63,080 nucleotides of DNA, taken from contig CAZSWA010000008.1 in NCBI GenBank assembly GCA_964610465.1, forward strand, positions 1 through 63,080, read 5' to 3'. The position numbers and the translations under genes were made by a program. This document shows positions 1 through 63,080 of this stretch, piece by piece (within the stretch, counting starts at the first letter, position 1; each line of letters starts with the position of its first letter). The DNA is from an uncultured Gammaproteobacteria bacterium. Its GTDB lineage: Bacteria; Patescibacteriota; Microgenomatia; Levybacterales; UBA12049. The notes beneath the pieces were generated by a model. It worked only from the letters and a program-made list of their open reading frames with translations. It searched no databases and had not been told where the DNA came from.

Positions 1-110
1 CTACTCCTGTTGCCTCTCTCTCTGGCAAAACCTCCTTTGCTTCTCTTGTGGTTGACAATTCAGGGGTTGGTGATCTCTTTACTGCCTCCTCTTCTGGCTT
101 AAACAGATTT
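1..110 (+). repeat. copy 1 (partial) of ~100-nt intragenic direct repeat encoding the SGKTSFAG-VVDNSGVGDLFTAS module
   Basis: DNA and protein similarity to 495..650 and 1410..1585, read directly from the sequence. Confidence 0.8.
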
Positions 111-3100
111 GTCATTACCCAAAATGGCAATGTGGGGATAGGAACCACTACTCCGACCACTCTTTTAGATATAGAACAAACTCTCAACGGTACAATACAA
201 GAAAAAATTATCAATAATAGTACTGGAGCTCAAGCCAATGCGCAATTGCAAATCACAAACAGTGGAGGAAATGCATTATTCTTGACACAATTTTCTAATG
301 CAAATGGATCAACCTGGAGCGGTCTTAGCCAAGCAAATATGGCAAGAATCCGTAGTAATACTGGTAACGCGTACCTTGTTGTTACCACATCAAACACTGC
401 ACCTCTTGTTTTTGGTACCAATGATATAGAACGAGGAAGGTTTGATAGTTCAGGAAACCTTGGTATTGGGACTACTTCTCCCCTTGCTACATTAGATGTC
501 AGAACAACTTCAGGCACTACTCCTGCTGCTTCTGTCTCAGGTGCTACCTCTTTTGCAGGCCTGGTGGTTGACAATTCAGGGGTTGGTGATTTATTTACTG
601 CTTCTAAATCCGGTGCAACAAAGTTTGTAATTGGTAATGACGGTTCTATAAATCTCTACGGCGGAGCATCTGGATCTATAGGGATTAAAGCTCCATCAAG
701 TCCGACAAGTTACACTCTTACTCTTCCAAGCAGTAACAGTACAGGAACCCAGGCTCTTACGAATAATGGGAGTGGCGTATTATCCTGGACAAGTGTTGCA
801 ACAGGTACTAATCCATGGGATCTCGCTAACATGGCAATTATTCCCAAAGACAACCAGTATGATTTGCTGCTTGGTGCAACTGCAACAAGTTCTGCATTGT
901 TTTCTGTAACTCATATGGGTTCTGGTACACCCGTTGCATCAATTGCTGCCGGAACCAATAATCCAGCTCTTTCAATTGATGCCAATGGCAATATCCAAAC
1001 CTACAAAGCAACTACACTTACCCTTGGAGGAAGTAAGACTGGCAATATCTCATTTAATTCTGCTGGAACAACTGCAATGACAGTTGCTGGAGGCAATGTA
1101 GGGATAGGAACAACTAGTCCGTATGGAACAGTCAGTGGCTTTACCGGTGGTGGCTTACAAATTGGGAATGTGAATACTAACGCAACACCAAAAACCTTAT
1201 TCTTAAGTGATATGAGCAATGCTACCAATGCTGGTCCTCAGCTTCTGGGTAACTGGAGTGGCAATGGGGTCTGGGGACTTGGAGTGAGCAACAGTAGCAA
1301 TGCTACCTATACCCTTCGGCTTGGTGCTGCTGATACATCAGCTGGTACCTGGGCTACCAACCAAGATGGCTTTAAACTGCAAATTGGTGGTTCAGGTTCA
1401 AATGCCACAGCTCTTGGAACGCTTGACCTTCGGGCTGACTCTGGCACTCTCCCTGTTGCTTCTATCTCTGGGAAGACTTCTTTTGCAGGAATGGTAGTTG
1501 ACCAATCAGGTGTTGGTGATATTTTCACTGCTTCATCTTCTGGTCTTACAAGGTTTGTTATTGATATGAATGGCAATTTTGGTTTTGGTGGCAAACCAGC
1601 AACAAATCTTGACTTATCAGGCAATGGAACTATTCTTGCAACCGGTGCTGCACAGTTTAGCAGTTTTTCAGGAGGAGGACTGCAAGAATGTACCTCTGCA
1701 AATAAAAGACTTGTTTATCATGCTGGAACTAAATTATTTGATTGTGTAACAAATGCGAGCGCAATTAAATCATTCGTCAATACCAATACGGTAACCACGG
1801 TAAATAATGTGACAACTACCTACTGGACACAGGCCTTTGGTCCAAATGGAAGCGGTGCGAATAACCCTGCAACTCCATCTGCAGCACTTAACAACGTTGC
1901 AGATTCTATCCTCATTCAAGGTACTATTATTCTTAATGTTGCTGCAAACAACAAGTTTACCTCACTTTCAATATGGGCTAATACAAATGGTACCCAGCCT
2001 ACCTGTGGCACAACAACTACCTCTAATTTCAAGGTTGGAGGTGACCTCGGTTCCTTCGGAGCTGGTAGTCCGGCTACGATTACCTTCAGTTTAGTAAACG
2101 CTCCAGGTACAGCAAATGTCATGTACACAGTCTGTTCAACAGCATCAAATGATACAAGTGGCTCTATCAGCCGTATCGATATGCAGCTTCAAGAGGTATC
2201 TACCTCCGACTTGGCTGAGGTGTATCCAACCCTTAATACCAACCTGCAACCTGGAGATATCGTCACATCAGACGCGACAATGACCAGTGCTGTTATGAAA
2301 TCAACGAAAGAAAATGATTCAGCAGCCATGGGTGTTGTTTCAACCAAACCAGGACAGATCATTGGAGGAAATGATATCCCAAGTGGTATGAATGCAGCAT
2401 TAATTGCCCTTTCAGGTCGTGTTCCTGTAAAAGTTACCAGCCTTAATGGCACACCTCATGTTGGCGATCCAATTACGAGCAGTAACTTTCCAGGAGTTGG
2501 TATGGAACAAACTCAAGCTGGAAAGATAGTTGGCCGGGTGATTGAAGATGTAAATGATTGGAATGAGAATACCTGTAAAGTAGTCAATAGTCTTGATGAT
2601 ATAAATCTCCTTTGGCCACAGGATACAACTGGCGCCAATAGTGCTCATCCTTGTTTTGCTATCCCAACCAAAAATGTACAAGATGTTCCAGCAACTTATA
2701 CCAAACCATACATCTTTGTTGGTAAAGTCATGATAAAAGTTGAAAACAACTTTAATACTCCAGATGTAGTGCTCAACGTAAATGCAGATGGTCAATTACA
2801 GATTCGACCAGGAAGTGAAGTGACGCCAGATGACTTGGCAAATGCAGATAGATATTACCTCATGGATAAAGAGAATAATATTATCACCAATTCCGAAGCA
2901 TTCTCAGATGTCTTAGCAGCCAATGGTATCTTTGGCAAAATCACGGCAACTACAATAAACAGCAAAGCAGTACGTATTGGCAATGTAACTCTTAGTGCCA
3001 CTGATTCAGGAGCACTTAGCTTTACCAATAATGATGGTCTTAAAGTTGCCTCTCTTGATACTATAGGCAATCTTACGCTGAACGGAACGCTTACCACTAC

Positions 3101-4880
3101 TTCTGGAACCTTGGCAGTTGCACAGGATTATGCATCAACTGATACATCGCTTGAAGCAGGAGATGTGGTTACGATTGATACCAATGTAACAAGTTCTGTC
3201 ACTAAGACAGCCAATGCCTATGATACGAAAATGTTGGGTGTGTATGCTGATAACCCAGCCTTACGACTTTCAGAAAAAAACAATAGCAAATCAGTTCCAA
3301 TTGTCAGTACAGGAAAAGCATTAGTCAAAGTCTCAACTGAAAATGGTCTAATTCATAAAGGTGACTATCTTACCTCCTCCTCTACTGCAGGTGTTGCCAT
3401 GAAAGCTTCTCATGCAGGAGAAGTCTTAGGAAAAGCGCTTGAAGACTTCACTGCTTCAGCATCCGGCAAGATACAAGCCTTTATAAATGTTGGTTTTGCT
3501 GATCCTCAAAATATCTTAGCGAATATGGTACTTGGCAATGATGGCAAATTGGTTGTTGCAAATGTCAGTACTAAATCTATTGCACTTGATTCTTCACTTC
3601 AGGTTGGCGAGAAAGAAGTCAATGGAACACTGAATGATGCACTGCTTACAATGAACGATAGTATTACTTCTACTCAAAATAAAGTAAATGGTATTGAACA
3701 AGATGTACTCGCATTGGCTGCAAAGGCACAAACAATCGATATGAAAGTTGATACTCTTACTACAGAGGAAACATCAAACTCTGCTCAAATTGCCCAGACT
3801 TCTGAAAAAGTTGCTTCAACTGAAGCAAGAGTAGCCAATCTTGAGTCAAACGGAGCATCTATTTCTTCCCGAATCAGTCAAATAAATGATGTCGCAAAAC
3901 TTGCAATTGATAATGCCAATACCTTTAGCAGTAAAGTCGCATCAACTGCTGCCGATATCGCGAACTTAAGCAAACAACTTGGTGATTTCCTCTTCAATTT
4001 TAACAGTGCATCAGACTCTGCAACTGCTTTGCATCTGACTTCGCCTGATACGCTTATTGCATCTGAATCTGCATCTGGTGCCAATCTCAGTGCTACATCC
4101 AATGCCACTATTGCAGAAAACCTTACTGCCTATACCACTACAGTACAGGATACCTTCAAAGTACTTGGCACGTCCTATCTTAGCGATACAAGCATTGCAA
4201 GAAGTATAAAAGTTGGTGATACTTTCTCCATCTCACAAAATGCAATTAATGTAATAGGCACTCCTATAACTGATGGACAAACTCCAACTGATGGCATTCT
4301 CTACCTGCAGAATTCTCCACTTGCCAATCTTTTGGATATCTTCAGCGGCGCAGTTACGATTGACAGAAGCGGCACTATCCAGGCCAAAGGCGACATCAAC
4401 GTTTCAGGCAACGCGCAGATTAAAGGAGATATAAAACTTAGTGGAAATCTGCAACTTGATGGCGCAATCACTATCGCTGCAACTGCAGGAGCAGAACTTA
4501 AAGCAAGAGACGTTCTCTATATCTCAGCTCCTGGAATTGTCAAAAAAGCCGATGCAACCCAGATTGAAACATCAGTCGTAGTTGGTATTGCTGCCAATGA
4601 CGCACATGTAAATGATCAGGTCATTGTAATTATTGGAGGTAAAGCCAAAGGTTTTGAGAATCTCAAAGCTGGAAGTAGATATTATCTAGGAACAGATGGA
4701 AGTATTACTAGTATTATCCCGGCAAACTTCCTCAAAGCAGTTCCTATAGGAGTTGCTTTCTCTGATACTGAGTTAGTCATTGAACTTGCACCAGGTACGA
4801 TTGGTGATGCAAGCTACAACAGCAGTCCTCTTGATATTACTCCAACTCCAATAAGTGATACAAGCAGTACTACAAATTAG
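1..4880 (+). CDS. giant repeat-containing secreted/cell-surface protein, 5' end cut by window edge
   Basis: The frame of the 48..4880 ORF is already open from nt 3. Nt 3-47 read TPVASLSGKTSFASL, another copy of the internal repeat, so the true start lies upstream of the window. The protein is G/T/S/N-rich with three copies of the motif SG.TSFAG(L/M)VVD.SGVGD(L/I)FTAS.SG..(R/K)FVI. It has a long coiled-coil-like stretch (aa ~1180-1290) and no enzyme motif I recognise. Confidence 0.8.
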   Translation, partial: TPVASLSGKTSFASLVVDNSGVGDLFTASSSGLNRFVITQNGNVGIGTTTPTTLLDIEQTLNGTIQEKIINNSTGAQANAQLQITNSGGNALFLTQFSNANGSTWSGLSQANMARIRSNTGNAYLVVTTSNTAPLVFGTNDIERGRFDSSGNLGIGTTSPLATLDVRTTSGTTPAASVSGATSFAGLVVDNSGVGDLFTASKSGATKFVIGNDGSINLYGGASGSIGIKAPSSPTSYTLTLPSSNSTGTQALTNNGSGVLSWTSVATGTNPWDLANMAIIPKDNQYDLLLGATATSSALFSVTHMGSGTPVASIAAGTNNPALSIDANGNIQTYKATTLTLGGSKTGNISFNSAGTTAMTVAGGNVGIGTTSPYGTVSGFTGGGLQIGNVNTNATPKTLFLSDMSNATNAGPQLLGNWSGNGVWGLGVSNSSNATYTLRLGAADTSAGTWATNQDGFKLQIGGSGSNATALGTLDLRADSGTLPVASISGKTSFAGMVVDQSGVGDIFTASSSGLTRFVIDMNGNFGFGGKPATNLDLSGNGTILATGAAQFSSFSGGGLQECTSANKRLVYHAGTKLFDCVTNASAIKSFVNTNTVTTVNNVTTTYWTQAFGPNGSGANNPATPSAALNNVADSILIQGTIILNVAANNKFTSLSIWANTNGTQPTCGTTTTSNFKVGGDLGSFGAGSPATITFSLVNAPGTANVMYTVCSTASNDTSGSISRIDMQLQEVSTSDLAEVYPTLNTNLQPGDIVTSDATMTSAVMKSTKENDSAAMGVVSTKPGQIIGGNDIPSGMNAALIALSGRVPVKVTSLNGTPHVGDPITSSNFPGVGMEQTQAGKIVGRVIEDVNDWNENTCKVVNSLDDINLLWPQDTTGANSAHPCFAIPTKNVQDVPATYTKPYIFVGKVMIKVENNFNTPDVVLNVNADGQLQIRPGSEVTPDDLANADRYYLMDKENNIITNSEAFSDVLAANGIFGKITATTINSKAVRIGNVTLSATDSGALSFTNNDGLKVASLDTIGNLTLNGTLTTTSGTLAVAQDYASTDTSLEAGDVVTIDTNVTSSVTKTANAYDTKMLGVYADNPALRLSEKNNSKSVPIVSTGKALVKVSTENGLIHKGDYLTSSSTAGVAMKASHAGEVLGKALEDFTASASGKIQAFINVGFADPQNILANMVLGNDGKLVVANVSTKSIALDSSLQVGEKEVNGTLNDALLTMNDSITSTQNKVNGIEQDVLALAAKAQTIDMKVDTLTTEETSNSAQIAQTSEKVASTEARVANLESNGASISSRISQINDVAKLAIDNANTFSSKVASTAADIANLSKQLGDFLFNFNSASDSATALHLTSPDTLIASESASGANLSATSNATIAENLTAYTTTVQDTFKVLGTSYLSDTSIARSIKVGDTFSISQNAINVIGTPITDGQTPTDGILYLQNSPLANLLDIFSGAVTIDRSGTIQAKGDINVSGNAQIKGDIKLSGNLQLDGAITIAATAGAELKARDVLYISAPGIVKKADATQIETSVVVGIAANDAHVNDQVIVIIGGKAKGFENLKAGSRYYLGTDGSITSIIPANFLKAVPIGVAFSDTELVIELAPGTIGDASYNSSPLDITPTPISDTSSTTN
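495..650 (+). repeat. copy 2 of intragenic repeat (TLDVRTTSGTTPAASVSGATSFAGLVVDNSGVGDLFTASKSG)
   Basis: Imperfect direct repeat of 1..110 and 1410..1585. The core ggttgacaattcaggggttggtgat is identical to copy 1. Confidence 0.8.
1410..1585 (+). repeat. copy 3 of intragenic repeat (TLDLRADSGTLPVASISGKTSFAGMVVDQSGVGDIFTASSSG)
   Basis: Imperfect direct repeat of the two copies above. Confidence 0.8.
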
Positions 4881-5205
4881 AATAAACAATTTTCTTACCC
4901 AAAGTTCATAAATACTACTCTAGTGTAGTAAATTACCAATTGCCATTTGTCCTGTAGAAGCTGTATTTTTTATATTTTTGGGGTTCAACTAAATTACCAT
5001 GTGAATGGAAAATCGCAATTGCATTGAGTAATTCTATATATCTAAAGTCTGTATATTTATTTATCTATCAATCTGAATTGACTAGCATAAATTATGTTTG
5101 TTTCTGCTGTTTATTATGTTTTATAAGAATTTTAACTGATTCCTTTTACCTTGAGAAAAAAGAAAGATTATCTTCAAGGAATCTTTTACTTGGAGTAAAA
5201 GTAAC

Positions 5206-6819
5206 TTAAAAATTGCTGTAGCTACTCATTAAATCTTTTTCAGTTAAAAGAGTTCCGCCAATTTTTGTCATAATCTCATTTGCGGTTTTTAAGACCTGTT
5301 GAGGCTCTGAAGTATATTGGAGAGTTTCAAAGAGAATTTGATTATCTTTATAAAAATTATCTCCATATACTCTATCAAGAAGTGTCTCAAGTCCTTTTTC
5401 ATTTTTTGTAAAATAGATGTCTGCCAAATCACTTTCGGCAATTCTATTGGTCATAGCAGAAATAATTTTGACAAATACAGGATATCCCAAATTCGTACTG
5501 GTATTTAATTGGTCCTTTATGGTTTGGCGCGCAAAATATTCAGTCAGACCTTCTTCAAAAAAAATATCTGTGAGCTTTTGCTGTTCTGAAATATAACTTA
5601 CATAATGAAGATACTCATGAGTTACTGTTGCAAAAAAATCAGCTATCGTATGAGCGTTATTGGTATTAAGAACTATTTTTATTGAATCTTTTGGTTCAAA
5701 AACTCCTAACTCAAATGGGATGTTGCCTTTTGATACTTGTATAATTTTTTTTAGATTTTTAAAAAAGGTGTCATATGCAGTATAGGTAGCAAGTTGCTTA
5801 GTACCAAATGCAAGAAGGTCATTAAGTGAATTCGCATTTTCAGTTGTTTTCGAAATAGTATTCTCCCATTGACTACGCAAGTTTTTACAATCAGTTATTG
5901 AATATTGCGATCCTAAACACTGTTTATATTCATTATCTTTTTGAGAAACTTGTTGTTGAAATAAAATATTACTGTTTGCAAGTGTATCCTTTGTAGTTTG
6001 TATTTCTGCAGAGAGCGAGCTTATATTCTCATCAAGTTTTTGAATAGTTACATCAATTGCTGCTAGTTTTTTAAGAAAGTTACGCTGCCGATAGCTAACA
6101 TATTCTGTGTTATTCATGATAGCAACTTTTGGGTATGATTTTATTAGCCTTCCCCAAAAATATTGTTTTATAAAAAGATACCCAATTACAGGACTTACCC
6201 TCTCCATATCATGACTATCAATAGCAGTAATAATAAGAGTATTATCAATAAGCAGCATACTTGCACTTTGCTTTTTTATTGGCAGTATTAAAAAGCTTGG
6301 GATAGATGATAGAATGTATTTTCCATATAAATTATCATTTCCACTTGCTGCAGTTGCGATAGCGGTAACTTCTTTACTAGGGTCATTATCTGCTGAAATG
6401 ATAATTGGTGGATGATTGTTTGTTGTAAGATTCCGGACAATGCTAGGTACATCATTTTCAATACCTAGTATCTTAGGATTAAGATTCATAAGGAAAGCGA
6501 AAATATTTAATTCAAAAAACGCGATACAAAAAAGGAGCACATATGCCAGGAGAAATCCTAATGTGAGTACTTGAATACTTTGTATACTGGCATGAATCAG
6601 CTTTTTATGAAATGGATGCTGCTTCTCAAAGTATTTTGTATAGTGAAGAAGTGTTATGCCAAGAAAACCTAAAAGAAAGAAAAGTAAGTAGCGAACTATA
6701 CTTGAAAGCTCTGTTGAAAAATATACTAAAAAAAGGTTTGTTGTTTTTTCAACTGGCAGATAATAAAAAAAAGAAATACTGATAAATAACGCGGTGATTC
6801 CTATTATAAGAAGGAGCAT
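5206..6819 (-). CDS. membrane-anchored hypothetical protein with C-terminal HExxH metallopeptidase-like motif
   Basis: The 537-aa ORF has several N-terminal hydrophobic helices, a central coiled-coil-like segment and the motif VTHEYLHYVSY (HExxH). No closer family is recognisable. Confidence 0.7.
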   Translation of the reverse strand: MLLLIIGITALFISISFFYYLPVEKTTNLFLVYFSTELSSIVRYLLFFLLGFLGITLLHYTKYFEKQHPFHKKLIHASIQSIQVLTLGFLLAYVLLFCIAFFELNIFAFLMNLNPKILGIENDVPSIVRNLTTNNHPPIIISADNDPSKEVTAIATAASGNDNLYGKYILSSIPSFLILPIKKQSASMLLIDNTLIITAIDSHDMERVSPVIGYLFIKQYFWGRLIKSYPKVAIMNNTEYVSYRQRNFLKKLAAIDVTIQKLDENISSLSAEIQTTKDTLANSNILFQQQVSQKDNEYKQCLGSQYSITDCKNLRSQWENTISKTTENANSLNDLLAFGTKQLATYTAYDTFFKNLKKIIQVSKGNIPFELGVFEPKDSIKIVLNTNNAHTIADFFATVTHEYLHYVSYISEQQKLTDIFFEEGLTEYFARQTIKDQLNTSTNLGYPVFVKIISAMTNRIAESDLADIYFTKNEKGLETLLDRVYGDNFYKDNQILFETLQYTSEPQQVLKTANEIMTKIGGTLLTEKDLMSSYSNF

Positions 6820-6935
6820 AGTTTCATTGGTATACTTATACTACACTTCGTACTATAAGAAAGCAATAAATGAATAACATTCTTGAAATTTAAAAAACAG
6901 TTGAGTTTTAAAAAAACATTCTTAAACTTCTTCAA

Positions 6936-9248
6936 TTAGCGCGTTGGTGACTCACTTACTTGAGGGGTTTGAGATGGATATGATTGGGGTAATACTGCGT
7001 TTGGATTTTTCTTTACTGCAGCTGGGGTTGCAACTTGTGGCGGATTGTTAAGGTTCGGCACATTTACCTGAGGAAGGTTTGAATTCCGCAGAGCACTATT
7101 CGTCTGAGCTGCTGGGGCTTCTTGACCGCCTTGAGATGCGCTTCCTGTTGAGATTTTGGCTTTGAGATCTCCAAGAAGACTATTTGCAGTTTTATAATCT
7201 GGGCTATTGGTATCTTTTGAAAGCAAAGCTACTGTTTGATTGGCAACGACTAAAGCATTTTGTAAATCGCCTTTATCTCGTAACGCAATTGCTAAATTAT
7301 AGTATGCATTGGCATAATCAGGTTTCAAGTTAGCTGCGTCAGTAAAGAATCGAATTGCTAAATCATAGTTCTTCGCCGCGTAGTAAATGCCACCTACATT
7401 TAAGCGCAAAACAGGATTCAATGGATCAAGTTGAATTGCTCTCCCATATGCATCAAGCGCAAACACTAACGCATTTTGTGCGACTCCTGTAATATTTCGA
7501 TAAATTGATGCTAATACTTCCCAATTTCGTGAGGAGCGAGGACTTAATGCAGTACTTACTCTTCCTTCATTGATAGCTTGCGCAAGAAGAGTTTGTATAG
7601 TTTGCTTATCTTGTACGGTTAATGAACCAGTAGCAGATGCGTTTGTTGGACCTTTTTGAGCAACAATTGCATTGGCTAACGCAAAATTGGTTTGTGACAT
7701 ATCTACTCTATATAAATCAACTTGTGGGTTTAACGATTCAGCTTTTTGTAAATATTGGTAGGTTAATGTCCCACTCTTATTTGCTTGAAGAAGTGCTTGT
7801 CGATGATAATAGTCTGCTGCAACTACATTAAATGTAGTATACAAGGTAGGAATAACTATTATTAAATAGACGATAAATATGATGATGGGAAGAAGATCAA
7901 ACTGCCTACTCGTAGTTGATGCTTTTATTCCCATAGACAGTTCCACTACTCTTTCTCTAATTGAACGCTGTGCTGCCATCATTGTTGCCAACATAAGCAA
8001 GGTAATAACCAAAGAAACTAAAGTAGTTGCATGAATGGCAAAGAGAATTATAGTAAGGAGCCCGGTAATCGCCAATGCGGGAAGTAACACATGAGTTGTA
8101 TCCTGATGAGCATCAGAATTATCAAGTGAAAGGTTTCTCCAGCTGATGTTGAAAATCACAAGACATACTATTATAAGAGCAGAGAAACCAAGTATTCCTA
8201 AAGTACCTAATACCTGTAAGAATTCATTGTAGGCAGTATCAAATGAGAAATTCCAAAACTTCAAGAGGTTAAATTCCACTGGTTTATAGCTGGTGAAATC
8301 AAAAAGATAGGTTGAAGGACCAGTCCCTACAAAAGGTGCATCTCTAAATGCCGATGCAGTGATTTTCCAGGAAACAGCAAAAGGTAATTGGATCTCCTTG
8401 GGAAAGTTTGCTTCCATTTGTTGCAGTTTATTCAATCCTCCTGGAAATGGTACATATGCTAAGACAAGAACCGCACCTACTACTATAATTGGGACAAGAA
8501 ATAAGGCAAATGTTCTACGCACTTGTTGAGGTTTTGAGACAAAGAAACAGAGTGCAAACACTATAAGAAGCGCAATATATGTTGAGAGAGAACCAATTAA
8601 TGCAATTGTTATACCAAAGAGAATTGTTAAAGCCAAGGCTATTGGTAAAGGTAGATAGTCATTTTGATTGAGAATGGAAAGAAGCGGAAAAGGCAAAAGG
8701 AGTAATAAGAATGCGATAGTTGCAAAAGACGAACCAGTAGGAGTGAAGTTTACTACTTTTGCAAAATCAAATGGCAGGAAGAGCTGAAAGAAAGATAAAA
8801 GAGTAATAACCGCTACTAACGTCCCACTTGCATAAAGAATATAGATAAGAGATTTTATTCTTACCAAACTTCTTAAATGTGAAACTGCTACAAAATATAA
8901 TAGTATATAGGTTACGAAAGAAACTGCTGAACCATGAACTCTTGGGAAGTTTCCATATATTGCGGCACTTCTTGTAGGACTAAAATAGGTCGAAACGATT
9001 ATTATCGCCAATAAGAGTAAAAGCGGAATATCAAGAGGCGTTCTGACAATGGCAATTTTTCCTTTTACAATTGAAGAAAAAATCCAAAGGCCTAATATTA
9101 CTAATGTAGTAACTAACAAGAAAATTAATTTTGGCATTTCAAAAAACTCAGTAGTTTGATTTAAGAAAAGAAGTGGAGTAAGTCCTGCAACTAATAAAAG
9201 AAGAAAAGAAATTGCATTATCTAGATAGATTGTAAGTTGGTTTCTCAT
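6936..9248 (-). CDS. O-antigen-ligase-like polytopic membrane protein with C-terminal TPR repeats
   Basis: The 770-aa ORF has more than 10 predicted TM helices in the Wzy/O-antigen-ligase style. These are followed by TPR-like repeats (AIQLDPLNPVLRLNVGGIYYAAKNYDLAIRFFTDAANLKPDYANAYYNLAIALRDKGDLQNAL) and a low-complexity tail. Confidence 0.75.
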   Translation of the reverse strand: MRNQLTIYLDNAISFLLLLVAGLTPLLFLNQTTEFFEMPKLIFLLVTTLVILGLWIFSSIVKGKIAIVRTPLDIPLLLLLAIIIVSTYFSPTRSAAIYGNFPRVHGSAVSFVTYILLYFVAVSHLRSLVRIKSLIYILYASGTLVAVITLLSFFQLFLPFDFAKVVNFTPTGSSFATIAFLLLLLPFPLLSILNQNDYLPLPIALALTILFGITIALIGSLSTYIALLIVFALCFFVSKPQQVRRTFALFLVPIIVVGAVLVLAYVPFPGGLNKLQQMEANFPKEIQLPFAVSWKITASAFRDAPFVGTGPSTYLFDFTSYKPVEFNLLKFWNFSFDTAYNEFLQVLGTLGILGFSALIIVCLVIFNISWRNLSLDNSDAHQDTTHVLLPALAITGLLTIILFAIHATTLVSLVITLLMLATMMAAQRSIRERVVELSMGIKASTTSRQFDLLPIIIFIVYLIIVIPTLYTTFNVVAADYYHRQALLQANKSGTLTYQYLQKAESLNPQVDLYRVDMSQTNFALANAIVAQKGPTNASATGSLTVQDKQTIQTLLAQAINEGRVSTALSPRSSRNWEVLASIYRNITGVAQNALVFALDAYGRAIQLDPLNPVLRLNVGGIYYAAKNYDLAIRFFTDAANLKPDYANAYYNLAIALRDKGDLQNALVVANQTVALLSKDTNSPDYKTANSLLGDLKAKISTGSASQGGQEAPAAQTNSALRNSNLPQVNVPNLNNPPQVATPAAVKKNPNAVLPQSYPSQTPQVSESPTR

Positions 9249-9392
9249 AGTGATGAATCACAAGAGTTTATTGGTCCATATGTGACTTCAACAATTACTA
9301 ATAATAGTAAACAAAAAGAGAAACTCTCGTCAATAGGCAATTTGCTTATGTATCCCTTGAAAACACGTGATTGAATTTAATATAATAGAGTT

Positions 9393-9857
9393 ATGAATTC
9401 ATTTTCATTTTCCCAATTCCTGAATCGTTTCCCTGATGATACGACATGTCTTGAAGAAATAAAAAAAGTACGTTTTCCCGCAGGTATTCATTGCATCATT
9501 TGTAACAAAATCACAAAACATTACAAACTCAAAGGAAGAACTGCTTATTCATGTAAAATTTGTCGTAATCAAGTATATCCATTAAAAGACACGATTTTTG
9601 CAAAAACTTCTACTCCCCTTCGTGTCTGGTTTTATGCTCTTTTTCTTATGACCCATACCCGATCAGATATTTCAATAAAACAACTGCAGCGCGAATTAGG
9701 AGTAACTTACAAAACTGCATGGAGAATGTATGCAAACATTCATATGCTTATGGAACAAAATAATGGAGATTTACTTGTAAAACCCGGCTGGCAAGAACGG
9801 AAATGGATATTTTTTAATACTATTGAATTCAAAGTGGTACAACGATCAGGAAAATGA
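9393..9857 (+). CDS. IS1595-type transposase N-terminal zinc-ribbon/HTH domain protein (no DDE domain)
   Basis: The 154-aa ORF has CxxC...CxxC (CIICNKITKHYKLKGRTAYSCKICRN) followed by LRVWFYALFLMTHTRSDISIKQLQRELGVTYKTAWRM, typical of the N-terminus of IS1595-family transposases. The ORF ends before any catalytic domain. Confidence 0.65.
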   Translation: MNSFSFSQFLNRFPDDTTCLEEIKKVRFPAGIHCIICNKITKHYKLKGRTAYSCKICRNQVYPLKDTIFAKTSTPLRVWFYALFLMTHTRSDISIKQLQRELGVTYKTAWRMYANIHMLMEQNNGDLLVKPGWQERKWIFFNTIEFKVVQRSGK

Positions 9858-9893
9858 TTACAATTAACTGTTGACTTATAACTAATACTTATC

Positions 9894-10016
9894 TTAGCTA
9901 CGTTTTACTGCCCGTTTTAATAGTTCAAAAAAATCTTTTTTGGCATCAGACCTTCCTCCTTTTTTGAGAAGCGCTTTTAATTTTTTGTCTTTGATGATGA
10001 GGCGTTTCTTCTGCAT
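9894..10016 (-). CDS. possible small basic protein (40 aa, MQKKRLIIKDKKLKALLKKGGRSDAKKDFFELLKRAVKRS)
   Basis: My own translation of an ORF too short for the supplied track. It sits in an otherwise empty 200-nt spacer and has no other support. Confidence 0.2.
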   Translation of the reverse strand: MQKKRLIIKDKKLKALLKKGGRSDAKKDFFELLKRAVKRS

Positions 10017-10057
10017 GCTGCGCTTATATAATATAGACACCAAAGAGAAGAAAGATC

Positions 10058-11002
10058 TTATTCCTCTTTGATTTGTAGAACTACTTTGCCTTTTGGATGA
10101 TCCTTTTCAAGATGCGCAAATGCGTTTTTTACATCTGCAAAAGGGAATATCCTATCGATAAAGATTTTTACTTGTCCTGATTCTACAAGTTCTGTAAGAC
10201 GGGTTAAACGCTTCGGAGTTGCTTCTGTACTTTGTCCAATTGTAGTTACTCCATATTTCCTGCCAAGTTCTTCATCTGGTTTTCCAGCCATAGAAACAAG
10301 TATGCCTCCTTTTCTCAAAACCTGAAAGGATTTATTGGTTGTTTCACCACCTACGGTATCAAATACCGCGTCAAAGTCTTTGAGTTTCTCTTCAATTTTT
10401 TCATTTTTGTAATCAATGGTCTCATCTGCTCCTAATTGAGCAGCAAATGTCTTGCCGTCTGTTCCCACTGTTGTTACCACATACGCATCTAAGGCTTTTG
10501 CAATTTGTATGGCAAAACTGCCTATACCGCCTGCTCCGCCATGAATCAAGATTTTTTGGTCTTTTGTGAGTTTTATAGTATCTTCCACCCCTTGCAGCGC
10601 ACTTATACCGGCAAGCGGCAATGCTGCAGCCTGATTAAAATTGATATTCTTGGGCTTTTGAGAAATTTTGGTGACAGAAGCTGCTGCAAACTGCGCAAAT
10701 GCACCAGATCCACCATTGAGTATTCCCGCCTGTCCATAGACTTTATCTCCTACTGTAAATTCTGTCACATCTTCTCCTATCTGAGTAATTACACCGGCAA
10801 AATCTCCACCCAATGTTACAGGAAAAGTGAGCGGTACATACTCCTTCAGATATCCAGCTTTAAGTTTCCAATCAATTGGATTCATACCCCCAGCGTATAC
10901 TTCTACTAGCACTTGTCCTGTCTGAAGTATTGGTTTTTGAGCGTTTTCTTGTATATCGACTACTTCTGTCCCGTCATAAGAATTTATTTGTACCGCTTTC
11001 AT
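10058..11002 (-). CDS. zinc-type alcohol dehydrogenase / NADPH:quinone oxidoreductase family (MDR superfamily)
   Basis: The 314-aa ORF has the GroES-like N-terminus (GQVLVEVYAGGMNPIDWK), the Rossmann motif HGGAGGIGSFAIQIAK and the family-typical C-terminus GKVVL. Confidence 0.9.
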   Translation of the reverse strand: MKAVQINSYDGTEVVDIQENAQKPILQTGQVLVEVYAGGMNPIDWKLKAGYLKEYVPLTFPVTLGGDFAGVITQIGEDVTEFTVGDKVYGQAGILNGGSGAFAQFAAASVTKISQKPKNINFNQAAALPLAGISALQGVEDTIKLTKDQKILIHGGAGGIGSFAIQIAKALDAYVVTTVGTDGKTFAAQLGADETIDYKNEKIEEKLKDFDAVFDTVGGETTNKSFQVLRKGGILVSMAGKPDEELGRKYGVTTIGQSTEATPKRLTRLTELVESGQVKIFIDRIFPFADVKNAFAHLEKDHPKGKVVLQIKEE

Positions 11003-11098
11003 ACTGTTACAATACCAGACTTTCTGTCATTTTGTAAAGCAGTTACAAAAAATGAAAAGTGAAAAAAGTAAAAAGAATACAGATAAAGAAATAGACTT

Positions 11099-11863
11099 CT
11101 ACGCATTTTTTTTATGCGTATCAGCATAAAAGCTCATTGCATCCCTCATAAATTGTGCAAATCCTTTGGCCTGCTTCTCATAGACTTCGGTAAAGCGCTC
11201 ATCATCAACATACATTTGTCCAAGCCCTTTGAACATCTCGTAACTTGGGTCATAAAAATAATGTAGGTGCTGATAGAAACGGTCTATTTGTACTTGTACC
11301 TCTGGGCTTTTAAAAGAAAATCCTTGTCGCATAAGCTCTGCTGCCTTTTGTCTGATATCTTCAGCTTCTGCTTTGATTTTGTCCAGCTCTATTTTAGACA
11401 TTTTGCCAACCCGCTCAATTGATTGTTTATAGGCATCAGTAGTACCCCAGCGTTTTTCTACTTCTTCTTTATGTTTTTGATATGTCGGGTCGTTAAATGC
11501 TGAAAATGTATCGTCATTATTCATAGTTTCACCTCCTTTTAGAGAATCTATCGTTTTGGTAATAGTGATAAGCAATTTCTCTATTCTTTTTTTCTTAAAC
11601 TGCAAAAGTGTTTTTTGCTCAGAAAGTGCTGCAAGAGAATCAAAGCGCGGCGCTTGCATAATGTGTTTTATCTTCTCAAGTGGAAACTCCAGTTCTCTAA
11701 AAAACAGGATTTGCTGTAATTTCAATAATTCTTTTTCTTCATAGCATCGATAGCCATTCTCTTTTATAAAGGATGGTTTGAGCAACCCAATTTCATCATA
11801 GTAATGAAGGGTCCGAACACTCACACCTGCGATTTTGGAAAGTCTTTTCACTGTATATATCAT
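11099..11863 (-). CDS. MerR-family transcriptional regulator with TipAS-like C-terminal domain
   Basis: The N-terminal HTH is YTVKRLSKIAGVSVRTLHYYDEIGLLKPS. The C-terminal ~140 aa resembles the TipA/Mta antibiotic-recognition domain. Confidence 0.85.
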   Translation of the reverse strand: MIYTVKRLSKIAGVSVRTLHYYDEIGLLKPSFIKENGYRCYEEKELLKLQQILFFRELEFPLEKIKHIMQAPRFDSLAALSEQKTLLQFKKKRIEKLLITITKTIDSLKGGETMNNDDTFSAFNDPTYQKHKEEVEKRWGTTDAYKQSIERVGKMSKIELDKIKAEAEDIRQKAAELMRQGFSFKSPEVQVQIDRFYQHLHYFYDPSYEMFKGLGQMYVDDERFTEVYEKQAKGFAQFMRDAMSFYADTHKKNA

Positions 11864-12276
11864 ACAAGGAGAGTATAAACTATTACGTTACGTAAATGTC
11901 AAGGAGATAAAATAACGAAGAGATGCACGATGCTACTCAAGTCGCTCGTATTTGTTGAGAAAAACCTGAATAATCTCAGTCAGTTCTCCTTCGTATATTA
12001 CGATACCTGTAACAAATCTGATTCAATGCCATAAATAAACATCTGAGGAAATAACCTGTGGTTTTTGTTTGTCTTTATGCCATAAGATAAGGGTTAGTTT
12101 CTCATCTGTAATGCTAAAGTTGGAAACTGAAATAATAAGATATTGGTAAAAGGTAGCATATATACCTCAAATTACAAAATCTTTTACAAATAAAGTCTAG
12201 ATTTATTCCTGTTCAAATGCTAAAATAGGCATGTGTTTATATTCCGCGATAGCTCAACGGTAGAGCAGGTCGCTGT

Positions 12277-12831
12277 AGCACTTTAAGATAATCTCAAATC
12301 GAGGTATACTTTAAGTATGCCCGAGAAGAGAACATATGCCCAGCGCCGAGAATATTTAATTCAAGCTGTTTCAAAAAGACGTAAACGTTTAAAAGAAATG
12401 GCTCTTAAATACAAAGGTGGTAAATGTATTTTGTGTGGATATAATCGTTGCTCTTCAGCATTGGATTTTCATCACATTCATGCAAAGAGTAAAGAGTTTG
12501 GTGTTTCTCTGGATGGATTAACTCGATCTTGGGAGCGCATCAAAAATGAATTGGACAAATGTATACTTGTTTGTGCTAATTGCCATAGAGAAATACATGC
12601 AGGCATATTGCAGCTCTCTGAAGTAATTCAGAGTAGAAAATGGGGTGAATTCAGGGAAGTCTTGGCAGTGCCGAAAGATAATCCTGAGCCAAGCTTAGCA
12701 AATGGTGTAAAGTAGCTAAGAAGGTGCAGAGACTATAGAGTGAGTAACCAAGCAATAAGCTCTAATCAGCGCCCCATCTCGCATTGCGAGAATGAGATAG
12801 TCCACGCTTTCTAGAAATAGAAAGATAAGTG
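12277..12831 (+). mobile_element. group I intron (IC3-like) in tRNA anticodon loop, carrying an HNH ORF
   Basis: The proposed 5' splice site follows a U and the 3' splice site follows a G. The segment AAGGTGCAGAGACTA (12721..12735) matches, from memory, the conserved J8/7-P7 segment of tRNA group I introns (Azoarcus tRNA-Ile, cyanobacterial tRNA-Leu). A 7-bp hairpin with a GAAA tetraloop (12807..12824) lies just before the 3' splice site. Confidence 0.65.
12317..12715 (+). CDS. HNH homing-endonuclease-like protein (intron-encoded)
   Basis: The 132-aa ORF contains KGGKCILCGYNRCSSALDFHHIH...LVCANCHREIH, an HNH/zinc-finger nuclease motif. It lies wholly inside the tRNA intron. The start codon is uncertain; internal Met28 is an alternative. 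Confidence 0.75.
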   Translation: MPEKRTYAQRREYLIQAVSKRRKRLKEMALKYKGGKCILCGYNRCSSALDFHHIHAKSKEFGVSLDGLTRSWERIKNELDKCILVCANCHREIHAGILQLSEVIQSRKWGEFREVLAVPKDNPEPSLANGVK

Positions 12832-12907
12832 TAACGACAAGGTTCTAGGTTCGAATCCTAGTCGCGGAGCCAAAGTTGTTTGAAATATTAAACTTCTAAA
12901 ATATGCT

Positions 12908-13767
12908 TCACTGTGAGGATATTTTTACAATCTGTGAAATATCCAATTTCCCATTCGTCAACAGAATCGTATCTTCAAATAATATATAGTTTTCCCCTTT
13001 TGTGTTGTATGCTTTTCTACCGGCTTCGAAAACGATCGCTACAGCAGCTGCAATATCCCAGGGTTTGGTTTTAAAATGAATAAAAACATCCTTTTCCCCT
13101 TCTGCTACCTGCATGGTTTCAATTACCTGGCTTCCGAGTGTTTCAGTCGACATATGAATTTCTTTTTTCAAACGATCAATTACTATATTTGTAAGCTCAA
13201 ATGCTTCTTTATCTTTGGAATATGTTGGACTGTAGATCAAAGCTGCGCCTTCTGATTTTTCAGTAGCTGAAACTTTTAGTTTATATCCGTTAACATAAGC
13301 TCCTTTGCCTTTTTCTGCATAATATATCTTGTGTGCTTGAGGCTGATAAATAATACCGGCATAAATCTGTCCGTCTTTTATAACACCCACAGACACGCCC
13401 CAGTTTGGGTTTCTTTTTGTTTCATCGTTTTCCAGATATCCTTTATAATAATTTCCTGTCCCGTCGATCGGGTCTATAACGGCAATTAAGTTATGTTCTT
13501 TATGACCAGATCATGAGTTTCTGAAGATTCCTCATCCAGGTAAGAAATTCCCGGAAATTCGGAAGATAAAGCCCTTTTTAGGATATCTGTTACTGCCTTG
13601 TCACCTTCTGTTAAAATATCTTCTTTTGAAGATTTAATTTCCGCATGAAGTCCTTTGGATCTTATGTCCAATGCCTTATCACCGGCATCTTTAATAATCT
13701 CCAATAAGTGACCATTGATAATTTCTCCTTTTAGATTATCTATAAGCGGAGGATTTTCATTGGACAT
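12908..13767 (-). pseudogene. inositol monophosphatase / CysQ-family gene split by a frameshift
   Basis: The 93-aa ORF (13486..13767) carries the family N-terminus ending in YLDEESSE. The downstream frame, open from 13510, reads HNLIAVIDPIDGTGNY (the DPIDGT metal-binding motif) and continues into the 162-aa ORF, which has WDIAAA. The two frames overlap in 13486..13510. Confidence 0.7.
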
Positions 13768-13802
13768 GTTGAAATTATAACAAAAAAAGAGATAGTTTAT
13801 TT

Positions 13803-14549
13803 TTAATTCTGGGAGGCGAGAATTCTTCCGACAGCTGCTGCTGTAAACATATCCGGTTGCTGGACTGCCTTTGTCCAGTGCACAAATTTACAACCTGATA
13901 TCTTCTCACCGATCTTTGTGGTGGGATGAAGAAGATCTTTATCAAATGTATATTCTCTCTCCATCGGGTTATTAGTTTGGTTAGCTTGGATTATTTCAAA
14001 ATCGTAAACTCTGACCCCATACGTATGAACTCCTTTACCCTTTCCAGTAACAAAAAACGTGCTATTTGGGTTCATAGGTTGACCCTCCAGTTCTTTGATC
14101 CTTTTTTCCAACGGTTCATAACCGGTTTCTTCTCCCAGTTCTCTTTTTGCGGTTTCAAAATGAGTCTGTCCCGGATCAAGAAAACCTCTCGGAACATTTA
14201 GGACTTTTTCAGGTATTCCGTCTGTACAGGTTGGCCTCACTTCTTCAACCATAGCAACGTATAACTGTCCGTCTTCATAATAATAAGGAACTGTTACCGC
14301 TCCTCCCCCACCCGGTTCTTTCAATACTGGTCCATCGTATCCTTCCGGTCTCTTGCCATAAGCTACCTCAACATTCATGTTCGGATTATAAATCCTAACG
14401 CTTTCCACCGGACCTTCGAATTCTTTTCCATTTATCTCAGCTTTCCAGCCTCTTTTTGCTTGCTCTTCTGGCTCAGGAGATATCGGAGTTACTCTATATT
14501 CCTGCGGTGCTTGTTCTGCTTCATTTCCATGACCTAATAATTCTGACAT
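13803..14549 (-). CDS. NUDIX hydrolase with ~100-aa N-terminal extension
   Basis: The Nudix box is GFLDPGQTHFETAKRELGEETGYEP. The ORF is open to 14594, but MSELLGHGNE at 14549 is the more plausible start. Confidence 0.8.
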   Translation of the reverse strand: MSELLGHGNEAEQAPQEYRVTPISPEPEEQAKRGWKAEINGKEFEGPVESVRIYNPNMNVEVAYGKRPEGYDGPVLKEPGGGGAVTVPYYYEDGQLYVAMVEEVRPTCTDGIPEKVLNVPRGFLDPGQTHFETAKRELGEETGYEPLEKRIKELEGQPMNPNSTFFVTGKGKGVHTYGVRVYDFEIIQANQTNNPMEREYTFDKDLLHPTTKIGEKISGCKFVHWTKAVQQPDMFTAAAVGRILASQN

Positions 14550-14776
14550 AAAATTAATATAATATACTTTCCAAACAATATCAACCGTCTTCAAACCGTA
14601 TTATTCAGGGTAACTGCGTTATATTTAGTAATATACCCAGATAACACTAAAAATTATAAGATTAGTTTATACTTCATGACTCATCTTTTAGAACAATTAT
14701 TAGTAGTGTCTGGATTAGAGGATATTTTTAGTTCAAGAGCTTTTAAAATACCAAGTAGGAGCAGTGAAAATAAACG

Positions 14777-15127
14777 CTAAGTAAGTTTATCAATTTTTGC
14801 GGCCATGATGAAATCATTTTCTGAAAGCCCTCCGACTGCATGAGTAAATAATTCTATTTGCACTTTGTTGTAAAATACATAGATATCCGGATGGTGGCCT
14901 TCTTGCTCTGCAATATCTGCTACTTTATTGACAAATACAATTGCTTCTTTAAAGTTTTTAAATTGAAACTGCCTTCGTAACTTATGCACCATACTTTGTC
15001 CACTATCTCGTAGTAAAATCCACTGAGGAATAACTGATTTGAGTTCATCTTCTTTCTCATCTGGAAGTGAGGGCATGCCTCCTTCACAAGGAGCACAATG
15101 TTTAGTCGTAAGTGTAGTAGTATCCAT
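14777..15127 (-). CDS. pterin-4-alpha-carbinolamine dehydratase (PCD/DCoH family)
   Basis: The 116-aa ORF contains AEQEGHHPDIYVFYNKVQIELFTHAVGGLSENDFIMAAKID, the characteristic PCD motif. Confidence 0.85.
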   Translation of the reverse strand: MDTTTLTTKHCAPCEGGMPSLPDEKEDELKSVIPQWILLRDSGQSMVHKLRRQFQFKNFKEAIVFVNKVADIAEQEGHHPDIYVFYNKVQIELFTHAVGGLSENDFIMAAKIDKLT

Positions 15128-16210
15128 TCAGCCTAAATAATCCTTGAGTTTGTTGCCACGGGATGGATGGCGAAGTTTGCGAAGTGCTTTGGCTTCAATC
15201 TGGCGAATACGTTCCCTTGTAACGGCAAACATCTTGCCTACTTCTTCAAGTGTCTTTGGCCGTCCGTCTTTTAAGCCAAATCGCTCTTCAAGGACTCGGC
15301 GCTCTCTATCAGACAGAGTATTTAATACCTGGTCTACTTGTTCTTTTAAGAGTTCGCGGGATGCTGAATCAAAAAGGGTTGGGGCCGATTGATCATGAAT
15401 AAAATCGCCAAGACGTGAATCTTCTTCATCTCCAACTGGTGCTTCAAGAGATGCAGGATTTTGGGAAATCTTAATTATCTCAAGTGCTTTGTCTGGATCA
15501 ATTCCCAAAACCTTGGCAACTTCTTCAGGCATTGGTTCACGACCTAATTCCTGCATGAGTTTGCGTTGAGCGCGTAAGAAGCGATTGATATTCTCAACCA
15601 TGTGCACCGGAATACGAATCGTACGCGCCTGGTCAGCAATTGCACGAGTTACACTTTGACGAATCCACCAGGTTGCATAGGTTGAAAATTTGTAGCCTCG
15701 TCTCCAATCATATTTTTCAACAGCTCGGATAAGCCCTTGATTGCCTTCTTGAATCAAATCAAGAAGTGACAATCCACGACCAATATATTTTTTGGCAATA
15801 GAAACAACCAAACGAAGATTGGAGTTGATAAGTTTTTTCTTGGCTTTCGTATCGCCTTTTTCAACCCGTTTGGCAAGGGCAATCTCTTCATCGAAAGTAA
15901 GAAGAGGAATACGTCCAATTTCTTTAAGATACATCCTGACTGGATCTGATACTGAGCCTTCGGTAAGAACAGTTAATGCTTCTAATTCTTTTTCCAAATC
16001 CTCAATCGGTTTTTGTTCGTCTTCCTGTTGGGCAACGCTTTCAAAGACATCTACATTGGCATGCATGAGCCTGTCATAGAGCATATCGAGTTCTTCAATA
16101 TGATCCTCAGGTTTGGCAAAAATTCCAAGAATTTCATCCTGGGTAATATAGCCACGTTTTTTGGCGCTAACTACAATATCATTTAAAAGAGGCGATAATT
16201 TCTGGGACAT
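15128..16210 (-). CDS. rpoD: RNA polymerase primary sigma factor (sigma-70 family)
   Basis: Region 2 is [35 protein letters not shown] and region 4.2 is [30 protein letters not shown]. It lies directly downstream of dnaG, the classic operon arrangement. Confidence 0.95.
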
Positions 16211-16283
16211 ATACCTATATGCGACTCACAGGGATAACAACTGCCCAAGTCGCACTTTCATATTGTATCATATTTGGCAAGTT

Positions 16284-18050
16284 TTAGCGCCTCCCAAGTG
16301 TGGAAACCAGTTCCTGATACTGTTGTCTCAGTTTTGTAAGTTCAATCTCCTCTTGTTGCTGCTCTTTTACTTTTATCTCACCTGCCAGGGTTTTTATCTT
16401 CTGCTTAATATAAAGTTCCTTAAGCTGTAAAGCACTACGAGTTGCTTCGGATAGCAACTTTTGTTCATCTTCAAACATAGGGAGAGGAAGAAGCAAGCAG
16501 GTATCATACGCTTCCAGAAATTCCTTGGGCAGAGTACTTACAAATTGTGTCATATTTTTCTCTTCTAGTTGTGAGAACCAATCAAACAAAGCGTACAGAA
16601 GTTTCTGAAAGGCTCTCTCCTTTGGCATGATTTCTGTTAAGAGCAATGCTACCTCATCTATTATAGTTTTTGGTATCTCACTTTGAACGATAAGTGAAAG
16701 AATATACTTCTCAAGTAACTCATCACGAGGTCGTTTGACTTTTGGCAGTACTTGAAGAGTTGTCGTTTTTTCCCGTTTAACGAATCTTTCCATTTCTAAA
16801 ACAATACTCTCTCGTGACACATCCAGCTCCTGGCTTAAGCGTTTGAGGTAATGTTCTTTGATAATTTCATTTTGGATATGGGAAAGAAATGGCAGAAATT
16901 CTTCAGAAATTTTCTTTTTCCCTTCAACTGAATGCGGATCATATGTCTTCAGAAGTTTCTTCAGTATATAATCATACACATCACTTTCTTCCTTTATGGC
17001 TTTTTTAAATGAGACTTCGTCTTTGTGTAGTGCTTCATCCGGATCTTTGCCATTTGGTATCTCAATAACTGTCGCACTCACACCCTTTTTCTCAACAATT
17101 GTGAGGCTTCGTTTAATTGCCTCTTGCCCTGCTTTGTCGCCATCAAAACAAAAGGTAACTTTAGCTGTAAAACGGGATAGAAGACTTACCTGGCTTTCGG
17201 TTAAAGCAGTGCCTTTGACTGCCACTACATTGGCGATACCATTTTGGAAACAGGAAATCGCATCAAATTCTCCTTCCACAATAATCACTTGATTGGCTTT
17301 TCGAATTGCCTCTTTTGTAATATTGAATCCATACACATGTTCTCCTTTGTGATAGATAAGGGTTTCGCGGGTATTAATATATTTTGGCGCATTCATATCC
17401 GCATGCAGAATACGACCCGCAAACCCTAGCACATTATCTCTGGAATCAATTAATGGAAACATTACTCTATCTCGAAAGAAATCAAAAAGCCTGCCTTGTC
17501 TTTCTATGAAAAGCCCTGCAGCAAGAATGTCTTCTGCTCTACATTTCTTTTTTTTCAGAAGATAGTTGAGAAGGTCATGTCCGCTCATTGGCGCAAAACC
17601 CAGTTGAAACGTTTGGATAATTTTTTCACTAAGCCCTCGCTTTTTAAGATACTCCCGAGCTTTTTCTCCTGCTTGATGTTTGGTTAACACATAATGATAA
17701 TATTCACTGGCAATACCATTAATTTTATACAAAAGTTCTTTTTTGGAGGAAACACCTGTAGTGAAGGAAGTGGTAGCAAGGGTAACGCCTGCCTTTTTCG
17801 CAAGAAGACGTAAGGCTTCTGGAAAGTCCATATGTTCATACTCCATAAGAAATGTAAAAATGTCTCCGCCTTTTCCGCAGCCAAAACAATGCCAAATTTG
17901 GCGTTCTGGAGATATCATAAGTGATGGTGTTTTCTCACCATGAAAGGGACAAAGCGCTTTAAAATTACGACCGGATTTTTGGAGTTTTATGTATTCAGAA
18001 AGAAGGAATACGATATCTATTTTGTCTTTTATAGTATCTCTTTCATTCAT
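16284..18050 (-). CDS. dnaG: DNA primase
   Basis: The zinc finger is CPFHGEKTPSLMISPERQIWHCFGCGKGGD. Toprim motifs VIIVEGEFDAIS and CFDGDKAGQ are present. Confidence 0.95.
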   Translation of the reverse strand: MNERDTIKDKIDIVFLLSEYIKLQKSGRNFKALCPFHGEKTPSLMISPERQIWHCFGCGKGGDIFTFLMEYEHMDFPEALRLLAKKAGVTLATTSFTTGVSSKKELLYKINGIASEYYHYVLTKHQAGEKAREYLKKRGLSEKIIQTFQLGFAPMSGHDLLNYLLKKKKCRAEDILAAGLFIERQGRLFDFFRDRVMFPLIDSRDNVLGFAGRILHADMNAPKYINTRETLIYHKGEHVYGFNITKEAIRKANQVIIVEGEFDAISCFQNGIANVVAVKGTALTESQVSLLSRFTAKVTFCFDGDKAGQEAIKRSLTIVEKKGVSATVIEIPNGKDPDEALHKDEVSFKKAIKEESDVYDYILKKLLKTYDPHSVEGKKKISEEFLPFLSHIQNEIIKEHYLKRLSQELDVSRESIVLEMERFVKREKTTTLQVLPKVKRPRDELLEKYILSLIVQSEIPKTIIDEVALLLTEIMPKERAFQKLLYALFDWFSQLEEKNMTQFVSTLPKEFLEAYDTCLLLPLPMFEDEQKLLSEATRSALQLKELYIKQKIKTLAGEIKVKEQQQEEIELTKLRQQYQELVSTLGRR

Positions 18051-18353
18051 GGTGGTTTATTGTATCACGTTGCGTATGCTAATTGTACCTGTCTTGTTTG
18101 ACTTACCTGCGTTTTCCTGAAGATAAAGAGTTGAGAAAACGCAAGGGGAAATGAAATATTTTTTGCTTTGAGGCAAGATTTATTTTTGCACCTTTGGTTG
18201 GTCTTTCTACTCTGCTTCTGCCTCTGGTCCATTTCATCGGAGTACTGATTCTTTTCATATCTACTATTACTATAGCATATATTTGGGGAAGAAGATACTT
18301 TTTAGGAAAAAGTATTTAAAAGATGTGGTAAAAAATGATATGATGACTAAGTA

Positions 18354-18818
18354 ATGCTGTCCAAAGTAGTATCTTCAGCTATACTTGGACTTGATGCAGT
18401 ACCAATAGAAGTTGAAATTGATATTGCAGCACAAGGACTTCCTTCTTTTACGATTGTTGGACTTCCTGATAAAGCAATGGAAGAAGCCAAAGAAAGAGTC
18501 CGTTCTGCAATACGTAATTCAGGAGCTGATTTTCCGGCACGCAAAATAACAGTCAATTTAGCACCTGCTGATTTACCTAAAGAAGGTCCATCCTATGACC
18601 TGCCCATTGCACTTGACATTTTGCTCGTATCAGGACAACTACAAGCTGATATATATGATGCATTATTTACCGGTGAGTTATCACTTGATGGCAGAGTAGG
18701 ACAAGTTCCTGGAATTCCTTCGATTGCCGATTTAGGTGAGAATGAAGCAATCAAAACTGAATATATCGCAGAAGCCCTACAGTACCGACCAAAATCAGAT
18801 ACAGCAATACTCAATTGA
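18354..18818 (+). pseudogene. ComM/YifB (Mg-chelatase-like) remnant with N- and C-terminal ends fused in frame and AAA+ core missing
   Basis: Aa 1-117 match the Lon-like N-domain of ComM/YifB (VVSSAILGLDAVPIEVEIDIAAQGLPSFTIVGLPDKAMEEAKERVRSAIRNSGADFPARKITVNLAPADLPKEGPSYDLPIAL). The last ~35 aa (IADLGENEAIKTEYIAEALQYR) match the extreme C-terminus of the family. Full-length members are ~500 aa. Confidence 0.65.
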
Positions 18819-18824
18819 CTTATT

Positions 18825-19688
18825 ATGAGAAAATTACTCTTTGTTCTCGTCTATACGCTCATCGTCCTTTTTATCGGCAGAAATTTGAATTTTTTACCAC
18901 AAGTTATTCTATTCCAAAAAACAGAAAGTTCTCCCTCTTCTCTCAAACAGGAAACAAAACAAATTATTGACAAAGCGCAAGGAACTTATGGTGTGTATTT
19001 TGCAGATTTTCAGGATGGAAGTTCCTTTGGCATAAACGAAACACAAACATTTACCGCTGCATCAGTAAATAAGGTTCCTATCATAGCAGCTCTCTATGCG
19101 TTAGCTCACAAAAAACAGATAGACCTTAACCAGGTAATCACGCTCCAGCAGGATGATATCCAGGATTATGGAACCGGTTCGTTGCGCTATGAACAACCAG
19201 GAAATACCTACTCTCTTCGTACTCTTGCGAGACTTGCCCTCCAGGAATCAGACAATACCGCAGTTCATATGATCGGTCAGGAAATAGGTCTTGATAAAGT
19301 ACAAACTATGGTAGATGGTTGGGGACTTATCCAAACCGATATAGATGATAACAAAACTTCTCCTTATGACATGTATTTACTCTTTAGAAAAATTTATAAT
19401 AACGAAATTACTGATAAAGCACATACAGAAGAACTTTTAGGTTTTATGAAAGATACAGAATTTGAAGATAGAATTCCAATCTTAATGCCAAAAGATGTCA
19501 CGGTCTATCATAAAACAGGGGACAGCGTAGGGATTATCCATGATGTAGGAATTATCAAGAAAGGACATACTTGTTTCTTTCTTGCAGTTATGACTTCAGA
19601 TATCGGAGATACTGAAGCTACCACGAAAAAAAATATCGGGCAAATTGCCAAAATGATATATGACGCTTCCTCTTCATCTGATAGGTAA
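18825..19688 (+). CDS. class-A beta-lactamase-like serine hydrolase (exported)
   Basis: The ORF has an N-terminal TM/signal segment. Motifs are S-x-x-K (ASVNKV), SDN (ESDNTA) and KTG (HKTGDS). Confidence 0.8.
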   Translation: MRKLLFVLVYTLIVLFIGRNLNFLPQVILFQKTESSPSSLKQETKQIIDKAQGTYGVYFADFQDGSSFGINETQTFTAASVNKVPIIAALYALAHKKQIDLNQVITLQQDDIQDYGTGSLRYEQPGNTYSLRTLARLALQESDNTAVHMIGQEIGLDKVQTMVDGWGLIQTDIDDNKTSPYDMYLLFRKIYNNEITDKAHTEELLGFMKDTEFEDRIPILMPKDVTVYHKTGDSVGIIHDVGIIKKGHTCFFLAVMTSDIGDTEATTKKNIGQIAKMIYDASSSSDR

Positions 19689-19717
19689 AATCCGTAAGTC
19701 TTGCTACAATAGTATTA

Positions 19718-22069
19718 ATGAACCAAGGATTATCTGCTAACGAAGTTGACCAAAGACAAAAACAGTATGGAAAAAATGAAATAACAACCTATCCTTCTGT
19801 CTCTTGGGAAGATATTCTTTTGTCTCAGTTTCTTACCTTTATTAATGTCATTTTATATATTGCCGCAGTTTCATCATTTATTGTACATAGTGTGCTTGAT
19901 GGTATTTTTATCCTTGCCATCCTTATACTGAATGCGCTTTTTGGTTTTTTCCAAGAATATCAAGCAGAGAAATCGCTTGAGAAATTAAAAGACTACACTA
20001 TCCTTTTAGTAAGAGTCAGGAGAGATGAAAAAGATATAGAAATAGATGCAAAAGATCTTGTCCCAGATGATATCGTGACGCTTTCTGAAGGCAACCGTAT
20101 TCCCGCAGATGGGATTATCATACAAAACCATCACTTGGAAATCGATGAATCAGTCATTACTGGTGAATCACTTGCAGTTGAAAAAAAGAAAGGTGATGTC
20201 GTATTATTAGGGACTTTTATAACCAAAGGCAAAGGAAGTATGAAAGTCATTGCGATTGGAGATGCAACGCATTTTGGACAAGTTGCTCATACCTTATCAA
20301 GTATTAAAAATGAGAAAACCCCGCTTCAGAAGCAACTTGAGAGACTTGGGAGACTACTTTCTCTGGCAGCAGTTGGGATATCTCTGCTTCTTATCCCTTT
20401 AGGGCTTTTGCAGCAGAAAGCACTTATCCCTTTGCTTTTTTTGGCAGTCAGTATTGGAGTTGCCGCAATCCCGGAAGCGCTTCCCGCAGTGGTTACGATT
20501 GCACTTGCCATTGGAACCAACAGATTAGCAAAACGAAAAGTCATTGTCCGTCAGATGGCCGCAATTGAGACATTGGGAGCAATGCAATATATTCTTATTG
20601 ATAAAACAGGAACCCTGACACAAAATCGCATGAAAGTCAAGAAAGTGTGGATTGAGAATAAAAAGAATTCTTTCTTTTTTAAACTTGCCTGTATCATTGG
20701 CACTACTGCCTCGCTTGTCTATAAAGATGAGTCGGAGGCATTTGACATCATTGGAGACAAGACAGATGGAGCGCTTTTGGCATGGGCGTATGGAGAAGAT
20801 AAAACGCTTGATGTACAATTACACGCAGGGCATATTACTGATGAGTATGTATTTGATGCAGCAAGTAAAACGATTACCACTGTGTGGGAAAAAGATAAGA
20901 AAAAATATATCTTTGTAAGAGGCGCTCCTGAAACGATTATTGATGGAAGTACCCTTTCTCCAGTACAAAAAGAAGAAGCAATAAAAGAATATCAGTCATT
21001 TGCCAAAGAAGGCTTACGTGTAATAGGACTTGGAATACGACACGAGTCACAAAGTAGTAAAAAAATCGAAAATTATTTCACTTTTCTGGGATTTCTGGGC
21101 ATTTATGATCCTCCCCGCAAAGAAGCCAAAGAAGCGCTCATAAAAGCTCAAAAAGCAGGTATTCGCGTGCTTATGGTCACAGGAGACAATGAACTCACTG
21201 CCTTATCGATTGCTCAGGAAGTAGGCCTTATCGATAAAGAAGAAGATGTCATAACAGGAAACGCGCTTAAGAAATTAAGTGATGAAGAATTAGAAAAAAT
21301 ACTTACCAAAACCCGTATTTTTGCCAGAACTGTTCCTGAAGATAAATTACGCATTACGAGTATTCTTAAAAAACAGGGATTTGTCGTTGGAGTTACAGGA
21401 GATGGAGTCAATGATGCGTTAGCGCTCAAAAAAGCAGATGTGGGAATTGCCATGGGAGAGTCAGGTACTGATGTTGCCAAAGAAGCAAGCGATATTATTC
21501 TTATGGATGATAATTTTATAACGCTTATTAAAGCAGTTGAAGAAGGACGCACTATTTATAGCAATATTGTCAAAGCACTTATCTATCTTCTTGCTGGGAA
21601 TTTATCAGAGCTTTCGCTCATCTTTTTTACTATTCTTCTTGGTCTTCCATCTCCGCTTATCCCAACCCAAATCCTCTGGATAAATTTGATAACCGATGGA
21701 CTACCTGCACTTGCCTTAGCAACTGATAGCAAGACATCTGATGTTTTGCGTCATAAACCACGTAATCCAACTACTCCCATTCTTACTACCAAACGCATAT
21801 TTTTAATTTTTGGGGTTGGCTTTGCTATCTCACTTTTTTTAACGCTTCTTTTTACTGATTTTCTTACCTTCTATCCTGAAATTAAAGCACGGACCTATAT
21901 CTTTCACTTACTTATTTTTTCTCAACTCATTCTTGCTGCTGTTTTGGGACGACACTCATTGCAAAAAAGGAATACATTTTTCATTGGAACATTTCTTTTT
22001 ATTATTGCTGTACAAATCATTATCACATTTCTCCCTTTTGTGAAAATGCTTCTTGAATTGCAAATGTAG
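19718..22069 (+). CDS. P-type cation-transporting ATPase (type II, Ca2+/Mg2+-like)
   Basis: The N-terminal cation-ATPase motif is GLSANEVDQRQKQYGKNEI. The phosphorylation site is DKTGTLT, with TGDN and GDGVNDALALKKADVGIAMG. About 8-10 TM helices are predicted. Confidence 0.9.
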   Translation: MNQGLSANEVDQRQKQYGKNEITTYPSVSWEDILLSQFLTFINVILYIAAVSSFIVHSVLDGIFILAILILNALFGFFQEYQAEKSLEKLKDYTILLVRVRRDEKDIEIDAKDLVPDDIVTLSEGNRIPADGIIIQNHHLEIDESVITGESLAVEKKKGDVVLLGTFITKGKGSMKVIAIGDATHFGQVAHTLSSIKNEKTPLQKQLERLGRLLSLAAVGISLLLIPLGLLQQKALIPLLFLAVSIGVAAIPEALPAVVTIALAIGTNRLAKRKVIVRQMAAIETLGAMQYILIDKTGTLTQNRMKVKKVWIENKKNSFFFKLACIIGTTASLVYKDESEAFDIIGDKTDGALLAWAYGEDKTLDVQLHAGHITDEYVFDAASKTITTVWEKDKKKYIFVRGAPETIIDGSTLSPVQKEEAIKEYQSFAKEGLRVIGLGIRHESQSSKKIENYFTFLGFLGIYDPPRKEAKEALIKAQKAGIRVLMVTGDNELTALSIAQEVGLIDKEEDVITGNALKKLSDEELEKILTKTRIFARTVPEDKLRITSILKKQGFVVGVTGDGVNDALALKKADVGIAMGESGTDVAKEASDIILMDDNFITLIKAVEEGRTIYSNIVKALIYLLAGNLSELSLIFFTILLGLPSPLIPTQILWINLITDGLPALALATDSKTSDVLRHKPRNPTTPILTTKRIFLIFGVGFAISLFLTLLFTDFLTFYPEIKARTYIFHLLIFSQLILAAVLGRHSLQKRNTFFIGTFLFIIAVQIIITFLPFVKMLLELQM

Positions 22070-22074
22070 TACAT

Positions 22075-23121
22075 TTATATAAGTTTCTGTTGCAGTTCCT
22101 GAGGATTATAAGAAATACCAAAATGAATGTATGCTGCTTGGGTTGCGATTCTGCCGCGGGCAGTGCGCTTCAAAAAGCCTATTTGCAAAAGATAGGGTTC
22201 TACTACTTCTTCAATTGTTCCTACATCCTCTGAAATGGTTGAAGCAATAGTTTCAATCCCTACCGGTCCTCCATTGTGTTTTTCAATGATAGCTTTGATA
22301 AATTTGGCATCGAGCACATCAAGTCCCATTTCATCTACCTCAAGCATTCTTAGTGCTTCTTTAGTCAAAGGAGGAATGATTTTCCCTTCTCCTTTCACCT
22401 GAGCATAATCCCGTACCCGTTTTAAAAGTTTTAAGGCAATACGAGGCGTGCCTCTGGCCCGTCTTGCAATCTCCTCAACACTTTCTTTATCAATAGATAC
22501 CTTAAGCTTTTTGGCAGCATTCACAATAATGATAGTAAGCTCTTTTGGTGAATAGAAATTAAGTCTATGAATTACTCCAAATCTATCCCGAAGAGGAGCA
22601 GAAAGCATACCTACCCGAGTCGTTGCGCCAATAATAGTAAATTGCGGAAGATCAATACGCAGTGTCCGTGCCGATGGGCCTTTGCCCAGAATAATATCGA
22701 GAGCGTAATCTTCCATGGCAGGATATAGTGTCTCCTCAACTGTTTTATGCAGTCTATGAATCTCATCAATAAAAAGGATATCGCCTTTTTCAAGATTAGT
22801 AAGAATCGATGCCAAATCACCTGTGCGCTCAAGTGCAGGACCTGAAGTAATTCTGATATTGGCATTCATCTCTTTGGCAATAATGTGAGAAAGCGTTGTC
22901 TTGCCAAGACCGGGCGGGCCATAGAGCAAAACATGTTCCAATGCTTCTCCCCGTTTGATAGCAGCTTCAATGGCAATTTGAATTGATGTTTTGATATTTT
23001 CCTGCCCATGAAACTCATCCCAGGAAGAAGCGCGAAGAGAAGTAAAAAGTATCTCTTCTTCAGGAGATTTATCCTCATCTTTTTTGTGCTTTAGTGTTTT
23101 TGTTTTTTGTATATCAGTCAT
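22075..23121 (-). CDS. ruvB: Holliday junction branch-migration helicase RuvB
   Basis: Walker A is [10 protein letters not shown] and Walker B is FIDEIHRL. The RuvB C-terminal winged helix is present, and the gene follows ruvA. Confidence 0.95.
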
Positions 23122-23149
23122 ACTCTAATAAAAACCCGAAATTCGAGTT

Positions 23150-23722
23150 TCATCTACCTAGTTGTTTCAATGCCAATCGTATTTTCTCCTCTGGCGTATT
23201 ACCTTGCCCTGCAATTGCCTTAAGCGCGTTTCTTGCTTCATAGGAACTAAATCCAAAATTAGTAAGTGCTGCAATTACTTCATTATTTTGTGTCCCGTCT
23301 TTCATGACATCAAACTCTCCTTCTCCACCCAGTTTATTTTTAAGTTCAATGATAATTTTCTGGGCATTCTTCTTGCCAAGACGGGGAACTGTGGTAAAAA
23401 AACCCATATCGCCTGTTGTGATAGCTTGAATAATCTCAACACGTTGCCCCACTGAAAAAATCCCAAGTGCAGTTTTACACCCAACCCCTGATACACCAAT
23501 GAGATACTCAAAAAGCCGTAAGTCATCCGCTGTTTCAAATCCATAGAGCTCAAGTAAGTCTTCGCGAACATGAGTATGGATAAAAAGCGTAAAAGTTCCT
23601 CCAACAGTTGCTTTTGCCAGAACTGAAGCTTGAGGCAAGACTTTATATCCCACACCTTGTACATCAATGATAAGGGATGAAATATCTTTATAAGCAATAA
23701 TTCCTTTGAGCAGACCAATCAT
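23150..23722 (-). CDS. ruvA: Holliday junction DNA-binding protein RuvA
   Basis: MIGLLKGII is the typical RuvA start; the ORF is open to 23734. The HhH motif is GVSGVGCKTALGI. Confidence 0.9.
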   Translation of the reverse strand: MIGLLKGIIAYKDISSLIIDVQGVGYKVLPQASVLAKATVGGTFTLFIHTHVREDLLELYGFETADDLRLFEYLIGVSGVGCKTALGIFSVGQRVEIIQAITTGDMGFFTTVPRLGKKNAQKIIIELKNKLGGEGEFDVMKDGTQNNEVIAALTNFGFSSYEARNALKAIAGQGNTPEEKIRLALKQLGR

Positions 23723-23793
23723 AGAAAAGTACAAAGATTATATCATGTTCTTAGGAAATAGAAAGAAAGTATTTTTTACTTATAAAAGCTATA

Positions 23794-24273
23794 TCAATTC
23801 AGTTGTTTTGAAGTAAAGGCATGGGTTAATGCAATTGCCAGCGCATCAGCCGTATCATCAGGCTTTGGAATTTCTGTGAGACGCAGAAGCGTTTTTACCA
23901 TTTGCCCAACTTGCTGTTTCTCAGCCCTTCCATATCCTGTCACTGCAATTTTCACCTGCAGTGGAGTATAGACAGCAATAGGAATATTTTTTTCCGCCGC
24001 TGCTAAAAGGACAACTCCACGTGCCTGACCTACAATGAGTGCTGTCTTAGCATTGGTATTAAAAAAAAGTTCCTCAATGGCAATCGCATCCGGTTCATGC
24101 TGTGCTACAATCTCTACTATTTGACGGTAGAGCAGATGCAACCTGGCTGCGATATGAAGATTGTCTGAAGTTTCAATACAGCCATAGTTTTGACTTTTGA
24201 TTTTCGTATTTTTACTTTCTATGACTCCCCATCCTGTTCGTCCAATGCCAGGATCAATACCCAAAATCCGCAT
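23794..24273 (-). CDS. ruvC: crossover junction endodeoxyribonuclease RuvC
   Basis: MRILGIDPGIGRTGWG, a 159-aa RNase-H-fold family signature. Confidence 0.9.
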   Translation of the reverse strand: MRILGIDPGIGRTGWGVIESKNTKIKSQNYGCIETSDNLHIAARLHLLYRQIVEIVAQHEPDAIAIEELFFNTNAKTALIVGQARGVVLLAAAEKNIPIAVYTPLQVKIAVTGYGRAEKQQVGQMVKTLLRLTEIPKPDDTADALAIALTHAFTSKQLN

Positions 24274-24383
24274 AATGCAATTAATTATATACTATAACAA
24301 CATATATAATTATAAATCTAGTATGCGGTCACATTTCCCACTAAGCTTGTAATATTTTGCAAGTTAGTATACAATATAAACTC

Positions 24384-25037
24384 ATGAAACATGCAAAATT
24401 GATAGCAGAAAAGCGCCAGACACTTGGGAAACAGGTAAAACAACTTCGAAAAGAAGGATTTTTGCCAGCCAATGTATACGGGAAAGCCATTCCTTCGCAG
24501 GCAATTCAGGTCAAGTATATAGAATTTGCTCCTGTGTTTAAAGAAGTAGGAGAGACAGGATTGGTTGACTTGCAACTTGATGGTGAAGTACGTCCTGTAC
24601 TTATCAAAAATCTCCAAATGAACTTTTACACTCATACCCCCCTACATGCTGACTTCTATCAGGTTAATCTGAAAGAAAAAGTAAAAAGTATGGTTCCTCT
24701 TGTGATAGTCGGCGAAGCGAAGGCAGTTGAAGAGAAGCTTGGCATGCTCCTTCAAACGCTTTCTGAGGTAGAAGTTGAAGCACTGCCAGACAATCTTCCA
24801 GAGCATATTGAAGTCAATGTTGAACCTCTTGCAGCACTTGATGAAGGACTTACGATTAGTGACCTTAAGGCTCCAGAAGGAGTAACAATTCTTACTGATG
24901 CTGAGCAAACAGTTGCTAAAATAACTGAACTTATAGTTGAAGAGAAAGAACCAGCACCAGTTGCCGAGACTCCAGAAACACCAGCTGAAGGAACTGCTAC
25001 TATAGAAGAAACACCATCTGAAACTGAAGAGAAATAA
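24384..25037 (+). CDS. rplY: 50S ribosomal protein L25/Ctc
   Basis: The N-terminus contains KRQTLGKQVKQLRKEGFLPANVYG and the C-tail is acidic. The ORF is open from 24357, but MKHAKL at 24384 is the likely start. Confidence 0.85.
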   Translation: MKHAKLIAEKRQTLGKQVKQLRKEGFLPANVYGKAIPSQAIQVKYIEFAPVFKEVGETGLVDLQLDGEVRPVLIKNLQMNFYTHTPLHADFYQVNLKEKVKSMVPLVIVGEAKAVEEKLGMLLQTLSEVEVEALPDNLPEHIEVNVEPLAALDEGLTISDLKAPEGVTILTDAEQTVAKITELIVEEKEPAPVAETPETPAEGTATIEETPSETEEK

Positions 25038-25047
25038 CTTCTTTCAT

Positions 25048-25569
25048 CTAGTTCATTTCCTGTTGCAAGTGTTTTCCAGCCTCAAAACTTGGATCAAGAG
25101 ATAAGGCTTTCTCAAGATTTGCTTTTGCCTCTTCTATATTTCCCAATTGATACTCAAGTATTGCAATTTTAAAGAATCCATCCCGATAGTCTTTATAGCG
25201 GTCTGTTATTCCTTTCCAATAGCTAATTTCTCTTGTAAGTTCGGCTCTTTGATACAGAAGCTGTACTACCTGTTTTTGATTTTTTTCTAAAGAAAAAAAC
25301 TGAAGCAAGATAGCAATCAAAGTAAAGCTGCAAAAGAAGCTCACCAGGAAAAATTTGGTAAAAATAGCACTCTCTACAAAAGGCCATTCGGTAATAAATC
25401 GGTGAATCTTCGGGAATTCATGGACTCGAATCCCCACAAGAATGCTGCTAAGCTTTTTGTGATCCCTTTTTGCATACGGCAAGTATACGTTTATCTGTTT
25501 CTTTGCATTCCTCCAATAGGTAATAAAGTGCGTTTTAGATATATCCCAATAGAACAGTATTTTCCCCAT
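25048..25569 (-). CDS. membrane-anchored TPR-repeat protein (hypothetical)
   Basis: The 173-aa ORF has one central TM helix and a C-terminal TPR-like unit (FFKIAILEYQLGNIEEAKANLEKALSLDPSF). Confidence 0.55.
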   Translation of the reverse strand: MGKILFYWDISKTHFITYWRNAKKQINVYLPYAKRDHKKLSSILVGIRVHEFPKIHRFITEWPFVESAIFTKFFLVSFFCSFTLIAILLQFFSLEKNQKQVVQLLYQRAELTREISYWKGITDRYKDYRDGFFKIAILEYQLGNIEEAKANLEKALSLDPSFEAGKHLQQEMN

Positions 25570-25591
25570 ATCTTAAACGAAGCGCTAATTT

Positions 25592-27763
25592 CTACATGCC
25601 TGTTGTAGACCATGCTTCAATCATAAGTGATTCTCCATGGCCTGGAATGTGTTGGTAAATTTCTTCTGTTACAAATGGCATAAACGGATGCAAAAGTTTC
25701 AATAAGTACACATATAATGTTTGCAACACAATCACCGACTTTTCATCATTTCTCTCTTTTACATCTTCGATATATATATCGGCAAATTCATGCCAGGCAA
25801 ATTGGTATAAATTCTGTGCAGCTTCATGTAAACGGAATTTTTCAATATCCTCCGAAACTTCTTTTATAAGATTGGTTATTTTTTTCACCATGATTTTATC
25901 ATTTTTATGCATAGCCACTTTTTCCAGTTCATTGAATGCGAGTATCGTTTGAGACTTGGCATCTGATAATTCATTCCGTTTTAATTCAATAAACCTTCCC
26001 ATATTCCATAATTTATTGGCAAAATGTTTCATACCGCGAACTTTATCTTCATCAAACACTACATCGTTTCCTGGAGCTGCACCAAAAACAAGGGACATAC
26101 GAAGGGCATCTGTCCCATATTTTTCAATCATTTCAAGTGGGTCAACACCATTATTTAATGATTTACTAAATTTTCTGCCTTGTGTGTCGCGAACAATCCC
26201 ATGGAGATATACCTTGCGAAATGGAACCTCGCCTAGCAAAAAACCAGTCATTAAAATCATTCTTGCTACCCAGAAAAAAAGTATTTCATATCCTGGGACA
26301 ATAACTGAGGTTGGATGGAAGGTTTGAAGATCCTGTGTCTGATTCGGCCAACCAAGAGTCGAGAATGTCCAAAGACCTGATGAAAACCAAGTATCTAGTG
26401 TGTCTGAGTCTTGTCTCCATCCTTCCCCTTTTGGTTCTTGAGTGTCGCAATAGATTTCATGGCCTTTGTACCATACTGGTATCTGGTGCCCATAGATAAT
26501 TTGTCGTGAGATACACCAGTCTCTAAGATCGTCAATCCAATGATAATATATTTTTTCAAATCGATTTGGAAGAATTGTTATTGCACCTGACTCAACTGCT
26601 TTTCGCATCACCTGTTTTAAAGTCGTTTTTGCTCCTGATGGAATCCCTGGAATGGTTGAGTGTTTCATGCTAAATTCTTTATTAACCGCAACAAACCATT
26701 GCCGTTTTATTTGCGGCTCAATCACTCCTCCACCCCGATAATTGGTTGCGACATTGTGAGTATAGTTCTCATCAACCTTTACCAGAAGTCTTTTTTCTTT
26801 CAGTTTCTCAACAATAAGAGGTCTGGCTTTTTTGATGTGCATTCCTGCAAATTCCTTGGCAATAGGCAACAATATCCCCCTGTCATCAATTACCGGCTCT
26901 ATGTCAAGATTGTGACGCTTGGCAATTTCAAAATCGATTGCAGAATGTGCCGGAGTAATGGTCATCACACCTGATCCCATCTCTCTATTTGCTGCATTAT
27001 CTTTCACAATCGTTGCCGTGATTGGCCCATTTATCCATTCAACTTGAATTTTTTCTCCATGCTTGTATTTCTTATACCGCGTATCATCCGGATGCATAAC
27101 CACATACTTATCACCAAATTTGGTCTCAGGACGAACTGTACCAATTACAAACGGTCCGTATTGGAAATAATAAAAGGGGTCTTTCTGTTCGATATATTCT
27201 ATTTCATCATCTGCCACAGTAGTCTGAGCTTTTGGATCCCAATTTACAATTCTATCTCCTCTATAAATTAATCCTGCTTCATACATAGCCTTAAACGCAG
27301 TCCGTACTGCAATTTCTCGTGATTTGTCCAAAGTAAAGGTAAGTCTACTCCAATCAAGCGATAAACCCATTTTATGCAACTGATTCAAAATGGCGTTTTG
27401 ATTTGATAAGGCAAATTCCTGGACCATGCTAAAAAATTCTTTTCTTTCAAAATCATGCCGGGATTTGTGTTTTTTTTTGTACAATTCTTTTTCAAATTTT
27501 GACTGGGTTGCAATGGCAGCATGATCTGTTCCAGGAAGCCATAACGTCTTATCTCCACGCATTCGGTGATACCGAATTAATACATCTTGAATCGTATCTT
27601 CAAAAGCGTGTCCCATATGAAGCGTTCCAGTGACATTGGGAGGCGGAAGAATAATAGAGTATGGTGTACCATGAGGATGAATCTCAGGCTTAAAATATCC
27701 TCTCTCTTCCCACATTTTATAGAGTTTTTCTTCTACGTCTTTTTGATTATATACTTTGTCCAT
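25592..27763 (-). CDS. valS: valine--tRNA ligase (short form, no C-terminal coiled coil)
   Basis: The HIGH region is PPPNVTGTLHMGH and KMSKS is KFSKSLNN. WLPGTDHAAIATQ is also present. MDKVYNQKDVEEK at 27763 is the likely start (ORF open to 27799). Confidence 0.9.
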   Translation of the reverse strand: MDKVYNQKDVEEKLYKMWEERGYFKPEIHPHGTPYSIILPPPNVTGTLHMGHAFEDTIQDVLIRYHRMRGDKTLWLPGTDHAAIATQSKFEKELYKKKHKSRHDFERKEFFSMVQEFALSNQNAILNQLHKMGLSLDWSRLTFTLDKSREIAVRTAFKAMYEAGLIYRGDRIVNWDPKAQTTVADDEIEYIEQKDPFYYFQYGPFVIGTVRPETKFGDKYVVMHPDDTRYKKYKHGEKIQVEWINGPITATIVKDNAANREMGSGVMTITPAHSAIDFEIAKRHNLDIEPVIDDRGILLPIAKEFAGMHIKKARPLIVEKLKEKRLLVKVDENYTHNVATNYRGGGVIEPQIKRQWFVAVNKEFSMKHSTIPGIPSGAKTTLKQVMRKAVESGAITILPNRFEKIYYHWIDDLRDWCISRQIIYGHQIPVWYKGHEIYCDTQEPKGEGWRQDSDTLDTWFSSGLWTFSTLGWPNQTQDLQTFHPTSVIVPGYEILFFWVARMILMTGFLLGEVPFRKVYLHGIVRDTQGRKFSKSLNNGVDPLEMIEKYGTDALRMSLVFGAAPGNDVVFDEDKVRGMKHFANKLWNMGRFIELKRNELSDAKSQTILAFNELEKVAMHKNDKIMVKKITNLIKEVSEDIEKFRLHEAAQNLYQFAWHEFADIYIEDVKERNDEKSVIVLQTLYVYLLKLLHPFMPFVTEEIYQHIPGHGESLMIEAWSTTGM

Positions 27764-27814
27764 GAGGCTAATTTTAACACAGCGTAAGAAAGATTGCACG
27801 AAAAGTGATAAGTA

Positions 27815-29164
27815 TTATTCTGTTATAGGAGACAATTTATACCCGCGTGTCCGAACGGTAACTATTTCATAAGGGCTATTCTGTTGTCTCAATTTCACGC
27901 GAACTCTTGCAACTAATCTATCAATTGCCCAATCTGAAACTTCAAGTTCTTTATATTCAGGCCACACTGCTTCAATTATTTCCTCCCGCTCACAAATCTC
28001 ACCTTTCTTGTTTTCAAGGAAAGTAAAAAGAGAATGCTCTTTTTTCGTAAAGTGTACTGTAGGTTCGGCTTCTTTCTTTTCCCGATGGGTAATATAGTGG
28101 CTAAAAAGAAGACTAAATACTACCTGCTCATGCTTTTCTTCAAGAATAAATCCTGCTTCCCAAAGATATTCGGCTTTTATTTTCTCTTCAAACGATAACT
28201 CTTGTTTATCTAAAATTTTAGCAATTGTTTTTTGTTCGTTACTTGTTAAACTTTCCCATAACTCCTCAGATTGCATCATAATGCGCTCATCGTTTGTCAA
28301 AAGAGTAACTAACTCATCCTCTGAAGTTACTTTCTTCTCACCATTTTCTCCAAGTATTACCATTGCAAGTTGTAAATATTGATTATGCCCTCCAACTGTT
28401 GTAAATAACGAACTCTTCAACGATTTTGTAAGTGAAAGGGGATATCGTTTGCTATACGCGTTATAAATAATTTCCATATCATTTTCGTTTGCAGGTTTAA
28501 AATATGTAGTATGCGTATGGATGGCAAGACCTGCCTTTTCAGCTGCAAATAACTTGTCAAGTTCTCTGTAACTTGTAAAGACATAGGCTACTTTTTCCTG
28601 TGTAGCATGTCGTAGGCTTTCGAGATTATCAAAAAAGGAAAGATTGATAGCATTCTTCATGCGGTCAAATCGCAAGAAAAAAAGAGTTGGCATCATGCCA
28701 CTCTCAGTCATGAGGATTAGTGCCTTACGGATATTTTCAATAAGAAGAAACGTGTTCTGTAGCCGGATACTATCAAGGAACAACGCCTCAACCTTATTTT
28801 TTACATCATCAGAAAACTGATAGCGTTCAGATGCGTCTACAATTCTTTTAAATGTTAGTGTCCAAAAAGGAAGTATCTCAAGCTCCAGTAAGTCATTTAA
28901 ATCAATAAGAATAAACAGCTGCTTCTCCCAATTTTTTCCTAAATACGTCTGGAGTGTTTCTGAATGAGAAAAAAAGAACCGTAAAAAATTACCAATACCC
29001 ACCCGTTTCATTCCGACCAGGTTCACAGATTGTCGGCGTTTGAGATGGTCCGAGAGAACCAATGCGTCCTTTTGATGAAAGTGTAGTGGATAGAGAGCCT
29101 CAATAAAAGAGGTACTCATAGGTGTATTGTAAGCTGTTACGCGTTTTTTGGCAATAGCACTCAT
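27815..29164 (-). CDS. degenerate P-loop ATPase-like protein with C-terminal OmpR/PhoB-type winged-helix DNA-binding domain
   Basis: The C-terminus REEIIEAVWPEYKELEVSDWAIDRLVARVRVKLRQQNSPYEIVTVRTRGYKL is a Trans_reg_C-type wHTH. The N-terminal two thirds are colinear with the 51589..52920 paralog, but the Walker A is degenerate (GMKRVGIG). Confidence 0.7.
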   Translation of the reverse strand: MSAIAKKRVTAYNTPMSTSFIEALYPLHFHQKDALVLSDHLKRRQSVNLVGMKRVGIGNFLRFFFSHSETLQTYLGKNWEKQLFILIDLNDLLELEILPFWTLTFKRIVDASERYQFSDDVKNKVEALFLDSIRLQNTFLLIENIRKALILMTESGMMPTLFFLRFDRMKNAINLSFFDNLESLRHATQEKVAYVFTSYRELDKLFAAEKAGLAIHTHTTYFKPANENDMEIIYNAYSKRYPLSLTKSLKSSLFTTVGGHNQYLQLAMVILGENGEKKVTSEDELVTLLTNDERIMMQSEELWESLTSNEQKTIAKILDKQELSFEEKIKAEYLWEAGFILEEKHEQVVFSLLFSHYITHREKKEAEPTVHFTKKEHSLFTFLENKKGEICEREEIIEAVWPEYKELEVSDWAIDRLVARVRVKLRQQNSPYEIVTVRTRGYKLSPITE

Positions 29165-29237
29165 GAAAGGATTGTAGCATAGTTCAAAAAAGTATAAGTA
29201 ATCTGGTATACTGAAAAAGTACTACCTTTTTTACCTT

Positions 29238-30431
29238 ATGAAATTTATTGACGAAGCAGATATCCATGATAAAAAAGTTCTTCTCCGCGTAGACTTTAAT
29301 GTTTCTTTTCTTTCCGACCATTCCATTGCAGATGATGCAAGAATCCGCCAGTCAATACCAACTATTGAGTACCTTTTGCAGAAACATAACAAACTTATTC
29401 TCATCGCTCATCTTGGAGAACCAACTCAAAGGGATGAAAAATATTCTCTGCGGGCAATTATTGATAAGCTCCATTCATTTCTTACTGCCTATGAAATTGT
29501 GTTTGTCGATGATTTTCTGACTTCCCCTGATGCAATAAAAAACCAGACTGAAAACCAAGTTGTGCTTCTTGAAAATATCCGTTTCTATCCAGGCGAAGTA
29601 AAAAACGATCTGGAATTTGCCAAACAACTAGCAGCTTTAGGTGATGTCTATGTCAATGATGCATTTAGTGTTTCCCATCGGGCTGCTGCCTCTATTGTAG
29701 GGTTACCTGGCCTTCTCCCATCTTTTGGAGGCTTACTGCTCAAAAAAGAGGTGACTACTATTGGGAATGCGATTTCTCATCCCAACAAACCATTTGTTGC
29801 CATTATTGGTGGGGCAAAAGTCTCAACCAAACTTCCTTTGCTTTTTAAACTAACCGAAATTGCCGATTACCTGCTTTTGGGCGGAGGTATTGCCAATACC
29901 TTTCTTCTACGACTTGGGTATCAAATGGGCAAAAGTTTGGTTGAGACAGGACAAGAAGCAAATATTGATAATATTCTTGCTCATGCCAAAGAAAAACAGA
30001 CGCATATTGTGCTTCCTGAGGATGCAATGGGAGCGATGGATGCTACCTCACAATCAGTATCTTCGTTTTCCGTAAAAGAGGTTCCATCAGATAGGGGAAT
30101 TTTTGATATAGGTCCACTCACTCAGGCAATTTTTGGCAATATTATAAGTGGTGGTCAAACCATTATTTGGAATGGACCGGTTGGGTACATGGAAAATCCT
30201 GTATTTAAAAGAGGTACTGATTTTCTGTATTATGCAATTACCCAAAATGACCATGCGCTTTCTATTGTCGGTGGCGGTGATACCCTAGCTGCAATATCCC
30301 AAAAAGAATACCTTGATAAAATCACTCATATTTCAACTGGCGGAGGCGCAATGCTTGAATTTGTAGAAAATGGTACGCTCCCAGGCATTGAAGCTCTCAA
30401 GCAAAATACGATTACGCTAAAAAATGCCTAG
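29238..30431 (+). CDS. pgk: phosphoglycerate kinase
   Basis: Family motifs LLRVDFNV, IIGGAKVSTKL and STGGGA are present. The ORF is 397 aa. Confidence 0.95.
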   Translation: MKFIDEADIHDKKVLLRVDFNVSFLSDHSIADDARIRQSIPTIEYLLQKHNKLILIAHLGEPTQRDEKYSLRAIIDKLHSFLTAYEIVFVDDFLTSPDAIKNQTENQVVLLENIRFYPGEVKNDLEFAKQLAALGDVYVNDAFSVSHRAAASIVGLPGLLPSFGGLLLKKEVTTIGNAISHPNKPFVAIIGGAKVSTKLPLLFKLTEIADYLLLGGGIANTFLLRLGYQMGKSLVETGQEANIDNILAHAKEKQTHIVLPEDAMGAMDATSQSVSSFSVKEVPSDRGIFDIGPLTQAIFGNIISGGQTIIWNGPVGYMENPVFKRGTDFLYYAITQNDHALSIVGGGDTLAAISQKEYLDKITHISTGGGAMLEFVENGTLPGIEALKQNTITLKNA

Positions 30432-30537
30432 CCCCTTTTGTGAAACAGATATATTGCTTGCAGGATGAAAGCAAGAGATAAAAAAATATCTAAATCTATG
30501 CAAGCCTAGCTAAATGCTCACTTTTACTTTCAAATTT

Positions 30538-30546
30538 TGTTATAAT
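30538..30546 (+). promoter_or_regulatory. extended -10 promoter-like element TGtTATAAT upstream of dedA-like gene
   Basis: The sequence tttTGtTATAATagataag ends 15 nt before the ATG at 30561. No convincing -35 or Shine-Dalgarno is present, so this rests on motif match only. Confidence 0.3.
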
Positions 30547-30560
30547 AGATAAGTTATTTT

Positions 30561-31196
30561 ATGGTAGCACATCTTTCCAGTCTTATTATTCAGCTGGTTC
30601 AATCATCAGGATATCTTGCAGTCTTCATACTCATGACTCTTGAGTCAGCACTTATTCCAATACCCTCTGAAATTACTATGCCATTTGCCGGGTTTCTTAT
30701 TCAACAGGGACATTTAAATTTTTTCTTTGTAGTACTTATTGGCGCATTTGGTAATCTGGTTGGGTCACTTATTGCGTATGCGTTAGGATTTTATCTTGAA
30801 GAACATATTATTATCTCAATTATTGAGAGGTATGGAAAATATCTTCTTATAAGAAAACATGAGTATGAACGGGCTATGCATTGGTTCCAAAAGTATGGCT
30901 TAAGTATAGTCTTTACGAGTAGATTACTACCAGCTGTGAGAACTTTTATTTCCCTTCCTGCAGGCCTTGCTGAAATGAACCTGGCGAAATTTTCTCTTTA
31001 TACCTTTACTGGTTCTGTACTTTGGTCCGCATTTTTAACTTATATCGGGTTTTACTTAGGCAAGAATTGGGAAAGCATTCATACCTACTTTAATAAAGCC
31101 CATTACATTATTGCTGGGATTCTGTTACTCCTCGCAATCTACTACGTTATGAAAAAACTCTATCTTCCCCACAAAAGAAATAAAGAGAATAAATAG
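30561..31196 (+). CDS. DedA/SNARE-associated family membrane protein
   Basis: GYLAVFILMTLESALIPIPSEITMPFAGF is the DedA signature. Four to five TM helices are predicted. Confidence 0.85.
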   Translation: MVAHLSSLIIQLVQSSGYLAVFILMTLESALIPIPSEITMPFAGFLIQQGHLNFFFVVLIGAFGNLVGSLIAYALGFYLEEHIIISIIERYGKYLLIRKHEYERAMHWFQKYGLSIVFTSRLLPAVRTFISLPAGLAEMNLAKFSLYTFTGSVLWSAFLTYIGFYLGKNWESIHTYFNKAHYIIAGILLLLAIYYVMKKLYLPHKRNKENK

Positions 31197-31209
31197 GCAT
31201 ACTTTTATT

Positions 31210-32115
31210 TTACGTTTTTTTAGATTTGAAGAAAAAATAGCCAATGGCAATAAAGGTAAGAATTGGTGATATCCACTCAGGAATAGCAAAGCCAAAACTC
31301 TTAAGTAGCATAACGCATCCTAAAAACAAGATAGAATACATTGCCCCATTTTTAAGATATTGGTATTTTTTAATATTCTCGATATTTCTTACTGTGAGTT
31401 GACGAAGTACTAAAGCACCTAGTCCATTTCCTAAAAAAATGAGCGGAACTGATAAAGTAAATGCAAAAGCACCCAATACTCCATCTATTGAGAAAGTGGC
31501 ATCAATTATCTCAAGATATAGTATTTTACTGATGTCAGTCTTTCCAATATCTGATAATTGTTTCTCTTTTACTGCTGCGTTCTGCCGAAAACCATGGGTG
31601 ATAAAAAAAGCGGTTGAACCAACAACTGCTGAGAATCCCATTAGAGGATTTTGCCGCATTGCGAACCACACTACTATCGCTAAAAAAACTGATGCTACTG
31701 CATAAAACCATACAGACTGGGAATAAAGAAATCGTTCTCCAATAAATCCATAATTTTTCGGTTCAAGAAAAAGCCAATGGAGAAAAAGAAAAATAAGAAA
31801 GGTTCCTGCACCAATAAACAAAATAGGGGCTGCAGTATGAATTGCAGTAGCTGCTTGAGAGTCATTACTAAATGTCGCAGTTAAAGACCCGAAGAATCCA
31901 GGTATAGGAGCGGCTAGCCAAACAATTATCCAAGGCAAAATTCCTCGTATGACAAAAACTGCAAAAAGTAATCCCCACAAAAGGAACCACTGTCTCGTTT
32001 TCTTTCCCATAGTTGAGAGTACTTCTGCATTAATAATGGCATTATCAATACTGCTTATAATTTCAAATACTGACAGTCCGGAGATAGTAAGAAAAACTAA
32101 TAAGAAACCTATCAC
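31210..32115 (-). CDS. DUF475 (TerC-related) integral membrane protein
   Basis: SSIDNAIINAEVL and EIIDATFSIDGVLGAFAFT repeat motifs are typical of DUF475. Confidence 0.75.
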   Translation of the reverse strand: MIGFLLVFLTISGLSVFEIISSIDNAIINAEVLSTMGKKTRQWFLLWGLLFAVFVIRGILPWIIVWLAAPIPGFFGSLTATFSNDSQAATAIHTAAPILFIGAGTFLIFLFLHWLFLEPKNYGFIGERFLYSQSVWFYAVASVFLAIVVWFAMRQNPLMGFSAVVGSTAFFITHGFRQNAAVKEKQLSDIGKTDISKILYLEIIDATFSIDGVLGAFAFTLSVPLIFLGNGLGALVLRQLTVRNIENIKKYQYLKNGAMYSILFLGCVMLLKSFGFAIPEWISPILTFIAIGYFFFKSKKT

Positions 32116-32136
32116 AGGTTCCAGTATACCACAGAG

Positions 32137-34860
32137 CTACTTCTGAGAGAATGTAATCCGTAGGAGTTTGTCTTGATTCAATATACTCTCCCAATTAACC
32201 TTACTGCCAAGTTTGACTAAATCAGACGGACCATCTGTGATAGTAAAATTCGAAGGATATGAGAAGGAAAATAGGTAGGAATCGTTTTCAGTACCAGGCT
32301 GTTTGAAGAGATGCAAATTGTAGACAAATGATGCTTGTGTCATATCAATTATGTTAGGCAATATGTAACTTATATCAACTTTTTTAGACGTACTTGCGGG
32401 AACAGTAAGCAAAAAGCCAAAGATGTTTTTATCATCTGTTTGTGTTGCTTCAACTTCAAGTTCCTTCGGCGGAATAAAATTCTTTCTGGTATATATCCTT
32501 TCATCAGTAATCGCTTGTGTAATCTGTTTGTCTTTATCATCAATACTTATTGACTGTAAACGGGCATTGCTTGGGAGTATAAATCGAAGATAATTTTTAT
32601 AATCTCCTCCATACCTGCTATCTTGCTTGCTGCTATTTTGATAGAGTATGGTGATAGTTGCTACGATACTCCCATCATCAGTCAACTTCTCCATATGCTC
32701 TATAGAACGCATAATATAATAATTTGCTTTATTTGTCCCCAGGTTTGCTTCATTAATTCCCAAAAAGTCTGAGACTGCATTTCCCTTTACCACATCATCT
32801 GTCCATAACGATGAGGATAGATTATTTACTGTAAAAAGGGTTTCTATGCTTTTATCGTTAAAATAAAACAACAAATGTTTCTCTTGTGCGAGTTCCCCGC
32901 TTTTTTTAATAAGCGGCAGATAAGGTAATCTTTTTTTATTCATAATCTGGCTAAGTAAACTGTTATAGAAACTACGTAGAAAATCTTTTTTTTGAGTTGA
33001 ACCAGGAAAGAAATCTTTTTCCGTATGAGTTTGAGTAAGAAGATAGAAATTATCGGCATTTACTGTTTCCTTATAATCCTCTACGGGTACCGGACCTAAT
33101 GCTTCAAGTATAGCTTTGACAAAATCTGTATCAATTGCAATAACGCCATCAACTTTTTGGCCTGTCTCAAGATGTAACATGTCCTCTGCTCTTAGAGCAT
33201 TGTCCGTAAAATTAATTCCATAATTACTATCTCTTAAAAAAAGGTGTGAAGCACCTAAGTATCGTTGTAAAAGAAATGGCGGATCAATATGAGCAATAAG
33301 TTTCCCGTCTGCATCATACACATCATTAATACTAAACTTATTCAAGCGTCCATTGAGAAGTTGGACAATGCCATAAGATCCAATAAACCCGCCACCAGGC
33401 CTCAACTCCATATTATTTTGAAATAAAATAAGATAGGTTCGTGTTCCATTAAATCCAAGAAGCATAGGCCAGGTATCAATCGTATTTTCAAAAAACTCAA
33501 TACTTGTTTCAAGACTATCAAGTTTGACAACCATTGATTTTGGTAATTTATCTTCAGCACGCATCCTCTGAAGCGTTATCATGGTATTTTTAAGCCTGCT
33601 TAAGGCATTCACAAAATCCACTTTCGGGTTTAAACTTCTACCTTGAAATATATTTTGCAAAATACCAATTGAATATAAGACATCAAGTTCAGTATAAGAG
33701 GCATCTTTCCCCATCTCTATATTGGTAAGAAATGCATCTTTTTGGTTTTTCCCTACAACATCGAACATTACCAATGTATTGGTCAGTCCTTGTGTTGTAG
33801 TAAACAGCTTTTGAGAAAATGATGCGTATTTTTGAGCAGACACAAGATTTCCTTGTGAAAGACTATTGAGTGATATTTTCAACGCTAAACCTGCAAGCGA
33901 ATAAGAAAGACCAGCGAACAACAAAGGAAAGAGAAAAATACCAATAAGACCAATTCCTGCTAGAAAATAGTGATTCTTCACTATTTCTCCTTTTATAGGG
34001 ATTTTGAGTGAGAGTTTTCTTCTTCTTGAGGCTCGGTGGACATAGGTTTTCGCAGAATGCTGAGGTATTGTCTTAAGAAAACTGAGTTTTTTTAATTTAT
34101 CCTCCAAAGAATATTCGCTAAAGAGATATTCACTTTCATTTGGAAAATAGTATTCTATCTCTTTTTCTTTCCGTGCGGTAAAGTGGAAAGAAAGACCGGG
34201 ATTTATCTTTTGCAAAATTCGTACTACGGATATTTCGGTTAATGGGTATCTTGGGAAAAGAAGAAAGGTCCTCACTGCGTTTTGCGAAGCAAATGCAGCA
34301 GTAATAATCCCTGAAACCACATCATCAAGTAACACTGGATAGAGTTTACGAAAACCGTTATTGGGCACATCGACTTGTCCATGCTCTTTCAAGCTTGCCA
34401 AAAGGCTACTTAATGGATTGTCCTTCGTTTCTTCTCCACCGAAGAGTTGCCCATATAATACAATTGCTAACTTGTGGTATGTGTGTGGCATTTTCTTAAA
34501 GAGATAAGGAGAACCATAACGAGCATCTGTGATAAAAACAATTTTTGCTTTATCTTGCTCTGCTTTTTTAATAAGAGATGGGAGTATCTCAAGTAACTCT
34601 TTTTCACCATTATAGACACAAAAGACATAGGAATAACCATGATCAGGAATAACGGGAATTTTTTTTCTATAGGGAATATGAATAATATTTTTTGTCTGCT
34701 CAGGAGGTTCCTGGGAAACAAATACTACAAGAAATTCTTCTCTTAATTTCTCTGAAAGTGCTTTTCCAAGTATTCCTTTCTTATCAATGAGTAACGCAGG
34801 CATATCCTGCCTTGCTTCTGTGGTCACAAGAAGAGGCTGATTCATAGTTATATGATACAC
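32137..34860 (-). CDS. DUF4012-domain envelope protein
   Basis: The 907-aa ORF has one central TM helix followed by LFQNNMELRPGGGFIGSYG, the hallmark motif of DUF4012. Confidence 0.75.
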   Translation of the reverse strand: MYHITMNQPLLVTTEARQDMPALLIDKKGILGKALSEKLREEFLVVFVSQEPPEQTKNIIHIPYRKKIPVIPDHGYSYVFCVYNGEKELLEILPSLIKKAEQDKAKIVFITDARYGSPYLFKKMPHTYHKLAIVLYGQLFGGEETKDNPLSSLLASLKEHGQVDVPNNGFRKLYPVLLDDVVSGIITAAFASQNAVRTFLLFPRYPLTEISVVRILQKINPGLSFHFTARKEKEIEYYFPNESEYLFSEYSLEDKLKKLSFLKTIPQHSAKTYVHRASRRRKLSLKIPIKGEIVKNHYFLAGIGLIGIFLFPLLFAGLSYSLAGLALKISLNSLSQGNLVSAQKYASFSQKLFTTTQGLTNTLVMFDVVGKNQKDAFLTNIEMGKDASYTELDVLYSIGILQNIFQGRSLNPKVDFVNALSRLKNTMITLQRMRAEDKLPKSMVVKLDSLETSIEFFENTIDTWPMLLGFNGTRTYLILFQNNMELRPGGGFIGSYGIVQLLNGRLNKFSINDVYDADGKLIAHIDPPFLLQRYLGASHLFLRDSNYGINFTDNALRAEDMLHLETGQKVDGVIAIDTDFVKAILEALGPVPVEDYKETVNADNFYLLTQTHTEKDFFPGSTQKKDFLRSFYNSLLSQIMNKKRLPYLPLIKKSGELAQEKHLLFYFNDKSIETLFTVNNLSSSLWTDDVVKGNAVSDFLGINEANLGTNKANYYIMRSIEHMEKLTDDGSIVATITILYQNSSKQDSRYGGDYKNYLRFILPSNARLQSISIDDKDKQITQAITDERIYTRKNFIPPKELEVEATQTDDKNIFGFLLTVPASTSKKVDISYILPNIIDMTQASFVYNLHLFKQPGTENDSYLFSFSYPSNFTITDGPSDLVKLGSKVNWESILNQDKLLRITFSQK

Positions 34861-35049
34861 CTAACTCTTTTGAAATGTAAGTCTATCTAGCTTTCTTTTT
34901 CGAAGACGGGATCGTATATTTTTTCAAGAATGTAGAAACAATTACATTGCAAAAACAAGCTGATTCGTAAATTTTTTTGATTTTGTGAAGCGAAATGCAT
35001 GGCTATATGAGGATGAAAAGGGCTATAGCGTTTTTTTCACAAGAAAAAA

Positions 35050-36423
35050 CTAATCTTTATATTTCACCCAAACTATACCGCTTACAAAAGTAAAGAGCAA
35101 TTGTCCTTGCTGAAGAGTAAACAGATAATGATCAAAGAATCCAAATGCAAGAAGACAGGTAAAAAGGACAATGAAAAAAAAAGGTATACTTTGCCTAACT
35201 TTCTTCTCATTTTGGTATCGGATAATAAGATGGATATACGTATGAATGATAAAATACACGAGAAAGAAAAACCCTAGCATACCTACTTCTGCAATAGTTA
35301 ACAGAAAAATATTGTGTACTGGTTGAAGATAAAATACACTTGCATATGGCGGCTTCACCTTTGCAAGAAAAGGGAGAAAATTGTTAAGTCCTACTCCTAA
35401 AAAAGGGTTGTGCATAATTATGGTAAAGGAAGACACTATCAGCTCTTTTCGCACCACAAACGATTCTTCACTCAAGGAACTTTCTAAAAAACGATACCGC
35501 AATGGACTGAGGAGAAAAATCCCAATGAGTATGAATACAAATAAAAAAGCCATAAGCGCGTCTCTCCCCTTCTTTTTTCCTTCTAAATACTTTTTGAGCA
35601 AGAGAAAACCTGAAGCCGCTATAAAAAGAACTATTGCCTCCCTACTCAAAGTCAAAAAAAGAGCTATACTCCCTAGCAACACTACTCCTCCTAAGAAAAA
35701 GGTTCGGGATAGGCTTTTTGTGTTGATGAACGTAAAGAAAATAAAGAGAAGAGAAAGAGTTAAATATCCTGCCAATACATTGGGATGTGAGAAAGTTCCA
35801 TAAACCCTAAGAATTTTTTGTCCATTAATTGCAGCTGTTGCGATACCAGGAGTATCTATTGAAAATGTTCGCTCTCCTAAAAAATAAAACACTCCCCCAA
35901 GTGAGCCTTGTATAAGATACTGCCCTATTGCAATAAGAGATTCAGTTATTACAGAGACGGAGAGAATAAAGATACCTTGCTCATAGTTCTGTTTTGTAAC
36001 AAAAAATTGGCTGACATAAAAACCTAAAAAAGAAAACTCGATGAGTTTTAAAAACCCGTACATTCCCAAAAAAAAGACATGAGAGTTCCCTATGGATAGT
36101 AACACCTCAACTAAAAACAGGAAAAACAAAATTGCTCCAGGAGTTTTGAGTTTTTTTAGAGACAGCTCTTGTCTGTTGTTCCCTATCCACAAAAGAAAAA
36201 CCAGCACGAGCAATATATCAGTGAAATAAAGAGTTGGTGAAAGATAATCTACTCTAATTCCAAAAACTAATGAAAAATCAGGCCAAAAATGTTTACCAAA
36301 TTGTGTCGGGAGAAACAGAAGTAAAAGAAAAAAAAGAAGTTGCTCAATTTTATGAGCGTTTTTTAATGATAAGAACCCGGTCTTTACCCTCTCCTGCAGA
36401 TTCTGAAGTAACTTCTGAGTCAT
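35050..36423 (-). CDS. O-antigen-ligase-like (Wzy_C-type) polytopic membrane protein
   Basis: The 457-aa ORF has about 11 TM helices with a large loop in the O-antigen-ligase arrangement. The annotated start overlaps the jag 3' end by 74 nt, so the start is uncertain. Confidence 0.7.
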   Translation of the reverse strand: MTQKLLQNLQERVKTGFLSLKNAHKIEQLLFFLLLLFLPTQFGKHFWPDFSLVFGIRVDYLSPTLYFTDILLVLVFLLWIGNNRQELSLKKLKTPGAILFFLFLVEVLLSIGNSHVFFLGMYGFLKLIEFSFLGFYVSQFFVTKQNYEQGIFILSVSVITESLIAIGQYLIQGSLGGVFYFLGERTFSIDTPGIATAAINGQKILRVYGTFSHPNVLAGYLTLSLLFIFFTFINTKSLSRTFFLGGVVLLGSIALFLTLSREAIVLFIAASGFLLLKKYLEGKKKGRDALMAFLFVFILIGIFLLSPLRYRFLESSLSEESFVVRKELIVSSFTIIMHNPFLGVGLNNFLPFLAKVKPPYASVFYLQPVHNIFLLTIAEVGMLGFFFLVYFIIHTYIHLIIRYQNEKKVRQSIPFFFIVLFTCLLAFGFFDHYLFTLQQGQLLFTFVSGIVWVKYKD

Positions 36424-36826
36424 TTTGTAAGAACATGTGAATAATTCGCCTCTCCCATGATTTAAGAGATGAGAGAACCTGTTCTTTATCTTCTGATAAT
36501 ACTCTTTCTTTTACCTGCATTGCAAGCTTTTCTAGATACTCAGTTCTATTCTTCTTGTATCCATCAACCTCTATTGAAACTCTCACAAAACTCCCCACGT
36601 TCTTAGTGAGCATAAGAGAAAGGATTAACTGAAGAGATTCCAATGCTTCTCCATGATAGCCAATAATAATACCAGTATCTTTGGTTTCCATCGCTACTTC
36701 AAGCGTTTCATCTGTTTGTGAAAGATTGAATGAACCATCAACTTCAAGAAGTGTAAAAAGCTTCTCAATAATTTTTTCTGCTTCTTTTAATTCTTTGGCT
36801 GTAAGTTTTTTATTTGTGTTTTCCAT
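36350..36826 (-). CDS. jag: Jag/KhpB-type KH + R3H RNA-binding protein
   Basis: The R3H motif is ERRIIHMFLQNDSEVTSESAGEGKDRVLII. It lies downstream of yidC, the conserved synteny. MENTNKK at 36826 is the likely start (ORF open to 36883). Confidence 0.85.
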   Translation of the reverse strand: MENTNKKLTAKELKEAEKIIEKLFTLLEVDGSFNLSQTDETLEVAMETKDTGIIIGYHGEALESLQLILSLMLTKNVGSFVRVSIEVDGYKKNRTEYLEKLAMQVKERVLSEDKEQVLSSLKSWERRIIHMFLQNDSEVTSESAGEGKDRVLIIKKRS

Positions 36827-37649
36827 ACACTCTTTCCTGCAAGGACTTCTGGGCTGGTTTCTTAAACCATTCCGCAAGACCACCTAATCCTTGAATTCTA
36901 TACTGCTGTATGATACCAAAAATCGTAAAAGTATTCCAGTATAAAGAAAGGCCAATCGGGAAACGGTAAGCTAAGAACCCAATCATAAGAGGAAATATGT
37001 AAAGAGACTGTGTTTGAAACGCAGTTGCGAAATCATCTTCTGTTTTTTTGTTCTCTGTTTTGGCTGGACGTGCAGATGCAGGAAACATCATTTTCGATTG
37101 AAGTAGTTGCAGCACAGCAGTAATAACGGGGATAAGCAGAATGAGGATGCCAAGTTTTGGCAAAAGCTGAGATGGACCTTGCCCTAACGGAAGACCCAAA
37201 AAATGGGTATCCCAAAGAGTTTTCAATTGAAAGGACTTAATATAAAGAAGGGTATTAATATCATTAATGGATTTTAATGCAACTATTTTTTGTAATACTG
37301 CGTACAAAGCCCAGATTATTGGTAGTTGAATAATCATAGGAAGACAGCCGGCAGCAGGATTGATTCCATATTCTTTGTACAGCGCCATTGTTTCCTGCTG
37401 TAAACGCTGCATATCTCCTTTGTGTTTCTCGCGAAGTTTACTCAGATGCGGATTTATCTCTTGCATTTTTTTAGAAGCCTTAAGCTGTGCTGCAGTAAAA
37501 GGATAGAGAATTAAACGGATGATTACGGTAAGAAGAATAATTGAGAAAGCGACTGCGTAGGGAATATGCAAAAGGGTCAATGTGTAATAAAGAAATACCA
37601 GGATATTAACCATTGGTTGAATAAGAAGAAGTTGAAAAAGATTTCCCAT
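36810..37649 (-). CDS. yidC: membrane protein insertase YidC (short form)
   Basis: YKEYGINPAAGCLPMIIQLPIIWALY and GLSLYW motifs are present. It lies in the rnpA-yidD-yidC context. Confidence 0.9.
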   Translation of the reverse strand: MGNLFQLLLIQPMVNILVFLYYTLTLLHIPYAVAFSIILLTVIIRLILYPFTAAQLKASKKMQEINPHLSKLREKHKGDMQRLQQETMALYKEYGINPAAGCLPMIIQLPIIWALYAVLQKIVALKSINDINTLLYIKSFQLKTLWDTHFLGLPLGQGPSQLLPKLGILILLIPVITAVLQLLQSKMMFPASARPAKTENKKTEDDFATAFQTQSLYIFPLMIGFLAYRFPIGLSLYWNTFTIFGIIQQYRIQGLGGLAEWFKKPAQKSLQERVYGKHK

Positions 37650-37652
37650 AAC

Positions 37653-37877
37653 TTATAATTTATAACTAATAACTCTACTGTACGGATGACAATGAAGAAT
37701 TTGTTTCATTCCCATGCCAAGACCTTTCATTACTCCATATGTTTGAACAGCCTGCTTTGTATATTCAGAGCAAGTGGGAGAAAATTTGCAAACGTTTTGA
37801 GTACCAATAATTTGCTTAAGAATAATCGCCAGGTACTCTTTATAGAACGTAATTGCCAAAAGTACTATCGTTTTCAT
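37653..37877 (-). CDS. yidD: membrane protein insertion efficiency factor YidD
   Basis: CKFSPTCSEYTKQAVQTYGVMKG...HCHPY, 74 aa. Confidence 0.9.
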   Translation of the reverse strand: MKTIVLLAITFYKEYLAIILKQIIGTQNVCKFSPTCSEYTKQAVQTYGVMKGLGMGMKQILHCHPYSRVISYKL

Positions 37878-38203
37878 TGCATTAATCCTTTTTCTTTGAA
37901 TAAGGTCTCTATTGTACTACAAAGTTTCGTGTGTTGCTCGCCAACAATACTCTTTCTAAGTAAAAACAGCATATCATATCCTGAGCCTATTTGCTCGCGC
38001 ATTTGTTCAATACAGGAACGAAGTACTCTTTTTGCTCTATTTCTCACTGTTGCTCTTGTATCAATTTTTCGACTAACCACAAAGCCAAACCGACTATATG
38101 GTAATGTATTGGAGCTCACTTTGAGAATAAAGTAGGGGGTGGTAAAAGATGTTGGACGGACCAAATGAATTTGTGCTGGTAAGCGGTATTTTTTCTCCAA
38201 CAT
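37874..38203 (-). CDS. rnpA: ribonuclease P protein component
   Basis: The 109-aa basic protein contains FGFVVSRKIDTRATVRNRAKRVLR. It lies between rpmH and yidD. Confidence 0.9.
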   Translation of the reverse strand: MLEKKYRLPAQIHLVRPTSFTTPYFILKVSSNTLPYSRFGFVVSRKIDTRATVRNRAKRVLRSCIEQMREQIGSGYDMLFLLRKSIVGEQHTKLCSTIETLFKEKGLMQ

Positions 38204-38214
38204 GGTAGGGGAAA

Positions 38215-38349
38215 CTAAACGGTAAGTCTTGCTCGCGCTTTATCTCTTCGACTTTTGAGAACCTTCTGCCCGTCATGAGACTTCATGCGTGTCAGAAACC
38301 CGTGTTTTCTTTTTCTGCGTATTTTCTTAAGCTTTATGGACTTTTCCAT
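38215..38349 (-). CDS. rpmH: 50S ribosomal protein L34
   Basis: My own translation, as the ORF is below the track's length cut-off: MEKSIKLKKIRRKRKHGFLTRMKSHDGQKVLKSRRDKARARLTV. KRKHGF and the C-terminal LTV are the L34 signature. Confidence 0.9.
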   Translation of the reverse strand: MEKSIKLKKIRRKRKHGFLTRMKSHDGQKVLKSRRDKARARLTV

Positions 38350-38407
38350 ACTCTGTAGTATAGCAAAAATCATTCCAATTGAAAAGCGCCACGTAACCGA
38401 CCTACTT

Positions 38408-38416
38408 TTATCTACA
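38408..38416 (+). promoter_or_regulatory. DnaA box, one mismatch (TTATCtACA)
   Basis: Read directly in the rpmH-dnaA spacer. Confidence 0.5.
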
Positions 38417-38425
38417 AATATCCTC

Positions 38426-38454
38426 TTGACTTAAGTTATCCACATTATTACACT
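38426..38454 (+). promoter_or_regulatory. candidate dnaA promoter (TTGACT - 17 nt - TACACT)
   Basis: A -35-like TTGACT (38426..38431) and a -10-like TACACT (38449..38454) have 17-nt spacing. The spacer contains the perfect DnaA box. Confidence 0.4.
38436..38444 (+). promoter_or_regulatory. consensus DnaA box TTATCCACA
   Basis: A perfect 9-mer in the rpmH-dnaA spacer. It sits inside the putative dnaA promoter spacer. Confidence 0.7.
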
Positions 38455-38527
38455 GCATGCTACAGAGAATAATTCCTTATACTTTCAAGGTAAAATAATC
38501 AGGTAATAATTCGTCTCCACATATAGT

Positions 38528-39880
38528 ATGAACAAAACAGCGACCGGTATTTGGGACATAGTATTGCAAGAAATTGAAAAAAATGTTTCACAGGGAAATT
38601 TTGTTACGCTTTTTAAAAACACAGCCTTATTATCTCTTGCTGATGATATCGCAACCATTGCAGCGCCATCTCCAATGATTATTGACTTGTTGCAGAGACG
38701 TTTTTCGGGTGAGATAAAAAAACTTTTAGATATGCAAACTGGTCGGGATAATTCATTGGTCTTTATCCCAAAAGGGGTTCCAACTCAGGAGCATAAAGAA
38801 ACAAAAAACGGTCCGCTTTTTAGTGAAGAAACCAAGCCCATACAAAAAGTTTCTGTGGGACATCCACCACGGGTGAGAGCTGATTATACTTTTCAAAATT
38901 TTGCTGTTTCTCCAAGTAATCAATTAGCTTTTGTCTCTGCAAGTACAGTTGCTGCAAGTATTGGACAAGCTTACAATCCTTTTTTTATCTATGGACCTGT
39001 CGGCGTTGGGAAAACCCACCTTATGCATGCAATCGCCAATGAAGCGTATCCCAAAAAGCCTGATAAAAAAATTATTTACATCACTAGTGAGGAATTTACT
39101 AATGAAGTAATAGAAGCAATACGTACCAATGATACGGCAAAGATGAAGAAACGCTTTCGCTCGGCATATCTTTTGCTTATTGATGATATCCAATTTATAG
39201 AAGGAAAGGAGCGAGTACAAGAAGAATTGTTTCATACGTTTAATATTTTAATTGATAATGGCTCACAAATCGTTTTAACATCAGATAGGCCCCCACAGGA
39301 GATTAAGCGGCTTGAAAAAAGGCTTTCCTCACGCTTTGCCGGAGGATTGACGGTTGACATTGAACCGCCGGATTTCGAATTAAAAACTGCGATTCTTCGT
39401 ATCAAAGCGGAAAAGTACGGATTTGATCTTCCAATTGAGATAGCTAAACTTATTGCAGACTCTGCAGTTGATACACGAAGTCTTGAAGGATTGCTATTAA
39501 GAATAATAACGCAGGCAACAACGACAGGGAAAGAACTAACTCCTGATCTCGCCCAGAAAGCATTGGGAGGAGTAATAGAGGAGAAACGGGCAGGTCTTCA
39601 TGCAGAAGATGTCATAGAAACCGTATGTGAGTTTTATAGGGTAAAACCCACGCAACTCAAAGGCCCCAAAAGAGATGCATCTCTTGTTCGTGCACGGCAA
39701 GTAACAATGTATCTTTTAAAACATGAACTTGGGTTAACCTATGCGGAAATTGGAAATTTGTTGGGTGGGAGGGATCATACTACTATTATGTACGGAGTGG
39801 AAAAGATGGAAGCTTTGGTGAATAACAAAGCACAGATATCAGAGGATATTCTGGGGATAAGTAGAACTCTTCATGGGTAA
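38528..39880 (+). CDS. dnaA: chromosomal replication initiator DnaA
   Basis: Walker A is GPVGVGKTHL and Walker B is LLIDDIQF. The domain IV motif RDHTTIMYGVEKM is present. Confidence 0.95.
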   Translation: MNKTATGIWDIVLQEIEKNVSQGNFVTLFKNTALLSLADDIATIAAPSPMIIDLLQRRFSGEIKKLLDMQTGRDNSLVFIPKGVPTQEHKETKNGPLFSEETKPIQKVSVGHPPRVRADYTFQNFAVSPSNQLAFVSASTVAASIGQAYNPFFIYGPVGVGKTHLMHAIANEAYPKKPDKKIIYITSEEFTNEVIEAIRTNDTAKMKKRFRSAYLLLIDDIQFIEGKERVQEELFHTFNILIDNGSQIVLTSDRPPQEIKRLEKRLSSRFAGGLTVDIEPPDFELKTAILRIKAEKYGFDLPIEIAKLIADSAVDTRSLEGLLLRIITQATTTGKELTPDLAQKALGGVIEEKRAGLHAEDVIETVCEFYRVKPTQLKGPKRDASLVRARQVTMYLLKHELGLTYAEIGNLLGGRDHTTIMYGVEKMEALVNNKAQISEDILGISRTLHG

Positions 39881-40137
39881 AAAAAATGGATAACTCCTTC
39901 TTTTAAGTTATAAACAACTTATACCCAAAGATATCAACAGGTTATCCACATTTTTGTGGGCTCATTAGGAAATAGAGCTCGCTTACTATTATGATATAGA
40001 TGCTCCTAGCAGAACCAAAAAATAGGTTATGGCGCAAGCCCAAACAAAAACTGACTGTTTTATTATGAGCTGGAAAACTATTGCTTTTTTCCACATTTCC
40101 ATATACACTACTACAACTACAAATAGATATATATACT
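39881..40137. other. candidate oriC segment (dnaA-dnaN spacer with DnaA boxes and AT-rich tracts)
   Basis: A perfect TTATCCACA lies at 39942..39950 and TTtTCCACA at 40087..40095. A partial reverse box aaTGGATAA lies at 39885..39893. AT-rich runs (tattatgatatagatg; aaatagatatatatacta) are present. Confidence 0.55.
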
Positions 40138-41253
40138 ATGAAAGTAAAAGTATTGACAAATAACTTACAAGAAAGGCTTCCATTTTTAAATCATGCAACT
40201 TCTGCTAAAAATCAACTTCCAGTATTGTTAAATATTCTTTTAGAAACAATGAACGGAAAATTGAAGCTAAGCAGTACTGATTTAGAAATTGGAATAGAAA
40301 CATTTATTCCTGCAACCATTGAAGAAGAAGGTGGCATTACTATTCCTGCAAAAACATTCACAGAACTTATCAATTCATTGGGAGAAGAAGAAATTACTCT
40401 TCAAACGAAAGAAAATCTTATTGAAGTAATTAGCAAAAAAACAAGAAGTGTATTCCAAACAATCTCAAAAGATGAATTTCCCAAACTCTACGAAAAAAAA
40501 GGGGAGATCCTGGCAGTAATAAAAGCCAAAGATTTAAAAGAAGATTTCTTATCAGTAGTATTTGCTGCCAGTAACGATACTTCCCGTCCAGCACTCTCAG
40601 GGGTGCTGGTGCGCAAAGAAAAAGAAGGATTTCTTCTTGTCGCAACTGATGGATATCGCCTTTCTCTTAGGCATTATAAAATAGCTGAAGGGAATAAATC
40701 ACAAATTGATGAAAAAGTCCTAATTGTTCCAGCACGGGTCCTTAGAGAAATGATGGCAACCCGGGATGATGAAGATACTATTGCTATTTATATTTCAGAG
40801 GAGAGTAATCAAATATTGTTTGAGCAGAAGGATACGATTCTTGTAGGTAGACTTATTCAGGCAGAATTTCCTAATTTTGAAAAGATAATTCCATCAGATT
40901 TTTCAGCCAAAGCTTCATTTGAAAGAGAAGAGTTGCAAAAAGCTGTCAAAATCTGCTCCATTTTTGCCCGAGAAACAGCTAATATTGTGAAACTCTCTTT
41001 TAAGAAAGATAAGATTGTAGTTTCCTCGCAAACTCCGTCTCTTGGAGAAAATACCGTTGATGTTGATGCAACATTAAATGGTGAAGAAAATGAAATTGCC
41101 TTTAATGCTAAATATCTTCTGGATTTATTCTCAAATATTGATGAGAGGGATTTGGTATTTGAAATGGTTGGACCATTAAATGCGGGCGTATTTAAAATAA
41201 AAGATGATGACTCTTTTCTTCACCTAATCATGCCTATTCGTACCCAAGCGTAA
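40138..41253 (+). CDS. dnaN: DNA polymerase III beta sliding clamp
   Basis: MKVKVLTNNLQ is the likely start (ORF open from 40081). LSSTDLEIGIE and VATDGYRLSL motifs are present, and the gene lies directly after dnaA. Confidence 0.9.
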   Translation: MKVKVLTNNLQERLPFLNHATSAKNQLPVLLNILLETMNGKLKLSSTDLEIGIETFIPATIEEEGGITIPAKTFTELINSLGEEEITLQTKENLIEVISKKTRSVFQTISKDEFPKLYEKKGEILAVIKAKDLKEDFLSVVFAASNDTSRPALSGVLVRKEKEGFLLVATDGYRLSLRHYKIAEGNKSQIDEKVLIVPARVLREMMATRDDEDTIAIYISEESNQILFEQKDTILVGRLIQAEFPNFEKIIPSDFSAKASFEREELQKAVKICSIFARETANIVKLSFKKDKIVVSSQTPSLGENTVDVDATLNGEENEIAFNAKYLLDLFSNIDERDLVFEMVGPLNAGVFKIKDDDSFLHLIMPIRTQA

Positions 41254-41260
41254 TTTTCTG

Positions 41261-41923
41261 CTATTGTGGTACAGCTCCATGTTTTTCAATATCTGTTGTT
41301 GCCATATTAAATTTAGGTGCTAGAGTTGTAAGAAATTGTTGATAGTTCATTGGCGTGAAATAGCGAATTTCAATAGTATATCCGCCTATAACATCGTTTG
41401 CTAAAAAAGCTACACCGTCTTGTGCAAATACAAGCCATTTAAAGCCAACATTGCCATTTGTTATATCATAAAGAATTCCATCTGGCCGTATTTGTTTCTT
41501 AGCTACATAGTTATGATAGAGGCTATTATCGTACGGAATTTCTTCAGTGATGTATTTTACTTTATTAGCAGTATCAATGTATATTTTGCTCTCTCTAAAA
41601 TTATTTAAAACTGGGTATCCATATATGGTATAGCCATTTTCTTGTGTTATATCGGTTGGGCCTCCCATTGCTTTTATAACGTCATTTTTTGATGAAACAT
41701 CAGGAATAAGATTTTTTAGAGTAGGCCGTTCATTTTTGGAATAGCTATGATAGATAAGTGGAACTGGTGTAGGACTTATTTTTTGTGAGTTTCCTAACTT
41801 ATTATTTTGCCCATTTCTGTTTATTGAAAAAATATTTATAATGAGTAACAAAAATGTTATAAATAATAATACAGAAAACCCGATTAAAAAATACACAACG
41901 TTTTTATTGCCTTTTATATTCAT
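41261..41923 (-). CDS. N-terminally membrane-anchored extracytoplasmic protein (hypothetical)
   Basis: The 220-aa ORF has a single N-terminal TM helix (VVYFLIGFSVLLFITFLLLIINIF). No motif is recognised. Confidence 0.6.
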   Translation of the reverse strand: MNIKGNKNVVYFLIGFSVLLFITFLLLIINIFSINRNGQNNKLGNSQKISPTPVPLIYHSYSKNERPTLKNLIPDVSSKNDVIKAMGGPTDITQENGYTIYGYPVLNNFRESKIYIDTANKVKYITEEIPYDNSLYHNYVAKKQIRPDGILYDITNGNVGFKWLVFAQDGVAFLANDVIGGYTIEIRYFTPMNYQQFLTTLAPKFNMATTDIEKHGAVPQ

Positions 41924-41925
41924 AG

Positions 41926-42729
41926 CTAAAAGAAAGTGGTCCCACCAAATAAGTTATCTCTTACAAAATTAAATTGTTTTGAATATTGCGTTGGATATTG
42001 AGAAAAAGTCGGTGTGCCAGGAGGATATCCGCTATAAGTATTTCTATAATTCGGATAGCTATCGTATTCGCCAACACCATCAGCCCAACATTCTGCAGGC
42101 CAAGGGCCTGGGCCATAGTCATGTTGGCAATTATATGTGGGAAGTGTATAAACAGGATTGGAAGAATAATATACTTGGTTTAAATAATTTTGATAAAGAG
42201 ACGGGTTTCTGAACGCGACAATATGTCCTGCCTCATGAGTTATTAAAAAACGATTAATCCAATTCAAACTATCTCCACACCAACCGACCGTAATCCATGC
42301 ATGATTACTTCCGTCAAGCGCAGCATGTTCTGAACATGTATTAGAACCGTTGAAAGTAATTGTTGTTTGTGCCCATGGTAAGGTACCAACAAAAAGCTGT
42401 TTGAACTTACTTGATTTTTCTAGAATACAAAAAGTATTATACGTTTGTTGTGCTTGAGTGAGAGACGCACCTACTATATCAAATTGAAGAGTCGTATGAG
42501 TCATTTGAATAAGTTGATTAATATCATTAGGAAGCTGTACTCCACAATCTGATGCAACTCCTCCTTGTTGTGGACAACTAGGCGGAAGCGTAACACTTAC
42601 CGCAGGATTACCTATTTGGGTCACCACACAATTACTACTTGCACTTTGGGCAAAAGTAGAAGAAGGATGAAGGCTGAAAATAAATAAACAGATACATATC
42701 GTAAGGGATAGTCGAAAGAAGAGTCGCAT
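41926..42729 (-). CDS. secreted protein with HExxH (HEAGH) zinc-metallopeptidase-like motif
   Basis: The signal peptide is MRLFFRLSLTICICLFIFSLHPSSTFA. The motif FLITHEAGHIVAF is present, and the mature part has multiple Cys. Confidence 0.65.
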   Translation of the reverse strand: MRLFFRLSLTICICLFIFSLHPSSTFAQSASSNCVVTQIGNPAVSVTLPPSCPQQGGVASDCGVQLPNDINQLIQMTHTTLQFDIVGASLTQAQQTYNTFCILEKSSKFKQLFVGTLPWAQTTITFNGSNTCSEHAALDGSNHAWITVGWCGDSLNWINRFLITHEAGHIVAFRNPSLYQNYLNQVYYSSNPVYTLPTYNCQHDYGPGPWPAECWADGVGEYDSYPNYRNTYSGYPPGTPTFSQYPTQYSKQFNFVRDNLFGGTTFF

Positions 42730-42746
42730 AGTATTAGAATAGAGAG

Positions 42747-43238
42747 TTAGCAGTTTTTTGGCAAGGGGTTAAACTGCATATTTTTACTTCTAAATTCTTC
42801 TATTATATTCCAGTCAAGGAAGAAAGTGATTGGGAGGTTACATACTCCTGATAAGGAAATTCCTTGCCGAGTAAACCATGAGATGGCTTCCTGCTCTGCC
42901 TGCTCCACATTATCCGTTGAAATTTGACCTGTAAACGAATCTGTTGCTGGAATATACATCACTTGTATGTTCGGACTCTTATAGAGAGTTGTAGCCTGTC
43001 TATTAATTGAATTGAGTATTCTTTGTTTCACTGATATGTCGTTTCCTGACAATTGATGATTATTTGAGAGTGTAGGTTGTTGCAACGGAAAAGAAGTTGG
43101 AGAATAAGAGGGTACAGATATGATTTGTTGAGTATTATTGGTTTTTTCTCTATTTGAAAAGAAAAAAATACTACCTGTTATGATAAAGATAATAAGAATT
43201 GCCCAAGGCAATAGTACATACGTTATTGTTTTATTCAT
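42747..43238 (-). CDS. small membrane-anchored exported protein, paralog A
   Basis: The likely start is MNKTITYVLLPWAILIIFIIT (ORF open to 43310). The C-terminal ~110 aa are colinear with the adjacent 43252..43800 product, sharing ATLYK..NI..MYIPA.D.F.G.I and a conserved Cys pair. Confidence 0.65.
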   Translation of the reverse strand: MNKTITYVLLPWAILIIFIITGSIFFFSNREKTNNTQQIISVPSYSPTSFPLQQPTLSNNHQLSGNDISVKQRILNSINRQATTLYKSPNIQVMYIPATDSFTGQISTDNVEQAEQEAISWFTRQGISLSGVCNLPITFFLDWNIIEEFRSKNMQFNPLPKNC

Positions 43239-43251
43239 ATGCTTATACGAT

Positions 43252-43800
43252 TTAACAACCATCTGCCATAGGTTTAAATAGAGTATTTGTTCCTCGTAGT
43301 GTCTCTGCAACAGAGTAATTTAGAAAAAATATGACAGGCATATTGCAAATTGCATCTTGAGAAAACCCTTGCTTTTTAAGCCAAACAACTGCATCTTGTT
43401 TCGCAAGAGTGATATTAGTTGAATCAATTTCTCCTTCAAATGTATCAACCGCAGGAATATACATGAGCTCAATATTTGCAGTTTTATAAAGCGTTGCTGG
43501 CTGTTTGTTAATAGAAGTTATAATTGTCTGTCTTAGTTTTGTATCAGATACTGATAATGTTGCTTTATGTTCAAGCCTTTCAGTAAGCTTCGCAAAAGAT
43601 TGCGAATCATATACGACAGGAGGATTTGAAGAAGGAGGAGAGTATCCTTGAGGAGTAAGCGGCACATGGGTAGGAGTAGTCGAAGTAGGTGAGGGATTTG
43701 TTGCTTGCGGAATAAAATTAATAATGAGAATAGAGAGTCCAATAAGAAGAAGTATTGGGAAAGCAATTAAAAAGTAAACACGTTTTCCTAGTCGAAACAT
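43252..43800 (-). CDS. small membrane-anchored exported protein, paralog B
   Basis: The 182-aa ORF has an N-terminal TM helix and a P/S/T-rich linker. The C-terminal domain is homologous to paralog A (AICNMPVIFFLNYSVAETLRGTNTLFKPMADGC versus GVCNLPITFFLDWNIIEEFRSKNMQFNPLPKNC). Confidence 0.65.
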   Translation of the reverse strand: MFRLGKRVYFLIAFPILLLIGLSILIINFIPQATNPSPTSTTPTHVPLTPQGYSPPSSNPPVVYDSQSFAKLTERLEHKATLSVSDTKLRQTIITSINKQPATLYKTANIELMYIPAVDTFEGEIDSTNITLAKQDAVVWLKKQGFSQDAICNMPVIFFLNYSVAETLRGTNTLFKPMADGC

Positions 43801-43839
43801 AGTATCTTTTTATTATAGAGTATTTTTCATATTTTCAAA

Positions 43840-44973
43840 TTAGCGACATAACGCAGGGTTTGGAATAACTGCAGGGTTCATTCGTGCACATCCCCAATAG
43901 CATAGGTTTTGATTTGGTTGTGGTTCAAGTATTGTTTTATTATAAGTAGTAGCATTTGTAATCTGACTGCTCCATAGGACATTTCCTGCATCGTATTGTC
44001 CGTTTCCTTTTCCTAAAGGGTTCATCTGTACTAACCCATATGCGCCTTGACCGCTCGTGGAGTTCCCATTAAAGGCATCAACAAAATATCCACTTTCGCA
44101 TTGAGCAATGAGAGGCCATTTTGAAGCATTTTGCGGATCTTGGGAAGCAAAGGCACTATCTATCATATTGATAACCTGTGCATGTTGATTCTTTTGCTCA
44201 AGGGTTGCTATCTCACAGGTGGGATCGCCAAAGTTGCCATATGGGTTATTTTTTAATTTCGCAGGAGTATAGAATCCTCCGCAGTTGTTATTAGGCGAAC
44301 CGGTTCCTCCTGGACTTGGCAAGGGAGTGGGAACAGCAGAGGGTGCTGGAATTGCAGTTCCAACTGCTTGATTTACGACATAGAGATTATCTTGCGTAGA
44401 AGTAAGCGTGAGAGAAAAAGAATGATTTATAGGAGGTGTTATCGAGCCATTATCACTTAATTTCCAACTAACAGTATTTGTTTGTGTGTCATAGGTAAAT
44501 GTCCCGCTTGCTGTAGCAAATTTAGTCCCTGAAGGCAGTTTATCTTGTACAAAAATATCTTGAACTGCATTAGGATATGTGACAGTTATTTGGTACACTA
44601 AGGTATCGCCTAAATTCGCATGATCTGGTCCTGTTTTTGTAATAGTAAGCAAGTTGTTATTTTGATTTAGACTGTTCTGGTAGTTTATAAAACTTACGAG
44701 GATAACAACGACAAGCCCTAGAATAAGAAGCCAAATTGCAATATAGAGAAGCGCAATAATTTTAAGCGTACGCTGAAACTCTTTATTCTCTAATACTTTA
44801 AAAGCGACATCTACGAGAGGTGCTGCTTCTGGTCCCAGTGCTGCAGTGGCAGCTGCTTTTGTAGCGAACTTCGCCCCCTTTTTTGCGGCGGTTTTGAGAG
44901 CTGTTTTTCCAGCATTTTTCGCAGTTTCTCCTGCCTGTTGCCCAGGTTTTGGTTTGCTTTGATTATTGTCCAT
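43840..44973 (-). CDS. membrane-anchored DUF11-like repeat + Rpf/lytic-transglycosylase-like domain protein (VirB1 analogue candidate)
   Basis: The N-terminus is basic and followed by a TM helix. LTITKTGPDHANLGDTLVYQITVTYPN is a DUF11-type repeat. The C-terminal WPLIAQCESGY...GAYGLVQMN resembles the transglycosylase-like (Rpf) catalytic motif. Confidence 0.65.
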   Translation of the reverse strand: MDNNQSKPKPGQQAGETAKNAGKTALKTAAKKGAKFATKAAATAALGPEAAPLVDVAFKVLENKEFQRTLKIIALLYIAIWLLILGLVVVILVSFINYQNSLNQNNNLLTITKTGPDHANLGDTLVYQITVTYPNAVQDIFVQDKLPSGTKFATASGTFTYDTQTNTVSWKLSDNGSITPPINHSFSLTLTSTQDNLYVVNQAVGTAIPAPSAVPTPLPSPGGTGSPNNNCGGFYTPAKLKNNPYGNFGDPTCEIATLEQKNQHAQVINMIDSAFASQDPQNASKWPLIAQCESGYFVDAFNGNSTSGQGAYGLVQMNPLGKGNGQYDAGNVLWSSQITNATTYNKTILEPQPNQNLCYWGCARMNPAVIPNPALCR

Positions 44974-45023
44974 ACTTTTATACTAGCAGAACTGGAAATC
45001 TGTTCAAACAGTGAAGAAAGTCG

Positions 45024-47036
45024 TTATGGTTTAGGAGTAGTGGGAGAGAGATTGTTTGCTGCAGAACTGATATGCGAGCCAAATCCAGCAGGAGAACTAC
45101 TTTGGGGAGCGGTAGTAGGCACTTGATGAGAAAACATGGATGGTCCTTGTGGCATTGTCGTAGTTGCTGATTGGATTTGAGAATTGGGTTTGAGAGAGGA
45201 CACTGTCGTTGATGGTGTTGTCGCTTGTTTCATCGCCTGGGCTGCTTGTTGTCTCTTCAAGAGTTCGGCAGGATTTGATGTAATGAGCTCATGCTCAAAT
45301 GGTGCAGCAACCACTTTTACTGCTACATGATTCTGTCCGGCAAAAAATAATCCTTCTCCAACATCTGCTGAAAGAAGTAACGCTTTTTCTCCTTCTGTCA
45401 AATAAAATGTATTTGCTATCATATCGACTTCTGCAGTACCTTGTTTTAACAGTATTTGAAGAGAAGAGTTAGTAAGGACTGCTTTGCCGTAATCTGTTTT
45501 TAAAAAATCTTCTACATCCTGTGTGGCAGTAGTTAATCCCAGGAAATATTTTCTCGCGCGTTTGGCAATAGAGTAGACGAAAGAGGCAGAATCCTCAAAC
45601 TTCATCATGTACCATGCCTCATCGAGGATTAAGAGACGTTTATGAAGGTTTCTTTTTACCTTTGTCCAAACGAAATCCAAAATAATATGCATAGCAATAG
45701 GACGAAGCTCTTCTTCCAGATTTTTAATATTAAAAACTGTTAAGGGATTGGTAATATCAAAATTAGATTGTTGATTGAAAATTCCAGCTGCACTTCCCTT
45801 AATAAATTTTTCAAGACGAAGCGCCATGTCTTTGGCTACATTATTTTCCATACCAAGAAGCGTTTTATATAAATCTTCCATAAGAGGAGGTTGTCTTTTC
45901 TGGGTAGCAGGGTCAGGGGTAATGCCTTTTTGCCGGTATGTTTCAATAAGTGCTCTATCCAGGATTGCATCATGTTCAGAGTCAAGTTCTCCCATGATGA
46001 GTTTTAAAAGCCCATGTAGTGATAATATTTTAAGTCCTAATTCATTTTCTCCTTCCTCATAGAGTTCTGAAAGGTCAAAAGGGTTCAGTTTGATAGGAGA
46101 GGAGGAAGAAAACTCTACGTCTTCTCCTCCTAATGTTTTGGCCAGTGTGTCATATTCTCCTTCAGGGTCAATGACAATAACTTCTATGCCAAGGGTAAAC
46201 TGGCGCATAATCTCAAGTTTTATATAATAAGATTTTCCTGCGCCTGATTTTCCAAAGACGACTTCGTTAGCGTTTTCAAGTGAAAATCTGTCAAAGACAA
46301 TAAGTGAGCCATTCTGTTGATTTACGCCATACATAACGCCTCTGTTTTGAGTCAAAATAGCAGAGGTGAAAGGAAATGTTGAAGCGAGTGATGTAGTATC
46401 CATATTTCTCGTGATAAAAAGTTTATCCTGTCCCATGGGGAGACTTGTTTTGAATCCTTCTTCCATTTGGAGCGTCGCTGGTTTTCCGGCAAGGAGAAGC
46501 GATCCAAGTGTCGTTTGTAACTGCTTTATTGTTTGCTGTAATTCAGGTACTGTTTCAGCTGAAACAGTAATATAAAACCCAAACTGAAAAAACCGTTCGA
46601 TGCCTTTTGCCAATTCTTCCTGCAGCGCTTTTGCATCCTCCAAAGCAGCTGTTACGGTTGGGTCTACCGGCTTGCCATGTTCTTGATCAGACGCGATGGT
46701 TGCTTCCATTTCCCCAATTTTTCTTTTTAAGTCAGCAAGTACATCAGTGGATGAAGTCGGATAACAAAACATACTAATATCCATTGTGTGGTCATAATCG
46801 ATAATGGGTTGGAGCCAACCAGGTGATACATAACGAGGATATCCTGCCATAAAAAGCGTACTATAGAAGATATCACCGACACGAATATAGCGATAGTCAA
46901 CCTCAACAGAAGATGGAGCGATAATATCAATAATTGATACCAATCCTTTCTCCAGATTTTCAAGAGCTGCGCCTGGTTTTTTTTGAGCTCCTTGCCCTGC
47001 TTTTGTTACTTGTTTTGGTTTTGGCAATAATCCCAT
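45024..47036 (-). CDS. VirB4/TrbE/TraC-family type IV secretion ATPase
   Basis: Walker A is FGKSGAGKSYYIK and Walker B is LLILDEAWYMM. The N-terminal YRYIRVGDIFYSTLFMAGYPRYVSPGWL is typical of Gram-positive-type VirB4. MGLLPKPKQ at 47036 is the likely start (ORF open to 47075). Confidence 0.85.
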   Translation of the reverse strand: MGLLPKPKQVTKAGQGAQKKPGAALENLEKGLVSIIDIIAPSSVEVDYRYIRVGDIFYSTLFMAGYPRYVSPGWLQPIIDYDHTMDISMFCYPTSSTDVLADLKRKIGEMEATIASDQEHGKPVDPTVTAALEDAKALQEELAKGIERFFQFGFYITVSAETVPELQQTIKQLQTTLGSLLLAGKPATLQMEEGFKTSLPMGQDKLFITRNMDTTSLASTFPFTSAILTQNRGVMYGVNQQNGSLIVFDRFSLENANEVVFGKSGAGKSYYIKLEIMRQFTLGIEVIVIDPEGEYDTLAKTLGGEDVEFSSSSPIKLNPFDLSELYEEGENELGLKILSLHGLLKLIMGELDSEHDAILDRALIETYRQKGITPDPATQKRQPPLMEDLYKTLLGMENNVAKDMALRLEKFIKGSAAGIFNQQSNFDITNPLTVFNIKNLEEELRPIAMHIILDFVWTKVKRNLHKRLLILDEAWYMMKFEDSASFVYSIAKRARKYFLGLTTATQDVEDFLKTDYGKAVLTNSSLQILLKQGTAEVDMIANTFYLTEGEKALLLSADVGEGLFFAGQNHVAVKVVAAPFEHELITSNPAELLKRQQAAQAMKQATTPSTTVSSLKPNSQIQSATTTMPQGPSMFSHQVPTTAPQSSSPAGFGSHISSAANNLSPTTPKP

Positions 47037-47037
47037 A

Positions 47038-47700
47038 TTATACTTTGGCTTGTGTGACAATTGGTGTCTCAACACCTTCTTGTGTTTGCGCTACATCAAG
47101 TGTTACTCCTTCGTTATATTCATCATAAAATAATTTTATGAGATCTTCTTTCTCTAACACACGGGCAGTACTGGAAATTTTTTGAAGCTGAGGAAGGAGA
47201 GCATTTGCTTTCGATTCAAGATTTTTCATTGCTGATACAGCAAAGATGTCTGTTTTTGCTTGTCCTGTTTGTATAGATTGAGAAACTCCAGTTACACCGC
47301 CTTCAAGGGCAGAAAAGGAAATAACTATATAAAAAGATTTATTCAGCACGACATTTACAATTACCATTTCCTGTACAAATGTGCGGTACAGTTTGATATG
47401 GCGTGCCAGTTGGGGATTCTTGGTAGTTGCTGCTGCTTCATCCAGTTCTTTTAGATATGAAGATATATCCATACGTTTATTCCTGATAAGAATTTGAATT
47501 GGGAAGGAAAGTGAGTTAAGGAGCGCAGCATAGGAATAAATTTTTGAATCCTGCTCACGTCTTGAAAGTAAGGCAAAATTACTTGCAGTTACTTCAATGA
47601 CCATTGCCGCATAGCCTCCTTCAAAGAGAACAATATTGTCGCCAAAGTCTACGATCTCTGTAAATTTTTGTGTAGATGCATGAATTTTCTGGACAGCCAT
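47038..47700 (-). CDS. T4SS-associated soluble protein (hypothetical; abuts virB4 start)
   Basis: The 220-aa ORF has no TM helix, and its stop lies 1 nt before the proposed virB4 ATG. It is assigned by context only. Confidence 0.55.
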   Translation of the reverse strand: MAVQKIHASTQKFTEIVDFGDNIVLFEGGYAAMVIEVTASNFALLSRREQDSKIYSYAALLNSLSFPIQILIRNKRMDISSYLKELDEAAATTKNPQLARHIKLYRTFVQEMVIVNVVLNKSFYIVISFSALEGGVTGVSQSIQTGQAKTDIFAVSAMKNLESKANALLPQLQKISSTARVLEKEDLIKLFYDEYNEGVTLDVAQTQEGVETPIVTQAKV

Positions 47701-47704
47701 AGAC

Positions 47705-49030
47705 TTAATTAAATAATGCCTTTCTTAGGTCCTCACGTTCATCGTGAGAAATAATTTCTATTGGTAACATGATTTCTCCTTTGGTAGTTATTTGAATTCT
47801 ATCGAATGTGTGCTGTTTCTTGGGATCTTCAAGCTCTATGGTATAGGTTGCATTTAAGAGTGGAGTTGCTGAGGCAAATTGTCCAAGCGCATTCGTTTTA
47901 AATGCCCGAACAGGATTTTCATCTTTGTCTTTAATCTCAACCAAAATATTTGATAGCACATTGCCTCTTGAATCTTTAACAATTCCTATGACAATGTTTG
48001 GCGTATCAGATACATGTGGCAGCCCGGCACTTTTTGCCATGTTCTGAGGAATTATCCGTGTGTGTTGTATGTCTGGTTGCGGAGCAGGTGGTAATGCTGG
48101 AACAGGAGTTTCAGAGGGGTTGATACTTTGTGGTTTTTGTGCAAGATCAAGCTGGCGTTTAAGAGACATAAGCTCTTGCTCAAGTTGAGTTTTTTGTGCA
48201 TGAACTTCGTTAAGTTGATTTTCTAACTCCTGTACTTTTTTATGCGCTGCTGCTTGATTCTGAGGAGATGATGGGCTTAATTCTTCTTTTTTTGCTTCTT
48301 CAAGTTCCTTTTCAAGTGATTGGCTTTGTTGTTCAAGATTTTGATTCTTTACATCAAGAGGTTGTGGTGGCAGTGGAGCCGATTTCCGCCATTGTGTTTG
48401 GAGCTCCTGATGAATGGCTTCCTTGTTTTTCTCAATTGCAATGTCATCCTGTGTTTTAGGAAGAGAGGCATTGGGGATAGGTTGAATTGTCATAAGCGGT
48501 TGGGGAGAGGAAGACGCAGGAGTTATTGGCATAGCAGAAAACGTTTGAAGGAAAGACGCTTCTTTCTCATCAATCTTACTTCGTACTCCTGAATGTGTAG
48601 TACGAAGGAGCGTTTCAAGCTGACGTGATTTTTCTACTTTTCTAGAAATGTGATGTATTTGTCCTTGTGCGGGTACTGGCACTAATACAACTGTCGTAAT
48701 TGAAAGCTTGCGGCCTAATTTATGATATACAAATTGATTAGGTTCAAATATAGCGTGGACGAAATTCATAAACATTACATCTATTGGCCTTCCATCAATG
48801 GGGACAAAGGCAACGATAACTCCTCCAATAATAGCAATAGGTACAAATCCGAATCTATCAAATAGAAGCCATGGCATTTTAAATGGTAAATACCACGCAA
48901 TAACAGCGAGAATGCAAGCTGCTGCTACATATGCAAACTGCTTAATTGTCATGCTGCCAATCAATTTGAATTGAAAACCGGTAACATCTTGTGGGATTGG
49001 ATGATTATCCATAACTTTAAGAGAGGTCAC
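47705..49030 (-). CDS. PrgI/VirB3-like membrane protein fused to coiled coil and C-terminal beta-sandwich (CarboxypepD_reg-like) domain
   Basis: The N-terminus is PIPQDVTGFQFKLIGSMTIKQFAYVAAACILAVIAWYL plus a second TM helix, the PrgI-family pattern. A Q/E/L-rich coiled coil covers aa ~200-300. The C-terminal IVIGIVKDSRGNVLSNILVEIKD...TYTIEL is a carboxypeptidase-regulatory-like fold motif. Confidence 0.65.
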   Translation of the reverse strand: MTSLKVMDNHPIPQDVTGFQFKLIGSMTIKQFAYVAAACILAVIAWYLPFKMPWLLFDRFGFVPIAIIGGVIVAFVPIDGRPIDVMFMNFVHAIFEPNQFVYHKLGRKLSITTVVLVPVPAQGQIHHISRKVEKSRQLETLLRTTHSGVRSKIDEKEASFLQTFSAMPITPASSSPQPLMTIQPIPNASLPKTQDDIAIEKNKEAIHQELQTQWRKSAPLPPQPLDVKNQNLEQQSQSLEKELEEAKKEELSPSSPQNQAAAHKKVQELENQLNEVHAQKTQLEQELMSLKRQLDLAQKPQSINPSETPVPALPPAPQPDIQHTRIIPQNMAKSAGLPHVSDTPNIVIGIVKDSRGNVLSNILVEIKDKDENPVRAFKTNALGQFASATPLLNATYTIELEDPKKQHTFDRIQITTKGEIMLPIEIISHDEREDLRKALFN

Positions 49031-49187
49031 CGTTTAAAGCTATAATCGGGCAACCTCATCGTACTATTCCAAACAGCATATAACGTGAAAAATGCGATTG
49101 CAAGATTATCAAAATGGGTCAAAAGGGATTAAAAAGACGAGTTTTTGTGAAAACTTCAATTTGATGAGAAGATGAAAAAAATACTTT

Positions 49188-49523
49188 TTACTGACACAAA
49201 AGATTGAAATTGGTGATATCAAGACAGCTTGGATTTCCTGCAAGAAAGCGAATAAAGATGACGATTCCGAACGAGAGAAGGACAAGAATTGCACCGAGGA
49301 TAGCAAAAGTCAATGTTTGGCGAGCACTTTGAACCTGTTTTGGGTCACCACCGGAAAACATAAATTTGATGCCCGCATAAATAATAAAAAGCAATGTAAC
49401 AGCTCCTAAGAAGTAGAGAGCTGCAGTAATAAGATTCGAGAATACTACAGGAATACATTTGAGCGTAGGGACACCGCTACTATCTAAACAACCTGAACTT
49501 ATCCAGTCTTTTCCAATTTGCAT
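49188..49523 (-). CDS. VirB2/TrbC-like pilin paralog 1
   Basis: The 111-aa ORF has two TM helices flanking the loop FSGGDPKQVQSARQTL. One Cys pair lies before TM1 and one after TM2. Confidence 0.7.
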   Translation of the reverse strand: MQIGKDWISSGCLDSSGVPTLKCIPVVFSNLITAALYFLGAVTLLFIIYAGIKFMFSGGDPKQVQSARQTLTFAILGAILVLLSFGIVIFIRFLAGNPSCLDITNFNLLCQ

Positions 49524-49579
49524 AAAGTAAAACTAAAATATCTGGAAATGATTAACGCTTTTAGATGTATTTGCATTGA

Positions 49580-49981
49580 CTAGCAGCCAAGTAAGCATCC
49601 TGGGGTAAGATTTGATAAACTAATATGGAACAATCCAAGTACCAATTGCAGTATGAAGTAGGCCAAGAAAGCTATTACTAAACCAATAATTGCAGAAACA
49701 ATTGTTTTTTGAGCAGCTTCTACCTTTGCTTTGTCTCCACCTGAGAGAATCCAACGAATACCTCCCCAGATAAGGAAGAAAAGAGCAATAAGTACTGCTG
49801 CTATTAAGAGAATAGTAATAACTCTCCCAATTATTACGCCTAATTGGCTTGGATCTGCGCTACAAATGACATTGAATTGTCCGGGAGGACATGCGCTCCC
49901 TATATTTACTTGAGCAAATGCTGGTGCTGCAATTGCGAATGCTGCTGCGATTCCGAGTGCTGTTGCAAATATCTTTTTCAT
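49580..49981 (-). CDS. VirB2/TrbC-like pilin paralog 2 (with signal peptide)
   Basis: The signal peptide is MKKIFATALGIAAAFAIAAPAFA. The two-TM hairpin has the loop LSGGDKAKVEAAQKTI. Cys pairs lie before TM1 and at the C-terminus (GCLLGC). Confidence 0.75.
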   Translation of the reverse strand: MKKIFATALGIAAAFAIAAPAFAQVNIGSACPPGQFNVICSADPSQLGVIIGRVITILLIAAVLIALFFLIWGGIRWILSGGDKAKVEAAQKTIVSAIIGLVIAFLAYFILQLVLGLFHISLSNLTPGCLLGC

Positions 49982-49992
49982 AATCTATAACC

Positions 49993-50022
49993 ATCATAGA
50001 ATAGTTTTTTTCTACTTGTCAA
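49993..50022 (-). promoter_or_regulatory. candidate promoter for pilin paralog 2 (TTGACA - 18 nt - TATGAT)
   Basis: The minus strand reads TTGACAagtagaaaaaaactattcTATGATggttatagattATG. This would give a very short leader with no Shine-Dalgarno. It rests on motif match only. Confidence 0.4.
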
Positions 50023-50104
50023 GGGGCAATATCATTGAGCCGAATTGAGGCTAAAAATAAGGAGAAGGCGCAATGAAATATTGTAAGCAAAAAGAAATTA
50101 TTTT

Positions 50105-50422
50105 TTAGAGTTGTTGAAGATTGACACCAAAAATAGTTCCTAAGGCACTTAGCAAGAAGAAGGAGAGAAGAGTAAGTACAAGTCCGATTATTGCCCAGGT
50201 AAGTCGATTTCTTGCTGCTTGCACTTTTGTTTTATCTCCAGCTGAAGTTATCCATTGTATCCCTCCCCAAACAAGAAAGAAAAGGCAAAGTATGACTGCG
50301 ATAATAAGTACAATGTTTAGACTATTGCGAAGTATTTTAATAAAAGTATTGAGTCCGCCCGTTGCAACACCAGTTGGTGGATTAATTGTCTGTCCGTTTA
50401 CGGACAACGAAAGATACCTCAT
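50105..50422 (-). CDS. VirB2/TrbC-like pilin paralog 3 (Cys-free)
   Basis: The 105-aa ORF has a two-TM hairpin with the loop TSAGDKTKVQAARNRL. It shares the GGTTATAGAT-ATG start context with paralog 2. Confidence 0.7.
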   Translation of the reverse strand: MRYLSLSVNGQTINPPTGVATGGLNTFIKILRNSLNIVLIIAVILCLFFLVWGGIQWITSAGDKTKVQAARNRLTWAIIGLVLTLLSFFLLSALGTIFGVNLQQL

Positions 50423-50476
50423 ATCTATAACCTTACTAACTCACAAAAGAAAAATCAAGTATAAAAAAATAACTGA

Positions 50477-51511
50477 TTAGCATGGTTTGCCCGCTACAGG
50501 TTTACAAGGACTTGTCGCATTGTCTCCCCAGCCTGGGATTTGGAGTACATCCACTCCTACTGTTTCAAGTATCACAAGAGAGAAGATAAGGAATAAAAGT
50601 CCTACGATTGCAGAAGTTAGTCTTTCGCGTGCCCTATTTACCTGCTCTGGTTTGCCTTGTGAAGTAAGAAGTTCATATCCTGAGTAAATAATGATAAGAA
50701 GGGCGATACCGCCAGAAAGAGCAAGCAAAGTACCAAAGAGCCGTGTGATAAAACCTGATGCATCAACTGGCCATGCTCCAAGAGCTGTATTGACCTGCAA
50801 ACAAGTTCCATCCGCACCAAACTGTGCGCAAGGAGGAGCTGGGGGAGAAGGGAATGGATTAAACGTAGGTTGTGTAGGCCCAACAACTGGCGTAGGAACA
50901 ACACAGGTTCCTGTTGCCGCCTGTATACCACCAGCAAGGTCGCAGGTGAGACCTTTGTCCGTGCAACACGGTGGAAGAATGTCCCCACATTTGTCGCCGG
51001 CATTACCGCAGTTATTTGGTATTGACTTGCAGGTTCCCTGAGTTGAGAAACCGCCGGGTACATCACAGTAAAATCCACTACAACAATCGCTATTTATGGA
51101 GCAGGTTCCACCACTTCCTCCGCATGTTTTTCCAACTTGTTGTGTTACGCATTTGCCTGGTGTTTGGCCGTTAATTCCGCTTGAATATCCTTTACATGTA
51201 AGTGGAGGATTCTGTGCGATACAACAATCTTTCATGGTAGAGGTATTGAAGCCAGTACCAATATAACAGTTATCTCCTGGTCCTGCGCAATTCACACCTG
51301 GCTGTGGAATAGCACACGAACCATCTGCATTTGGGTTAAGTGGACTTAGTACGCAAACTAGTGGTTGTGACGGATTGCTACAGCAGGGCTGCAGAGAATT
51401 ACACGTTCCTCCAACATTACTTATACATTGAGCCGCATCTGCTCCGGGAGAAGTTGCAGAAGATAATAAGAGCAGACAACAAAATACTAGTAAAAGCAAT
51501 GTTTTTTTCAC
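50477..51511 (-). CDS. VirB2/TrbC-like pilin paralog 4 with N-terminal four-fold knottin-like cystine-module extension
   Basis: The likely GTG start at 51511 gives the signal peptide (M)KKTLLLLVFCCLLLLSSATSPGADA (ORF open to 51547). Four C-x6-7-C-x5-13-CC-x4-8-C-x11-14-C modules follow, then a P-rich linker and the pilin hairpin (LLIIIYSGYELLTSQGKPEQVNRARERLTSAIVGLLFLIF). Confidence 0.75.
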   Translation of the reverse strand: MKKTLLLLVFCCLLLLSSATSPGADAAQCISNVGGTCNSLQPCCSNPSQPLVCVLSPLNPNADGSCAIPQPGVNCAGPGDNCYIGTGFNTSTMKDCCIAQNPPLTCKGYSSGINGQTPGKCVTQQVGKTCGGSGGTCSINSDCCSGFYCDVPGGFSTQGTCKSIPNNCGNAGDKCGDILPPCCTDKGLTCDLAGGIQAATGTCVVPTPVVGPTQPTFNPFPSPPAPPCAQFGADGTCLQVNTALGAWPVDASGFITRLFGTLLALSGGIALLIIIYSGYELLTSQGKPEQVNRARERLTSAIVGLLFLIFSLVILETVGVDVLQIPGWGDNATSPCKPVAGKPC

Positions 51512-51588
51512 TCTTTTAGCATAACACCAAAAAAGAAAAAAGTGCAAGATGGTTGAAGAAGAACTTACAACACGCTAAAATAAATACT

Positions 51589-52920
51589 ATGGAAGAAAAA
51601 CACTTAGAGTCTTTATATCCTGCAAACGCCCGATTTGATGAGATTCAGAAAATCCTTAATTATATCAAAGAAGGGAATTCCTGTCAGCTTGTTGGTTTGC
51701 CTGGTGTTGGTAGGTCAAATCTTTTGGATTTCTTAGCATATAACCGTAGTATCCGATATGCTCATTTGGGAGAGAAACAAGCTGCAAGTATTCATTTCGT
51801 TCCTGTTGATTTCTCAGAAGTAAGGGGCAAGCAACTTTTTGATGTGATGAAATTTTTGTTTTTATCTCTGGTCGAATCCCTCAGGGACAGAAAAAAGGAA
51901 GAAGAATATACAACAGTTGATAAGATATTTCGGGATTATCTGGGATTTCATGACGAACTGGTATTCTTTCAAGGCTTAAAGCAAGCAATTGATTACCTCG
52001 CTCTTGAGAAGGGATTTACTATTGTCTTCCTTTTTGACCGCTTTGAAGAGTATATCCCCAATGCAACAACTGAGTTTTTTACCAATCTTCGGATTCTGAG
52101 ACGTCATGCCAAGTATCATTTCTCAGTCGTTTTCTCTCTCAACAGACCGCTTGAGGAAATGCTTGAACCATCTCTTTTTGCAGATTTTTATGAATTTGTA
52201 GCAGGACATATTGTATATATGTCTCTTTTTGATAAACCAGGAGTGGATTTCAGGCTTTCTTACTTGCAAAAATTGACCGGCAGGAAGATTCCTGATAAAA
52301 TAATTGAGGAGATAATTCATCTTACAGGAGGACATAGCAAGCTTATCAGACTTTCAGCAGAAGCCTATCTTGCCCATTTCAAAGAAGGAGAAGAGATGAG
52401 TGAGTTTCTTCTTTCTCAAAAACCAGTAAGAAGCGGGCTTATGGAAATTTGGCGTTCTCTTACTCCAGCCGAACAAACAGCGATTCTCAAAAAAGATTTT
52501 GCAGATACCAATATTCGTAGCTATTTTGAAAATGTGGGAGTATTAAAAGATACTACTATCACTATTCCACTTTTTGCGGAATTTATACAGAATCAATTTG
52601 TCCCTGAACAAATAGAAAAGGCAAAAATAGAGTTTGATGAACATACGAATACTATCAAAAAAGGCGAGGTAGTGCTGTCTGACACGCTTACCTCAGCCGA
52701 ATTTCGCCTGCTTAAGCATCTTTTACACAATCAGGATAGGATACTGGAGCGGCAAGAAATAATCCAAATTGTCTGGCAGGATCTCAAGTCTCAAGCTGGA
52801 ATTACTGATCAGGCAGTTGATCAGCTTATTTTTCGATTGAGACGCAAAATAGAAGACAATCCCAACAATCCAGAACATCTGCAAACTGTCAAAGGCCGAG
52901 GATTCAAATTTACCGCGTAA
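51589..52920 (+). CDS. P-loop ATPase (AAA/STAND-like) with C-terminal OmpR/PhoB-type winged-helix domain
   Basis: The Walker-A-like motif is GLPGVGRSNL and the Walker-B-like motif is IVFLFDRFEE. The C-terminus is RQEIIQIVWQDLKSQAGITDQAVDQLIFRLRRKIEDNPNNPEHLQTVKGRGFKF. It is divergent from the pilin genes, and the ATG at 51589 is preferred over the TTG at 51553. Confidence 0.75.
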   Translation: MEEKHLESLYPANARFDEIQKILNYIKEGNSCQLVGLPGVGRSNLLDFLAYNRSIRYAHLGEKQAASIHFVPVDFSEVRGKQLFDVMKFLFLSLVESLRDRKKEEEYTTVDKIFRDYLGFHDELVFFQGLKQAIDYLALEKGFTIVFLFDRFEEYIPNATTEFFTNLRILRRHAKYHFSVVFSLNRPLEEMLEPSLFADFYEFVAGHIVYMSLFDKPGVDFRLSYLQKLTGRKIPDKIIEEIIHLTGGHSKLIRLSAEAYLAHFKEGEEMSEFLLSQKPVRSGLMEIWRSLTPAEQTAILKKDFADTNIRSYFENVGVLKDTTITIPLFAEFIQNQFVPEQIEKAKIEFDEHTNTIKKGEVVLSDTLTSAEFRLLKHLLHNQDRILERQEIIQIVWQDLKSQAGITDQAVDQLIFRLRRKIEDNPNNPEHLQTVKGRGFKFTA

Positions 52921-52996
52921 TATTTGTAAGCTTCCTAAAACTTCTTTATAAGGTTTGTGTCAAGACTTCATGTGCTCCCAAATGTAAACTTCCATT

Positions 52997-55900
52997 ATGA
53001 AAGAGAGAGGACAGAGTCCCAGTGAAGAACCAAATAAAAAGCCGGTTCAAGGCCGAAGTGGTGAAGAAAGATTGACAACTCGTCCTCCAGCGCCGTATGC
53101 TAAAGAGAGAGATATTTTTATGGCAGAAAACGGAGAAGGCCAAAAACCGCAGGGACAAGATCCCAATTCAACACCTAACCAGTCAAGGCGTCCAGAAACA
53201 GGAGGTGAAAGTGGCGGTGGAGAGCCTCCACGTCCTCCAAGAGATACTGCAGGAGCACAAGGCGCCCCAGAAGATGATCAAGGGTCACAGAAACAGAATG
53301 AAGGTCAATCGCAGTCTCAAGAACAACAAAGACAGGATAGGACACAAAGACAATCCAAGCAGCGAGAAAATGAACAGCAAATGAATCCTGATTTATTAAA
53401 AACAACCTTGCAAGATCTAATAGCGCTGCATAAAAGAGATGGTGATAGCCCTAAGGAAGATGAAATTAAAAGATATGAAGCATTTTATCGTCGATTACCT
53501 GTAAATATATTAGGGGAAACCGCAAAAGAAATTGGTGATTTGCTTCACGAATTAAGAAACGTTGGGAAGCCTAACAAAGAAGAAGCATCTTTGAAAGAAA
53601 AAAATGATTTAATTCAATCTATAAAAGATTTACTTCAAAACCCAAACGTTCCTATGCAACTTTACGCAAGGTTTTACAGCCGATTTACAAAGCTCATTGA
53701 AGAAAGTCCTTCATTATTAAACTCGCTTACACAGAAGGATAAAGAGACTTATCAACAGCTTGAAGCTAAGATAAAAAAAGAGCCGGTAGAACACGAAAAG
53801 TCTGATAAGGCTACTATCGATGAGAAAATTAAGAGTATTAAAGAAGGGAGCCTTTCTAAAGATACGGCGAATAACTTTGCTAGTCTCAGATGGTATTTAA
53901 ATATGATAAACGATAGTATAAAAAAGGGAAGTCTTATCTTAACTAAGGAAAATAAAGAGATAATAGAAGAAGCGTTAAGTATACAAGCTTATGACGCAGG
54001 AGGAAGGCCAATCACAGATACTGATGTTTTGAAAAGAATGCAGAATGTAGCTGAAAGATTGGAAGACGAAGTACAGCTCTCCAATTATTTTGATAAAGAA
54101 AATGTGAAAGATGAAACTGAAGGTGAAGAATTAGGATTACCTTCAAATCTTGATAGATTGATACTTCGAGTTATGGATAGTGCACCAGAGGAATATAGAA
54201 GAGGACGGGAAAAAGCCTTAATGGACGAAGAAAATAATATCAATTACCATAATTTTCTTGACTGGATGCGTTATAGAGCATGGGATGAAATTAACACAAA
54301 TCCTAATTCGCGCGTAAATATACTTGGATTATCGGTTCCTGCTCGAGGCTACTATAATATATCGATTGAAGATATGGCAAGACAAGCACGATATATAAGA
54401 AGAGAGAAATATGAGTTTTCTGGTGATGAGACACAGGGAAAAGAACATGTGACCGGAAGGAAATATTACTATACGGACAAATTTTATGAAAAATTTAGAA
54501 CAAAATCACTATTATATGAAGCATGGCTTATAACACAAAGTCACGAGAGAAGCCTTATAAAGCTTACTAGAGCCAACGATAAGGGAGTAGTTGAACAACT
54601 GGCTGGAACATTCAGAATGAATATTATGACTGATAATGGAGAGGATGAAAGTGCCCGTTTTATTCTCATGGCAAAACTCCCCAAACGTGATAAAGAACAG
54701 CTAAGGAGATATGTAGAAGAGGAAGAGGCAGGAGATGTAGGATATATTTTTAATATCCTGACACGGGCATATTATCATCTTGCAGAGCTTGGGGATAATG
54801 ATGAAAGGACACTTAAGGACAACGAATTCTATAACACTCTTGGAGCTACTAGAGTTGATAATTTGTGGAAATTTATGATTAGAAAATCACTCAATAGAGG
54901 AACTCAAGCGCGCGAACAATATAAAGGATACATAAATGGGAGAGTACAAGAACTTCTTACTCAACATAGGTCAAGGTTAAACGATGCAGAAATAAATGAA
55001 GTTGAGAGAGAGATAGCTAGTCTTGGTACTAAAAACGCATCGGAATTGCCAGAGGAAATTGATGAAAGTCCTGAATATCAACGAATAAAAGCTATAATTT
55101 ATCCTAAAATTAATAAGCAAGTTACTGAACGTGACTCGTATCAAGAGCATGAAAAACTTGGTTTGTCACTTCTTAAAACCGCATATGGGTTTGAGAGAAA
55201 AAAATTGAATTATTTCAATGATTCAAATGCTGCTCCAGAGCTTAAGATTTTAGTCGACGATGCATTAGTTGAAACTGTATGTAAAGATGCTGGACTTGAA
55301 GGAAACGAACAGGCATATATTACTCAATGGGTAAGGGATAATTTATATTGGACATTGACAGTCGCAAGAAATGATACCGGAGGGGTAGGATACTTTGCAA
55401 AATACATGAATACAGGATTTTATCGAAAAAGACAAACTGGAGGGAATGAAATAGGCAATCCATACAATATTGATGGATGGAAACATGGGTTATCCTATCT
55501 TGATGCACTACGGTTTACTAAGGTGGGTGGAAATGAAGAAGCAAAGACACTGATCCAAATATTAGGAGAGATGGCTAAGAAAAAAACAACCACAGATAAA
55601 TATGTAGGTCCAGGGCAACAAGAAGCAAACTATTCAGATTTAATGTTACTAAATCAAGTAGAACTATTTGAATGGCTTAGAAAGACAAGAAGAATACAAT
55701 GGGAAGGTTTAAAGAGAACTCAATTTGGAGAAGTAGAAAGTCATGAGTTGGAAGAAAAACTATTGGGGCCTAATCCAAGCTTACGACATTTTATTCAATA
55801 CGGCTTTGATATGATTCAGCCTCAATATGATGCGAGTATACGAACATGGGACTGGGAATACGAAACTGATACTAAAGGGAATTTAATATTGGATGAGCAA

Positions 55901-56377
55901 GGAAGACCAAAATCACCAAAGAAAGTATTCAAAACAGTTACCATAAGAGAGCATATGTTTGATGAGGAAGTACTTAAGATGGGAATGTACGATAGGTTTA
56001 AAACAAATCCATTAGATAAAGAAAAAGCAGTGCTAAGAAACTATTTCTTTTATATTATAGAAAAGGATTTACAAGCACGAAGAACTGCAGGTTCAGGATA
56101 TCCTGGTATTTCTCTTGAACTTATACATATGATAGGAGAATTCTTTCAAAGGCGAGAGATTACTCCTGAAGAGGTAGAAACAGAAGAAGGCAAAAAAAAT
56201 CCAAAGAGGCAAGGTATGCTTGATGAGTATGAATGGAACAAAATCGTTCATATGGCCCATGCAACTGATAAAGAAATGTTACGGGAAGAAGGTTGGGCGG
56301 AAGTCCTTAGTGTGTTAACTATTTTTCTTGGGAGGATGTGGGGAAGTATAGTAAGAAGCTCGGTTCCTAAACCATAA
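52997..56377 (+). CDS. 1126-aa orphan protein with ~130-aa disordered P/Q/G/E-rich N-terminus
   Basis: This is a long uninterrupted ORF that is highly charged (E/K/R-rich). It has no P-loop, HExxH or other motif I recognise, and one possible C-terminal hydrophobic helix (VLSVLTIFLGRMWGSIV). Confidence 0.7.
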   Translation: MKERGQSPSEEPNKKPVQGRSGEERLTTRPPAPYAKERDIFMAENGEGQKPQGQDPNSTPNQSRRPETGGESGGGEPPRPPRDTAGAQGAPEDDQGSQKQNEGQSQSQEQQRQDRTQRQSKQRENEQQMNPDLLKTTLQDLIALHKRDGDSPKEDEIKRYEAFYRRLPVNILGETAKEIGDLLHELRNVGKPNKEEASLKEKNDLIQSIKDLLQNPNVPMQLYARFYSRFTKLIEESPSLLNSLTQKDKETYQQLEAKIKKEPVEHEKSDKATIDEKIKSIKEGSLSKDTANNFASLRWYLNMINDSIKKGSLILTKENKEIIEEALSIQAYDAGGRPITDTDVLKRMQNVAERLEDEVQLSNYFDKENVKDETEGEELGLPSNLDRLILRVMDSAPEEYRRGREKALMDEENNINYHNFLDWMRYRAWDEINTNPNSRVNILGLSVPARGYYNISIEDMARQARYIRREKYEFSGDETQGKEHVTGRKYYYTDKFYEKFRTKSLLYEAWLITQSHERSLIKLTRANDKGVVEQLAGTFRMNIMTDNGEDESARFILMAKLPKRDKEQLRRYVEEEEAGDVGYIFNILTRAYYHLAELGDNDERTLKDNEFYNTLGATRVDNLWKFMIRKSLNRGTQAREQYKGYINGRVQELLTQHRSRLNDAEINEVEREIASLGTKNASELPEEIDESPEYQRIKAIIYPKINKQVTERDSYQEHEKLGLSLLKTAYGFERKKLNYFNDSNAAPELKILVDDALVETVCKDAGLEGNEQAYITQWVRDNLYWTLTVARNDTGGVGYFAKYMNTGFYRKRQTGGNEIGNPYNIDGWKHGLSYLDALRFTKVGGNEEAKTLIQILGEMAKKKTTTDKYVGPGQQEANYSDLMLLNQVELFEWLRKTRRIQWEGLKRTQFGEVESHELEEKLLGPNPSLRHFIQYGFDMIQPQYDASIRTWDWEYETDTKGNLILDEQGRPKSPKKVFKTVTIREHMFDEEVLKMGMYDRFKTNPLDKEKAVLRNYFFYIIEKDLQARRTAGSGYPGISLELIHMIGEFFQRREITPEEVETEEGKKNPKRQGMLDEYEWNKIVHMAHATDKEMLREEGWAEVLSVLTIFLGRMWGSIVRSSVPKP

Positions 56378-56392
56378 AGTCTTTTATTGCTC

Positions 56393-58120
56393 TCAAGTTT
56401 TTTCAGGTTCAGGTTGTCCAAATCTTTCTTTTTGCCCTAATAATCCTTTGACAGCAAGTTCTCTTCGTTGTTGCCATTTGGCAGGAAGTTTGGGGCCACG
56501 TCTTCCTGCGAGAATGTCATATGTATATCCTCTTAAAATACCTGCCTGATGATAATAACTTGCTGGGCGAGTCATTCTTTTCCATGCAAGACCAGAAGCG
56601 CCGGCAACAGGTGCTGCTCCACCCGCAATTCCAGCGCCAATTGCAGCAGATACAGCTTGAGAGGTTTTTGCTCCAATGGAGTTTCTTATAATATCCAAAA
56701 GACTTGGTGTGACAAGTAAAACTCCTAATACTGCCAAAGCCTGAAAATGAGAGATATTGGGGTTTGCGGTAAGTGGAGGGATGAACCATTTATTATCTCC
56801 TGTAGGTTGTACAGTAGTCTCTAGGATACGTGCGAAAACCAAAAGAAGCGCAGTTGCAGGAAAGACTGCAAGATTGGCAAACATACGTCGTATCCATCCT
56901 TGGAATCCTCCTAAAGGTTTGCCTGGTAGAAGTCCAAGAAGAATATAAAGAGGAGAGGCCACAGTATAGACAAGGACCATAGCATACGCTTTGAGAAGGG
57001 CAAACCAGATACGAAAGAGCAATACAATAAGAATAATAAAGATAATAAGTGCTGATACTACTGCCACTAATCTACTTACAATAAATCCGAAAAAATCTGC
57101 TACACAAGCTCCTGGGTCAACGCTAGGAGGGAAACCGCCTATACATTGGGCATTCGGATTTGAATTAAAAAAATTACTGATAATACCACCAATAATAGAA
57201 CCTAATGAGCCAGCAACGTCTCCGGATACACTAAATACGCCTCCTCCTGTAAGGAAATTACAACCTTCTGAAAATACGTCATTAAAAAATCCTAAAGGAT
57301 GAGTAAGTAGATCTTGCGTTGCAAGTTGAGAAAGTGGAGTAGTACCACAACCGCCTCCACCTGCATGAGGGATAGGCACATTCATACCTTGGCCTTGTGT
57401 CATAATGTTAATACCCGCATAGGTTGCTATCCACATCGCATCCACCATAGCCCCTGCGATTGCATAAGAAAAAGTAATAAGAAGAATTCCGATAATAACG
57501 CGTGGAATTTGATTTTGTACGGTCATTACAGTACGAGGGTCAATTTTAATTCTCAGCATTACTGCAAGGCCGATTATGATGAAAACAACAACAAGCGCAA
57601 GATACGCAACATCTCGTATTGACACCCACATGTTAAGAAGGGGACGTAAAGCATCAAATCCGCTATTTTGCGCATATACATGTTTTACGAGGCCAAAATT
57701 ACTTGACATGTAACGGACATAATCTAATCCACTTGCAGGAGGGGTATAAAGAGCAGTAATAAGATTAGTAGATAGCCCAAGAACTCCTCCAATTTGAGTA
57801 GAATTGTTTGGAGCTAGTCCAAGCTTATGAGACTGAGGATTAATTCCCAGACAGGACTGAGTTGGATTTATAGGGTCAACGCCTACTAATTCACAAACTA
57901 CCGCAGAGGTTACTTCGATAAGTACTGACTGAGCGTAAGTATGTAAATTATGAGGGACATTTGAATCAGTATTAGGCACAACATAAGAATTTAAGTCGGT
58001 AGTTGTTTGGGCGTAAGTAATACTTACAAATGGAACTGTGAAAAAAAAGAAGACAAGCAATATACAAAGAGCACAAAAAAGAATTTTTTGTACGCAAAAT
58101 AACCGGGCAGGGAAGCGCAT
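56393..58120 (-). CDS. polytopic membrane protein, VirB6/TrbL-like candidate
   Basis: The 575-aa ORF has an N-terminal signal/TM, a ~140-aa extracytoplasmic segment and then at least 6 TM helices. Its context is a VirB4/VirB2 locus. The family assignment rests on architecture and context, not on a diagnostic motif. Confidence 0.55.
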   Translation of the reverse strand: MRFPARLFCVQKILFCALCILLVFFFFTVPFVSITYAQTTTDLNSYVVPNTDSNVPHNLHTYAQSVLIEVTSAVVCELVGVDPINPTQSCLGINPQSHKLGLAPNNSTQIGGVLGLSTNLITALYTPPASGLDYVRYMSSNFGLVKHVYAQNSGFDALRPLLNMWVSIRDVAYLALVVVFIIIGLAVMLRIKIDPRTVMTVQNQIPRVIIGILLITFSYAIAGAMVDAMWIATYAGINIMTQGQGMNVPIPHAGGGGCGTTPLSQLATQDLLTHPLGFFNDVFSEGCNFLTGGGVFSVSGDVAGSLGSIIGGIISNFFNSNPNAQCIGGFPPSVDPGACVADFFGFIVSRLVAVVSALIIFIILIVLLFRIWFALLKAYAMVLVYTVASPLYILLGLLPGKPLGGFQGWIRRMFANLAVFPATALLLVFARILETTVQPTGDNKWFIPPLTANPNISHFQALAVLGVLLVTPSLLDIIRNSIGAKTSQAVSAAIGAGIAGGAAPVAGASGLAWKRMTRPASYYHQAGILRGYTYDILAGRRGPKLPAKWQQRRELAVKGLLGQKERFGQPEPEKT

Positions 58121-58163
58121 ATATACTTTAGTTTGGTATATTTTATAGTGAATGTCAAGTTAG

Positions 58164-58250
58164 CGGTGGGACCGGGATTCGAACCCGGGGTAACCTTACG
58201 GCTACACACGCTCTCCAAGCGTGCTCTTTAAACCACTCAGACATCCCACC
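58164..58250 (-). tRNA. tRNA-Ser(GGA), class II, CCA not encoded
   Basis: The reverse complement folds with acceptor GGTGGGA/TCCCACC and anticodon stem CACGC/GCGTG with loop TTGGAGA. It has a long variable arm, the T-arm CCGGG-TTCGAAT-CCCGG and discriminator G. Confidence 0.9.
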
Positions 58251-58264
58251 ATCGTTACTATTAT

Positions 58265-58693
58265 CTATTTGCCATTTGCTATTAGCTCTTTCGCTTCTTT
58301 CCACACGTCTTTATCTGATTTATAAGTGAGACGTTCTCCAACTTTATCAATTGGTAGCCACTCAACGTTTTCCATTTCCCAATCATGTTTGGTAATATTT
58401 CCTTCTACAAATTCCATCAAGTAGTAATACACAGTCTTTTTAATCTTCTCACTGTTGAGGACATACCAGTAAGTCACCGGCTTAAGCTCTTTTAGTATTT
58501 TGCCTGTGACTCCTGTTTCTTCCTTTACTTCACGCAATGCTGTTTCCTCTTTGCCTTCTCCCTTGATATGATCGCCAATAAGTCCTTTGGGAAAGACCCA
58601 GCCATGGTGTTGTGAGTGCTGAGAGACAAGGATAAAAGTTTTTTCTTCCTCTCTTTTAACTACCACTCCGCCTGCTGAAAATTCAAATTTCAT
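58265..58693 (-). CDS. NUDIX hydrolase
   Basis: The Nudix box is GEGKEETALREVKEETGVTG. The ORF is 142 aa. Confidence 0.85.
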   Translation of the reverse strand: MKFEFSAGGVVVKREEEKTFILVSQHSQHHGWVFPKGLIGDHIKGEGKEETALREVKEETGVTGKILKELKPVTYWYVLNSEKIKKTVYYYLMEFVEGNITKHDWEMENVEWLPIDKVGERLTYKSDKDVWKEAKELIANGK

Positions 58694-58832
58694 ATGTAAA
58701 TTTCTTATTAGTATTTTGTAAAGATAATATCAAGCAGTAAGGCCTGATTTTTCGTATTCTAACTGTGTAATTATATCGTATTTACTTGACAAATGCAGCT
58801 AATTGAACGAAGATAAATAAGAAAGGGGGTGG

Positions 58833-59114
58833 ATGGAATATCCCTGCAAAGGGACAAAGCATATGACAAGAGCAGATCAAGAAGGAAATCAAAGTAATCC
58901 ATCAGAAGCATCTCAAAATATCAAAAAAGAAGCGGAGAATGCTCAAAGAATCAGTGAAGAGAAAAAAGTTGATTCGGAACAAAGTGTAAGAGAGGTAAAA
59001 GAAATGCTTCTAAGAACTAGGCAAGCAGCTGAACAGACAAAGGAAAACGAGAAAAAAGCAGAAGATATGAAGAAACAAGCAGAGGCAGCAAAAGAAGGGA
59101 AAGGAGTAGCATAG
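58833..59114 (+). CDS. small charged coiled-coil protein (hypothetical)
   Basis: The 93-aa ORF is E/K/Q-rich. A strong Shine-Dalgarno (aaagggggtggATG) lies upstream. It is the first of three tightly coupled ORFs. Confidence 0.55.
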   Translation: MEYPCKGTKHMTRADQEGNQSNPSEASQNIKKEAENAQRISEEKKVDSEQSVREVKEMLLRTRQAAEQTKENEKKAEDMKKQAEAAKEGKGVA

Positions 59115-59115
59115 T

Positions 59116-59463
59116 ATGCAAAATATACTCAATATAGATTTACAAACATTGCTGGATGATGTCGAGGCAGAACTTTTATCACGTATCATTGTTGAGTCAG
59201 AACAAAAGCAGCTTACAAGAGATAAGGCAGCCCAATTGGCACGAGACTTTTTAGATCTTTTGCCACCTCAAGACAAAGTTGACTTGTTACACAAACTTGG
59301 ACAATTGGGCGAGAAGTATCCAGAATTTCGAAGAATGTACATTAAGTACGCTTCAGAATATGAAGAAGAATTACGGCAGAAGAAATTACAGCTTATGTCA
59401 GAGCATATCAAACAAGGAGAAATAGAAAAAGCATTGCAGGTTGCGAAAGGAGGAGGATTATAA
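59116..59463 (+). CDS. hypothetical helical protein
   Basis: The 115-aa ORF starts 1 nt after the upstream stop. Its own stop overlaps the next ATG (TAATG). Confidence 0.55.
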   Translation: MQNILNIDLQTLLDDVEAELLSRIIVESEQKQLTRDKAAQLARDFLDLLPPQDKVDLLHKLGQLGEKYPEFRRMYIKYASEYEEELRQKKLQLMSEHIKQGEIEKALQVAKGGGL

Positions 59464-60809
59464 TGGCAGATGAAGGTTCATTTGAAGGAGGGTTATCTAA
59501 TCCATCAGGACCAAAAGGGCCACAACAGCAAGGACCTGAAATTGGAGGAAATCCCTTAAAAGATTCAGGACCAAGACCTGAAAGACAAAACCCTTTAGGT
59601 GATATAACATCAGGAGGGACTCAACCAAATACGCCAGAACCTGCACCTATTGGAGAAGATGTAGCGCCAAAGATATCTCAAGGAGATCTTCAAGGAGCAT
59701 TAGAAGATATAGCAGATTATAACAACCCTCAAATCACCCAAAAAGATAAAGAGACTACTTCACAAGAAAAAGAAGAAACGAAAATTCCTGATAACGCACA
59801 TCAAGAAGTATCATCTAAAAATGGAACTCCTGAAAACGTAAATCAACAAGCTCGTGGAGAAGGTCCAACTTCACAAGATACGACTTCAACTACTAACTCT
59901 CCAGAAAAGCCTGATCCTGCTCCAGGAGAACCTTCTCCAACAGAAATGAAAGTAAATGAACTAAGGGCACGTATTTCACAATATCCTGAAGTTCAAGCTG
60001 CTCTTGATAATCTTATGCAAAATCTAACTCCTGAAGCGCTGAATGACTTTGTCCAAAAAGCCAATGCGAAAGGAATACCAATAGAAGAATATTTACATTC
60101 TATAACCGAGTCTTTTTCTCAAGAAAGACAAAATGATACTGACACAAACGGTAATGGGAAAAATCCTGATACTAATGCTCAAACAAATGCCGGAGAAGAA
60201 GGCGCTCCGCCAGCTCCAGTAGAACAATCTCAAGAACAAGGGCAGGCTCAGCAACAGGAACAGCCAGTACAAATTACTGATCCAGCAATCGAAGCAATTG
60301 CCAATAAATTTCCGGACAATAAAGATTTTCGAAAATTCTTGGCAAATCATCCTGAACTTTATGATAGGTTAAAAAAGAGTGAAGACTTTCAGAATGTACT
60401 TCAAGAGAGAAAGTTTTTAAGAGATGTCTATGATACCTTGAAGGATAATAAAGATGTTATGAAATTATGGGAGAAAGCAGTGAAAAACCCAACACCTGAT
60501 AATATTCGCGAACTACAAGTAAGCTCAGACAGTGCGAAGAAAGAGAAAGATGCAAAGGAAGAAGTAACAAGATTGAATCAAGAATTAGCACAAGCTTTAG
60601 AGGAACATTCTCGCAACCCAAGTGAAGAAACGGCCAAAAAGATTAAAGATCTTCGGGAGAAAATTGCAGAAGCACACAAGAACTTACAGGCAGAGAGGGA
60701 GAAATATAAAAATCCACCACCATGGATATTAGTGTTAGGGATTATTCTTATTGGCTTATATGTAGGAGCAACCTATGCAATTTCAAGTTCCTTGTCAAAG
60801 CAAAAGTAA
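59463..60809 (+). CDS. tail-anchored protein with long disordered P/Q/E/T-rich N-terminal half and coiled coil
   Basis: The 448-aa ORF has a single C-terminal TM helix (WILVLGIILIGLYVGATYAISS). Its N-terminus is low-complexity. Confidence 0.6.
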   Translation: MADEGSFEGGLSNPSGPKGPQQQGPEIGGNPLKDSGPRPERQNPLGDITSGGTQPNTPEPAPIGEDVAPKISQGDLQGALEDIADYNNPQITQKDKETTSQEKEETKIPDNAHQEVSSKNGTPENVNQQARGEGPTSQDTTSTTNSPEKPDPAPGEPSPTEMKVNELRARISQYPEVQAALDNLMQNLTPEALNDFVQKANAKGIPIEEYLHSITESFSQERQNDTDTNGNGKNPDTNAQTNAGEEGAPPAPVEQSQEQGQAQQQEQPVQITDPAIEAIANKFPDNKDFRKFLANHPELYDRLKKSEDFQNVLQERKFLRDVYDTLKDNKDVMKLWEKAVKNPTPDNIRELQVSSDSAKKEKDAKEEVTRLNQELAQALEEHSRNPSEETAKKIKDLREKIAEAHKNLQAEREKYKNPPPWILVLGIILIGLYVGATYAISSSLSKQK

Positions 60810-60821
60810 TTCAGCAGTTTG

Positions 60822-60893
60822 TGCCCTCGGTGGGAATCGAACCCACAATTGAGGTTCCGGAAACCCCTGTTTTATCCATTAGACTACGAGGAC
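60822..60893 (-). tRNA. tRNA-Arg(CCG), CCA not encoded
   Basis: The reverse complement is GTCCTCG-TA-GTCT-AATGGATA-AAAC-A-GGGGT-TTCCGGA-ACCTC-AATT-GTGGG-TTCGATT-CCCAC-CGAGGGC-A. Confidence 0.85.
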
Positions 60894-60963
60894 AAATTGC
60901 TACTTTCCCAAACCAAATGTAATCCCGCTTTGCAGGGAACGTTTTCAGCCGAGTTTGACTCGG

Positions 60964-61052
60964 CGGAGGGGGTGAGATTCGAACTCACGGTCCGGCAAAT
61001 GCCAAACAGCGGTTTTCGAAACCGCCGCACTAGTCCACTATGCGACCCCTCC
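60964..61052 (-). tRNA. tRNA-Ser(CGA), class II, CCA not encoded
   Basis: The reverse complement has acceptor GGAGGGG/CCCCTCC and anticodon arm GCGGT-TTCGAAA-ACCGC. It has a long variable arm and the T-arm GTGAG-TTCGAAT-CTCAC. Confidence 0.9.
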
Positions 61053-61079
61053 TAAATTGTTAAATCAATCCTTATCATT

Positions 61080-61109
61080 GGGTCGTCTTGCCAACGGCAC
61101 AGGCGACCC
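61080..61109. repeat. hairpin repeat unit 1 (GGGTCGTC - 14 nt - GGCGACCC)
   Basis: An 8-bp stem (one G-T pair) with a 14-nt loop lies between tRNA genes. It is followed by TCTCCTT. Confidence 0.6.
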
Positions 61110-61141
61110 TCTCCTTAGTTATTAAATTAACTTTCATAATA

Positions 61142-61171
61142 GGGCCGTCCTGCAGAATGCGTGGGCGACCC
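61142..61171. repeat. hairpin repeat unit 2 (GGGCCGTC - 14 nt - GGCGACCC)
   Basis: This unit has the same arm sequence, the same 14-nt loop length and a similar 3' flank (TCCCTGG). It lies 62 nt from unit 1. Confidence 0.6.
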
Positions 61172-61247
61172 TCCCTGGTTTTGTAAACAAAAAAACTAAG
61201 AACTGTGAAGCGTGAACAAAAAACAAGAATATTTTTATACTTCAATG

Positions 61248-61320
61248 TGTGCCCGGGAGGACTCGAACCTCTAACCGCTGGGACCGCAACCCAGTGTTCT
61301 ATCCATTGAACTACGGGCAC
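61248..61320 (-). tRNA. tRNA-Arg(GCG), CCA not encoded
   Basis: The reverse complement is GTGCCCG-TA-GTTC-AATGGATA-GAAC-A-CTGGG-TTGCGGT-CCCAG-CGGTT-AGAGG-TTCGAGT-CCTCC-CGGGCAC-A. The anticodon reads GCG. Confidence 0.85.
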
Positions 61321-61417
61321 ATATGCAAGGGCAAATAAGTATAAAACTTGTACCTGTATTGTAACCGATTACGTATTCTGAGGCAAATTATAGTGGCTAT
61401 TGGTTATCAGCTGATAG

Positions 61418-62083
61418 CTAATTTGTAGGTTTCTCAAGAGGGAAGTTATGTTCCAGCCAACCTCCGGCTTTTTCTACAAAGGTAGGTTTGACATATTCTC
61501 TATATGGCAAATAAGGGAGTAAGACTTCTTTTACTTGTTGTGGAGTTACTTCGCCAAGTGTTAAAAGAATTTCTCCTGGATAAAATGCTTTGGTACCAAT
61601 ATGAAGTGTTGTCTCTCCATGTTGTTTGGTAAAATAAAAATCGTAGAGTTCCTCCCAGATAAAATAATAATCCTGGATACGAATTCCTTCAGTACTAATT
61701 TTGTAGAAGTAAGGATGAGGAGGTACTAATTCTAATGCAAAAGTGACAAATACGAGTGCTATGACAAGAAGCATAAGGGAATACATAGAGAAGAGGAATA
61801 AAATAATCTCAACTGCAAGCATGATAAGAAGCATATTGGTAAAAAACTCCTTCGAGCGTTTTTTAAATGGTCTTCCAGGTGCATGCCAAGAAAGGAGCGT
61901 TTTAATATCATCTACTACTGGAGTATCAGCCTCTGCGGTATCTCCGGCAGGTAATTCTTTTGACTCCTTTGGGAGTTCAGGTTGAGGTTTGGGTAACTCA
62001 ACAGGTTCTAATGGGAGATTTTTTTCTTCCATACCTTCAATGTATCCTATATCTAAATCTAAGTCAAGAATTCCATGAAACAT
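61418..62083 (-). CDS. two-TM membrane protein with acidic P/E-rich N-terminus (conserved hypothetical)
   Basis: The 221-aa ORF has LSWHAPGRPFKKRSKEFF followed by two TM helices and a ~100-aa C-terminal domain. MEEKNLP at 62032 is an alternative start. Confidence 0.6.
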   Translation of the reverse strand: MFHGILDLDLDIGYIEGMEEKNLPLEPVELPKPQPELPKESKELPAGDTAEADTPVVDDIKTLLSWHAPGRPFKKRSKEFFTNMLLIMLAVEIILFLFSMYSLMLLVIALVFVTFALELVPPHPYFYKISTEGIRIQDYYFIWEELYDFYFTKQHGETTLHIGTKAFYPGEILLTLGEVTPQQVKEVLLPYLPYREYVKPTFVEKAGGWLEHNFPLEKPTN

Positions 62084-62142
62084 TCAGTTTACTTGTACAA
62101 TGTGAGGCTATTTGTTATACTTTGAATCTGGATCCTAATTTA

Positions 62143-62229
62143 GGAGAGGTGACCGAGTGGTTGATGGTAGCAGTCTTGAAAACTGCCGTGGGTGCAAGCT
62201 CACCGTGGGTTCGAATCCCACCCTCTCCG
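62143..62229 (+). tRNA. tRNA-Ser(UGA), class II, CCA not encoded
   Basis: The acceptor is GGAGAGG/CCTCTCC and the anticodon arm is GCAGT-CTTGAAA-ACTGC. It has a long variable arm, the T-arm GTGGG-TTCGAAT-CCCAC and discriminator G. Confidence 0.9.
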
Positions 62230-62233
62230 CATC

Positions 62234-62977
62234 TCAAGTTGATACATGGAAAATGTGAGCAATGAAATAGCCGATAAATGCTGCTGCTAAACCAATAATA
62301 AGCATGCGTATTCCACTTTTCCACCAACTTCCAACAAGAGTTACTGCTTGATATACCCCTGTTCCAAACAAAGTAATTCCGCTTATTATAATTGATAAAA
62401 TTAAACCTATCTGATGAGTGATAAAGAAAAACGGTAAGAGAGGAATAATATGTCCAATAGCGGTTGCTATGGTAACGATAATCGAGCTTTTAAGTACATC
62501 TTTTGTATTAATAGGATGAAGATTTAACTCCTCATTCATCATAGTGATGAGCCAAAGCTTTTTATCAGAGGTAACAGTTTGCACGATTTCTTCTAAAATA
62601 TGTCCATGAAATCCTTTTGCTTCAAAAATCTGTCGTACCTCTTCTTTTTCCATTTCAGGTACTTCAGCAATTTCCTTGAGTTCTTTTTGTTTCTCGCTTT
62701 CATAATAATCTTTCTGAGCAAGCGCTGACGTATAGGCAACAGCACCCATTGAAAGAGACTCAGCACAAGTTGCTGCAAGTACTGTCGCAATAAGAATATG
62801 GGTATCAGCAGTGACTGCTGCAATACCAAGAATGATTCCTAATGCATTTACTAATCCATCTTGCCCACCAAGTATGACATCCCGAAGAGGATTTTCCCGT
62901 TTATGGGTTTCTTCTCTTTTGTGCTTCGCAAATGCTTCAGGTGTTGGTCTTTTGACTGTTAGAGTTTGAGTGGACAT
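62234..62977 (-). CDS. VIT1/CCC1-family iron/manganese transporter
   Basis: NPLRDVILGGQDGLVNALGIILGIA is the VIT-family signature. The ORF has a cytoplasmic helical insert and C-terminal TM helices. Confidence 0.8.
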   Translation of the reverse strand: MSTQTLTVKRPTPEAFAKHKREETHKRENPLRDVILGGQDGLVNALGIILGIAAVTADTHILIATVLAATCAESLSMGAVAYTSALAQKDYYESEKQKELKEIAEVPEMEKEEVRQIFEAKGFHGHILEEIVQTVTSDKKLWLITMMNEELNLHPINTKDVLKSSIIVTIATAIGHIIPLLPFFFITHQIGLILSIIISGITLFGTGVYQAVTLVGSWWKSGIRMLIIGLAAAFIGYFIAHIFHVST

Positions 62978-63080
62978 AAATATATGAGTATTATATCTGT
63001 TTTGAAGAAAATAAAAAGTGTAGGATACGTTTCAGCAAGTTTAACGTAATTGATTTTGCCAAAAGTTCTTATGCTGCGGA

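Follow-up and report, generated by a model that had tools for sequence, protein, structure and literature searches.

To our knowledge, only a few bacterial tRNAs are known to have genes that host mobile group I introns, and we know of only one such intron that carries an endonuclease, which belongs to a different enzyme family from the one described here. The endonuclease I-Ssp6803I is a PD-(D/E)XK enzyme. According to the accounts that cite the original work, it is encoded by the group I intron of the cyanobacterial tRNA-fMet gene in Synechocystis PCC 6803 (Biniszkiewicz 1994; Bonocora & Shub 2001, cited in PMC8450103 and PMC3984707). A 2014 review placed all phage introns then known in protein genes, despite the many tRNA genes that phages carry (PMC3984707), and the arrangement of a free-standing endonuclease beside an ORF-less intron has been put forward as an intermediate on the way to composite mobile introns (PMC6083498; PMC2790892). 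Neither a group I intron in tRNA-Asn nor a tRNA intron with an HNH gene was found described in the literature searched, where the sole relevant text is a brief mention of group I introns in tRNAs of the candidate phyla radiation, CPR (PMC8172020).

The locus described here occupies positions 12243-12872 of the window, by which we mean the whole stretch of DNA analysed (63,080 nucleotides). We read it as the tRNA-Asn(GUU) gene of a CPR (Patescibacteria) bacterium, probably a Microgenomates-like one, split between anticodon positions U35 and U36 by a mobile group I intron with an HNH endonuclease gene inside it, and put the probability of this reading, proposed splicing and homing included, at about 85%.

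Gene layout and intron boundaries

The two tRNA halves are separated by 555 nt and form an acceptor stem (TCCGCGA/TCGCGGA), after which come the discriminator G12869 and the encoded CCA (12870-12872). Joining the exons gives the anticodon loop CUGUUAA; the base preceding the 5′ junction is U12276 and the one preceding the 3′ junction is G12831. All of these features lie where the original prediction had placed them, as do the core motif, the GAAA hairpin and the 132-aa ORF discussed below. ARAGORN in intron mode called a tRNA-Asn(gtt) with a 555-nt intron, the joined exons restoring a cloverleaf with anticodon GUU, whereas in default mode the same program missed the gene in the window, and the Rfam tRNA model gave no match to the split gene there.

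Of the 43 genomic relatives found for the ORF, CPR/Patescibacteria MAGs almost without exception, 36 carry the same intron at the same site. In these 36 loci the tRNA is split, the 5′ exon ends in CTGT and the 3′ exon starts with TAA following a G. The element is widespread in CPR/Patescibacteria. Uninterrupted tRNA-Asn genes, identical to the joined exons over 41 nt, were found on 34 metagenome contigs, and neither an HNH gene nor a ribozyme was present on these contigs. Where blastn aligned both exon sides, position 12276 was joined directly to 12832, and these natural empty-site alleles fix the exact boundaries of the intron. Several of the contigs share the rpoD/dnaG genes of the window or its upstream genes, at 65–78% nucleotide identity. 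The intron thus shows the sporadic presence, and the empty targets of identical sequence in partly syntenic positions, that characterise a homing gene, and this presence/absence polymorphism fits active or recent mobility. Together with the intron-mode call, the empty sites bear out the prediction of a probable tRNA-Asn(GUU) interrupted in its anticodon loop.

The identity of the tRNA depends on the junction, and the original prediction had itself raised the possibility of a different one. Placed two bases upstream (CT|GT ... AAG|TG), the junction would give tRNA-Thr(UGU); in the window both candidate junctions follow a U and end in G, and ARAGORN in intron mode labels approximately half of the related loci Thr(tgt). 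Across the related loci, however, many introns end in ATG, TTG or ACG, which would leave the Thr junction without its terminal G. Furthermore, P1 puts the U-G wobble at U12276, and the uninterrupted alleles read CTGTTAA in the loop and were called Asn(gtt) by ARAGORN in 33 of 34 contigs. All related genes possess U1-A72 and G73, like E. coli tRNA-Asn. Only the Asn junction works in every one of the 40 related genes, and it was kept; the probability of the Thr reading is close to negligible. ARAGORN also gave Tyr and Ile labels to some related loci, and inspection of the exon ends traced these, like the Thr(UGU) labels, to junction ambiguities.

The window contains no tRNA-Asn gene besides the split one, and 63 kb leaves room for a second one elsewhere in the genome. 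It might accordingly be a dead pseudogene, disrupted by a mobile element and never spliced, with tRNA-Asn supplied by the other gene. We consider this very improbable, as the 34 distinct intron-bearing sequences show no unpaired cells (0) over the 20 stem pairs of the spliced tRNA, all of which are kept through compensatory changes, and structural selection on the ribozyme core is equally strong. The locus also occupies the syntenic position at which relatives keep an uninterrupted tRNA-Asn, and complete CPR genomes are reported to have tRNA sets for all amino acids only when intron-containing tRNAs are counted (PMC8172020). That standard tRNA finders miss the gene here may explain cases of “missing tRNA-Asn” in CPR annotations and completeness checks. 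If this is the only tRNA-Asn gene of its genome, translation in such reduced genomes depends on a ribozyme.

Ribozyme structure and covariation

The Rfam group I intron model (Intron_gpI, RF00028) matched positions 12596-12824 over its full length with an E-value of 1.4e-20, and the score (Table 1) is far above chance, the gathering score being 50 bits. Comparative analysis agrees with the match, and the two together confirm the group I intron that had been proposed from the letters alone. Ribozyme pairs were complementary in 90.4% of cells, against 71% in shuffles and 33–45% with slid partners, and 38 of 50 pairs showed double (compensatory) changes, with a covariation score of 0.53 compared to 0.18 in shuffles. 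Helices P3, P4, P5, P6 and P8 covary, whilst P7 is invariant.

The end of the 5′ exon and the first intron base (GCUGU|A, 12272-12277) pair with UGCAGC at 12609-12614 to form P1, and the pair between intron position +1 and the base preceding the guide sequence covaries across loci, occurring as G-C, A-U, C-G and U-G. The guide sequence lies exactly 293 nt past the ATG of the ORF in the window and in 33 loci. RNAalifold pairs the guide with UG|U across the 3′ junction, which is uninformative because that pairing is invariant, and by eye the P10 pairing is weak.

The motif AAGGTGCAGAGACTA is present at 12721-12735 as originally reported; its label as J8/7-P7 did not hold, since in the Rfam model it aligns to J6/7 and the 5′ strand of P7. 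In the J8/7-P7 3′ region, GATAGTCC is nearly invariant across the family. Between P7 and P3′ the relatives mostly carry two hairpins, with none in seven and one in the window.

Table 1. Features of the split tRNA-Asn gene and its intron, in window coordinates.
Feature	Positions	Strand	Basis
tRNA-Asn 5′ exon: acceptor 5′ strand, D arm, anticodon-stem 5′ strand, C32 U33 G34 U35	12243..12276	+	ARAGORN intron mode; uninterrupted homologues align to 12276 and resume at 12832
P1 5′ strand: exon GCUGU, then intron AG; 5′ splice site after U12276	12272..12278	+	Pairs with 12608-12614; U12276-G12610 wobble
Group I intron, 555 nt	12277..12831	+	RF00028, 86.2 bits; boundaries from empty-site alleles; same intron in 36/43 related loci
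Promoter-like site: TTAAGA, 16-nt spacer, TATACT (-10, 12305-12310, 6 nt before ATG)	12283..12310	+	Consensus scan
HNH endonuclease ORF, 132 aa; conserved core approximately residues 1-97; approximately 98-132 encoded by ribozyme sequence	12317..12715	+	ORF list
Internal guide sequence / P1 3′ strand, UUGCAGC	12608..12614	+	GCAGC (12610-12614) invariant in family
P2 hairpin, 7 bp, GUAA loop	12616..12633	+	Sequence; compensatory changes in 7/7 pairs
P3 5′ strand UGGGGUG, partner 12770-12776	12641..12647	+	96.6% of cells paired; double changes in 4 pairs
P4 (12652-12656/12682-12686), P5 (12659-12663/12675-12679), P5a	12652..12686	+	Compensatory changes in 7/10 pairs
P6 (12689-12690/12723-12724), P6a (12694-12699/12715-12720)	12689..12724	+	RF00028; double changes in all pairs
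J6/7 and P7 5′ strand (GACUA, 12731-12735)	12725..12735	+	Rfam alignment; P7 invariant in 39 sequences
Extra P7-P3′ hairpin UAGAG...CUCUA, P7.1-like	12736..12767	+	32-nt insertion relative to Rfam model
P3 3′ strand CGCCCCA	12770..12776	+	RF00028 alignment, covariation
P8 hairpin	12777..12791	+	Double changes in 6/6 pairs
J8/7 and P7 3′ strand (AUGAGAUAGUCC)	12792..12803	+	Rfam alignment
P9 hairpin, 7 bp, GAAA loop	12807..12824	+	Sequence, covariation alignment
Terminal G (omega-G) of intron	12831	+	G before TAA in 40/40 related genes
tRNA-Asn 3′ exon: U36 A37 A38, anticodon-stem 3′ strand, variable loop, T arm, acceptor 3′ strand, G12869, CCA	12832..12872	+	Sequence, ARAGORN intron mode, empty-site alignments

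The HNH reading frame and its relatives

The ORF combines a basic N-terminal helix with a CxxC...HH...CxxCH core, and its identification as an HNH reading frame inside the intron is supported by matches of sequence, family and fold. Pfam HNH (PF01844) matched 27 of 45 relatives (E<0.01), and sequence matches in the PDB included the En domain of a group II intron maturase (E 0.0055–0.015) and McrA. The AF2 model had a pLDDT of 80.5 overall, above 90 in the core and below 50 in the tail, and the top Foldseek matches were all HNH nucleases, albeit weak ones (probability up to 0.94, E at or above 0.056).

The ORF fills the 333-nt loop of P1, and its 3′ end overlaps the guide sequence and P2; in the window it continues through P3-P6 as a tail that is unstructured in the AF2 model, and its stop codon (TAG, 12713-12715) falls in the P6/P6a region. 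Translation of the full-length precursor through P3-P6 would therefore disturb folding. The original prediction had noted as an oddity that only about 40 nt precede the ATG, and had offered either an overlap of ribozyme and coding sequence or a start at the internal Met (12398). The overlap is real, involving the guide sequence, P2 and P3-P6, whereas the internal start is not favoured, as the conserved N-terminus marks ATG 12317 as the real start. Just before this ATG there is probably an extended -10 promoter belonging to the ORF itself, judging from sequence conservation, which would yield a leaderless mRNA without the 5′ exon. In 40 CPR loci scanned, a -10-like TAYAHT hexamer lies upstream of the ATG in 37, free-standing copies included, and the box has a TGn extension in 26; an SD-like motif was seen in only one of the 40.

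An intron that splices need not carry a working homing enzyme, and the ORF could be a decaying remnant, a protein that never had this function, or a maturase-like splicing helper. Truncated or deleted ORFs do occur in several relatives (L005, L026, L040 and L043), the basic N-terminal helix might be RNA-binding, the position of the HNH motif that is canonically Asn aligns to a Lys that is invariant in this family, and the Pfam score of the window ORF (19.9 bits) is under the gathering threshold of 21.4. The window ORF, however, is full-length and retains all 23 residues that are invariant in the family, those of the CxxC/CxxCH and HH motifs among them. The presence/absence polymorphism at an identical target also speaks for mobility, and the free-standing phage relatives beside tRNA-Asn cannot be maturases. 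We think it unlikely that the ORF lacks a homing function, and retain the reading of a homing endonuclease.

Members of the HNH family also occur outside introns. On phage contigs they were found in tRNA arrays at 73 of 80 loci, with tRNA-Asn as the nearest tRNA at 40 of the 80, and in Bacillus phage Bastille the family gene lies between two tRNA-Asn genes. CPR phage were not identified among the phage matches of the family. In four CPR genomes (L008, L011, L018 and L037) the HNH gene sits beside a tRNA-Asn with an ORF-less intron. In a rough neighbour-joining tree, midpoint-rooted and drawn without support values, the free-standing copies from CPR genomes fall within the clade of intron-borne ones, so they may be secondary exits rather than ancestors. 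Among phage records, blastn with the ribozyme as query produced a single weak match, in a phage DNA polymerase gene. One phage tRNA-Asn gene (L052) contains a 194-nt insert in which GCAGC, GUAGAGACU and a GAAA hairpin can be made out by eye; it had no Rfam match even at E 0.01 and no match to an nhmmer profile, and we do not claim it as an intron.

This distribution invites a broader, speculative scenario, to which we assign a low probability. The family would be a nuclease specific for tRNA-Asn genes that started out in the tRNA arrays of phages as a selfish, free-standing gene, and one of its branches would have entered the P1 loop of a cellular tRNA-Asn intron in CPR bacteria, with the intron doubling as a shield against phage nucleases. 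If this were true, three stages in the formation of a composite mobile intron would be visible, namely a free-standing gene by its target, a gene by an ORF-less intron and a gene inside the intron, and the intron would render the essential tRNA-Asn gene of the host uncuttable by phage copies of the nuclease. Less probable still is that the intron is kept chiefly for such protection. The family is indeed abundant and free-standing by phage tRNA-Asn genes, and the insertion necessarily destroys a target spanning the anticodon loop. The phage enzymes may, however, cut rival phage genomes rather than host genes; as noted, no CPR phage was identified among the matches; and relatives without the intron persist. 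Plain homing accounts for the data without this extra step. Whichever way the copies arose, those that are phage-linked, free-standing and intron-borne form a naturally occurring series in which the coming together of endonuclease genes and ribozymes can be tested.

Proposed mechanism and comparison with known systems

From the arrangement of the locus we infer self-splicing of the RNA. The split gene would be transcribed as a pre-tRNA, in which P1 would form between the exon end GCUGU and the guide GCAGC, 333 nt further downstream, and would have the U-G wobble at the splice site. With the P2-P9 core folded, an external guanosine would attack after U12276, and the freed exon would in turn attack after G12831, giving a tRNA of approximately 73 nt with its encoded CCA. 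The most likely function of the ORF is homing, in which the enzyme would cut or nick an uninterrupted tRNA-Asn gene near the anticodon and repair would copy the intron in. The enzyme may be produced from a promoter-driven leaderless mRNA, separate from the pre-tRNA; as this mRNA would lack the 5′ exon, translation through the guide sequence, P2 and, here, P3-P6 would take place on a different transcript from splicing.

The intron of I-Ssp6803I, as far as it is described in the papers that cite it, is likewise a group I intron in an anticodon loop with a homing endonuclease gene and a sporadic distribution, and its enzyme targets uninterrupted copies of the tRNA gene at their anticodon region, as we propose for the HNH protein. 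On the same accounts, the present intron differs in its host, tRNA-Asn(GUU) rather than fMet and CPR rather than cyanobacteria, in its insertion site at 35/36, in an ORF that takes up the P1 loop and runs into the guide sequence and P2, and in its HNH enzyme.

The ORF-less IC3 introns of tRNA-Leu(UAA) in cyanobacteria and plastids, tRNA-Ile(CAU) in Azoarcus and tRNA-Arg(CCU) in Agrobacterium share with the present family the anticodon-loop site, a compact core of approximately 200 nt and GNRA-capped P2 and P9. The J6/7-P7 sequence AAGGUG(U/C)AGAGACUA is also common to the Azoarcus intron and this family. The periphery differs: IC3 introns have no extra helices between P7 and P3′, whereas most members of the family have two extra hairpins here and the window has one, of 32 nt (12736-12767). 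Such hairpins are an IA-type feature in the sense of Michel & Westhof. Kinship with IC3 introns is not established, the likeness consisting of site, core size, GNRA caps and the J6/7-P7 motif.

Phage introns with HNH enzymes, including those of I-HmuI, I-BasI (phage Bastille, PMC162337) and I-PfoP3I (PMC3428280), combine a group I intron of IA-like periphery with an HNH homing or nicking enzyme, as here, but sit in protein-coding genes (DNA polymerase and others) rather than in a tRNA gene. T4 SegB (PMC2330249) is free-standing in a tRNA cluster, like the phage relatives of the present HNH protein; it is, however, a GIY-YIG enzyme, whereas the present family is HNH, linked to tRNA-Asn and intron-borne in one branch. 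The four CPR genomes with an HNH gene beside an ORF-less intron resemble the collaborative or trans homing of F-CphI with the cyanophage psbA intron (PMC6083498) and of T4 mobE with I-TevIII (PMC2790892), from which the window differs in that its ORF lies inside the intron. Within the same clade, the CPR introns of rRNA genes (PMC11270868) are self-splicing, as proposed here, and likewise carry homing endonucleases, reside in structural RNAs and confuse annotation, but their host is rRNA and their enzyme LAGLIDADG, and that paper mentions neither tRNA nor HNH. The locus brings together a new combination of a tRNA-Asn host gene, an insertion point at 35/36, an HNH endonuclease and an ORF that occupies the P1 loop and takes part of its coding sequence from the ribozyme.

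A split tRNA-Asn gene and its empty-site alleles

Direct reading of the sequence confirmed the two tRNA halves, 555 nt apart, with the stems described for them in the original prediction. In default mode ARAGORN listed five tRNAs in the window and missed the split gene; with introns allowed it reported tRNA-Asn(gtt) at 12243–12872 with a 555-nt intron, and no second intron-containing tRNA in the whole window. The Rfam group I intron model (gathering score 50) matched 12596–12824 over its full length (86.2 bits, E = 1.4e-20), and no further group I match was found in the window. The split tRNA and group I intron are real and no chance resemblance, and the overall reading originally put forward, a tRNA-Asn gene interrupted by an HNH-bearing group I intron, was correct. 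A cluster of five uninterrupted tRNAs (Ser-GGA, Arg-CCG, Ser-CGA, Arg-GCG, Ser-UGA) lies at 58163–62230.

A metagenome scan with the 41 nt spanning the joined exons recovered an uninterrupted tRNA-Asn gene on 34 contigs, called as tRNA-Asn(gtt) by ARAGORN on 33 of them, and neither the HNH gene nor the ribozyme was present on any of the 34. Where contigs aligned on both exon sides in blastn (e.g. L130, L131, L134, L142, L155), window position 12276 passes straight to 12832, and because these empty-site alleles make this join, the intron boundaries are fixed independently of any model. Many empty-site contigs have neighbouring genes in common with the window at 65–78% nucleotide identity; rpoD and dnaG are shared by L127, L131, L134–L136, L155, L158 and L159, and upstream genes by L128, L140 and L152. 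This shows a presence/absence polymorphism at an orthologous locus among related organisms, as expected of a mobile intron. The window RpoD shares 87–92% identity with proteins that bear the names Patescibacteria or Candidatus Levybacteria, hence the host is most likely a Microgenomates-type CPR bacterium.

Two other genes in the window deserve mention. An inositol monophosphatase-family gene (12908–13767, minus strand) is broken into two ORFs that lie ~90 nt apart, differ in reading frame and cover Pfam profile positions 108–256 and 11–75; this is either a pseudogene with a frameshift or an assembly error. A 154-aa ORF (9393–9857, plus strand) contains only an IS1595-type transposase zinc-ribbon domain, and since it keeps its position in relatives L127, L128 and L152 (~67% nucleotide identity) it is probably domesticated or regulatory, not an active transposase.

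Relatives at the same insertion site and ribozyme structure

A scan of one genome per species yielded 43 loci with a gene related to the ORF, nearly all in CPR/Patescibacteria MAGs (Saccharibacteria, Peregrinibacteria/Peribacteria, Kazan, Andersen-, Uhr-, Lipton-, Nealson-, Buchanan- and Moranbacteria, Paceibacterota); four carry a Gammaproteobacteria or Pseudomonadales label, a name as given in an automated assembly set. The ORF or its remnant lies within a split tRNA in 36 of the 43, labelled by ARAGORN as Asn(gtt) or Thr(tgt). Throughout, 5′ exons end in CTGT, 3′ exons begin with TAA and the base before the 3′ exon is G (ATG, GTG, TTG or ACG). The Thr(tgt) junction was rejected, as with these exon ends only the Asn junction is valid at every locus, which bears out the tRNA-Asn identity first proposed as probable. 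U1-A72 and G73 occur in all related tRNA genes.

The guide sequence, the intron strand which pairs with the 5′ exon end to form P1, is invariant across loci (GCAGC), and the base before it covaries with the first intron base: G-C in most loci, A-U in the window, L001, L006 and L007, C-G in L011 and U-G in L018. Across the ribozyme 90.4% of cells were paired, compared with 71.3% in shuffles and 33–45% when partners were slid by 1–3 columns; both sides had changed in 38 of 50 pairs, giving a covariation score of 0.53 (shuffles 0.18, slid partners ≤0.14). P7 is invariant in the family alignment. The 40 spliced tRNAs comprise 34 distinct sequences, among which the 20 stem pairs contain no unpaired cells and compensatory changes occur at most pairs. 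These patterns indicate that tRNA and ribozyme are both under selection for structure, which argues strongly against the alternative of a dead gene.

Intron anatomy was derived from the Rfam alignment and a 39-sequence family alignment. Both place the motif at 12721–12735 in J6/7-P7, not in J8/7-P7 as originally suggested, and the 7-bp GAAA-loop hairpin noted near the 3′ junction is P9. Most family members have two hairpins between P7 and P3′, the window one; extra hairpins here are an IA-type trait, hence we do not file the intron under IC3.

Coordinates of the split tRNA, the intron elements and related layouts (L numbers, CPR loci with their own coordinates)
Feature	Position	Strand	Remarks
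tRNA-Asn 5′ half	12243–12276	+	acceptor TCCGCGA, D arm, anticodon-stem GGTCG, then CTGT
P1	12272–12278 (GCUGU/AG) with 12608–12614 (UUGCAGC)	+	splice-site wobble U12276-G12610
−10-like box	12303–12310	+	GGTATACT; 6 nt before ATG; TTAAGA −35-like box
P2	12616–12622 / 12627–12633	+	GUAA loop
P3	12641–12647 / 12770–12776	+	
P4	12652–12656 / 12682–12686	+	
P5	12659–12663 / 12675–12679	+	
P6, P6a	12689–12724	+	
J6/7 and P7 5′ strand	12725–12735	+	
Extra hairpin	12736–12767	+	
P8	12777–12791	+	
J8/7 and P7 3′ strand	12792–12803	+	
P9	12807–12824	+	GAAA loop
Intron terminal G	12831	+	
tRNA-Asn 3′ half	12832–12872	+	TAA, CGACA, T arm, acceptor TCGCGGA, discriminator G, CCA
Free-standing HNH and ORF-less intron	L008 3001–3631; L011 3001–3641; L018 ~3001–3647; L037 3001–3951		

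The intron ORF and its product

Only 40 nt of intron precede the ATG of the ORF (12317–12715, 132 aa) because the ORF occupies the P1 loop: the 5′ strand of P1 lies at the splice site, and the guide sequence that pairs with it lies 333 nt downstream within the 3′ end of the ORF, beginning exactly 293 nt after the ATG in the window and 33 related loci. The conserved HNH-family C-terminus (...CHREIHAG) stops about a dozen bases before the guide sequence, and the codons that follow (Q-L-S/P...) are just a translation of guide sequence and P2. In most relatives the stop comes 22–40 nt past the guide sequence, in P2 or J2/3, at 104–110 aa; the window ORF has lost that stop and reads through P3–P6 to a TAG in P6a, with a tail of pLDDT <50 in the structure model. 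Partial “conservation” of this tail in the closest relatives mirrors conserved ribozyme sequence. The short leader had been ascribed either to overlap of coding sequence and ribozyme, which we find (guide sequence, P2, here P3–P6), or to a start at an internal Met, which does not hold. The N-terminus MPEKRTYA.R.EYL is conserved from residue one (R5, Y7, R10 and Y13 invariant), hence 12317 is the correct start.

In 37 of 40 CPR loci the ATG is preceded by a −10-like hexamer, usually TGGTATACT; the distance is ≤10 nt in all 37 and 5–10 nt in 35, and 26 loci have a TGn extension. An SD-like motif occurs in just one of the 40. The −10-like motif is kept in free-standing CPR copies (L008, L011, L018) and is not present in phage HNH relatives. 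The simplest reading would be an internal promoter yielding a leaderless ORF mRNA. Such a transcript, without the 5′ exon, would be unable to splice, and the pre-tRNA transcript, with no ribosome-binding site before the ATG, would be free to fold; two transcripts would keep translation through the guide sequence, P2 and here P3–P6 apart from splicing.

Sequence evidence for the HNH identity of the product is moderate. Against Pfam PF01844 the window ORF reaches 19.9 bits, just short of the cut-off; of 45 relatives, 27 match at E < 0.01. In the PDB the sequences that match best are McrA and, from a group II intron maturase (6me0), the DNA-binding/En (HNH) region. The AlphaFold model, confident over residues 1–105, begins with a long, basic helix at the N-terminus, after which comes a small beta-beta-alpha unit, and its best fold matches, with weak E-values, are all HNH nucleases (CBASS Cap5, Cas9 HNH domains, Gme HNH nickase). 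CxxC, HH and CxxCH.EIH motifs are invariant or almost so in the family, with an invariant Lys at the classical HNH-motif Asn position.

Intron ORFs are broken or deleted in L005, L026, L040 and L043 (71 aa, 20 aa, start lost, ~170-nt internal deletion), a pattern consistent with the decay that homing endonuclease genes usually go through. L043 keeps its ribozyme (Rfam 78.8 bits), L005 and L040 fit the family alignment, and the L026 intron had no Rfam match.

Phage relatives and known tRNA introns

The HNH family is abundant in phages: IMG/VR contributes at least 560 relatives, GenBank 443 phage records. Among the 80 best viral loci of these ≥560, tRNA arrays surround the HNH gene in 73, tRNA-Asn(GTT) lies ≤1.5 kb away in 57 and ≤200 nt in 47, and the nearest tRNA is tRNA-Asn in 40, far above chance for ~20 tRNA species. 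Phage relatives are free-standing genes that preferentially adjoin an uninterrupted tRNA-Asn(GTT) (viral contigs L047–L124); in Bacillus phage Bastille (NC_018856 5857–6685, L126) two tRNA-Asn genes flank the HNH gene, and in a crAss-like Bacteroides phage it sits within a tRNA array. Four CPR MAGs (L008, L011, L018, L037) possess a free-standing HNH gene beside a tRNA-Asn with an ORF-less intron (192–234 nt, Rfam 56–96 bits), upstream of the tRNA in three and downstream, convergent, in L037; this is a “collaborative homing” layout. In a rough neighbour-joining tree without support values, the intron-borne proteins form a single clade surrounded by phage proteins, with free-standing CPR copies inside that clade. 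We infer recognition of tRNA-Asn gene sequence by the family, of which the window element would be the intron-resident form.

Inserts were also seen in phage tRNA genes. In a phage tRNA array (L052 1999–2267), tRNA-Asn(gtt) has a 194-nt insert at 35/36 in which GCAGC, GUAGAGACU and a GAAA hairpin can be picked out by eye, with an HNH gene 256 nt upstream; it matched neither Rfam nor the family profile. Were the insert a genuine group I intron, it would put one in a phage tRNA gene, where none had been seen according to a 2014 review (PMC3984707). ARAGORN assigns Ile(tat) to a tRNA-like phage gene (L102 1224–1809, L092 110–695) that has a 512-nt insert holding an HNH-family gene and a nested tRNA-like sequence (weak Rfam tRNA match, 29.1 bits), with no group I match. 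In large phage contigs L073, L075 and L078 (1176–1391), ARAGORN intron mode placed a tRNA-Ser(gct), interrupted by a 141-nt insert, 110 nt upstream of the HNH gene; L073, the one contig scanned, gave no Rfam group I match and the call may be spurious.

The split tRNA-Asn with its intron is a real feature, with splicing, cleavage and promoter as predictions from sequence. What makes it interesting is chiefly how widely it occurs in CPR bacteria, how it affects tRNA annotation, and the natural series from free-standing phage endonuclease genes to an intron-resident one. No description of a tRNA-Asn group I intron with an HNH ORF was found in the searchable literature, and a systematic study of CPR rRNA introns (PMC11270868) makes no mention of either tRNA or HNH. 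Among bacterial tRNAs, group I introns are known in Leu(UAA), fMet, Ile(CAU) and Arg(CCU); in Synechocystis the fMet intron encodes I-Ssp6803I (PMC3984707, PMC8450103). The window element is of the same kind, but is new in its host tRNA, insertion site, endonuclease family and ORF placement.

Follow-up and report, generated by a model that had tools for sequence, protein, structure and literature searches.

Positions 43840-58120 of the window (the whole 63-kb stretch of DNA analysed, a single contig from a Levybacteria-like genome of the class Microgenomatia) hold a block of genes encoding a type IV secretion system (T4SS) and its pilins. All of the open reading frames (ORFs) listed for this block by an earlier reading of the DNA, made from its letters without database searches (the sequence-only reading), are present where it placed them. 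The nearest relatives are Levyibacteriota/Microgenomatia MAGs, whose VirB4 proteins are 73-83% identical. The block is a real, well-annotated locus and not a discovery, since the chromosomal, origin-adjacent T4SS/pilin cluster of Patescibacteria (candidate phyla radiation) has already been described.

The ORF at 45024-47036 (minus strand) encodes a VirB4-type ATPase of the MPF_FATA type, and the proposed profile-HMM placement of this ORF in the VirB4 family succeeded. It scores above the cutoff of the NCBIfam model conju_CD1110 (1.7e-116, 390 bits, cutoff 325), matches Pfam P-loop_TraG (9e-27) as well as the C-terminal domain of a Firmicute VirB4 (PDB 4AG5, 3.7e-43), and retains both Walker A (GKSGAGKS) and Walker B (LLILDEAW). 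More than 8000 homologues were found, of which the top ones show the 73-83% identity given above. The archaeal DNA-import ATPase CedB matches weakly (1.8e-15, 56.6 bits against a model cutoff of 700), and we rejected an identity as a CedB-type ATPase of the Ced system on this score. The ORF covers only positions 178-733 of the 752 in conju_CD1110, and the canonical N-terminal domain is missing. A separate 220-aa protein (47038-47700, minus strand) is encoded so that its stop codon adjoins the start of virB4; it aligns to positions 128-233 of VirB4_plasma (4.3e-6) and, weakly, to TrsD (0.03). These two coverages together indicate that the 220-aa protein, noted by the sequence-only reading simply as an abutting soluble protein, resembles the N-terminal region that the ATPase ORF lacks; it is thus a TrsD-like, stand-alone homologue of the VirB4 N-terminal domain. 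Among the T4SS components of Patescibacteria, TrsD is reported to be the one found most often (PMC12102498). The next gene (47705-49030, minus strand) encodes a PrgI/VirB3-like membrane protein of 441 aa that exceeds the cutoff of PF12666 (30.9 bits, cutoff 27). Its two transmembrane helices are followed by an extension of about 340 aa, consisting of a Pro/Gln-rich linker, a coiled coil and a beta-sandwich resembling CarboxypepD_reg (1.6e-5, below the cutoff of that model).

Directly 3′ of virB4 lies a gene for a membrane-anchored cell-wall hydrolase (43840-44973, minus strand). The protein has a basic cytoplasmic tail at its N-terminus, a transmembrane segment (residues 78-96), a DUF11 Ig-like domain (28.5 bits, cutoff 24.6; TIGR01451, 31 bits, cutoff 24) and a C-terminal lysozyme/SLT-like domain with the motifs CESGY...GAYGLVQMN. 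The transglycosylase match of this protein taken singly is sub-threshold (0.019), and the enzymatic likeness emerges at the level of the family: SLT (PF01464) is matched by four of 22 homologues, and the family profile matches C-type lysozyme 6t5s (1.3e-4) across the catalytic Glu, with Glu293 invariant. In the 22 relatives with a match to the C-terminal domain the gene is likewise directly 3′ of virB4, and some of these proteins add Peptidase_M15_4 or glucosaminidase domains. The protein is therefore probably a functional equivalent of VirB1, an assignment that rests on these family-level matches. Further 3′ are two overlapping paralogous genes (42747-43800, minus strand) for proteins of 187 and 182 aa, each with an N-terminal transmembrane segment, a Pro-rich linker and an extracytoplasmic domain of about 110 aa that contains a conserved Cys pair (C152 and C182, invariant in the family). 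They have tblastn matches in 19-21 related loci and profile matches in 22, and are conserved, putative accessories of the block. The family has no match in Pfam, PHROG or PDB sequences. A VirB8-like (NTF2-fold) component gave no Pfam or NCBIfam match in the window, and the profile of the 182/187-aa family, a candidate for this component, was without a match among PDB sequences.

Four consecutive genes on the minus strand encode VirB2-like T4SS pilins with two hydrophobic helices each: proteins of 111 aa (49188-49523, with two Cys pairs), 133 aa (49580-49981, with a signal peptide), 105 aa (50105-50422) and 356 aa (50477-51547). All four exceed the cutoff of the Pfam family PF18895 T4SS_pilin (26.6 bits), with 29.3, 39.4, 46.1 and 31.4 bits, respectively. 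The sequence-only reading had called them VirB2/TrbC-like two-helix pilins; the VirB2 likeness and the helices hold, but we rejected membership in the TrbC/VirB2 family PF04956, a relative of PF18895, as no pilin reaches its cutoff of 27.9 (best E 0.048, 14.3 bits). The 105-aa pilin also matches the NCBIfam Mbov_0395 pilin-like model, at 37.7 bits under its cutoff of 40. Pairwise identity among the four is 22-39%. The 356-aa protein is composed of a signal peptide, four tandem knottin-like six-cysteine repeats (C-C-CC-C-C), a Pro-rich linker and the VirB2-like pilin domain (match at residues 266-328). It contains 31 Cys; three of the four repeats come from a pattern scan, while the fourth was read off the Cys spacing, and its conservation is limited to the pilin domain and to few relatives. 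A promoter-like sequence, TTGACA-18-TATGAT, is located just 5′ of the 133-aa pilin gene (50022-49993), in a region where such sites are no more numerous than in shuffled sequences or by chance.

On the opposite side of the pilin genes, and divergent from them, is a gene for a transcription regulator (51553-52920, plus strand). Its OmpR/PhoB-type winged helix (Trans_reg_C, 6.2e-19) bears out that half of the reading as an ATPase-winged-helix regulator. The ATPase half is weak: the N-terminal domain is a degenerate P-loop/STAND-like domain (AAA_16, 0.016) whose Walker A, GLPGVGRS, has Arg in place of Lys, and PDB matches are limited to the winged helix. The regulator is kept at the same position in 22 loci, in either orientation. 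A paralogue with 23% identity is encoded at 27815-29164.

The regulator gene points in the same direction as a large gene 3′ of it (52997-56377, plus strand), whose ORF of 1126 aa was described in the sequence-only reading as an orphan. The ORF is real, but it is not an orphan: a search of 1.84 billion representative proteins found 47 distant homologues, and positional homologues of 884-1668 aa adjoin the VirB6-like gene in 18 of the 50 loci with enough flanking sequence. They are always on the strand opposite to virB4 and always between the VirB6-like gene and the regulator. The gene has its own near-consensus sigma-70-type promoter, TTGACA-18-TATGCT (53072-53101, plus strand). Both its -35 and -10 hexamers are kept in 15/15 aligned positional homologues, with a spacer that is less well conserved among the remoter of these. 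The ATG of most relatives follows the -10 hexamer by 6 nt, which implies a leaderless mRNA there; its counterpart in the window, at 53120, is probably the true start and gives a protein of 1085 aa. The AF2 model is confident (pLDDT 77.6, pTM 0.73), with a disordered N-terminus and a well-folded stretch over residues ~270-1100. With no transmembrane segment and one Cys, the protein is predicted to be cytoplasmic in character. It has no match in Pfam, PHROG or PADLOC, and its model has no fold match in PDB or BFVD. The protein is among the fastest-evolving of the locus, and the family is restricted to T4SS loci of the Levybacteria type.

The last gene of the block (56393-58120, minus strand) encodes a polytopic membrane protein of 575 aa with a signal/transmembrane segment and about seven hydrophobic helices. 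A direct Pfam scan gave no match, whereas 12 of 40 homologues match TrbL/VirB6 PF04610 (best 4.1e-7), and each of the seven best PDB fold matches of its AF2 model (pLDDT 73) is to the R388 protein TrwI/VirB6 (E 4.6e-3, probability 0.99, low TM-score). These family-level matches, together with a fold match of low TM-score, suggest that the protein is a divergent VirB6/TrbL, as the sequence-only reading had supposed. An HMM survey reported VirB6 homologues to be scarce in Microgenomatia (PMC12102498).

The block is close to the replication origin (38436-41253, plus strand). The Pfam-identified genes dnaA (38528-39880) and dnaN (40081-41253) and the perfect DnaA boxes, of which there are just two (38436 and 39942), are 2.6-5 kb away, with the end of dnaN 2.6 kb from the block, and the cumulative GC skew reaches its minimum at about 35-38 kb. 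The other border is formed by a tRNA-Ser(GGA) gene found with ARAGORN (58163-58250, minus strand). No repeat of the tRNA end occurs in 41200-58400, so there is no sign of an integration site at the tRNA, and the direct repeats that were found are short and at chance level rather than att-like. Pfam scans of essentially every likely-gene ORF in the 63 kb detected no T4CP (the coupling protein), relaxase, integrase, VirB11 or VirB7/9/10, and NCBIfam models likewise picked out neither a relaxase nor a T4CP among the sizeable ORFs of the window. As the absence of relaxase, T4CP, integrase and att repeats had already suggested in the first reading, we reject an integrative conjugative element in favour of a resident, vertically inherited machine. 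The genome may still carry a coupling-protein gene outside the window.

We compared the best 80 related loci, which are mostly from Levybacteria and other Microgenomatia MAGs, with some mislabelled MAGs that share the same synteny. TrsD is directly 5′ of virB4 in 77/80 and PrgI is kept full-length in 76/80. The recurrence of this gene order beside dnaN, which had been suggested as a check, is observed: within 10 kb and in the same order, dnaN is found in 58 of the 80 loci and dnaA in 56. VirB4 identity co-varies with that of DnaA (rho 0.67) and DnaN (rho 0.76), and the median identity of VirB4 (76%) is higher than that of DnaA (66%) or DnaN (63%). This co-divergence and the higher conservation of VirB4 argue for vertical inheritance under purifying selection.

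These observations make it very probable that the locus is the Levybacteria version of the Patescibacteria-clade T4SS, which has been assigned to the MPF_FATA class of monoderm systems (Quinonero-Coronel et al. 2025, PMC12102498), and that it is a resident system and not a conjugation apparatus. Similarity and synteny point to this clade: VirB4 is MPF_FATA-related, above the CD1110 cutoff and closest to that of the 80 related loci, and it is accompanied by an adjacent TrsD-like protein, PrgI/VirB3, VirB6 (at family level), a wall hydrolase 3′ of virB4 and a divergent VirB2-like pilin array, with no relaxase within 63 kb, no T4CP in the cluster, and dnaA/dnaN alongside. The phylum-wide survey covers the VirB4 clade, TrsD, PrgI, VirB6 and rare relaxases (Quinonero-Coronel 2025 Microb Genom, PMC12102498), and describes pilin arrays of 2-11 genes, especially in Microgenomatia, as well as the proximity of the T4SS to dnaA/dnaN in that class; the published mean identity of Patescibacteria pilins is 25%. 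The prototype, SEML1_0006-0019 of Southlakia epibionticum ML1, is essential in Tn-seq, includes pilins and lacks any coupling protein or relaxase that can be recognised (Wang 2023 Cell, PMC10633639), and the systems are also treated in a 2025 FEMS review (PMC12857230). The missing relaxase, the pilin arrays, TrsD and the origin proximity are thus all published already (PMC10633639, PMC12102498, PMC12857230). Unlike the Southlakia prototype, the Levybacteria version has four pilins rather than six and is known from genes alone, the lineage being uncultivated. Relative to the clade in general, PrgI has its ~340-aa extension, one pilin bears knottin-like repeats, the pilin genes are separated from virB6 by inserted genes for a fast-evolving cytoplasmic protein of ~1000 aa and an OmpR-type regulator, and a divergent VirB6 is present despite the scarcity reported for Microgenomatia by HMM.

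The locus also resembles the monoderm MPF_FATA systems (pGO1 Trs, pCF10 Prg/Pcf and the CD1110 family of C. difficile CTn2) in its VirB4 above the CD1110 trusted cutoff, its TrsD, PrgI and VirB6/PrgH-type components and VirB1-type wall hydrolase, and its lack of a VirB7/9/10 outer-membrane core. It differs in having no relaxase, T4CP, oriT, integrase or PrgB-type adhesin, in its VirB2-like pilins, which Gram-positive systems lack, and in being chromosomal, origin-adjacent and vertically inherited. With the diderm MPF_T systems VirB/Trw (Agrobacterium, R388) it shares VirB2-type two-helix pilins, VirB3/VirB4 equivalents and a VirB6-like model closest to TrwI, but VirB5, VirB7-11 and VirD4 are absent, the pilins belong to PF18895 and not PF04956, and the envelope is monoderm.

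In such a machine, the VirB4 ATPase and the separate TrsD-like protein would dock on the PrgI/VirB3-like and VirB6-like proteins to form a cytoplasmic-membrane translocon, while the membrane-anchored DUF11-lysozyme/SLT-like enzyme would open the peptidoglycan locally, like VirB1. The four pilins could be pulled from the membrane by VirB4 and polymerised into a filament on the cell surface or a conduit. Control of the divergent pilin and large-gene promoters may fall to the OmpR-type regulator, although these targets are guesses. We infer this assembly order, like pilus formation, the substrate and host dependence. Southlakia epibionticum cannot grow epibiotically without its homologous system, and it is the one species for which a need of the T4SS for growth on a host bacterium is known (PMC10633639). 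By analogy, the most likely role would be to make contact with a host cell or to move material into or out of it. The sequence-only reading of a resident, non-conjugative machine in an epibiotic small-genome bacterium is supported by the Levybacteria relatives, the synteny and the co-divergence, and the literature had come to the same conclusion earlier. As to whether the machine acts as a filament, in effector export or in uptake, we infer with somewhat better than even confidence that it serves protein export or is a host-contact filament; uptake of host material such as nucleic acids is clearly less likely, DNA export appears improbable, and some other role only slightly less so than DNA export. 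The large protein might be a component devoted to the Levybacteria T4SS that lacks any known counterpart, either a translocated substrate/effector or a cytoplasmic recruiting factor that replaces the coupling protein, but we regard this as speculative.

An uptake machine, comparable to ComB of Helicobacter or Ced of Sulfolobales, that imports host DNA, RNA or other macromolecules for an auxotrophic epibiont is a rather unlikely alternative. It has been raised for Saccharibacteria, where nucleotides are host-derived and competence is dispensable (PMC11665869), and the weak CedB match could be taken in its favour; however, that score reflects generic VirB4 similarity, and Pfam scans of the block found no ComEC-like or ComB-specific partners. 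Less likely still, the block could provide mating-pair formation for a functional conjugative or DNA-export system whose coupling protein and relaxase are encoded elsewhere on the chromosome. The VirB4 family is by origin one of conjugation ATPases, the window is only 63 kb of the genome, and Patescibacteria genomes often encode T4CP homologues, mostly at a distance from virB4 (PMC12102498). Yet only 103 of 3035 such genomes contain relaxases, and the Southlakia T4CP is non-essential although the T4SS genes are essential (PMC12102498). Moreover, the 43 kb to one side of the block and the 5 kb to the other are free of any relaxase, oriT-like element or integrase. The locus also has a fixed place next to oriC and diverges in step with DnaA. 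Finally, a decaying, non-functional remnant of an integrated conjugative element stripped of its transfer genes, which the missing relaxase, T4CP and integrase and the tRNA-Ser gene abutting one end might suggest, is effectively refuted by the conservation data: all ORFs of the block are intact with catalytic motifs present, dozens of species share the gene order, DnaA and DnaN are both less conserved than VirB4, there is no att repeat, GC content is about that of the flanks, and the homologous Southlakia system is essential (PMC10633639).

The preferred reading, a resident Patescibacteria-clade T4SS, concerns a machine that is essential in the sole genetically tractable species and is the only monoderm T4SS with VirB2-like pilins. 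To this the locus adds no new concept, but it is a clean case with complete annotation from the Levybacteria, none of which has been cultured. Its small additions are a Levybacteria-restricted large-protein family with its own conserved promoter, a divergent VirB6, and a pilin with knottin-like (cystine-knot-like) repeats. The published HMM survey would not pick up these lineage-specific parts, which could guide structural or metaproteomic work.

An ORF listing with translation recovered, in place, every gene that the sequence-only reading had assigned to a T4SS-like locus (43840-58120), and most were identified directly by profile search. The predicted ATPase (45024-47036, reverse strand) scores 390 bits against a cutoff of 325 with the NCBIfam model 'VirB4-like conjugal transfer ATPase, CD1110 family' and matches Pfam P-loop_TraG (9e-27). 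Its ATPase domain resembles the solved C-terminal domain of a Firmicute VirB4 (4AG5, 3.7e-43), and both Walker motifs are intact (A, GKSGAGKS; B, LLILDEAW). The CD1110 match spans only positions 178-733 of the 752 in the model. Since the abutting 220-aa protein (47038-47700, reverse strand), previously described simply as soluble, aligns with positions 128-233 of a different VirB4 model (4.3e-6), and weakly with TrsD, it is a homologue of the N-terminal domain of VirB4 encoded as a separate protein, in exact agreement with published descriptions of TrsD (PMC12102498). The two ORFs are neighbours in 77 of 80 related loci, and all VirB4 homologues have lengths of about 640-750 aa; the split is thus ancestral, and not a frameshift.

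The PrgI/VirB3-like protein (47705-49030, reverse strand) belongs to the PrgI family (30.9 bits; cutoff 27) and carries a long, conserved C-terminal extension. All four proposed pilins, each with two hydrophobic helices, score above the PF18895 ('T4SS pilin') gathering threshold, and their mutual identity is 22-39%. In the fourth (50477-51547, reverse strand), four tandem six-cysteine repeats (C-C-CC-C-C) precede the pilin domain. These repeats make up the N-terminal half (product residues ~41-215) with the spacing C-x6/7-C-x5..13-CC-x4..8-C-x11..14-C, which is the pattern of inhibitor-cystine-knot (knottin) domains. Relatives keep the pilin domain only, and the repeats are absent from orthologues in related genomes.

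The VirB6/TrbL-like assignment of the 575-aa polytopic protein (56393-58120, reverse strand) is carried by just two lines of evidence: transitive Pfam matches, in which 12 of 40 homologues hit TrbL/VirB6 (PF04610), and a fold search with an AF2 model (pLDDT 73), in which each of the seven best PDB matches is a TrwI/VirB6 chain from the R388 T4SS, with probabilities up to 0.99 and low TM-scores. A direct Pfam search with the protein itself gave no match, and a PDB sequence profile search found nothing. This 575-aa family indicates that a VirB6 is present, in divergent form, in the Levybacteria lineage; VirB6 homologues have been reported as scarce in Microgenomatia (PMC12102498).

The wall hydrolase (43840-44973, reverse strand) has a single TM segment and a DUF11 domain scoring above cutoff. 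Its C-terminal domain, read earlier as lytic-transglycosylase-like, gave a sub-threshold Transglycosylas match (0.019) when tested alone. At the family level this domain is clearly lysozyme/SLT-like: SLT is matched by 4 of 22 homologues, and the family profile aligns with C-type lysozymes (1.3e-4) across the catalytic Glu, E293, which is invariant. After the hydrolase comes a TM-anchored 180-aa family with a conserved disulfide, represented by two paralogues of 182 and 187 aa (42747-43800, reverse strand); as VirB8 candidates, these had no match when their family profile was compared with PDB sequences. Between dnaN and the T4SS block there is also a secreted 267-aa Cys-rich (10 Cys) protein (41926-42729, reverse strand) with a HEAGH zinc-metallopeptidase motif and a weak Peptidase_M57 match, conserved in only 3 of the 80 loci.

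The predicted ATPase-winged-helix regulator (51553-52920, forward strand) was only partly borne out: the OmpR/PhoB winged helix is solid (6e-19), but the ATPase half is weak, its Walker A reading GLPGVGRS with Arg replacing Lys. A second regulator paralogue (27815-29164, reverse strand; 23% identical), which adjoins phosphoglycerate kinase, likewise combines an OmpR-type winged helix with a degenerate P-loop (Walker A fully degenerate, GMKRVGIGN).

The 80 related loci were returned by a VirB4 scan over species-representative genomes. The nearest (VirB4 73-83% identical) come from Candidatus Levyibacteriota MAGs or mislabelled MAGs and have identical synteny, and the remoter ones come from Gottesman-, Woese-, Shapiro-, Chisholmbacteria and other Microgenomatia. 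Many public MAGs with this Levybacteria-type locus are titled 'uncultured Gammaproteobacteria', 'Sulfotelmatobacter', 'Acidiferrales', 'Bathyarchaeia' or 'Clostridia'; the dnaA-dnaN-T4SS synteny shows these mislabelled MAGs to be Patescibacteria, which makes their source names unreliable. Within 10 kb of virB4, tblastn searches with the window proteins found matches to TrsD in 77 of the 80 loci, to PrgI in 76, to dnaN in 58 and to dnaA in 56. The gene order near dnaN does recur, and is fixed in the Levybacteria-like loci: the VirB6-like gene, the large protein (on the opposite strand) and the regulator, three pilins, PrgI, TrsD, VirB4, the wall hydrolase and small TM protein(s), and then dnaN and dnaA, pointing the other way, and yidC, in the first orientation. 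From locus to locus, VirB4 identity rises and falls with that of DnaA (Spearman 0.67) and DnaN (0.76), and in the Levybacteria-like set its median (76%) is higher than those of DnaA (66%) and DnaN (63%). Such a pattern is characteristic of a chromosomal system that has long been resident and is under strong selection, not of a recent or decaying mobile element.

Pfam scans that took in essentially all plausible genes of the 63-kb window yielded only housekeeping functions (including primase, sigma-70, RuvABC, a class I aminoacyl-tRNA synthetase, PGK, YidC, Jag, DnaA, DnaN and L25) and a few unknowns. As the sequence-only reading had noted, these scans found no coupling protein, relaxase, integrase, VirB11 or VirB7/9/10 in the window. 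An ICE at tRNA-Ser(GGA), which abuts the VirB6-like gene, was rejected, since there is no integrase and neither a tRNA-end repeat nor any other att-like repeat surrounds the block. The GC content of the block is similar to that of its flanks. The proposed proximity to the origin holds: dnaA and dnaN lie at 38528-41253, and about 2.6 kb separate dnaN from the block. A perfect DnaA box lies on either side of dnaA, and the window contains no further perfect one (the box count over the window is at chance level, and only the placement of these two is informative), and the cumulative GC skew has its minimum at about 35-38 kb. Gene position, boxes and skew thus place the block beside the origin. Promoter and terminator scans of the block gave site counts not above shuffled expectation.

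Several other features of the window were recorded. Its sole mobile-element-like traces are two ORFs, each over 30 kb away from the T4SS block: one of 154 aa (9393-9857, forward strand) contains a transposase zinc ribbon of the IS1595 type, and the other, a small one (12317-12715, forward strand), gives a weak HNH match. An inositol monophosphatase gene (12908-13767, reverse strand) is in two ORFs, 13486-13767 and 12908-13396, which match positions 11-75 and 108-256 of the Pfam model, respectively, suggesting a disrupted gene or an assembly error. Another 154-aa ORF (18354-18818, forward strand) has a ChlI/Lon-like N-terminal domain only and looks like a truncated ComM/YifB-type gene; directly after it is a class A beta-lactamase-family protein (18825-19688, forward strand; PF13354, 2.7e-52). 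Two large proteins, of 1610 aa (48-4880, forward strand) and 537 aa (5206-6819, reverse strand), have no Pfam or PHROG match, the former giving only weak coiled-coil, SMC-like PADLOC matches. Five tRNA genes (Ser-GGA, Arg-CCG, Ser-CGA, Arg-GCG and Ser-TGA) lie at 58163-62230, and amid them are three low-complexity, highly charged ORFs (58833-60809) without any family match, the last of which (448 aa) is tail-anchored via a C-terminal TM segment.

The large protein (52997-56377, forward strand) had been called a 1126-aa orphan, which it is not: a protein of 884-1668 aa occupies the same place and orientation in every Levybacteria-like locus with enough flank. Pairwise identity is only about 19-54% (74% in one closely related pair), and the family forms two subgroups bridged by the member from one related locus, L032. 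A profile unites the family (E 1e-31 to 1e-205), which was found in 18 of the 50 loci that extend 9 kb or more upstream; 1.84 billion representative proteins, searched exhaustively, gave just 47 relatives. The protein contains a single cysteine and lacks TM segments and Walker motifs. Neither it nor 33 homologues match Pfam, and PHROG, PADLOC and PDB sequence-profile searches with it were all negative. Its AF2 model (pTM 0.73) has a pLDDT of about 90 over residues ~270-1100, and Foldseek found nothing for it in PDB (best E 0.5) or BFVD (best E 0.03, probability 0.11). A defence module formed by regulator and large protein was rejected, as PADLOC gave noise only. We also rejected LTGFSQSRYNxxM as a conserved N-terminal peptide signal, since the DNA alignment shows a promoter, which ORF callers render as a false 'conserved peptide'. 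This conserved promoter (TTGACN-17-TATAAT) is followed by an ATG, in most relatives 6 nt past the -10 element, which suggests that their large-gene mRNA is leaderless. Equivalents occur in L001, L003, L005, L006, L007, L012, L013, L015, L016, L018, L020, L032, L033 and L037. In the window, the near-consensus sigma-70 promoter (TTGACA-18-TATGCT; 53072-53101, forward strand) precedes an ATG at 53120, so the true product is probably 1085 aa. That the protein is a lineage-specific substrate, or a substitute for a coupling factor, seems to us rather unlikely.

The system is already known, and the earlier interpretation is already in print. By Tn-seq, Wang et al. 2023 found a T4SS cluster (SEML1_0006-0019) to be essential for epibiotic growth of the saccharibacterium Southlakia epibionticum; the cluster is similar to conjugative systems of Gram-positive bacteria, its pilins are essential, and no coupling protein or relaxase can be recognised in it (PMC10633639). 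In a survey of 3035 Patescibacteria genomes, Quinonero-Coronel et al. 2025 found VirB4 in 2417, as a monophyletic clade nested in MPF_FATA (the monoderm conjugation class), with TrsD as the most abundant partner, PrgI/VirB3 and VirB6 near virB4, relaxases in 103 genomes only, T4CPs (type IV coupling proteins) mostly distant from virB4, and dnaA and dnaN enriched around it in Paceibacteria and Microgenomatia (PMC12102498). A 2025 FEMS review lists Patescibacteria T4SSs as a recognised newcomer class (PMC12857230). Judged by its sequence, the window locus shares every defining feature of this published class that we tested. The relaxase, coupling protein, integrase and att repeats that define ICE and conjugative systems are absent from the window.

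The observation of a T4SS-like locus is confirmed, and its interpretation as a resident, non-conjugative machine is supported. The component identities, context and evolutionary behaviour are established; beyond these properties, its working can be modelled by homology with VirB/Trw and Prg/Trs. VirB4 with TrsD would dock on PrgI/VirB3 and VirB6 in the membrane, and the anchored lysozyme/SLT-like enzyme would locally breach the wall. VirB4 would then pull the VirB2-like pilins out of the membrane and polymerise them, and the winged-helix regulator would sit between divergent pilin-gene and large-gene promoters. The large-protein family and its promoter, the divergent VirB6, the repeat-bearing fourth pilin and the TM-anchored 180-aa family are details that go beyond the published survey. 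A 2024 PNAS perspective calls the role of the system completely unknown, and raises effector delivery and nucleotide uptake as possibilities (PMC11665869); by analogy, we favour a role in host contact or protein export over one in uptake or DNA export.

Follow-up and report, generated by a model that had tools for sequence, protein, structure and literature searches.

A four-pilin array in a T4SS cluster

The window (the whole stretch of DNA that was analysed, 63 kb) encodes a T4SS cluster in which four genes of the PF18895 family are followed by a PrgI gene and then by a CD1110-type VirB4, with dnaA/dnaN adjoining. This arrangement agrees with the T4SS layout described for Patescibacteria, in which pilin arrays comprise 2-11 genes (PMC12102498). 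The features of the cluster are:

51553..52920, + strand: AAA+/winged-helix (OmpR-type Trans_reg_C) regulator, divergent from the pilin genes (PF00486, E 6e-19)
50477..51511, - strand: long T4SS pilin gene, 344 aa (stop codon 50477-50479)
50105..50422, - strand: short pilin, position 2, 105 aa (PF18895, E 5.4e-12)
49580..49981, - strand: short pilin, position 3, 133 aa, with a Cys pair at each terminus (PF18895, E 6.4e-10)
49188..49523, - strand: short pilin, position 4, 111 aa, 4 Cys (PF18895, E 8.9e-7)
47705..49030, - strand: PrgI/VirB3-like membrane protein (PF12666, E 4e-7)
45024..47700, - strand: VirB4-like T4SS ATPase, in overlapping ORFs 47038-47700 (N-terminal part) and 45024-47075 (683 aa)

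The ATPase scores 390 bits against the NCBIfam model for CD1110-family VirB4-like proteins (cut-off 325) and has a TraG P-loop; its N-terminal ORF (47038-47700) aligns to positions 128-233 of VirB4_plasma. The PrgI/VirB3-like protein contains a long coiled-coil/Q-rich region and a CarboxypepD_reg-like domain. Judging from its position, the AAA+/winged-helix protein may regulate the pilin operon. The pilin cores within the array are 31-47% identical to each other, and the short pilins contain 0, 2 and 4 Cys.

The long pilin starts at a GTG codon (VKKTLLLL...) and has 344 aa, the form that gene callers on public assemblies likewise give; an alternative upstream TTG at 51547 would make the ORF 50477..51547 (- strand). 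A Sec signal peptide is followed by four six-Cys modules, a Pro-rich linker, a Cys pair, the PF18895 hairpin and a C-terminal Cys pair. Outside the modules, the features of the protein are:

51434..51511, - strand: Sec-type signal peptide, aa 1-26, with a KK n-region and an L-rich h-region
50831..50902, - strand: Pro-rich linker, aa 204-227, ending in P-x-PP-x-PP directly before C228
50762..50830, - strand: core Cys-pair beta-hairpin, aa 228-250 (C228, C237, 'TALG'; from alignment and AF2)
50549..50761, - strand: pilin helical hairpin, helix 1 aa 251-283 and helix 2 aa 288-321 (AF2 pLDDT 90-95)
50480..50548, - strand: C-terminal tail, aa 322-344, predicted extracytoplasmic, with the Cys pair C336/C344 (CKPVAGKPC)

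The initial annotation had already described the Pro-rich spacer, the further Cys pair, the two-TM hairpin and the CKPVAGKPC end, and all are found in the translation. The signal peptide has a hydrophobic window at aa 1-24 and an AF2 helix at aa 2-18, with cleavage likely at A-D-A↓AQ as read from the sequence. A lipoprotein reading of the N-terminus was ruled out from the sequence. We also rejected a type IV prepilin (T4P, PilA-like), given that the N-terminal signal peptide is of Sec type and contains no class III leader (G↓F/M-T-L-x-E) and that the hydrophobic hairpin is C-terminal, in place of the single N-terminal hydrophobic helix of T4P.

The pilin core, proposed earlier as VirB2-like, is substantiated by a match of aa 254-316 to PF18895 (T4SS_pilin; E 1.9e-7, 31.5 bits, gathering cut-off 26.6) and by the position of the gene inside a T4SS cluster. 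The match to the TrbC/VirB2 family proper (PF04956) is not significant, with E 0.35 and 11.6 bits where 27.9 are required. The protein has the PF18895 layout of a signal peptide and then two hydrophobic helices with a short basic loop. The hydrophobic segments of the hairpin span aa ~254-282 and ~296-326, and the K/R-rich loop 'SQGKPEQVNRARERL' between the helices (about aa 284-287 and beyond; the basic loop reads QGKPEQVNRARER in the sequence) fits the positive-inside rule. Before helix 1, the P-x-PP-x-PP motif is kept across the family alignment. In an alignment with 26 relatives C228 is invariant and C237 at least 90% conserved, and AF2 places strands at 237-242 and 245-248 with pLDDT of about 88-95. 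After the hairpin, relatives have 0, 2, 4, 6 or 8 Cys. Foldseek searches with the full-length model returned generic helical hairpins alone (CnrX, Nup58, HR1 etc.), all non-significant.

The initial annotation had considered a fusion of two genes by assembly error. That the ORF is an artefact, whether such a misassembly, a frameshift fusion or a non-coding frame, is almost inconceivable. Gene calls on 6 public contigs (including Logan SRR12266077) give exactly this 344-aa protein, and dozens of relatives have the same domain order, so an assembly fusion is not the explanation. The protein also has an N-terminal signal peptide, and the frame is unbroken through the conserved linker motif; we found nothing in favour of an artefact, which is effectively refuted already.

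The GC content of the long-pilin gene is 46-50%, against 38% for the whole window; its Gly/Cys/Pro/Ala-rich composition accounts for this, and foreign origin was dropped as a reason. Scans for promoters and terminators around the gene gave no more than shuffle expectation.

The six-Cys modules and their likeness to knottins

The N-terminal ectodomain, or head, comprises roughly 200 aa and 24 Cys in four modules:

51314..51427, - strand: knottin-like module 1, aa 29-66, C-x7-C-x5-CC-x8-C-x12-C (loops 7/5/0/8/12)
51149..51289, - strand: knottin-like module 2, aa 75-121, C-x6-C-x13-CC-x8-C-x14-C (loops 6/13/0/8/14)
51029..51124, - strand: knottin-like module 3, aa 130-161, C-x6-C-x5-CC-x4-C-x11-C (loops 6/5/0/4/11)
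50903..51010, - strand: knottin-like module 4, aa 168-203, C-x6-C-x6-CC-x6-C-x12-C (loops 6/6/0/6/12)

A regular-expression search of the translation returns exactly the four consecutive modules that had been placed at nt ~50903..51427, all of which (4/4) follow the general pattern C-x6/7-C-x5-13-CC-x4-8-C-x11-14-C. The linkers, given earlier as 6-8 aa, measure 8, 8 and 6 aa (AIPQPGVN, VTQQVGKT and KSIPNN). Chance origin of the four modules is excluded because four never arise when aa 27-205 are shuffled 200,000 times with composition preserved, and three arise in 13 of these shuffles. In a six-frame scan the pattern occurs elsewhere in the window once, in a non-coding frame.

All four modules conform to the C-C-CC-C-C inhibitor cystine knot (ICK) framework named by the initial annotation, with compatible loop lengths. 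They differ in how closely they match other modules and known structures. Each was scored against a profile built solely from the modules of other pilins, with 500 Cys-fixed shuffles per module as the null. Module 4 obtained 24.6 bits (reached by 0/500 shuffles) and module 1 19.2 bits (1/500). Module 2, the most divergent of the four and with long loops, obtained only 6.8 bits, a score that 37 of 500 shuffles reach. In phmmer searches of the PDB with single modules, modules 1 and 2 had no sequence match. Module 4 gave a weak match to jingzhaotoxin-3 (E 0.69); its matches to TAL-effector repeats are spurious, with no passing stretch.

Module 3 has the canonical ICK spacing. It is identical to sea-anemone acatoxin-1 (PDB 6NK9) at 16 of 24 positions (67%, E 0.015) over loops 1-3, and it matches Pfam Toxin_12 with E 0.0027 and 18.7 bits, under the 21-bit cut-off. 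The initial annotation had expected structure prediction to give a knotted three-disulfide fold; module 3 models as a knottin (AF2 pLDDT 82.4), and modules 1, 2 and 4 have pLDDT <50 in the full-length model. Foldseek of the module 3 model against the PDB returned knottins in 15/15 matches, with TM of 0.41-0.70 and, for this 32-aa model, E-values all >=1; the best match has TM 0.70 and an rmsd of 1.8 Å over 33 columns. AlphaFold may merely be recognising the Cys framework here.

Taken as a family, the modules find their likenesses in the PDB and Pfam almost exclusively among solved knottins and their families. Across 37 modules from 21 pilins (the long pilin and its relatives) the six Cys are invariant, with the consensus CxxxGxxC...CCxxxLxC...GxC. 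A search with the module alone, as the initial annotation had suggested, gave 39 PDB matches to the 37-module profile, 38 of them ICK knottins (best E 3.6e-4 for DkTx, 1.2e-3 for asteropsin A). Per-module Pfam matches fall nearly all in ICK families, namely Toxin_12 (for 7 modules), Toxin_7, Toxin_35 and Tachystatin_B, with single matches also to Hydrophobin_2, Dickkopf_N and DPY. No module reached a Pfam knottin family (Toxin_12, Toxin_7, Toxin_35, Tachystatin_B, Conotoxin etc.) above its gathering cut-off.

Of 141 related ectodomains, 136 have an even number of Cys, a sign of disulfide pairing; in a true knottin the connectivity would be I-IV/II-V/III-VI, with III-VI threading the ring. A metallothionein-like, metal-binding reading was rejected on three grounds: the protein carries an export signal, Cys numbers tend to be even, and the six-Cys period is fixed. 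Within the 63-kb window we found no DsbA, VKOR or thioredoxin-like gene for the thiol-oxidoreductase that the initial annotation had looked to. It had also proposed a toxin-like array, and on this point the composition speaks otherwise: the loops are rich in Gly, Ser, Thr and Asn and lack Arg, His, Glu and Trp, and thus do not resemble an ion-channel toxin pharmacophore.

The modules could be disulfide-rich without being true ICK domains, either through another pairing of the Cys or as a hevein-, granulin- or EGF-like mini-fold, with the Cys spacing arising by convergence. The confident model for module 3 only, the sub-threshold or marginal standing of all database matches with their lone Hydrophobin_2, Dickkopf_N and DPY entries, and relatives' use of different six-Cys frameworks lacking the CC pair would all be in keeping with this. 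We nevertheless think it distinctly unlikely, given the share of knottins among the PDB profile matches and the structural matches alike, the solved ICK peptide that is so similar over loops 1-3, and loop lengths that lie inside the knottin range.

Relatives of the long pilin

The long pilin is not a one-off oddity. Among the relatives compared, mostly Levybacteria-type genomes, many have a conserved long-short-short-short array with such a protein at position 1, and this order is kept in 34 of about 51 loci with at least three pilins. The position 1 pilin in these genomes has a hypervariable, mostly Cys-rich ectodomain. The cores of the long pilins are 50-65% identical among relatives and the heads are unalignable; in some relatives an FN3 or C-terminal peptidoglycan-binding domain replaces or joins the Cys modules. 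The first pilin of this conserved four-pilin array thus has a hypervariable head, of which the four-module ectodomain is one form.

Related loci covering about 0.8 Mb have the module in pilins only. An exhaustive phmmer search of 1.84 billion representatives, with aa 1-214 as the query, detected no orthologue of the whole array; the sole non-self match, a Cys-free MucBP-type repeat protein, is spurious. Word-indexed profile searches with single-module and tandem-module alignments gave no matches and are uninformative on occurrence outside pilins.

Proposed role and comparison with known systems

We propose that the long pilin is the position 1 pilin of a T4SS in a Patescibacteria (CPR) member, most likely Levybacteria-like (class Microgenomatia), and that it displays the four-knot array, most likely for adhesion or host recognition, a reading to which we assign a probability of about 0.55. 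The Sec signal peptide would send the N-terminus out of the cell, and the hydrophobic helices would enter the membrane as a hairpin, leaving the K/R-rich loop in the cytoplasm and both termini outside. The ectodomain of about 200 aa would then fold as four independent disulfide-knotted beads on their 6-8-aa linkers, held off the pilin core by the Pro-rich stalk. The T4SS (VirB4-like ATPase and PrgI/VirB3-like protein) may pull the core from the membrane, so that it could join a VirB2-type filament, or its tip or base, with the three short pilins. The cell would thereby bear, on its outside, a multivalent binding array resistant to proteases. We infer this topology, the disulfide connectivity and filament incorporation, as well as the adhesive function. 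The head is most likely a putative surface-displayed adhesin or host-specificity module for an epibiotic lifestyle; if it recognises the host, its hypervariability among relatives would reflect host specificity.

A head of 200 aa on each subunit may clash with a tightly packed filament. The bulky head is perhaps incompatible with packing, so the long pilin could be a minor or tip subunit or could fail to polymerise. A membrane-anchored surface protein or minor pilin that never polymerises into the shaft is unlikely in our estimate; in that case its hairpin would be an anchor or a single tip or base subunit, with VirB5 and the tip adhesins of type IV pili as functional parallels, and the three short pilins would make the filament. 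The conserved order of one long and three short pilins and the bulk of the head point this way, as does the conserved element PPxPPC...C...TALG peculiar to the long core, which is 31-43% identical to the short pilins. Against this, PF18895 matches the long core and the short pilins alike, and the long core is strongly conserved. Such an anchor or minor pilin is a variant of the main explanation and not a contradiction of it. Another departure, which seems very unlikely to us, is that the protein is a precursor from which the array is cleaved, off the core or at the linkers, releasing soluble disulfide-rich peptides (antimicrobial, toxin or signal) that act on the host, the hairpin being merely an export or retention device. 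Its nearest solved likenesses (tachystatins, DkTx and acatoxin-1) are indeed secreted toxins or antimicrobial peptides, and VirB2, TraA and TrbC pilins are known to undergo proteolytic processing. However, the three linkers and the stretch before the core contain no dibasic or other recognisable processing site, and the segment before helix 1 is conserved and modelled with confidence as a beta-hairpin, not a leader. The absence of Arg, His, Glu and Trp from the loops also weighs against a precursor, and the FN3 and peptidoglycan-binding domains at equivalent positions in relatives are binding modules, not toxin modules.

Within the display reading, a bolder version is that the modules are real bacterial ICK domains serving as rapidly exchanged cassette heads, and that their close likeness to animal venom and sponge knottins (67% identity to acatoxin-1 over 24 aa; asteropsin-like consensus) stems from common descent or horizontal transfer and not from convergence. 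We hold this to be doubtful; if true, the tetravalent knot array would recognise the surface of the host cell and thereby decide which hosts this ultrasmall epibiont can use.

To our knowledge, nearly all descriptions of the knottin scaffold come from eukaryotes. If our interpretation is right, the present case would be a bacterial knottin, four in tandem and joined to a filament subunit, and would be interesting both for how the fold evolved and as a display scaffold of natural origin. The initial annotation knew of no described pilin with this four-knottin architecture, and the literature searched gives none either: the knottin-like decoration of a T4SS pilin is undescribed there, and the pilin family and the cluster layout are already known. 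Epibiotic growth of Southlakia requires such pilin arrays (PMC10633639; PMC12857230). For Patescibacteria/CPR epibionts, the T4SS and pilin array have proved essential in the one system tested, and the substrate and adhesin are unknown (PMC10633639; PMC12857230; PMC12102498). The head of the long pilin offers a concrete, testable host-recognition candidate for how these epibionts find and hold their hosts. PF18895 proteins are structurally diverse in freshwater metagenomes (bioRxiv 10.1101/2025.04.23.650224), and variable heads on the first pilin may help account for this diversity.

The closest known systems are the VirB2-like pilin arrays of Patescibacteria (PMC12102498, Quinonero-Coronel et al. 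2025; PMC10633639, Wang et al. 2023), which share the PF18895 family, the tandem divergent pilins, the chromosomal site by dnaA/dnaN, and the adjoining PrgI/VirB3 and VirB4 of the monoderm MPF-FATA type. The pilins in those papers are small and VirB2-like, and Cys-rich or knottin-like extensions are unmentioned; unlike them, the long pilin has a head of about 200 aa with 24 Cys in four modules, and a conserved Cys-pair hairpin before helix 1. With VirB2, TraA and TrbC (PF04956) it shares a signal peptide, a two-helix hydrophobic hairpin, a basic loop and termini predicted to lie on the outer face. An ectodomain is absent from those pilins, and some are cyclised head to tail, whereas the long pilin has terminal Cys pairs.

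ICK peptides such as acatoxin-1 (6NK9), DkTx, asteropsins, tachystatins and hainantoxins have the same C-C-CC-C-C framework and comparable loops, and in DkTx the knots are likewise in tandem on short linkers. The long pilin differs from them in being bacterial, in having four modules in a row and in joining these covalently to a membrane pilin; channel toxins typically bear basic and aromatic patches, which its loops lack. The SCREPs catalogued in ScrepYard (PMC9885460) are similarly built of tandem small disulfide-rich domains on short linkers with implied multivalency, and most prokaryotic SCREPs have unrecognised domains (PMC9885460). SCREPs are soluble secreted peptides, in contrast to the present array, which is the ectodomain of a T4SS pilin. 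Finally, VirB5, type IV pilus tip adhesins and the Gram-positive conjugation adhesin PrgB are dedicated binding parts of a pilus or secretion apparatus and offer a functional analogy only. The long pilin, with one gene per array, would likewise present a variable binding surface, and it has no sequence or fold relation to them; unlike in VirB5, PrgB and the tip adhesins, the putative adhesive part of the long pilin is joined to a genuine pilin core.

The long pilin and its core

The 344-aa form of the long pilin, the first of four pilins in its array, is the one used in public gene calls. An identical protein is encoded on six contigs, including the Logan assembly of SRR12266077, which excludes an assembly-fusion artefact. 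The sequence features listed in the initial annotation are all present: the signal peptide KKTLLLLVFCCLLLLSSATSPGADA, four six-cysteine modules (nt 50903-51427) joined by linkers of 8, 8 and 6 residues, a proline-rich spacer, a cysteine pair (C228/C237), two hydrophobic helices and a terminal CKPVAGKPC. The observation of this architecture is thus confirmed. Shuffling the 179-aa region 200,000 times never produced the four-module pattern, and the six-cysteine pattern occurs once more in a six-frame translation of the whole window, in a non-coding frame. Promoter and terminator scans around the gene gave background levels.

Long pilin and its modules
50477-51511 (-): long pilin ORF, GTG start; an alternative upstream TTG extends it to 51547
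aa 29-66 (-): module 1, loop lengths 7/5/0/8/12
aa 75-121 (-): module 2, loop lengths 6/13/0/8/14
aa 130-161, window 51029-51124 (-): module 3, loop lengths 6/5/0/4/11
aa 168-203 (-): module 4, loop lengths 6/6/0/6/12

The hairpin had been described as VirB2/TrbC-like. Residues 254-316 match the T4SS pilin family (Pfam PF18895, T4SS_pilin) above the gathering score and two hydrophobic helices are present, but the Pfam HMM for TrbC/VirB2 (PF04956) has no significant match in the long pilin. AlphaFold (143-row alignment) modelled residues ~220-325 at pLDDT 88-95 as a short beta-hairpin holding the cysteine pair and, after it, two long helices (251-283 and 288-321). Foldseek matched the whole model to generic helical hairpins only and was uninformative, which leaves the HMM as the basis for the family assignment. 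The inter-helix loop is rich in K/R; based on the positive-inside rule, it is predicted to be cytoplasmic, with both termini outside.

Knottin-like modules in the head

An exhaustive phmmer search of 1.84 billion representatives detected no orthologue of the whole four-module array, the only hits being this protein and a spurious one, and single-module and tandem-module profiles had no matches in a large protein index. Strict modules with the same framework occur in 21 of the 120 best pilin homologues, one to four in each. In the resulting 37 modules the six cysteines are invariant (consensus CxxxGxxC-x-CCxxxLxC-x-GxC). Searched against all PDB chain sequences, an HMM of these modules matched inhibitor-cystine-knot (ICK) peptides in 38 of 39 cases. 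Among them are the double-knot toxin DkTx (3.6e-4), asteropsins A/B (1.2e-3), hainantoxin-IV, delta-palutoxins, tachystatins, conotoxins and PAFP-S. Pfam scans of single modules returned Toxin_12 (7 modules), Toxin_7, Toxin_35, Tachystatin_B and Conotoxin, all below gathering scores; module 3 reached 18.7 bits against Toxin_12 (E 0.0027; cut-off 21).

Module 3 also shares 16 of 24 residues (67%, E 0.015) with acatoxin-1 (PDB 6NK9), which has an ICK fold by NMR (PMC9866706). This likeness could reflect either convergence or shared origin. The source of acatoxin-1 is the sea anemone Anthopleura cascaia; the sponge-derived asteropsins are likewise similar to the consensus of the module family.

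Modelled with the 37-module alignment, module 3 reached pLDDT 82.4. All 15 Foldseek PDB matches of this model are knottins; with a query this short, no E-value falls below 1. The matches include asteropsin F (TM 0.70, rmsd 1.8 A over 33 columns), tachystatin B, DkTx and evasin-3. Knottins are defined by I-IV/II-V/III-VI threading, which is presumed for these modules. In the full-length prediction, module 3 alone is moderately confident (69-74), and modules 1, 2 and 4 remain below 50.

Alternatively, the modules could adopt a non-knotted disulfide fold that converged on the same cysteine spacing. When the profile was restricted to modules from other proteins, module 4 scored 24.6 bits (reached by 0 of 500 Cys-fixed shuffles) and module 1 scored 19.2 bits (1 of 500), so both match beyond cysteine spacing. 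Modules 3 and 2 scored lower, at 13.1 and 6.8 bits.

Cysteine counts are even for the N-terminal ectodomain in 136 of 141 related long pilins. The usual counts are 0, 2 and 4 at the three short pilin positions, and C-terminal tails have 0, 2, 4, 6 or 8. These even counts are indirect but strong evidence for disulfide pairing. No DsbA, VKOR or thioredoxin-type genes were found within the 63-kb window. The long pilin (tail 50480-50548) and the short pilins at 49580-49981 and 49188-49523 each have two cysteine pairs, one ahead of helix 1 and one at the very C-terminus. TrbC, VirB2 and TrhA pilins undergo head-to-tail cyclisation. With both termini predicted on the outer side, disulfides could staple or rigidify them, and it is pure speculation that they might be a functional analogue of this cyclisation.

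A variable head position in a conserved array

A core HMM identified 252 pilin ORFs, drawn from the window and 79 related species-representative loci. The commonest array has four pilins, long-short-short-short (34 of ~51 loci with at least three pilins). Sizes and cysteine counts are strikingly constant for position 2 (~105-125 aa, 0 Cys), position 3 (~130-160 aa, 2 Cys) and position 4 (~100-115 aa, 4 Cys), and the window array (49188-51511, -) fits. Thus, each of the four pilins seems to be a distinct, conserved subunit and not an interchangeable paralogue.

The position-1 core is 50-65% identical among relatives, with the signature PPxPPC-x6-9-C-x4-TALG and an invariant C228. In contrast, the head is hypervariable (200-650 aa). 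ICK-like modules occur in the heads of 7 of the 79 loci, the window's four being the most seen. Many long pilins carry a second, unrelated cysteine-rich repeat (C-x-C-x9-15-NG[FWY]-x-C ... C-x5-6-C ... C), often in three copies.

Other heads in related loci (L) and homologous proteins (P)
Second cysteine-rich repeat (C-x-C...NGF-x-C type): L011, L012, L015, L022, L026, L027, L055; P0025, P0039, P0042
Third type, six Cys without a CC pair: L019, L025, L026
FN3 in the head and/or added binding domains: P0096 (L006 5644-7008), P0088, P0101

One case, P0096, has three ICK-like modules at the N-terminus and PG_binding_1 (peptidoglycan-binding) domains after the hairpin, indicating that extracellular modules are possible at both core termini. 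Because varied heads recur at position 1, the pilin with knottin-like modules is not an isolated curiosity; the display position is modular and changes fast within a conserved machine, and this head is one of its states.

Genomic context, proposed role and known systems

T4SS cluster and neighbours
51553-52920 (+): AAA+/winged-helix regulator, divergent, upstream of the pilin operon
50105-50422, 49580-49981, 49188-49523 (-): three short pilins (PF18895), directly downstream of the long pilin
47705-49030 (-): PrgI/VirB3-like protein, after the short pilins
47038-47700 and 45024-47075 (-): VirB4-like ATPase, CD1110 family, two overlapping ORFs
beyond the ATPase: DUF11/isopeptide-type surface protein, then several unannotated genes
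38528-41253 (+): dnaN and dnaA, directly adjoining the cluster end

As dnaA/dnaN abut the cluster, the T4SS sits at the replication origin. The VirB4-like gene (45024-47700, -) is split into two ORFs with a 38-nt overlap, one encoding the N-terminal part (220 aa) and the other the ATPase part (683 aa). Gene calls on Logan contig L001, which is independent, divide the gene in the same way, so the split is probably genuine rather than a sequencing frameshift. The regulator has a paralogue at 27815-29164 (-); in both (~450 aa), an AAA+/STAND-like N-terminus is joined to an OmpR-type winged-helix C-terminus, without a receiver domain. Large ORFs without a Pfam match lie at 48-4880 (+), 52997-56377 (+), 5206-6819 (-) and 56393-58120 (-), encoding 1610, 1126, 537 and 575 aa; the 1126-aa protein, which adjoins the regulator, has a highly charged, low-complexity N-terminal region. 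The window also encodes a class A beta-lactamase-family protein (18825-19688, +; Beta-lactamase2 E 2.7e-52), in an apparently small Patescibacteria genome.

The great majority of pilin relatives are from Levybacteria/Levyibacteriota, Microgenomates and 'Patescibacteria group' MAGs, and the window GC of 38% is compatible with a Levybacteria/Microgenomates-type genome. Many GTDB records with Levybacteria-type arrays bear the title 'uncultured Gammaproteobacteria bacterium' (binchicken/SRP co-assembly MAGs; loci L002-L004, L008, L009 and others); further array-bearing records go under the names Limnocylindrales, Sulfotelmatobacter, Lysobacterales or Actinomycetota. Such titles seem to be placeholders or wrong labels.

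We anticipate that the long pilin, which carries an export signal, would be exported by Sec and its hairpin inserted N-out/C-out, while four knotted beads would fold oxidatively on a proline-rich stalk. The T4SS could then extract it and assemble it with the short pilins, as a shaft, tip or minor subunit, and the head may bind a host surface, its variability reflecting host specificity. What the analysis shows directly is the export signal, the pilin core, the T4SS context, the ICK-type framework, one knottin-like module model and the even-cysteine bias. Alternatively, the long pilin could be a non-polymerising anchor or tip subunit, or a precursor that releases soluble knottins. A binding role for the head is favoured by the FN3 and peptidoglycan-binding decorations in relatives and by similarity to chitin-binding tachystatins. 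Arg, His, Glu and Trp are absent from the module loops, an argument against a pharmacophore like that of ion-channel toxins.

The Patescibacteria T4SS papers are silent on cysteine-rich or knottin-like heads of pilins, and full-text literature searches returned nothing relevant linking knottins or ICK with Patescibacteria or pilins. In Southlakia epibionticum, a pilin array and T4SS are essential for epibiotic growth (PMC10633639; PMC12857230). Patescibacteria have a monoderm-type (MPF-FATA-like) T4SS with VirB2-like pilin arrays of 2-11 genes, often beside the origin (PMC12102498), and the window cluster has the same arrangement. By sequence, the long pilin belongs to PF18895 and to these known arrays. 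Its modules fall below the thresholds of curated knottin families, and its head appears to resemble tandem ICK peptides (DkTx-style SCREPs) in look and, presumably, in working.
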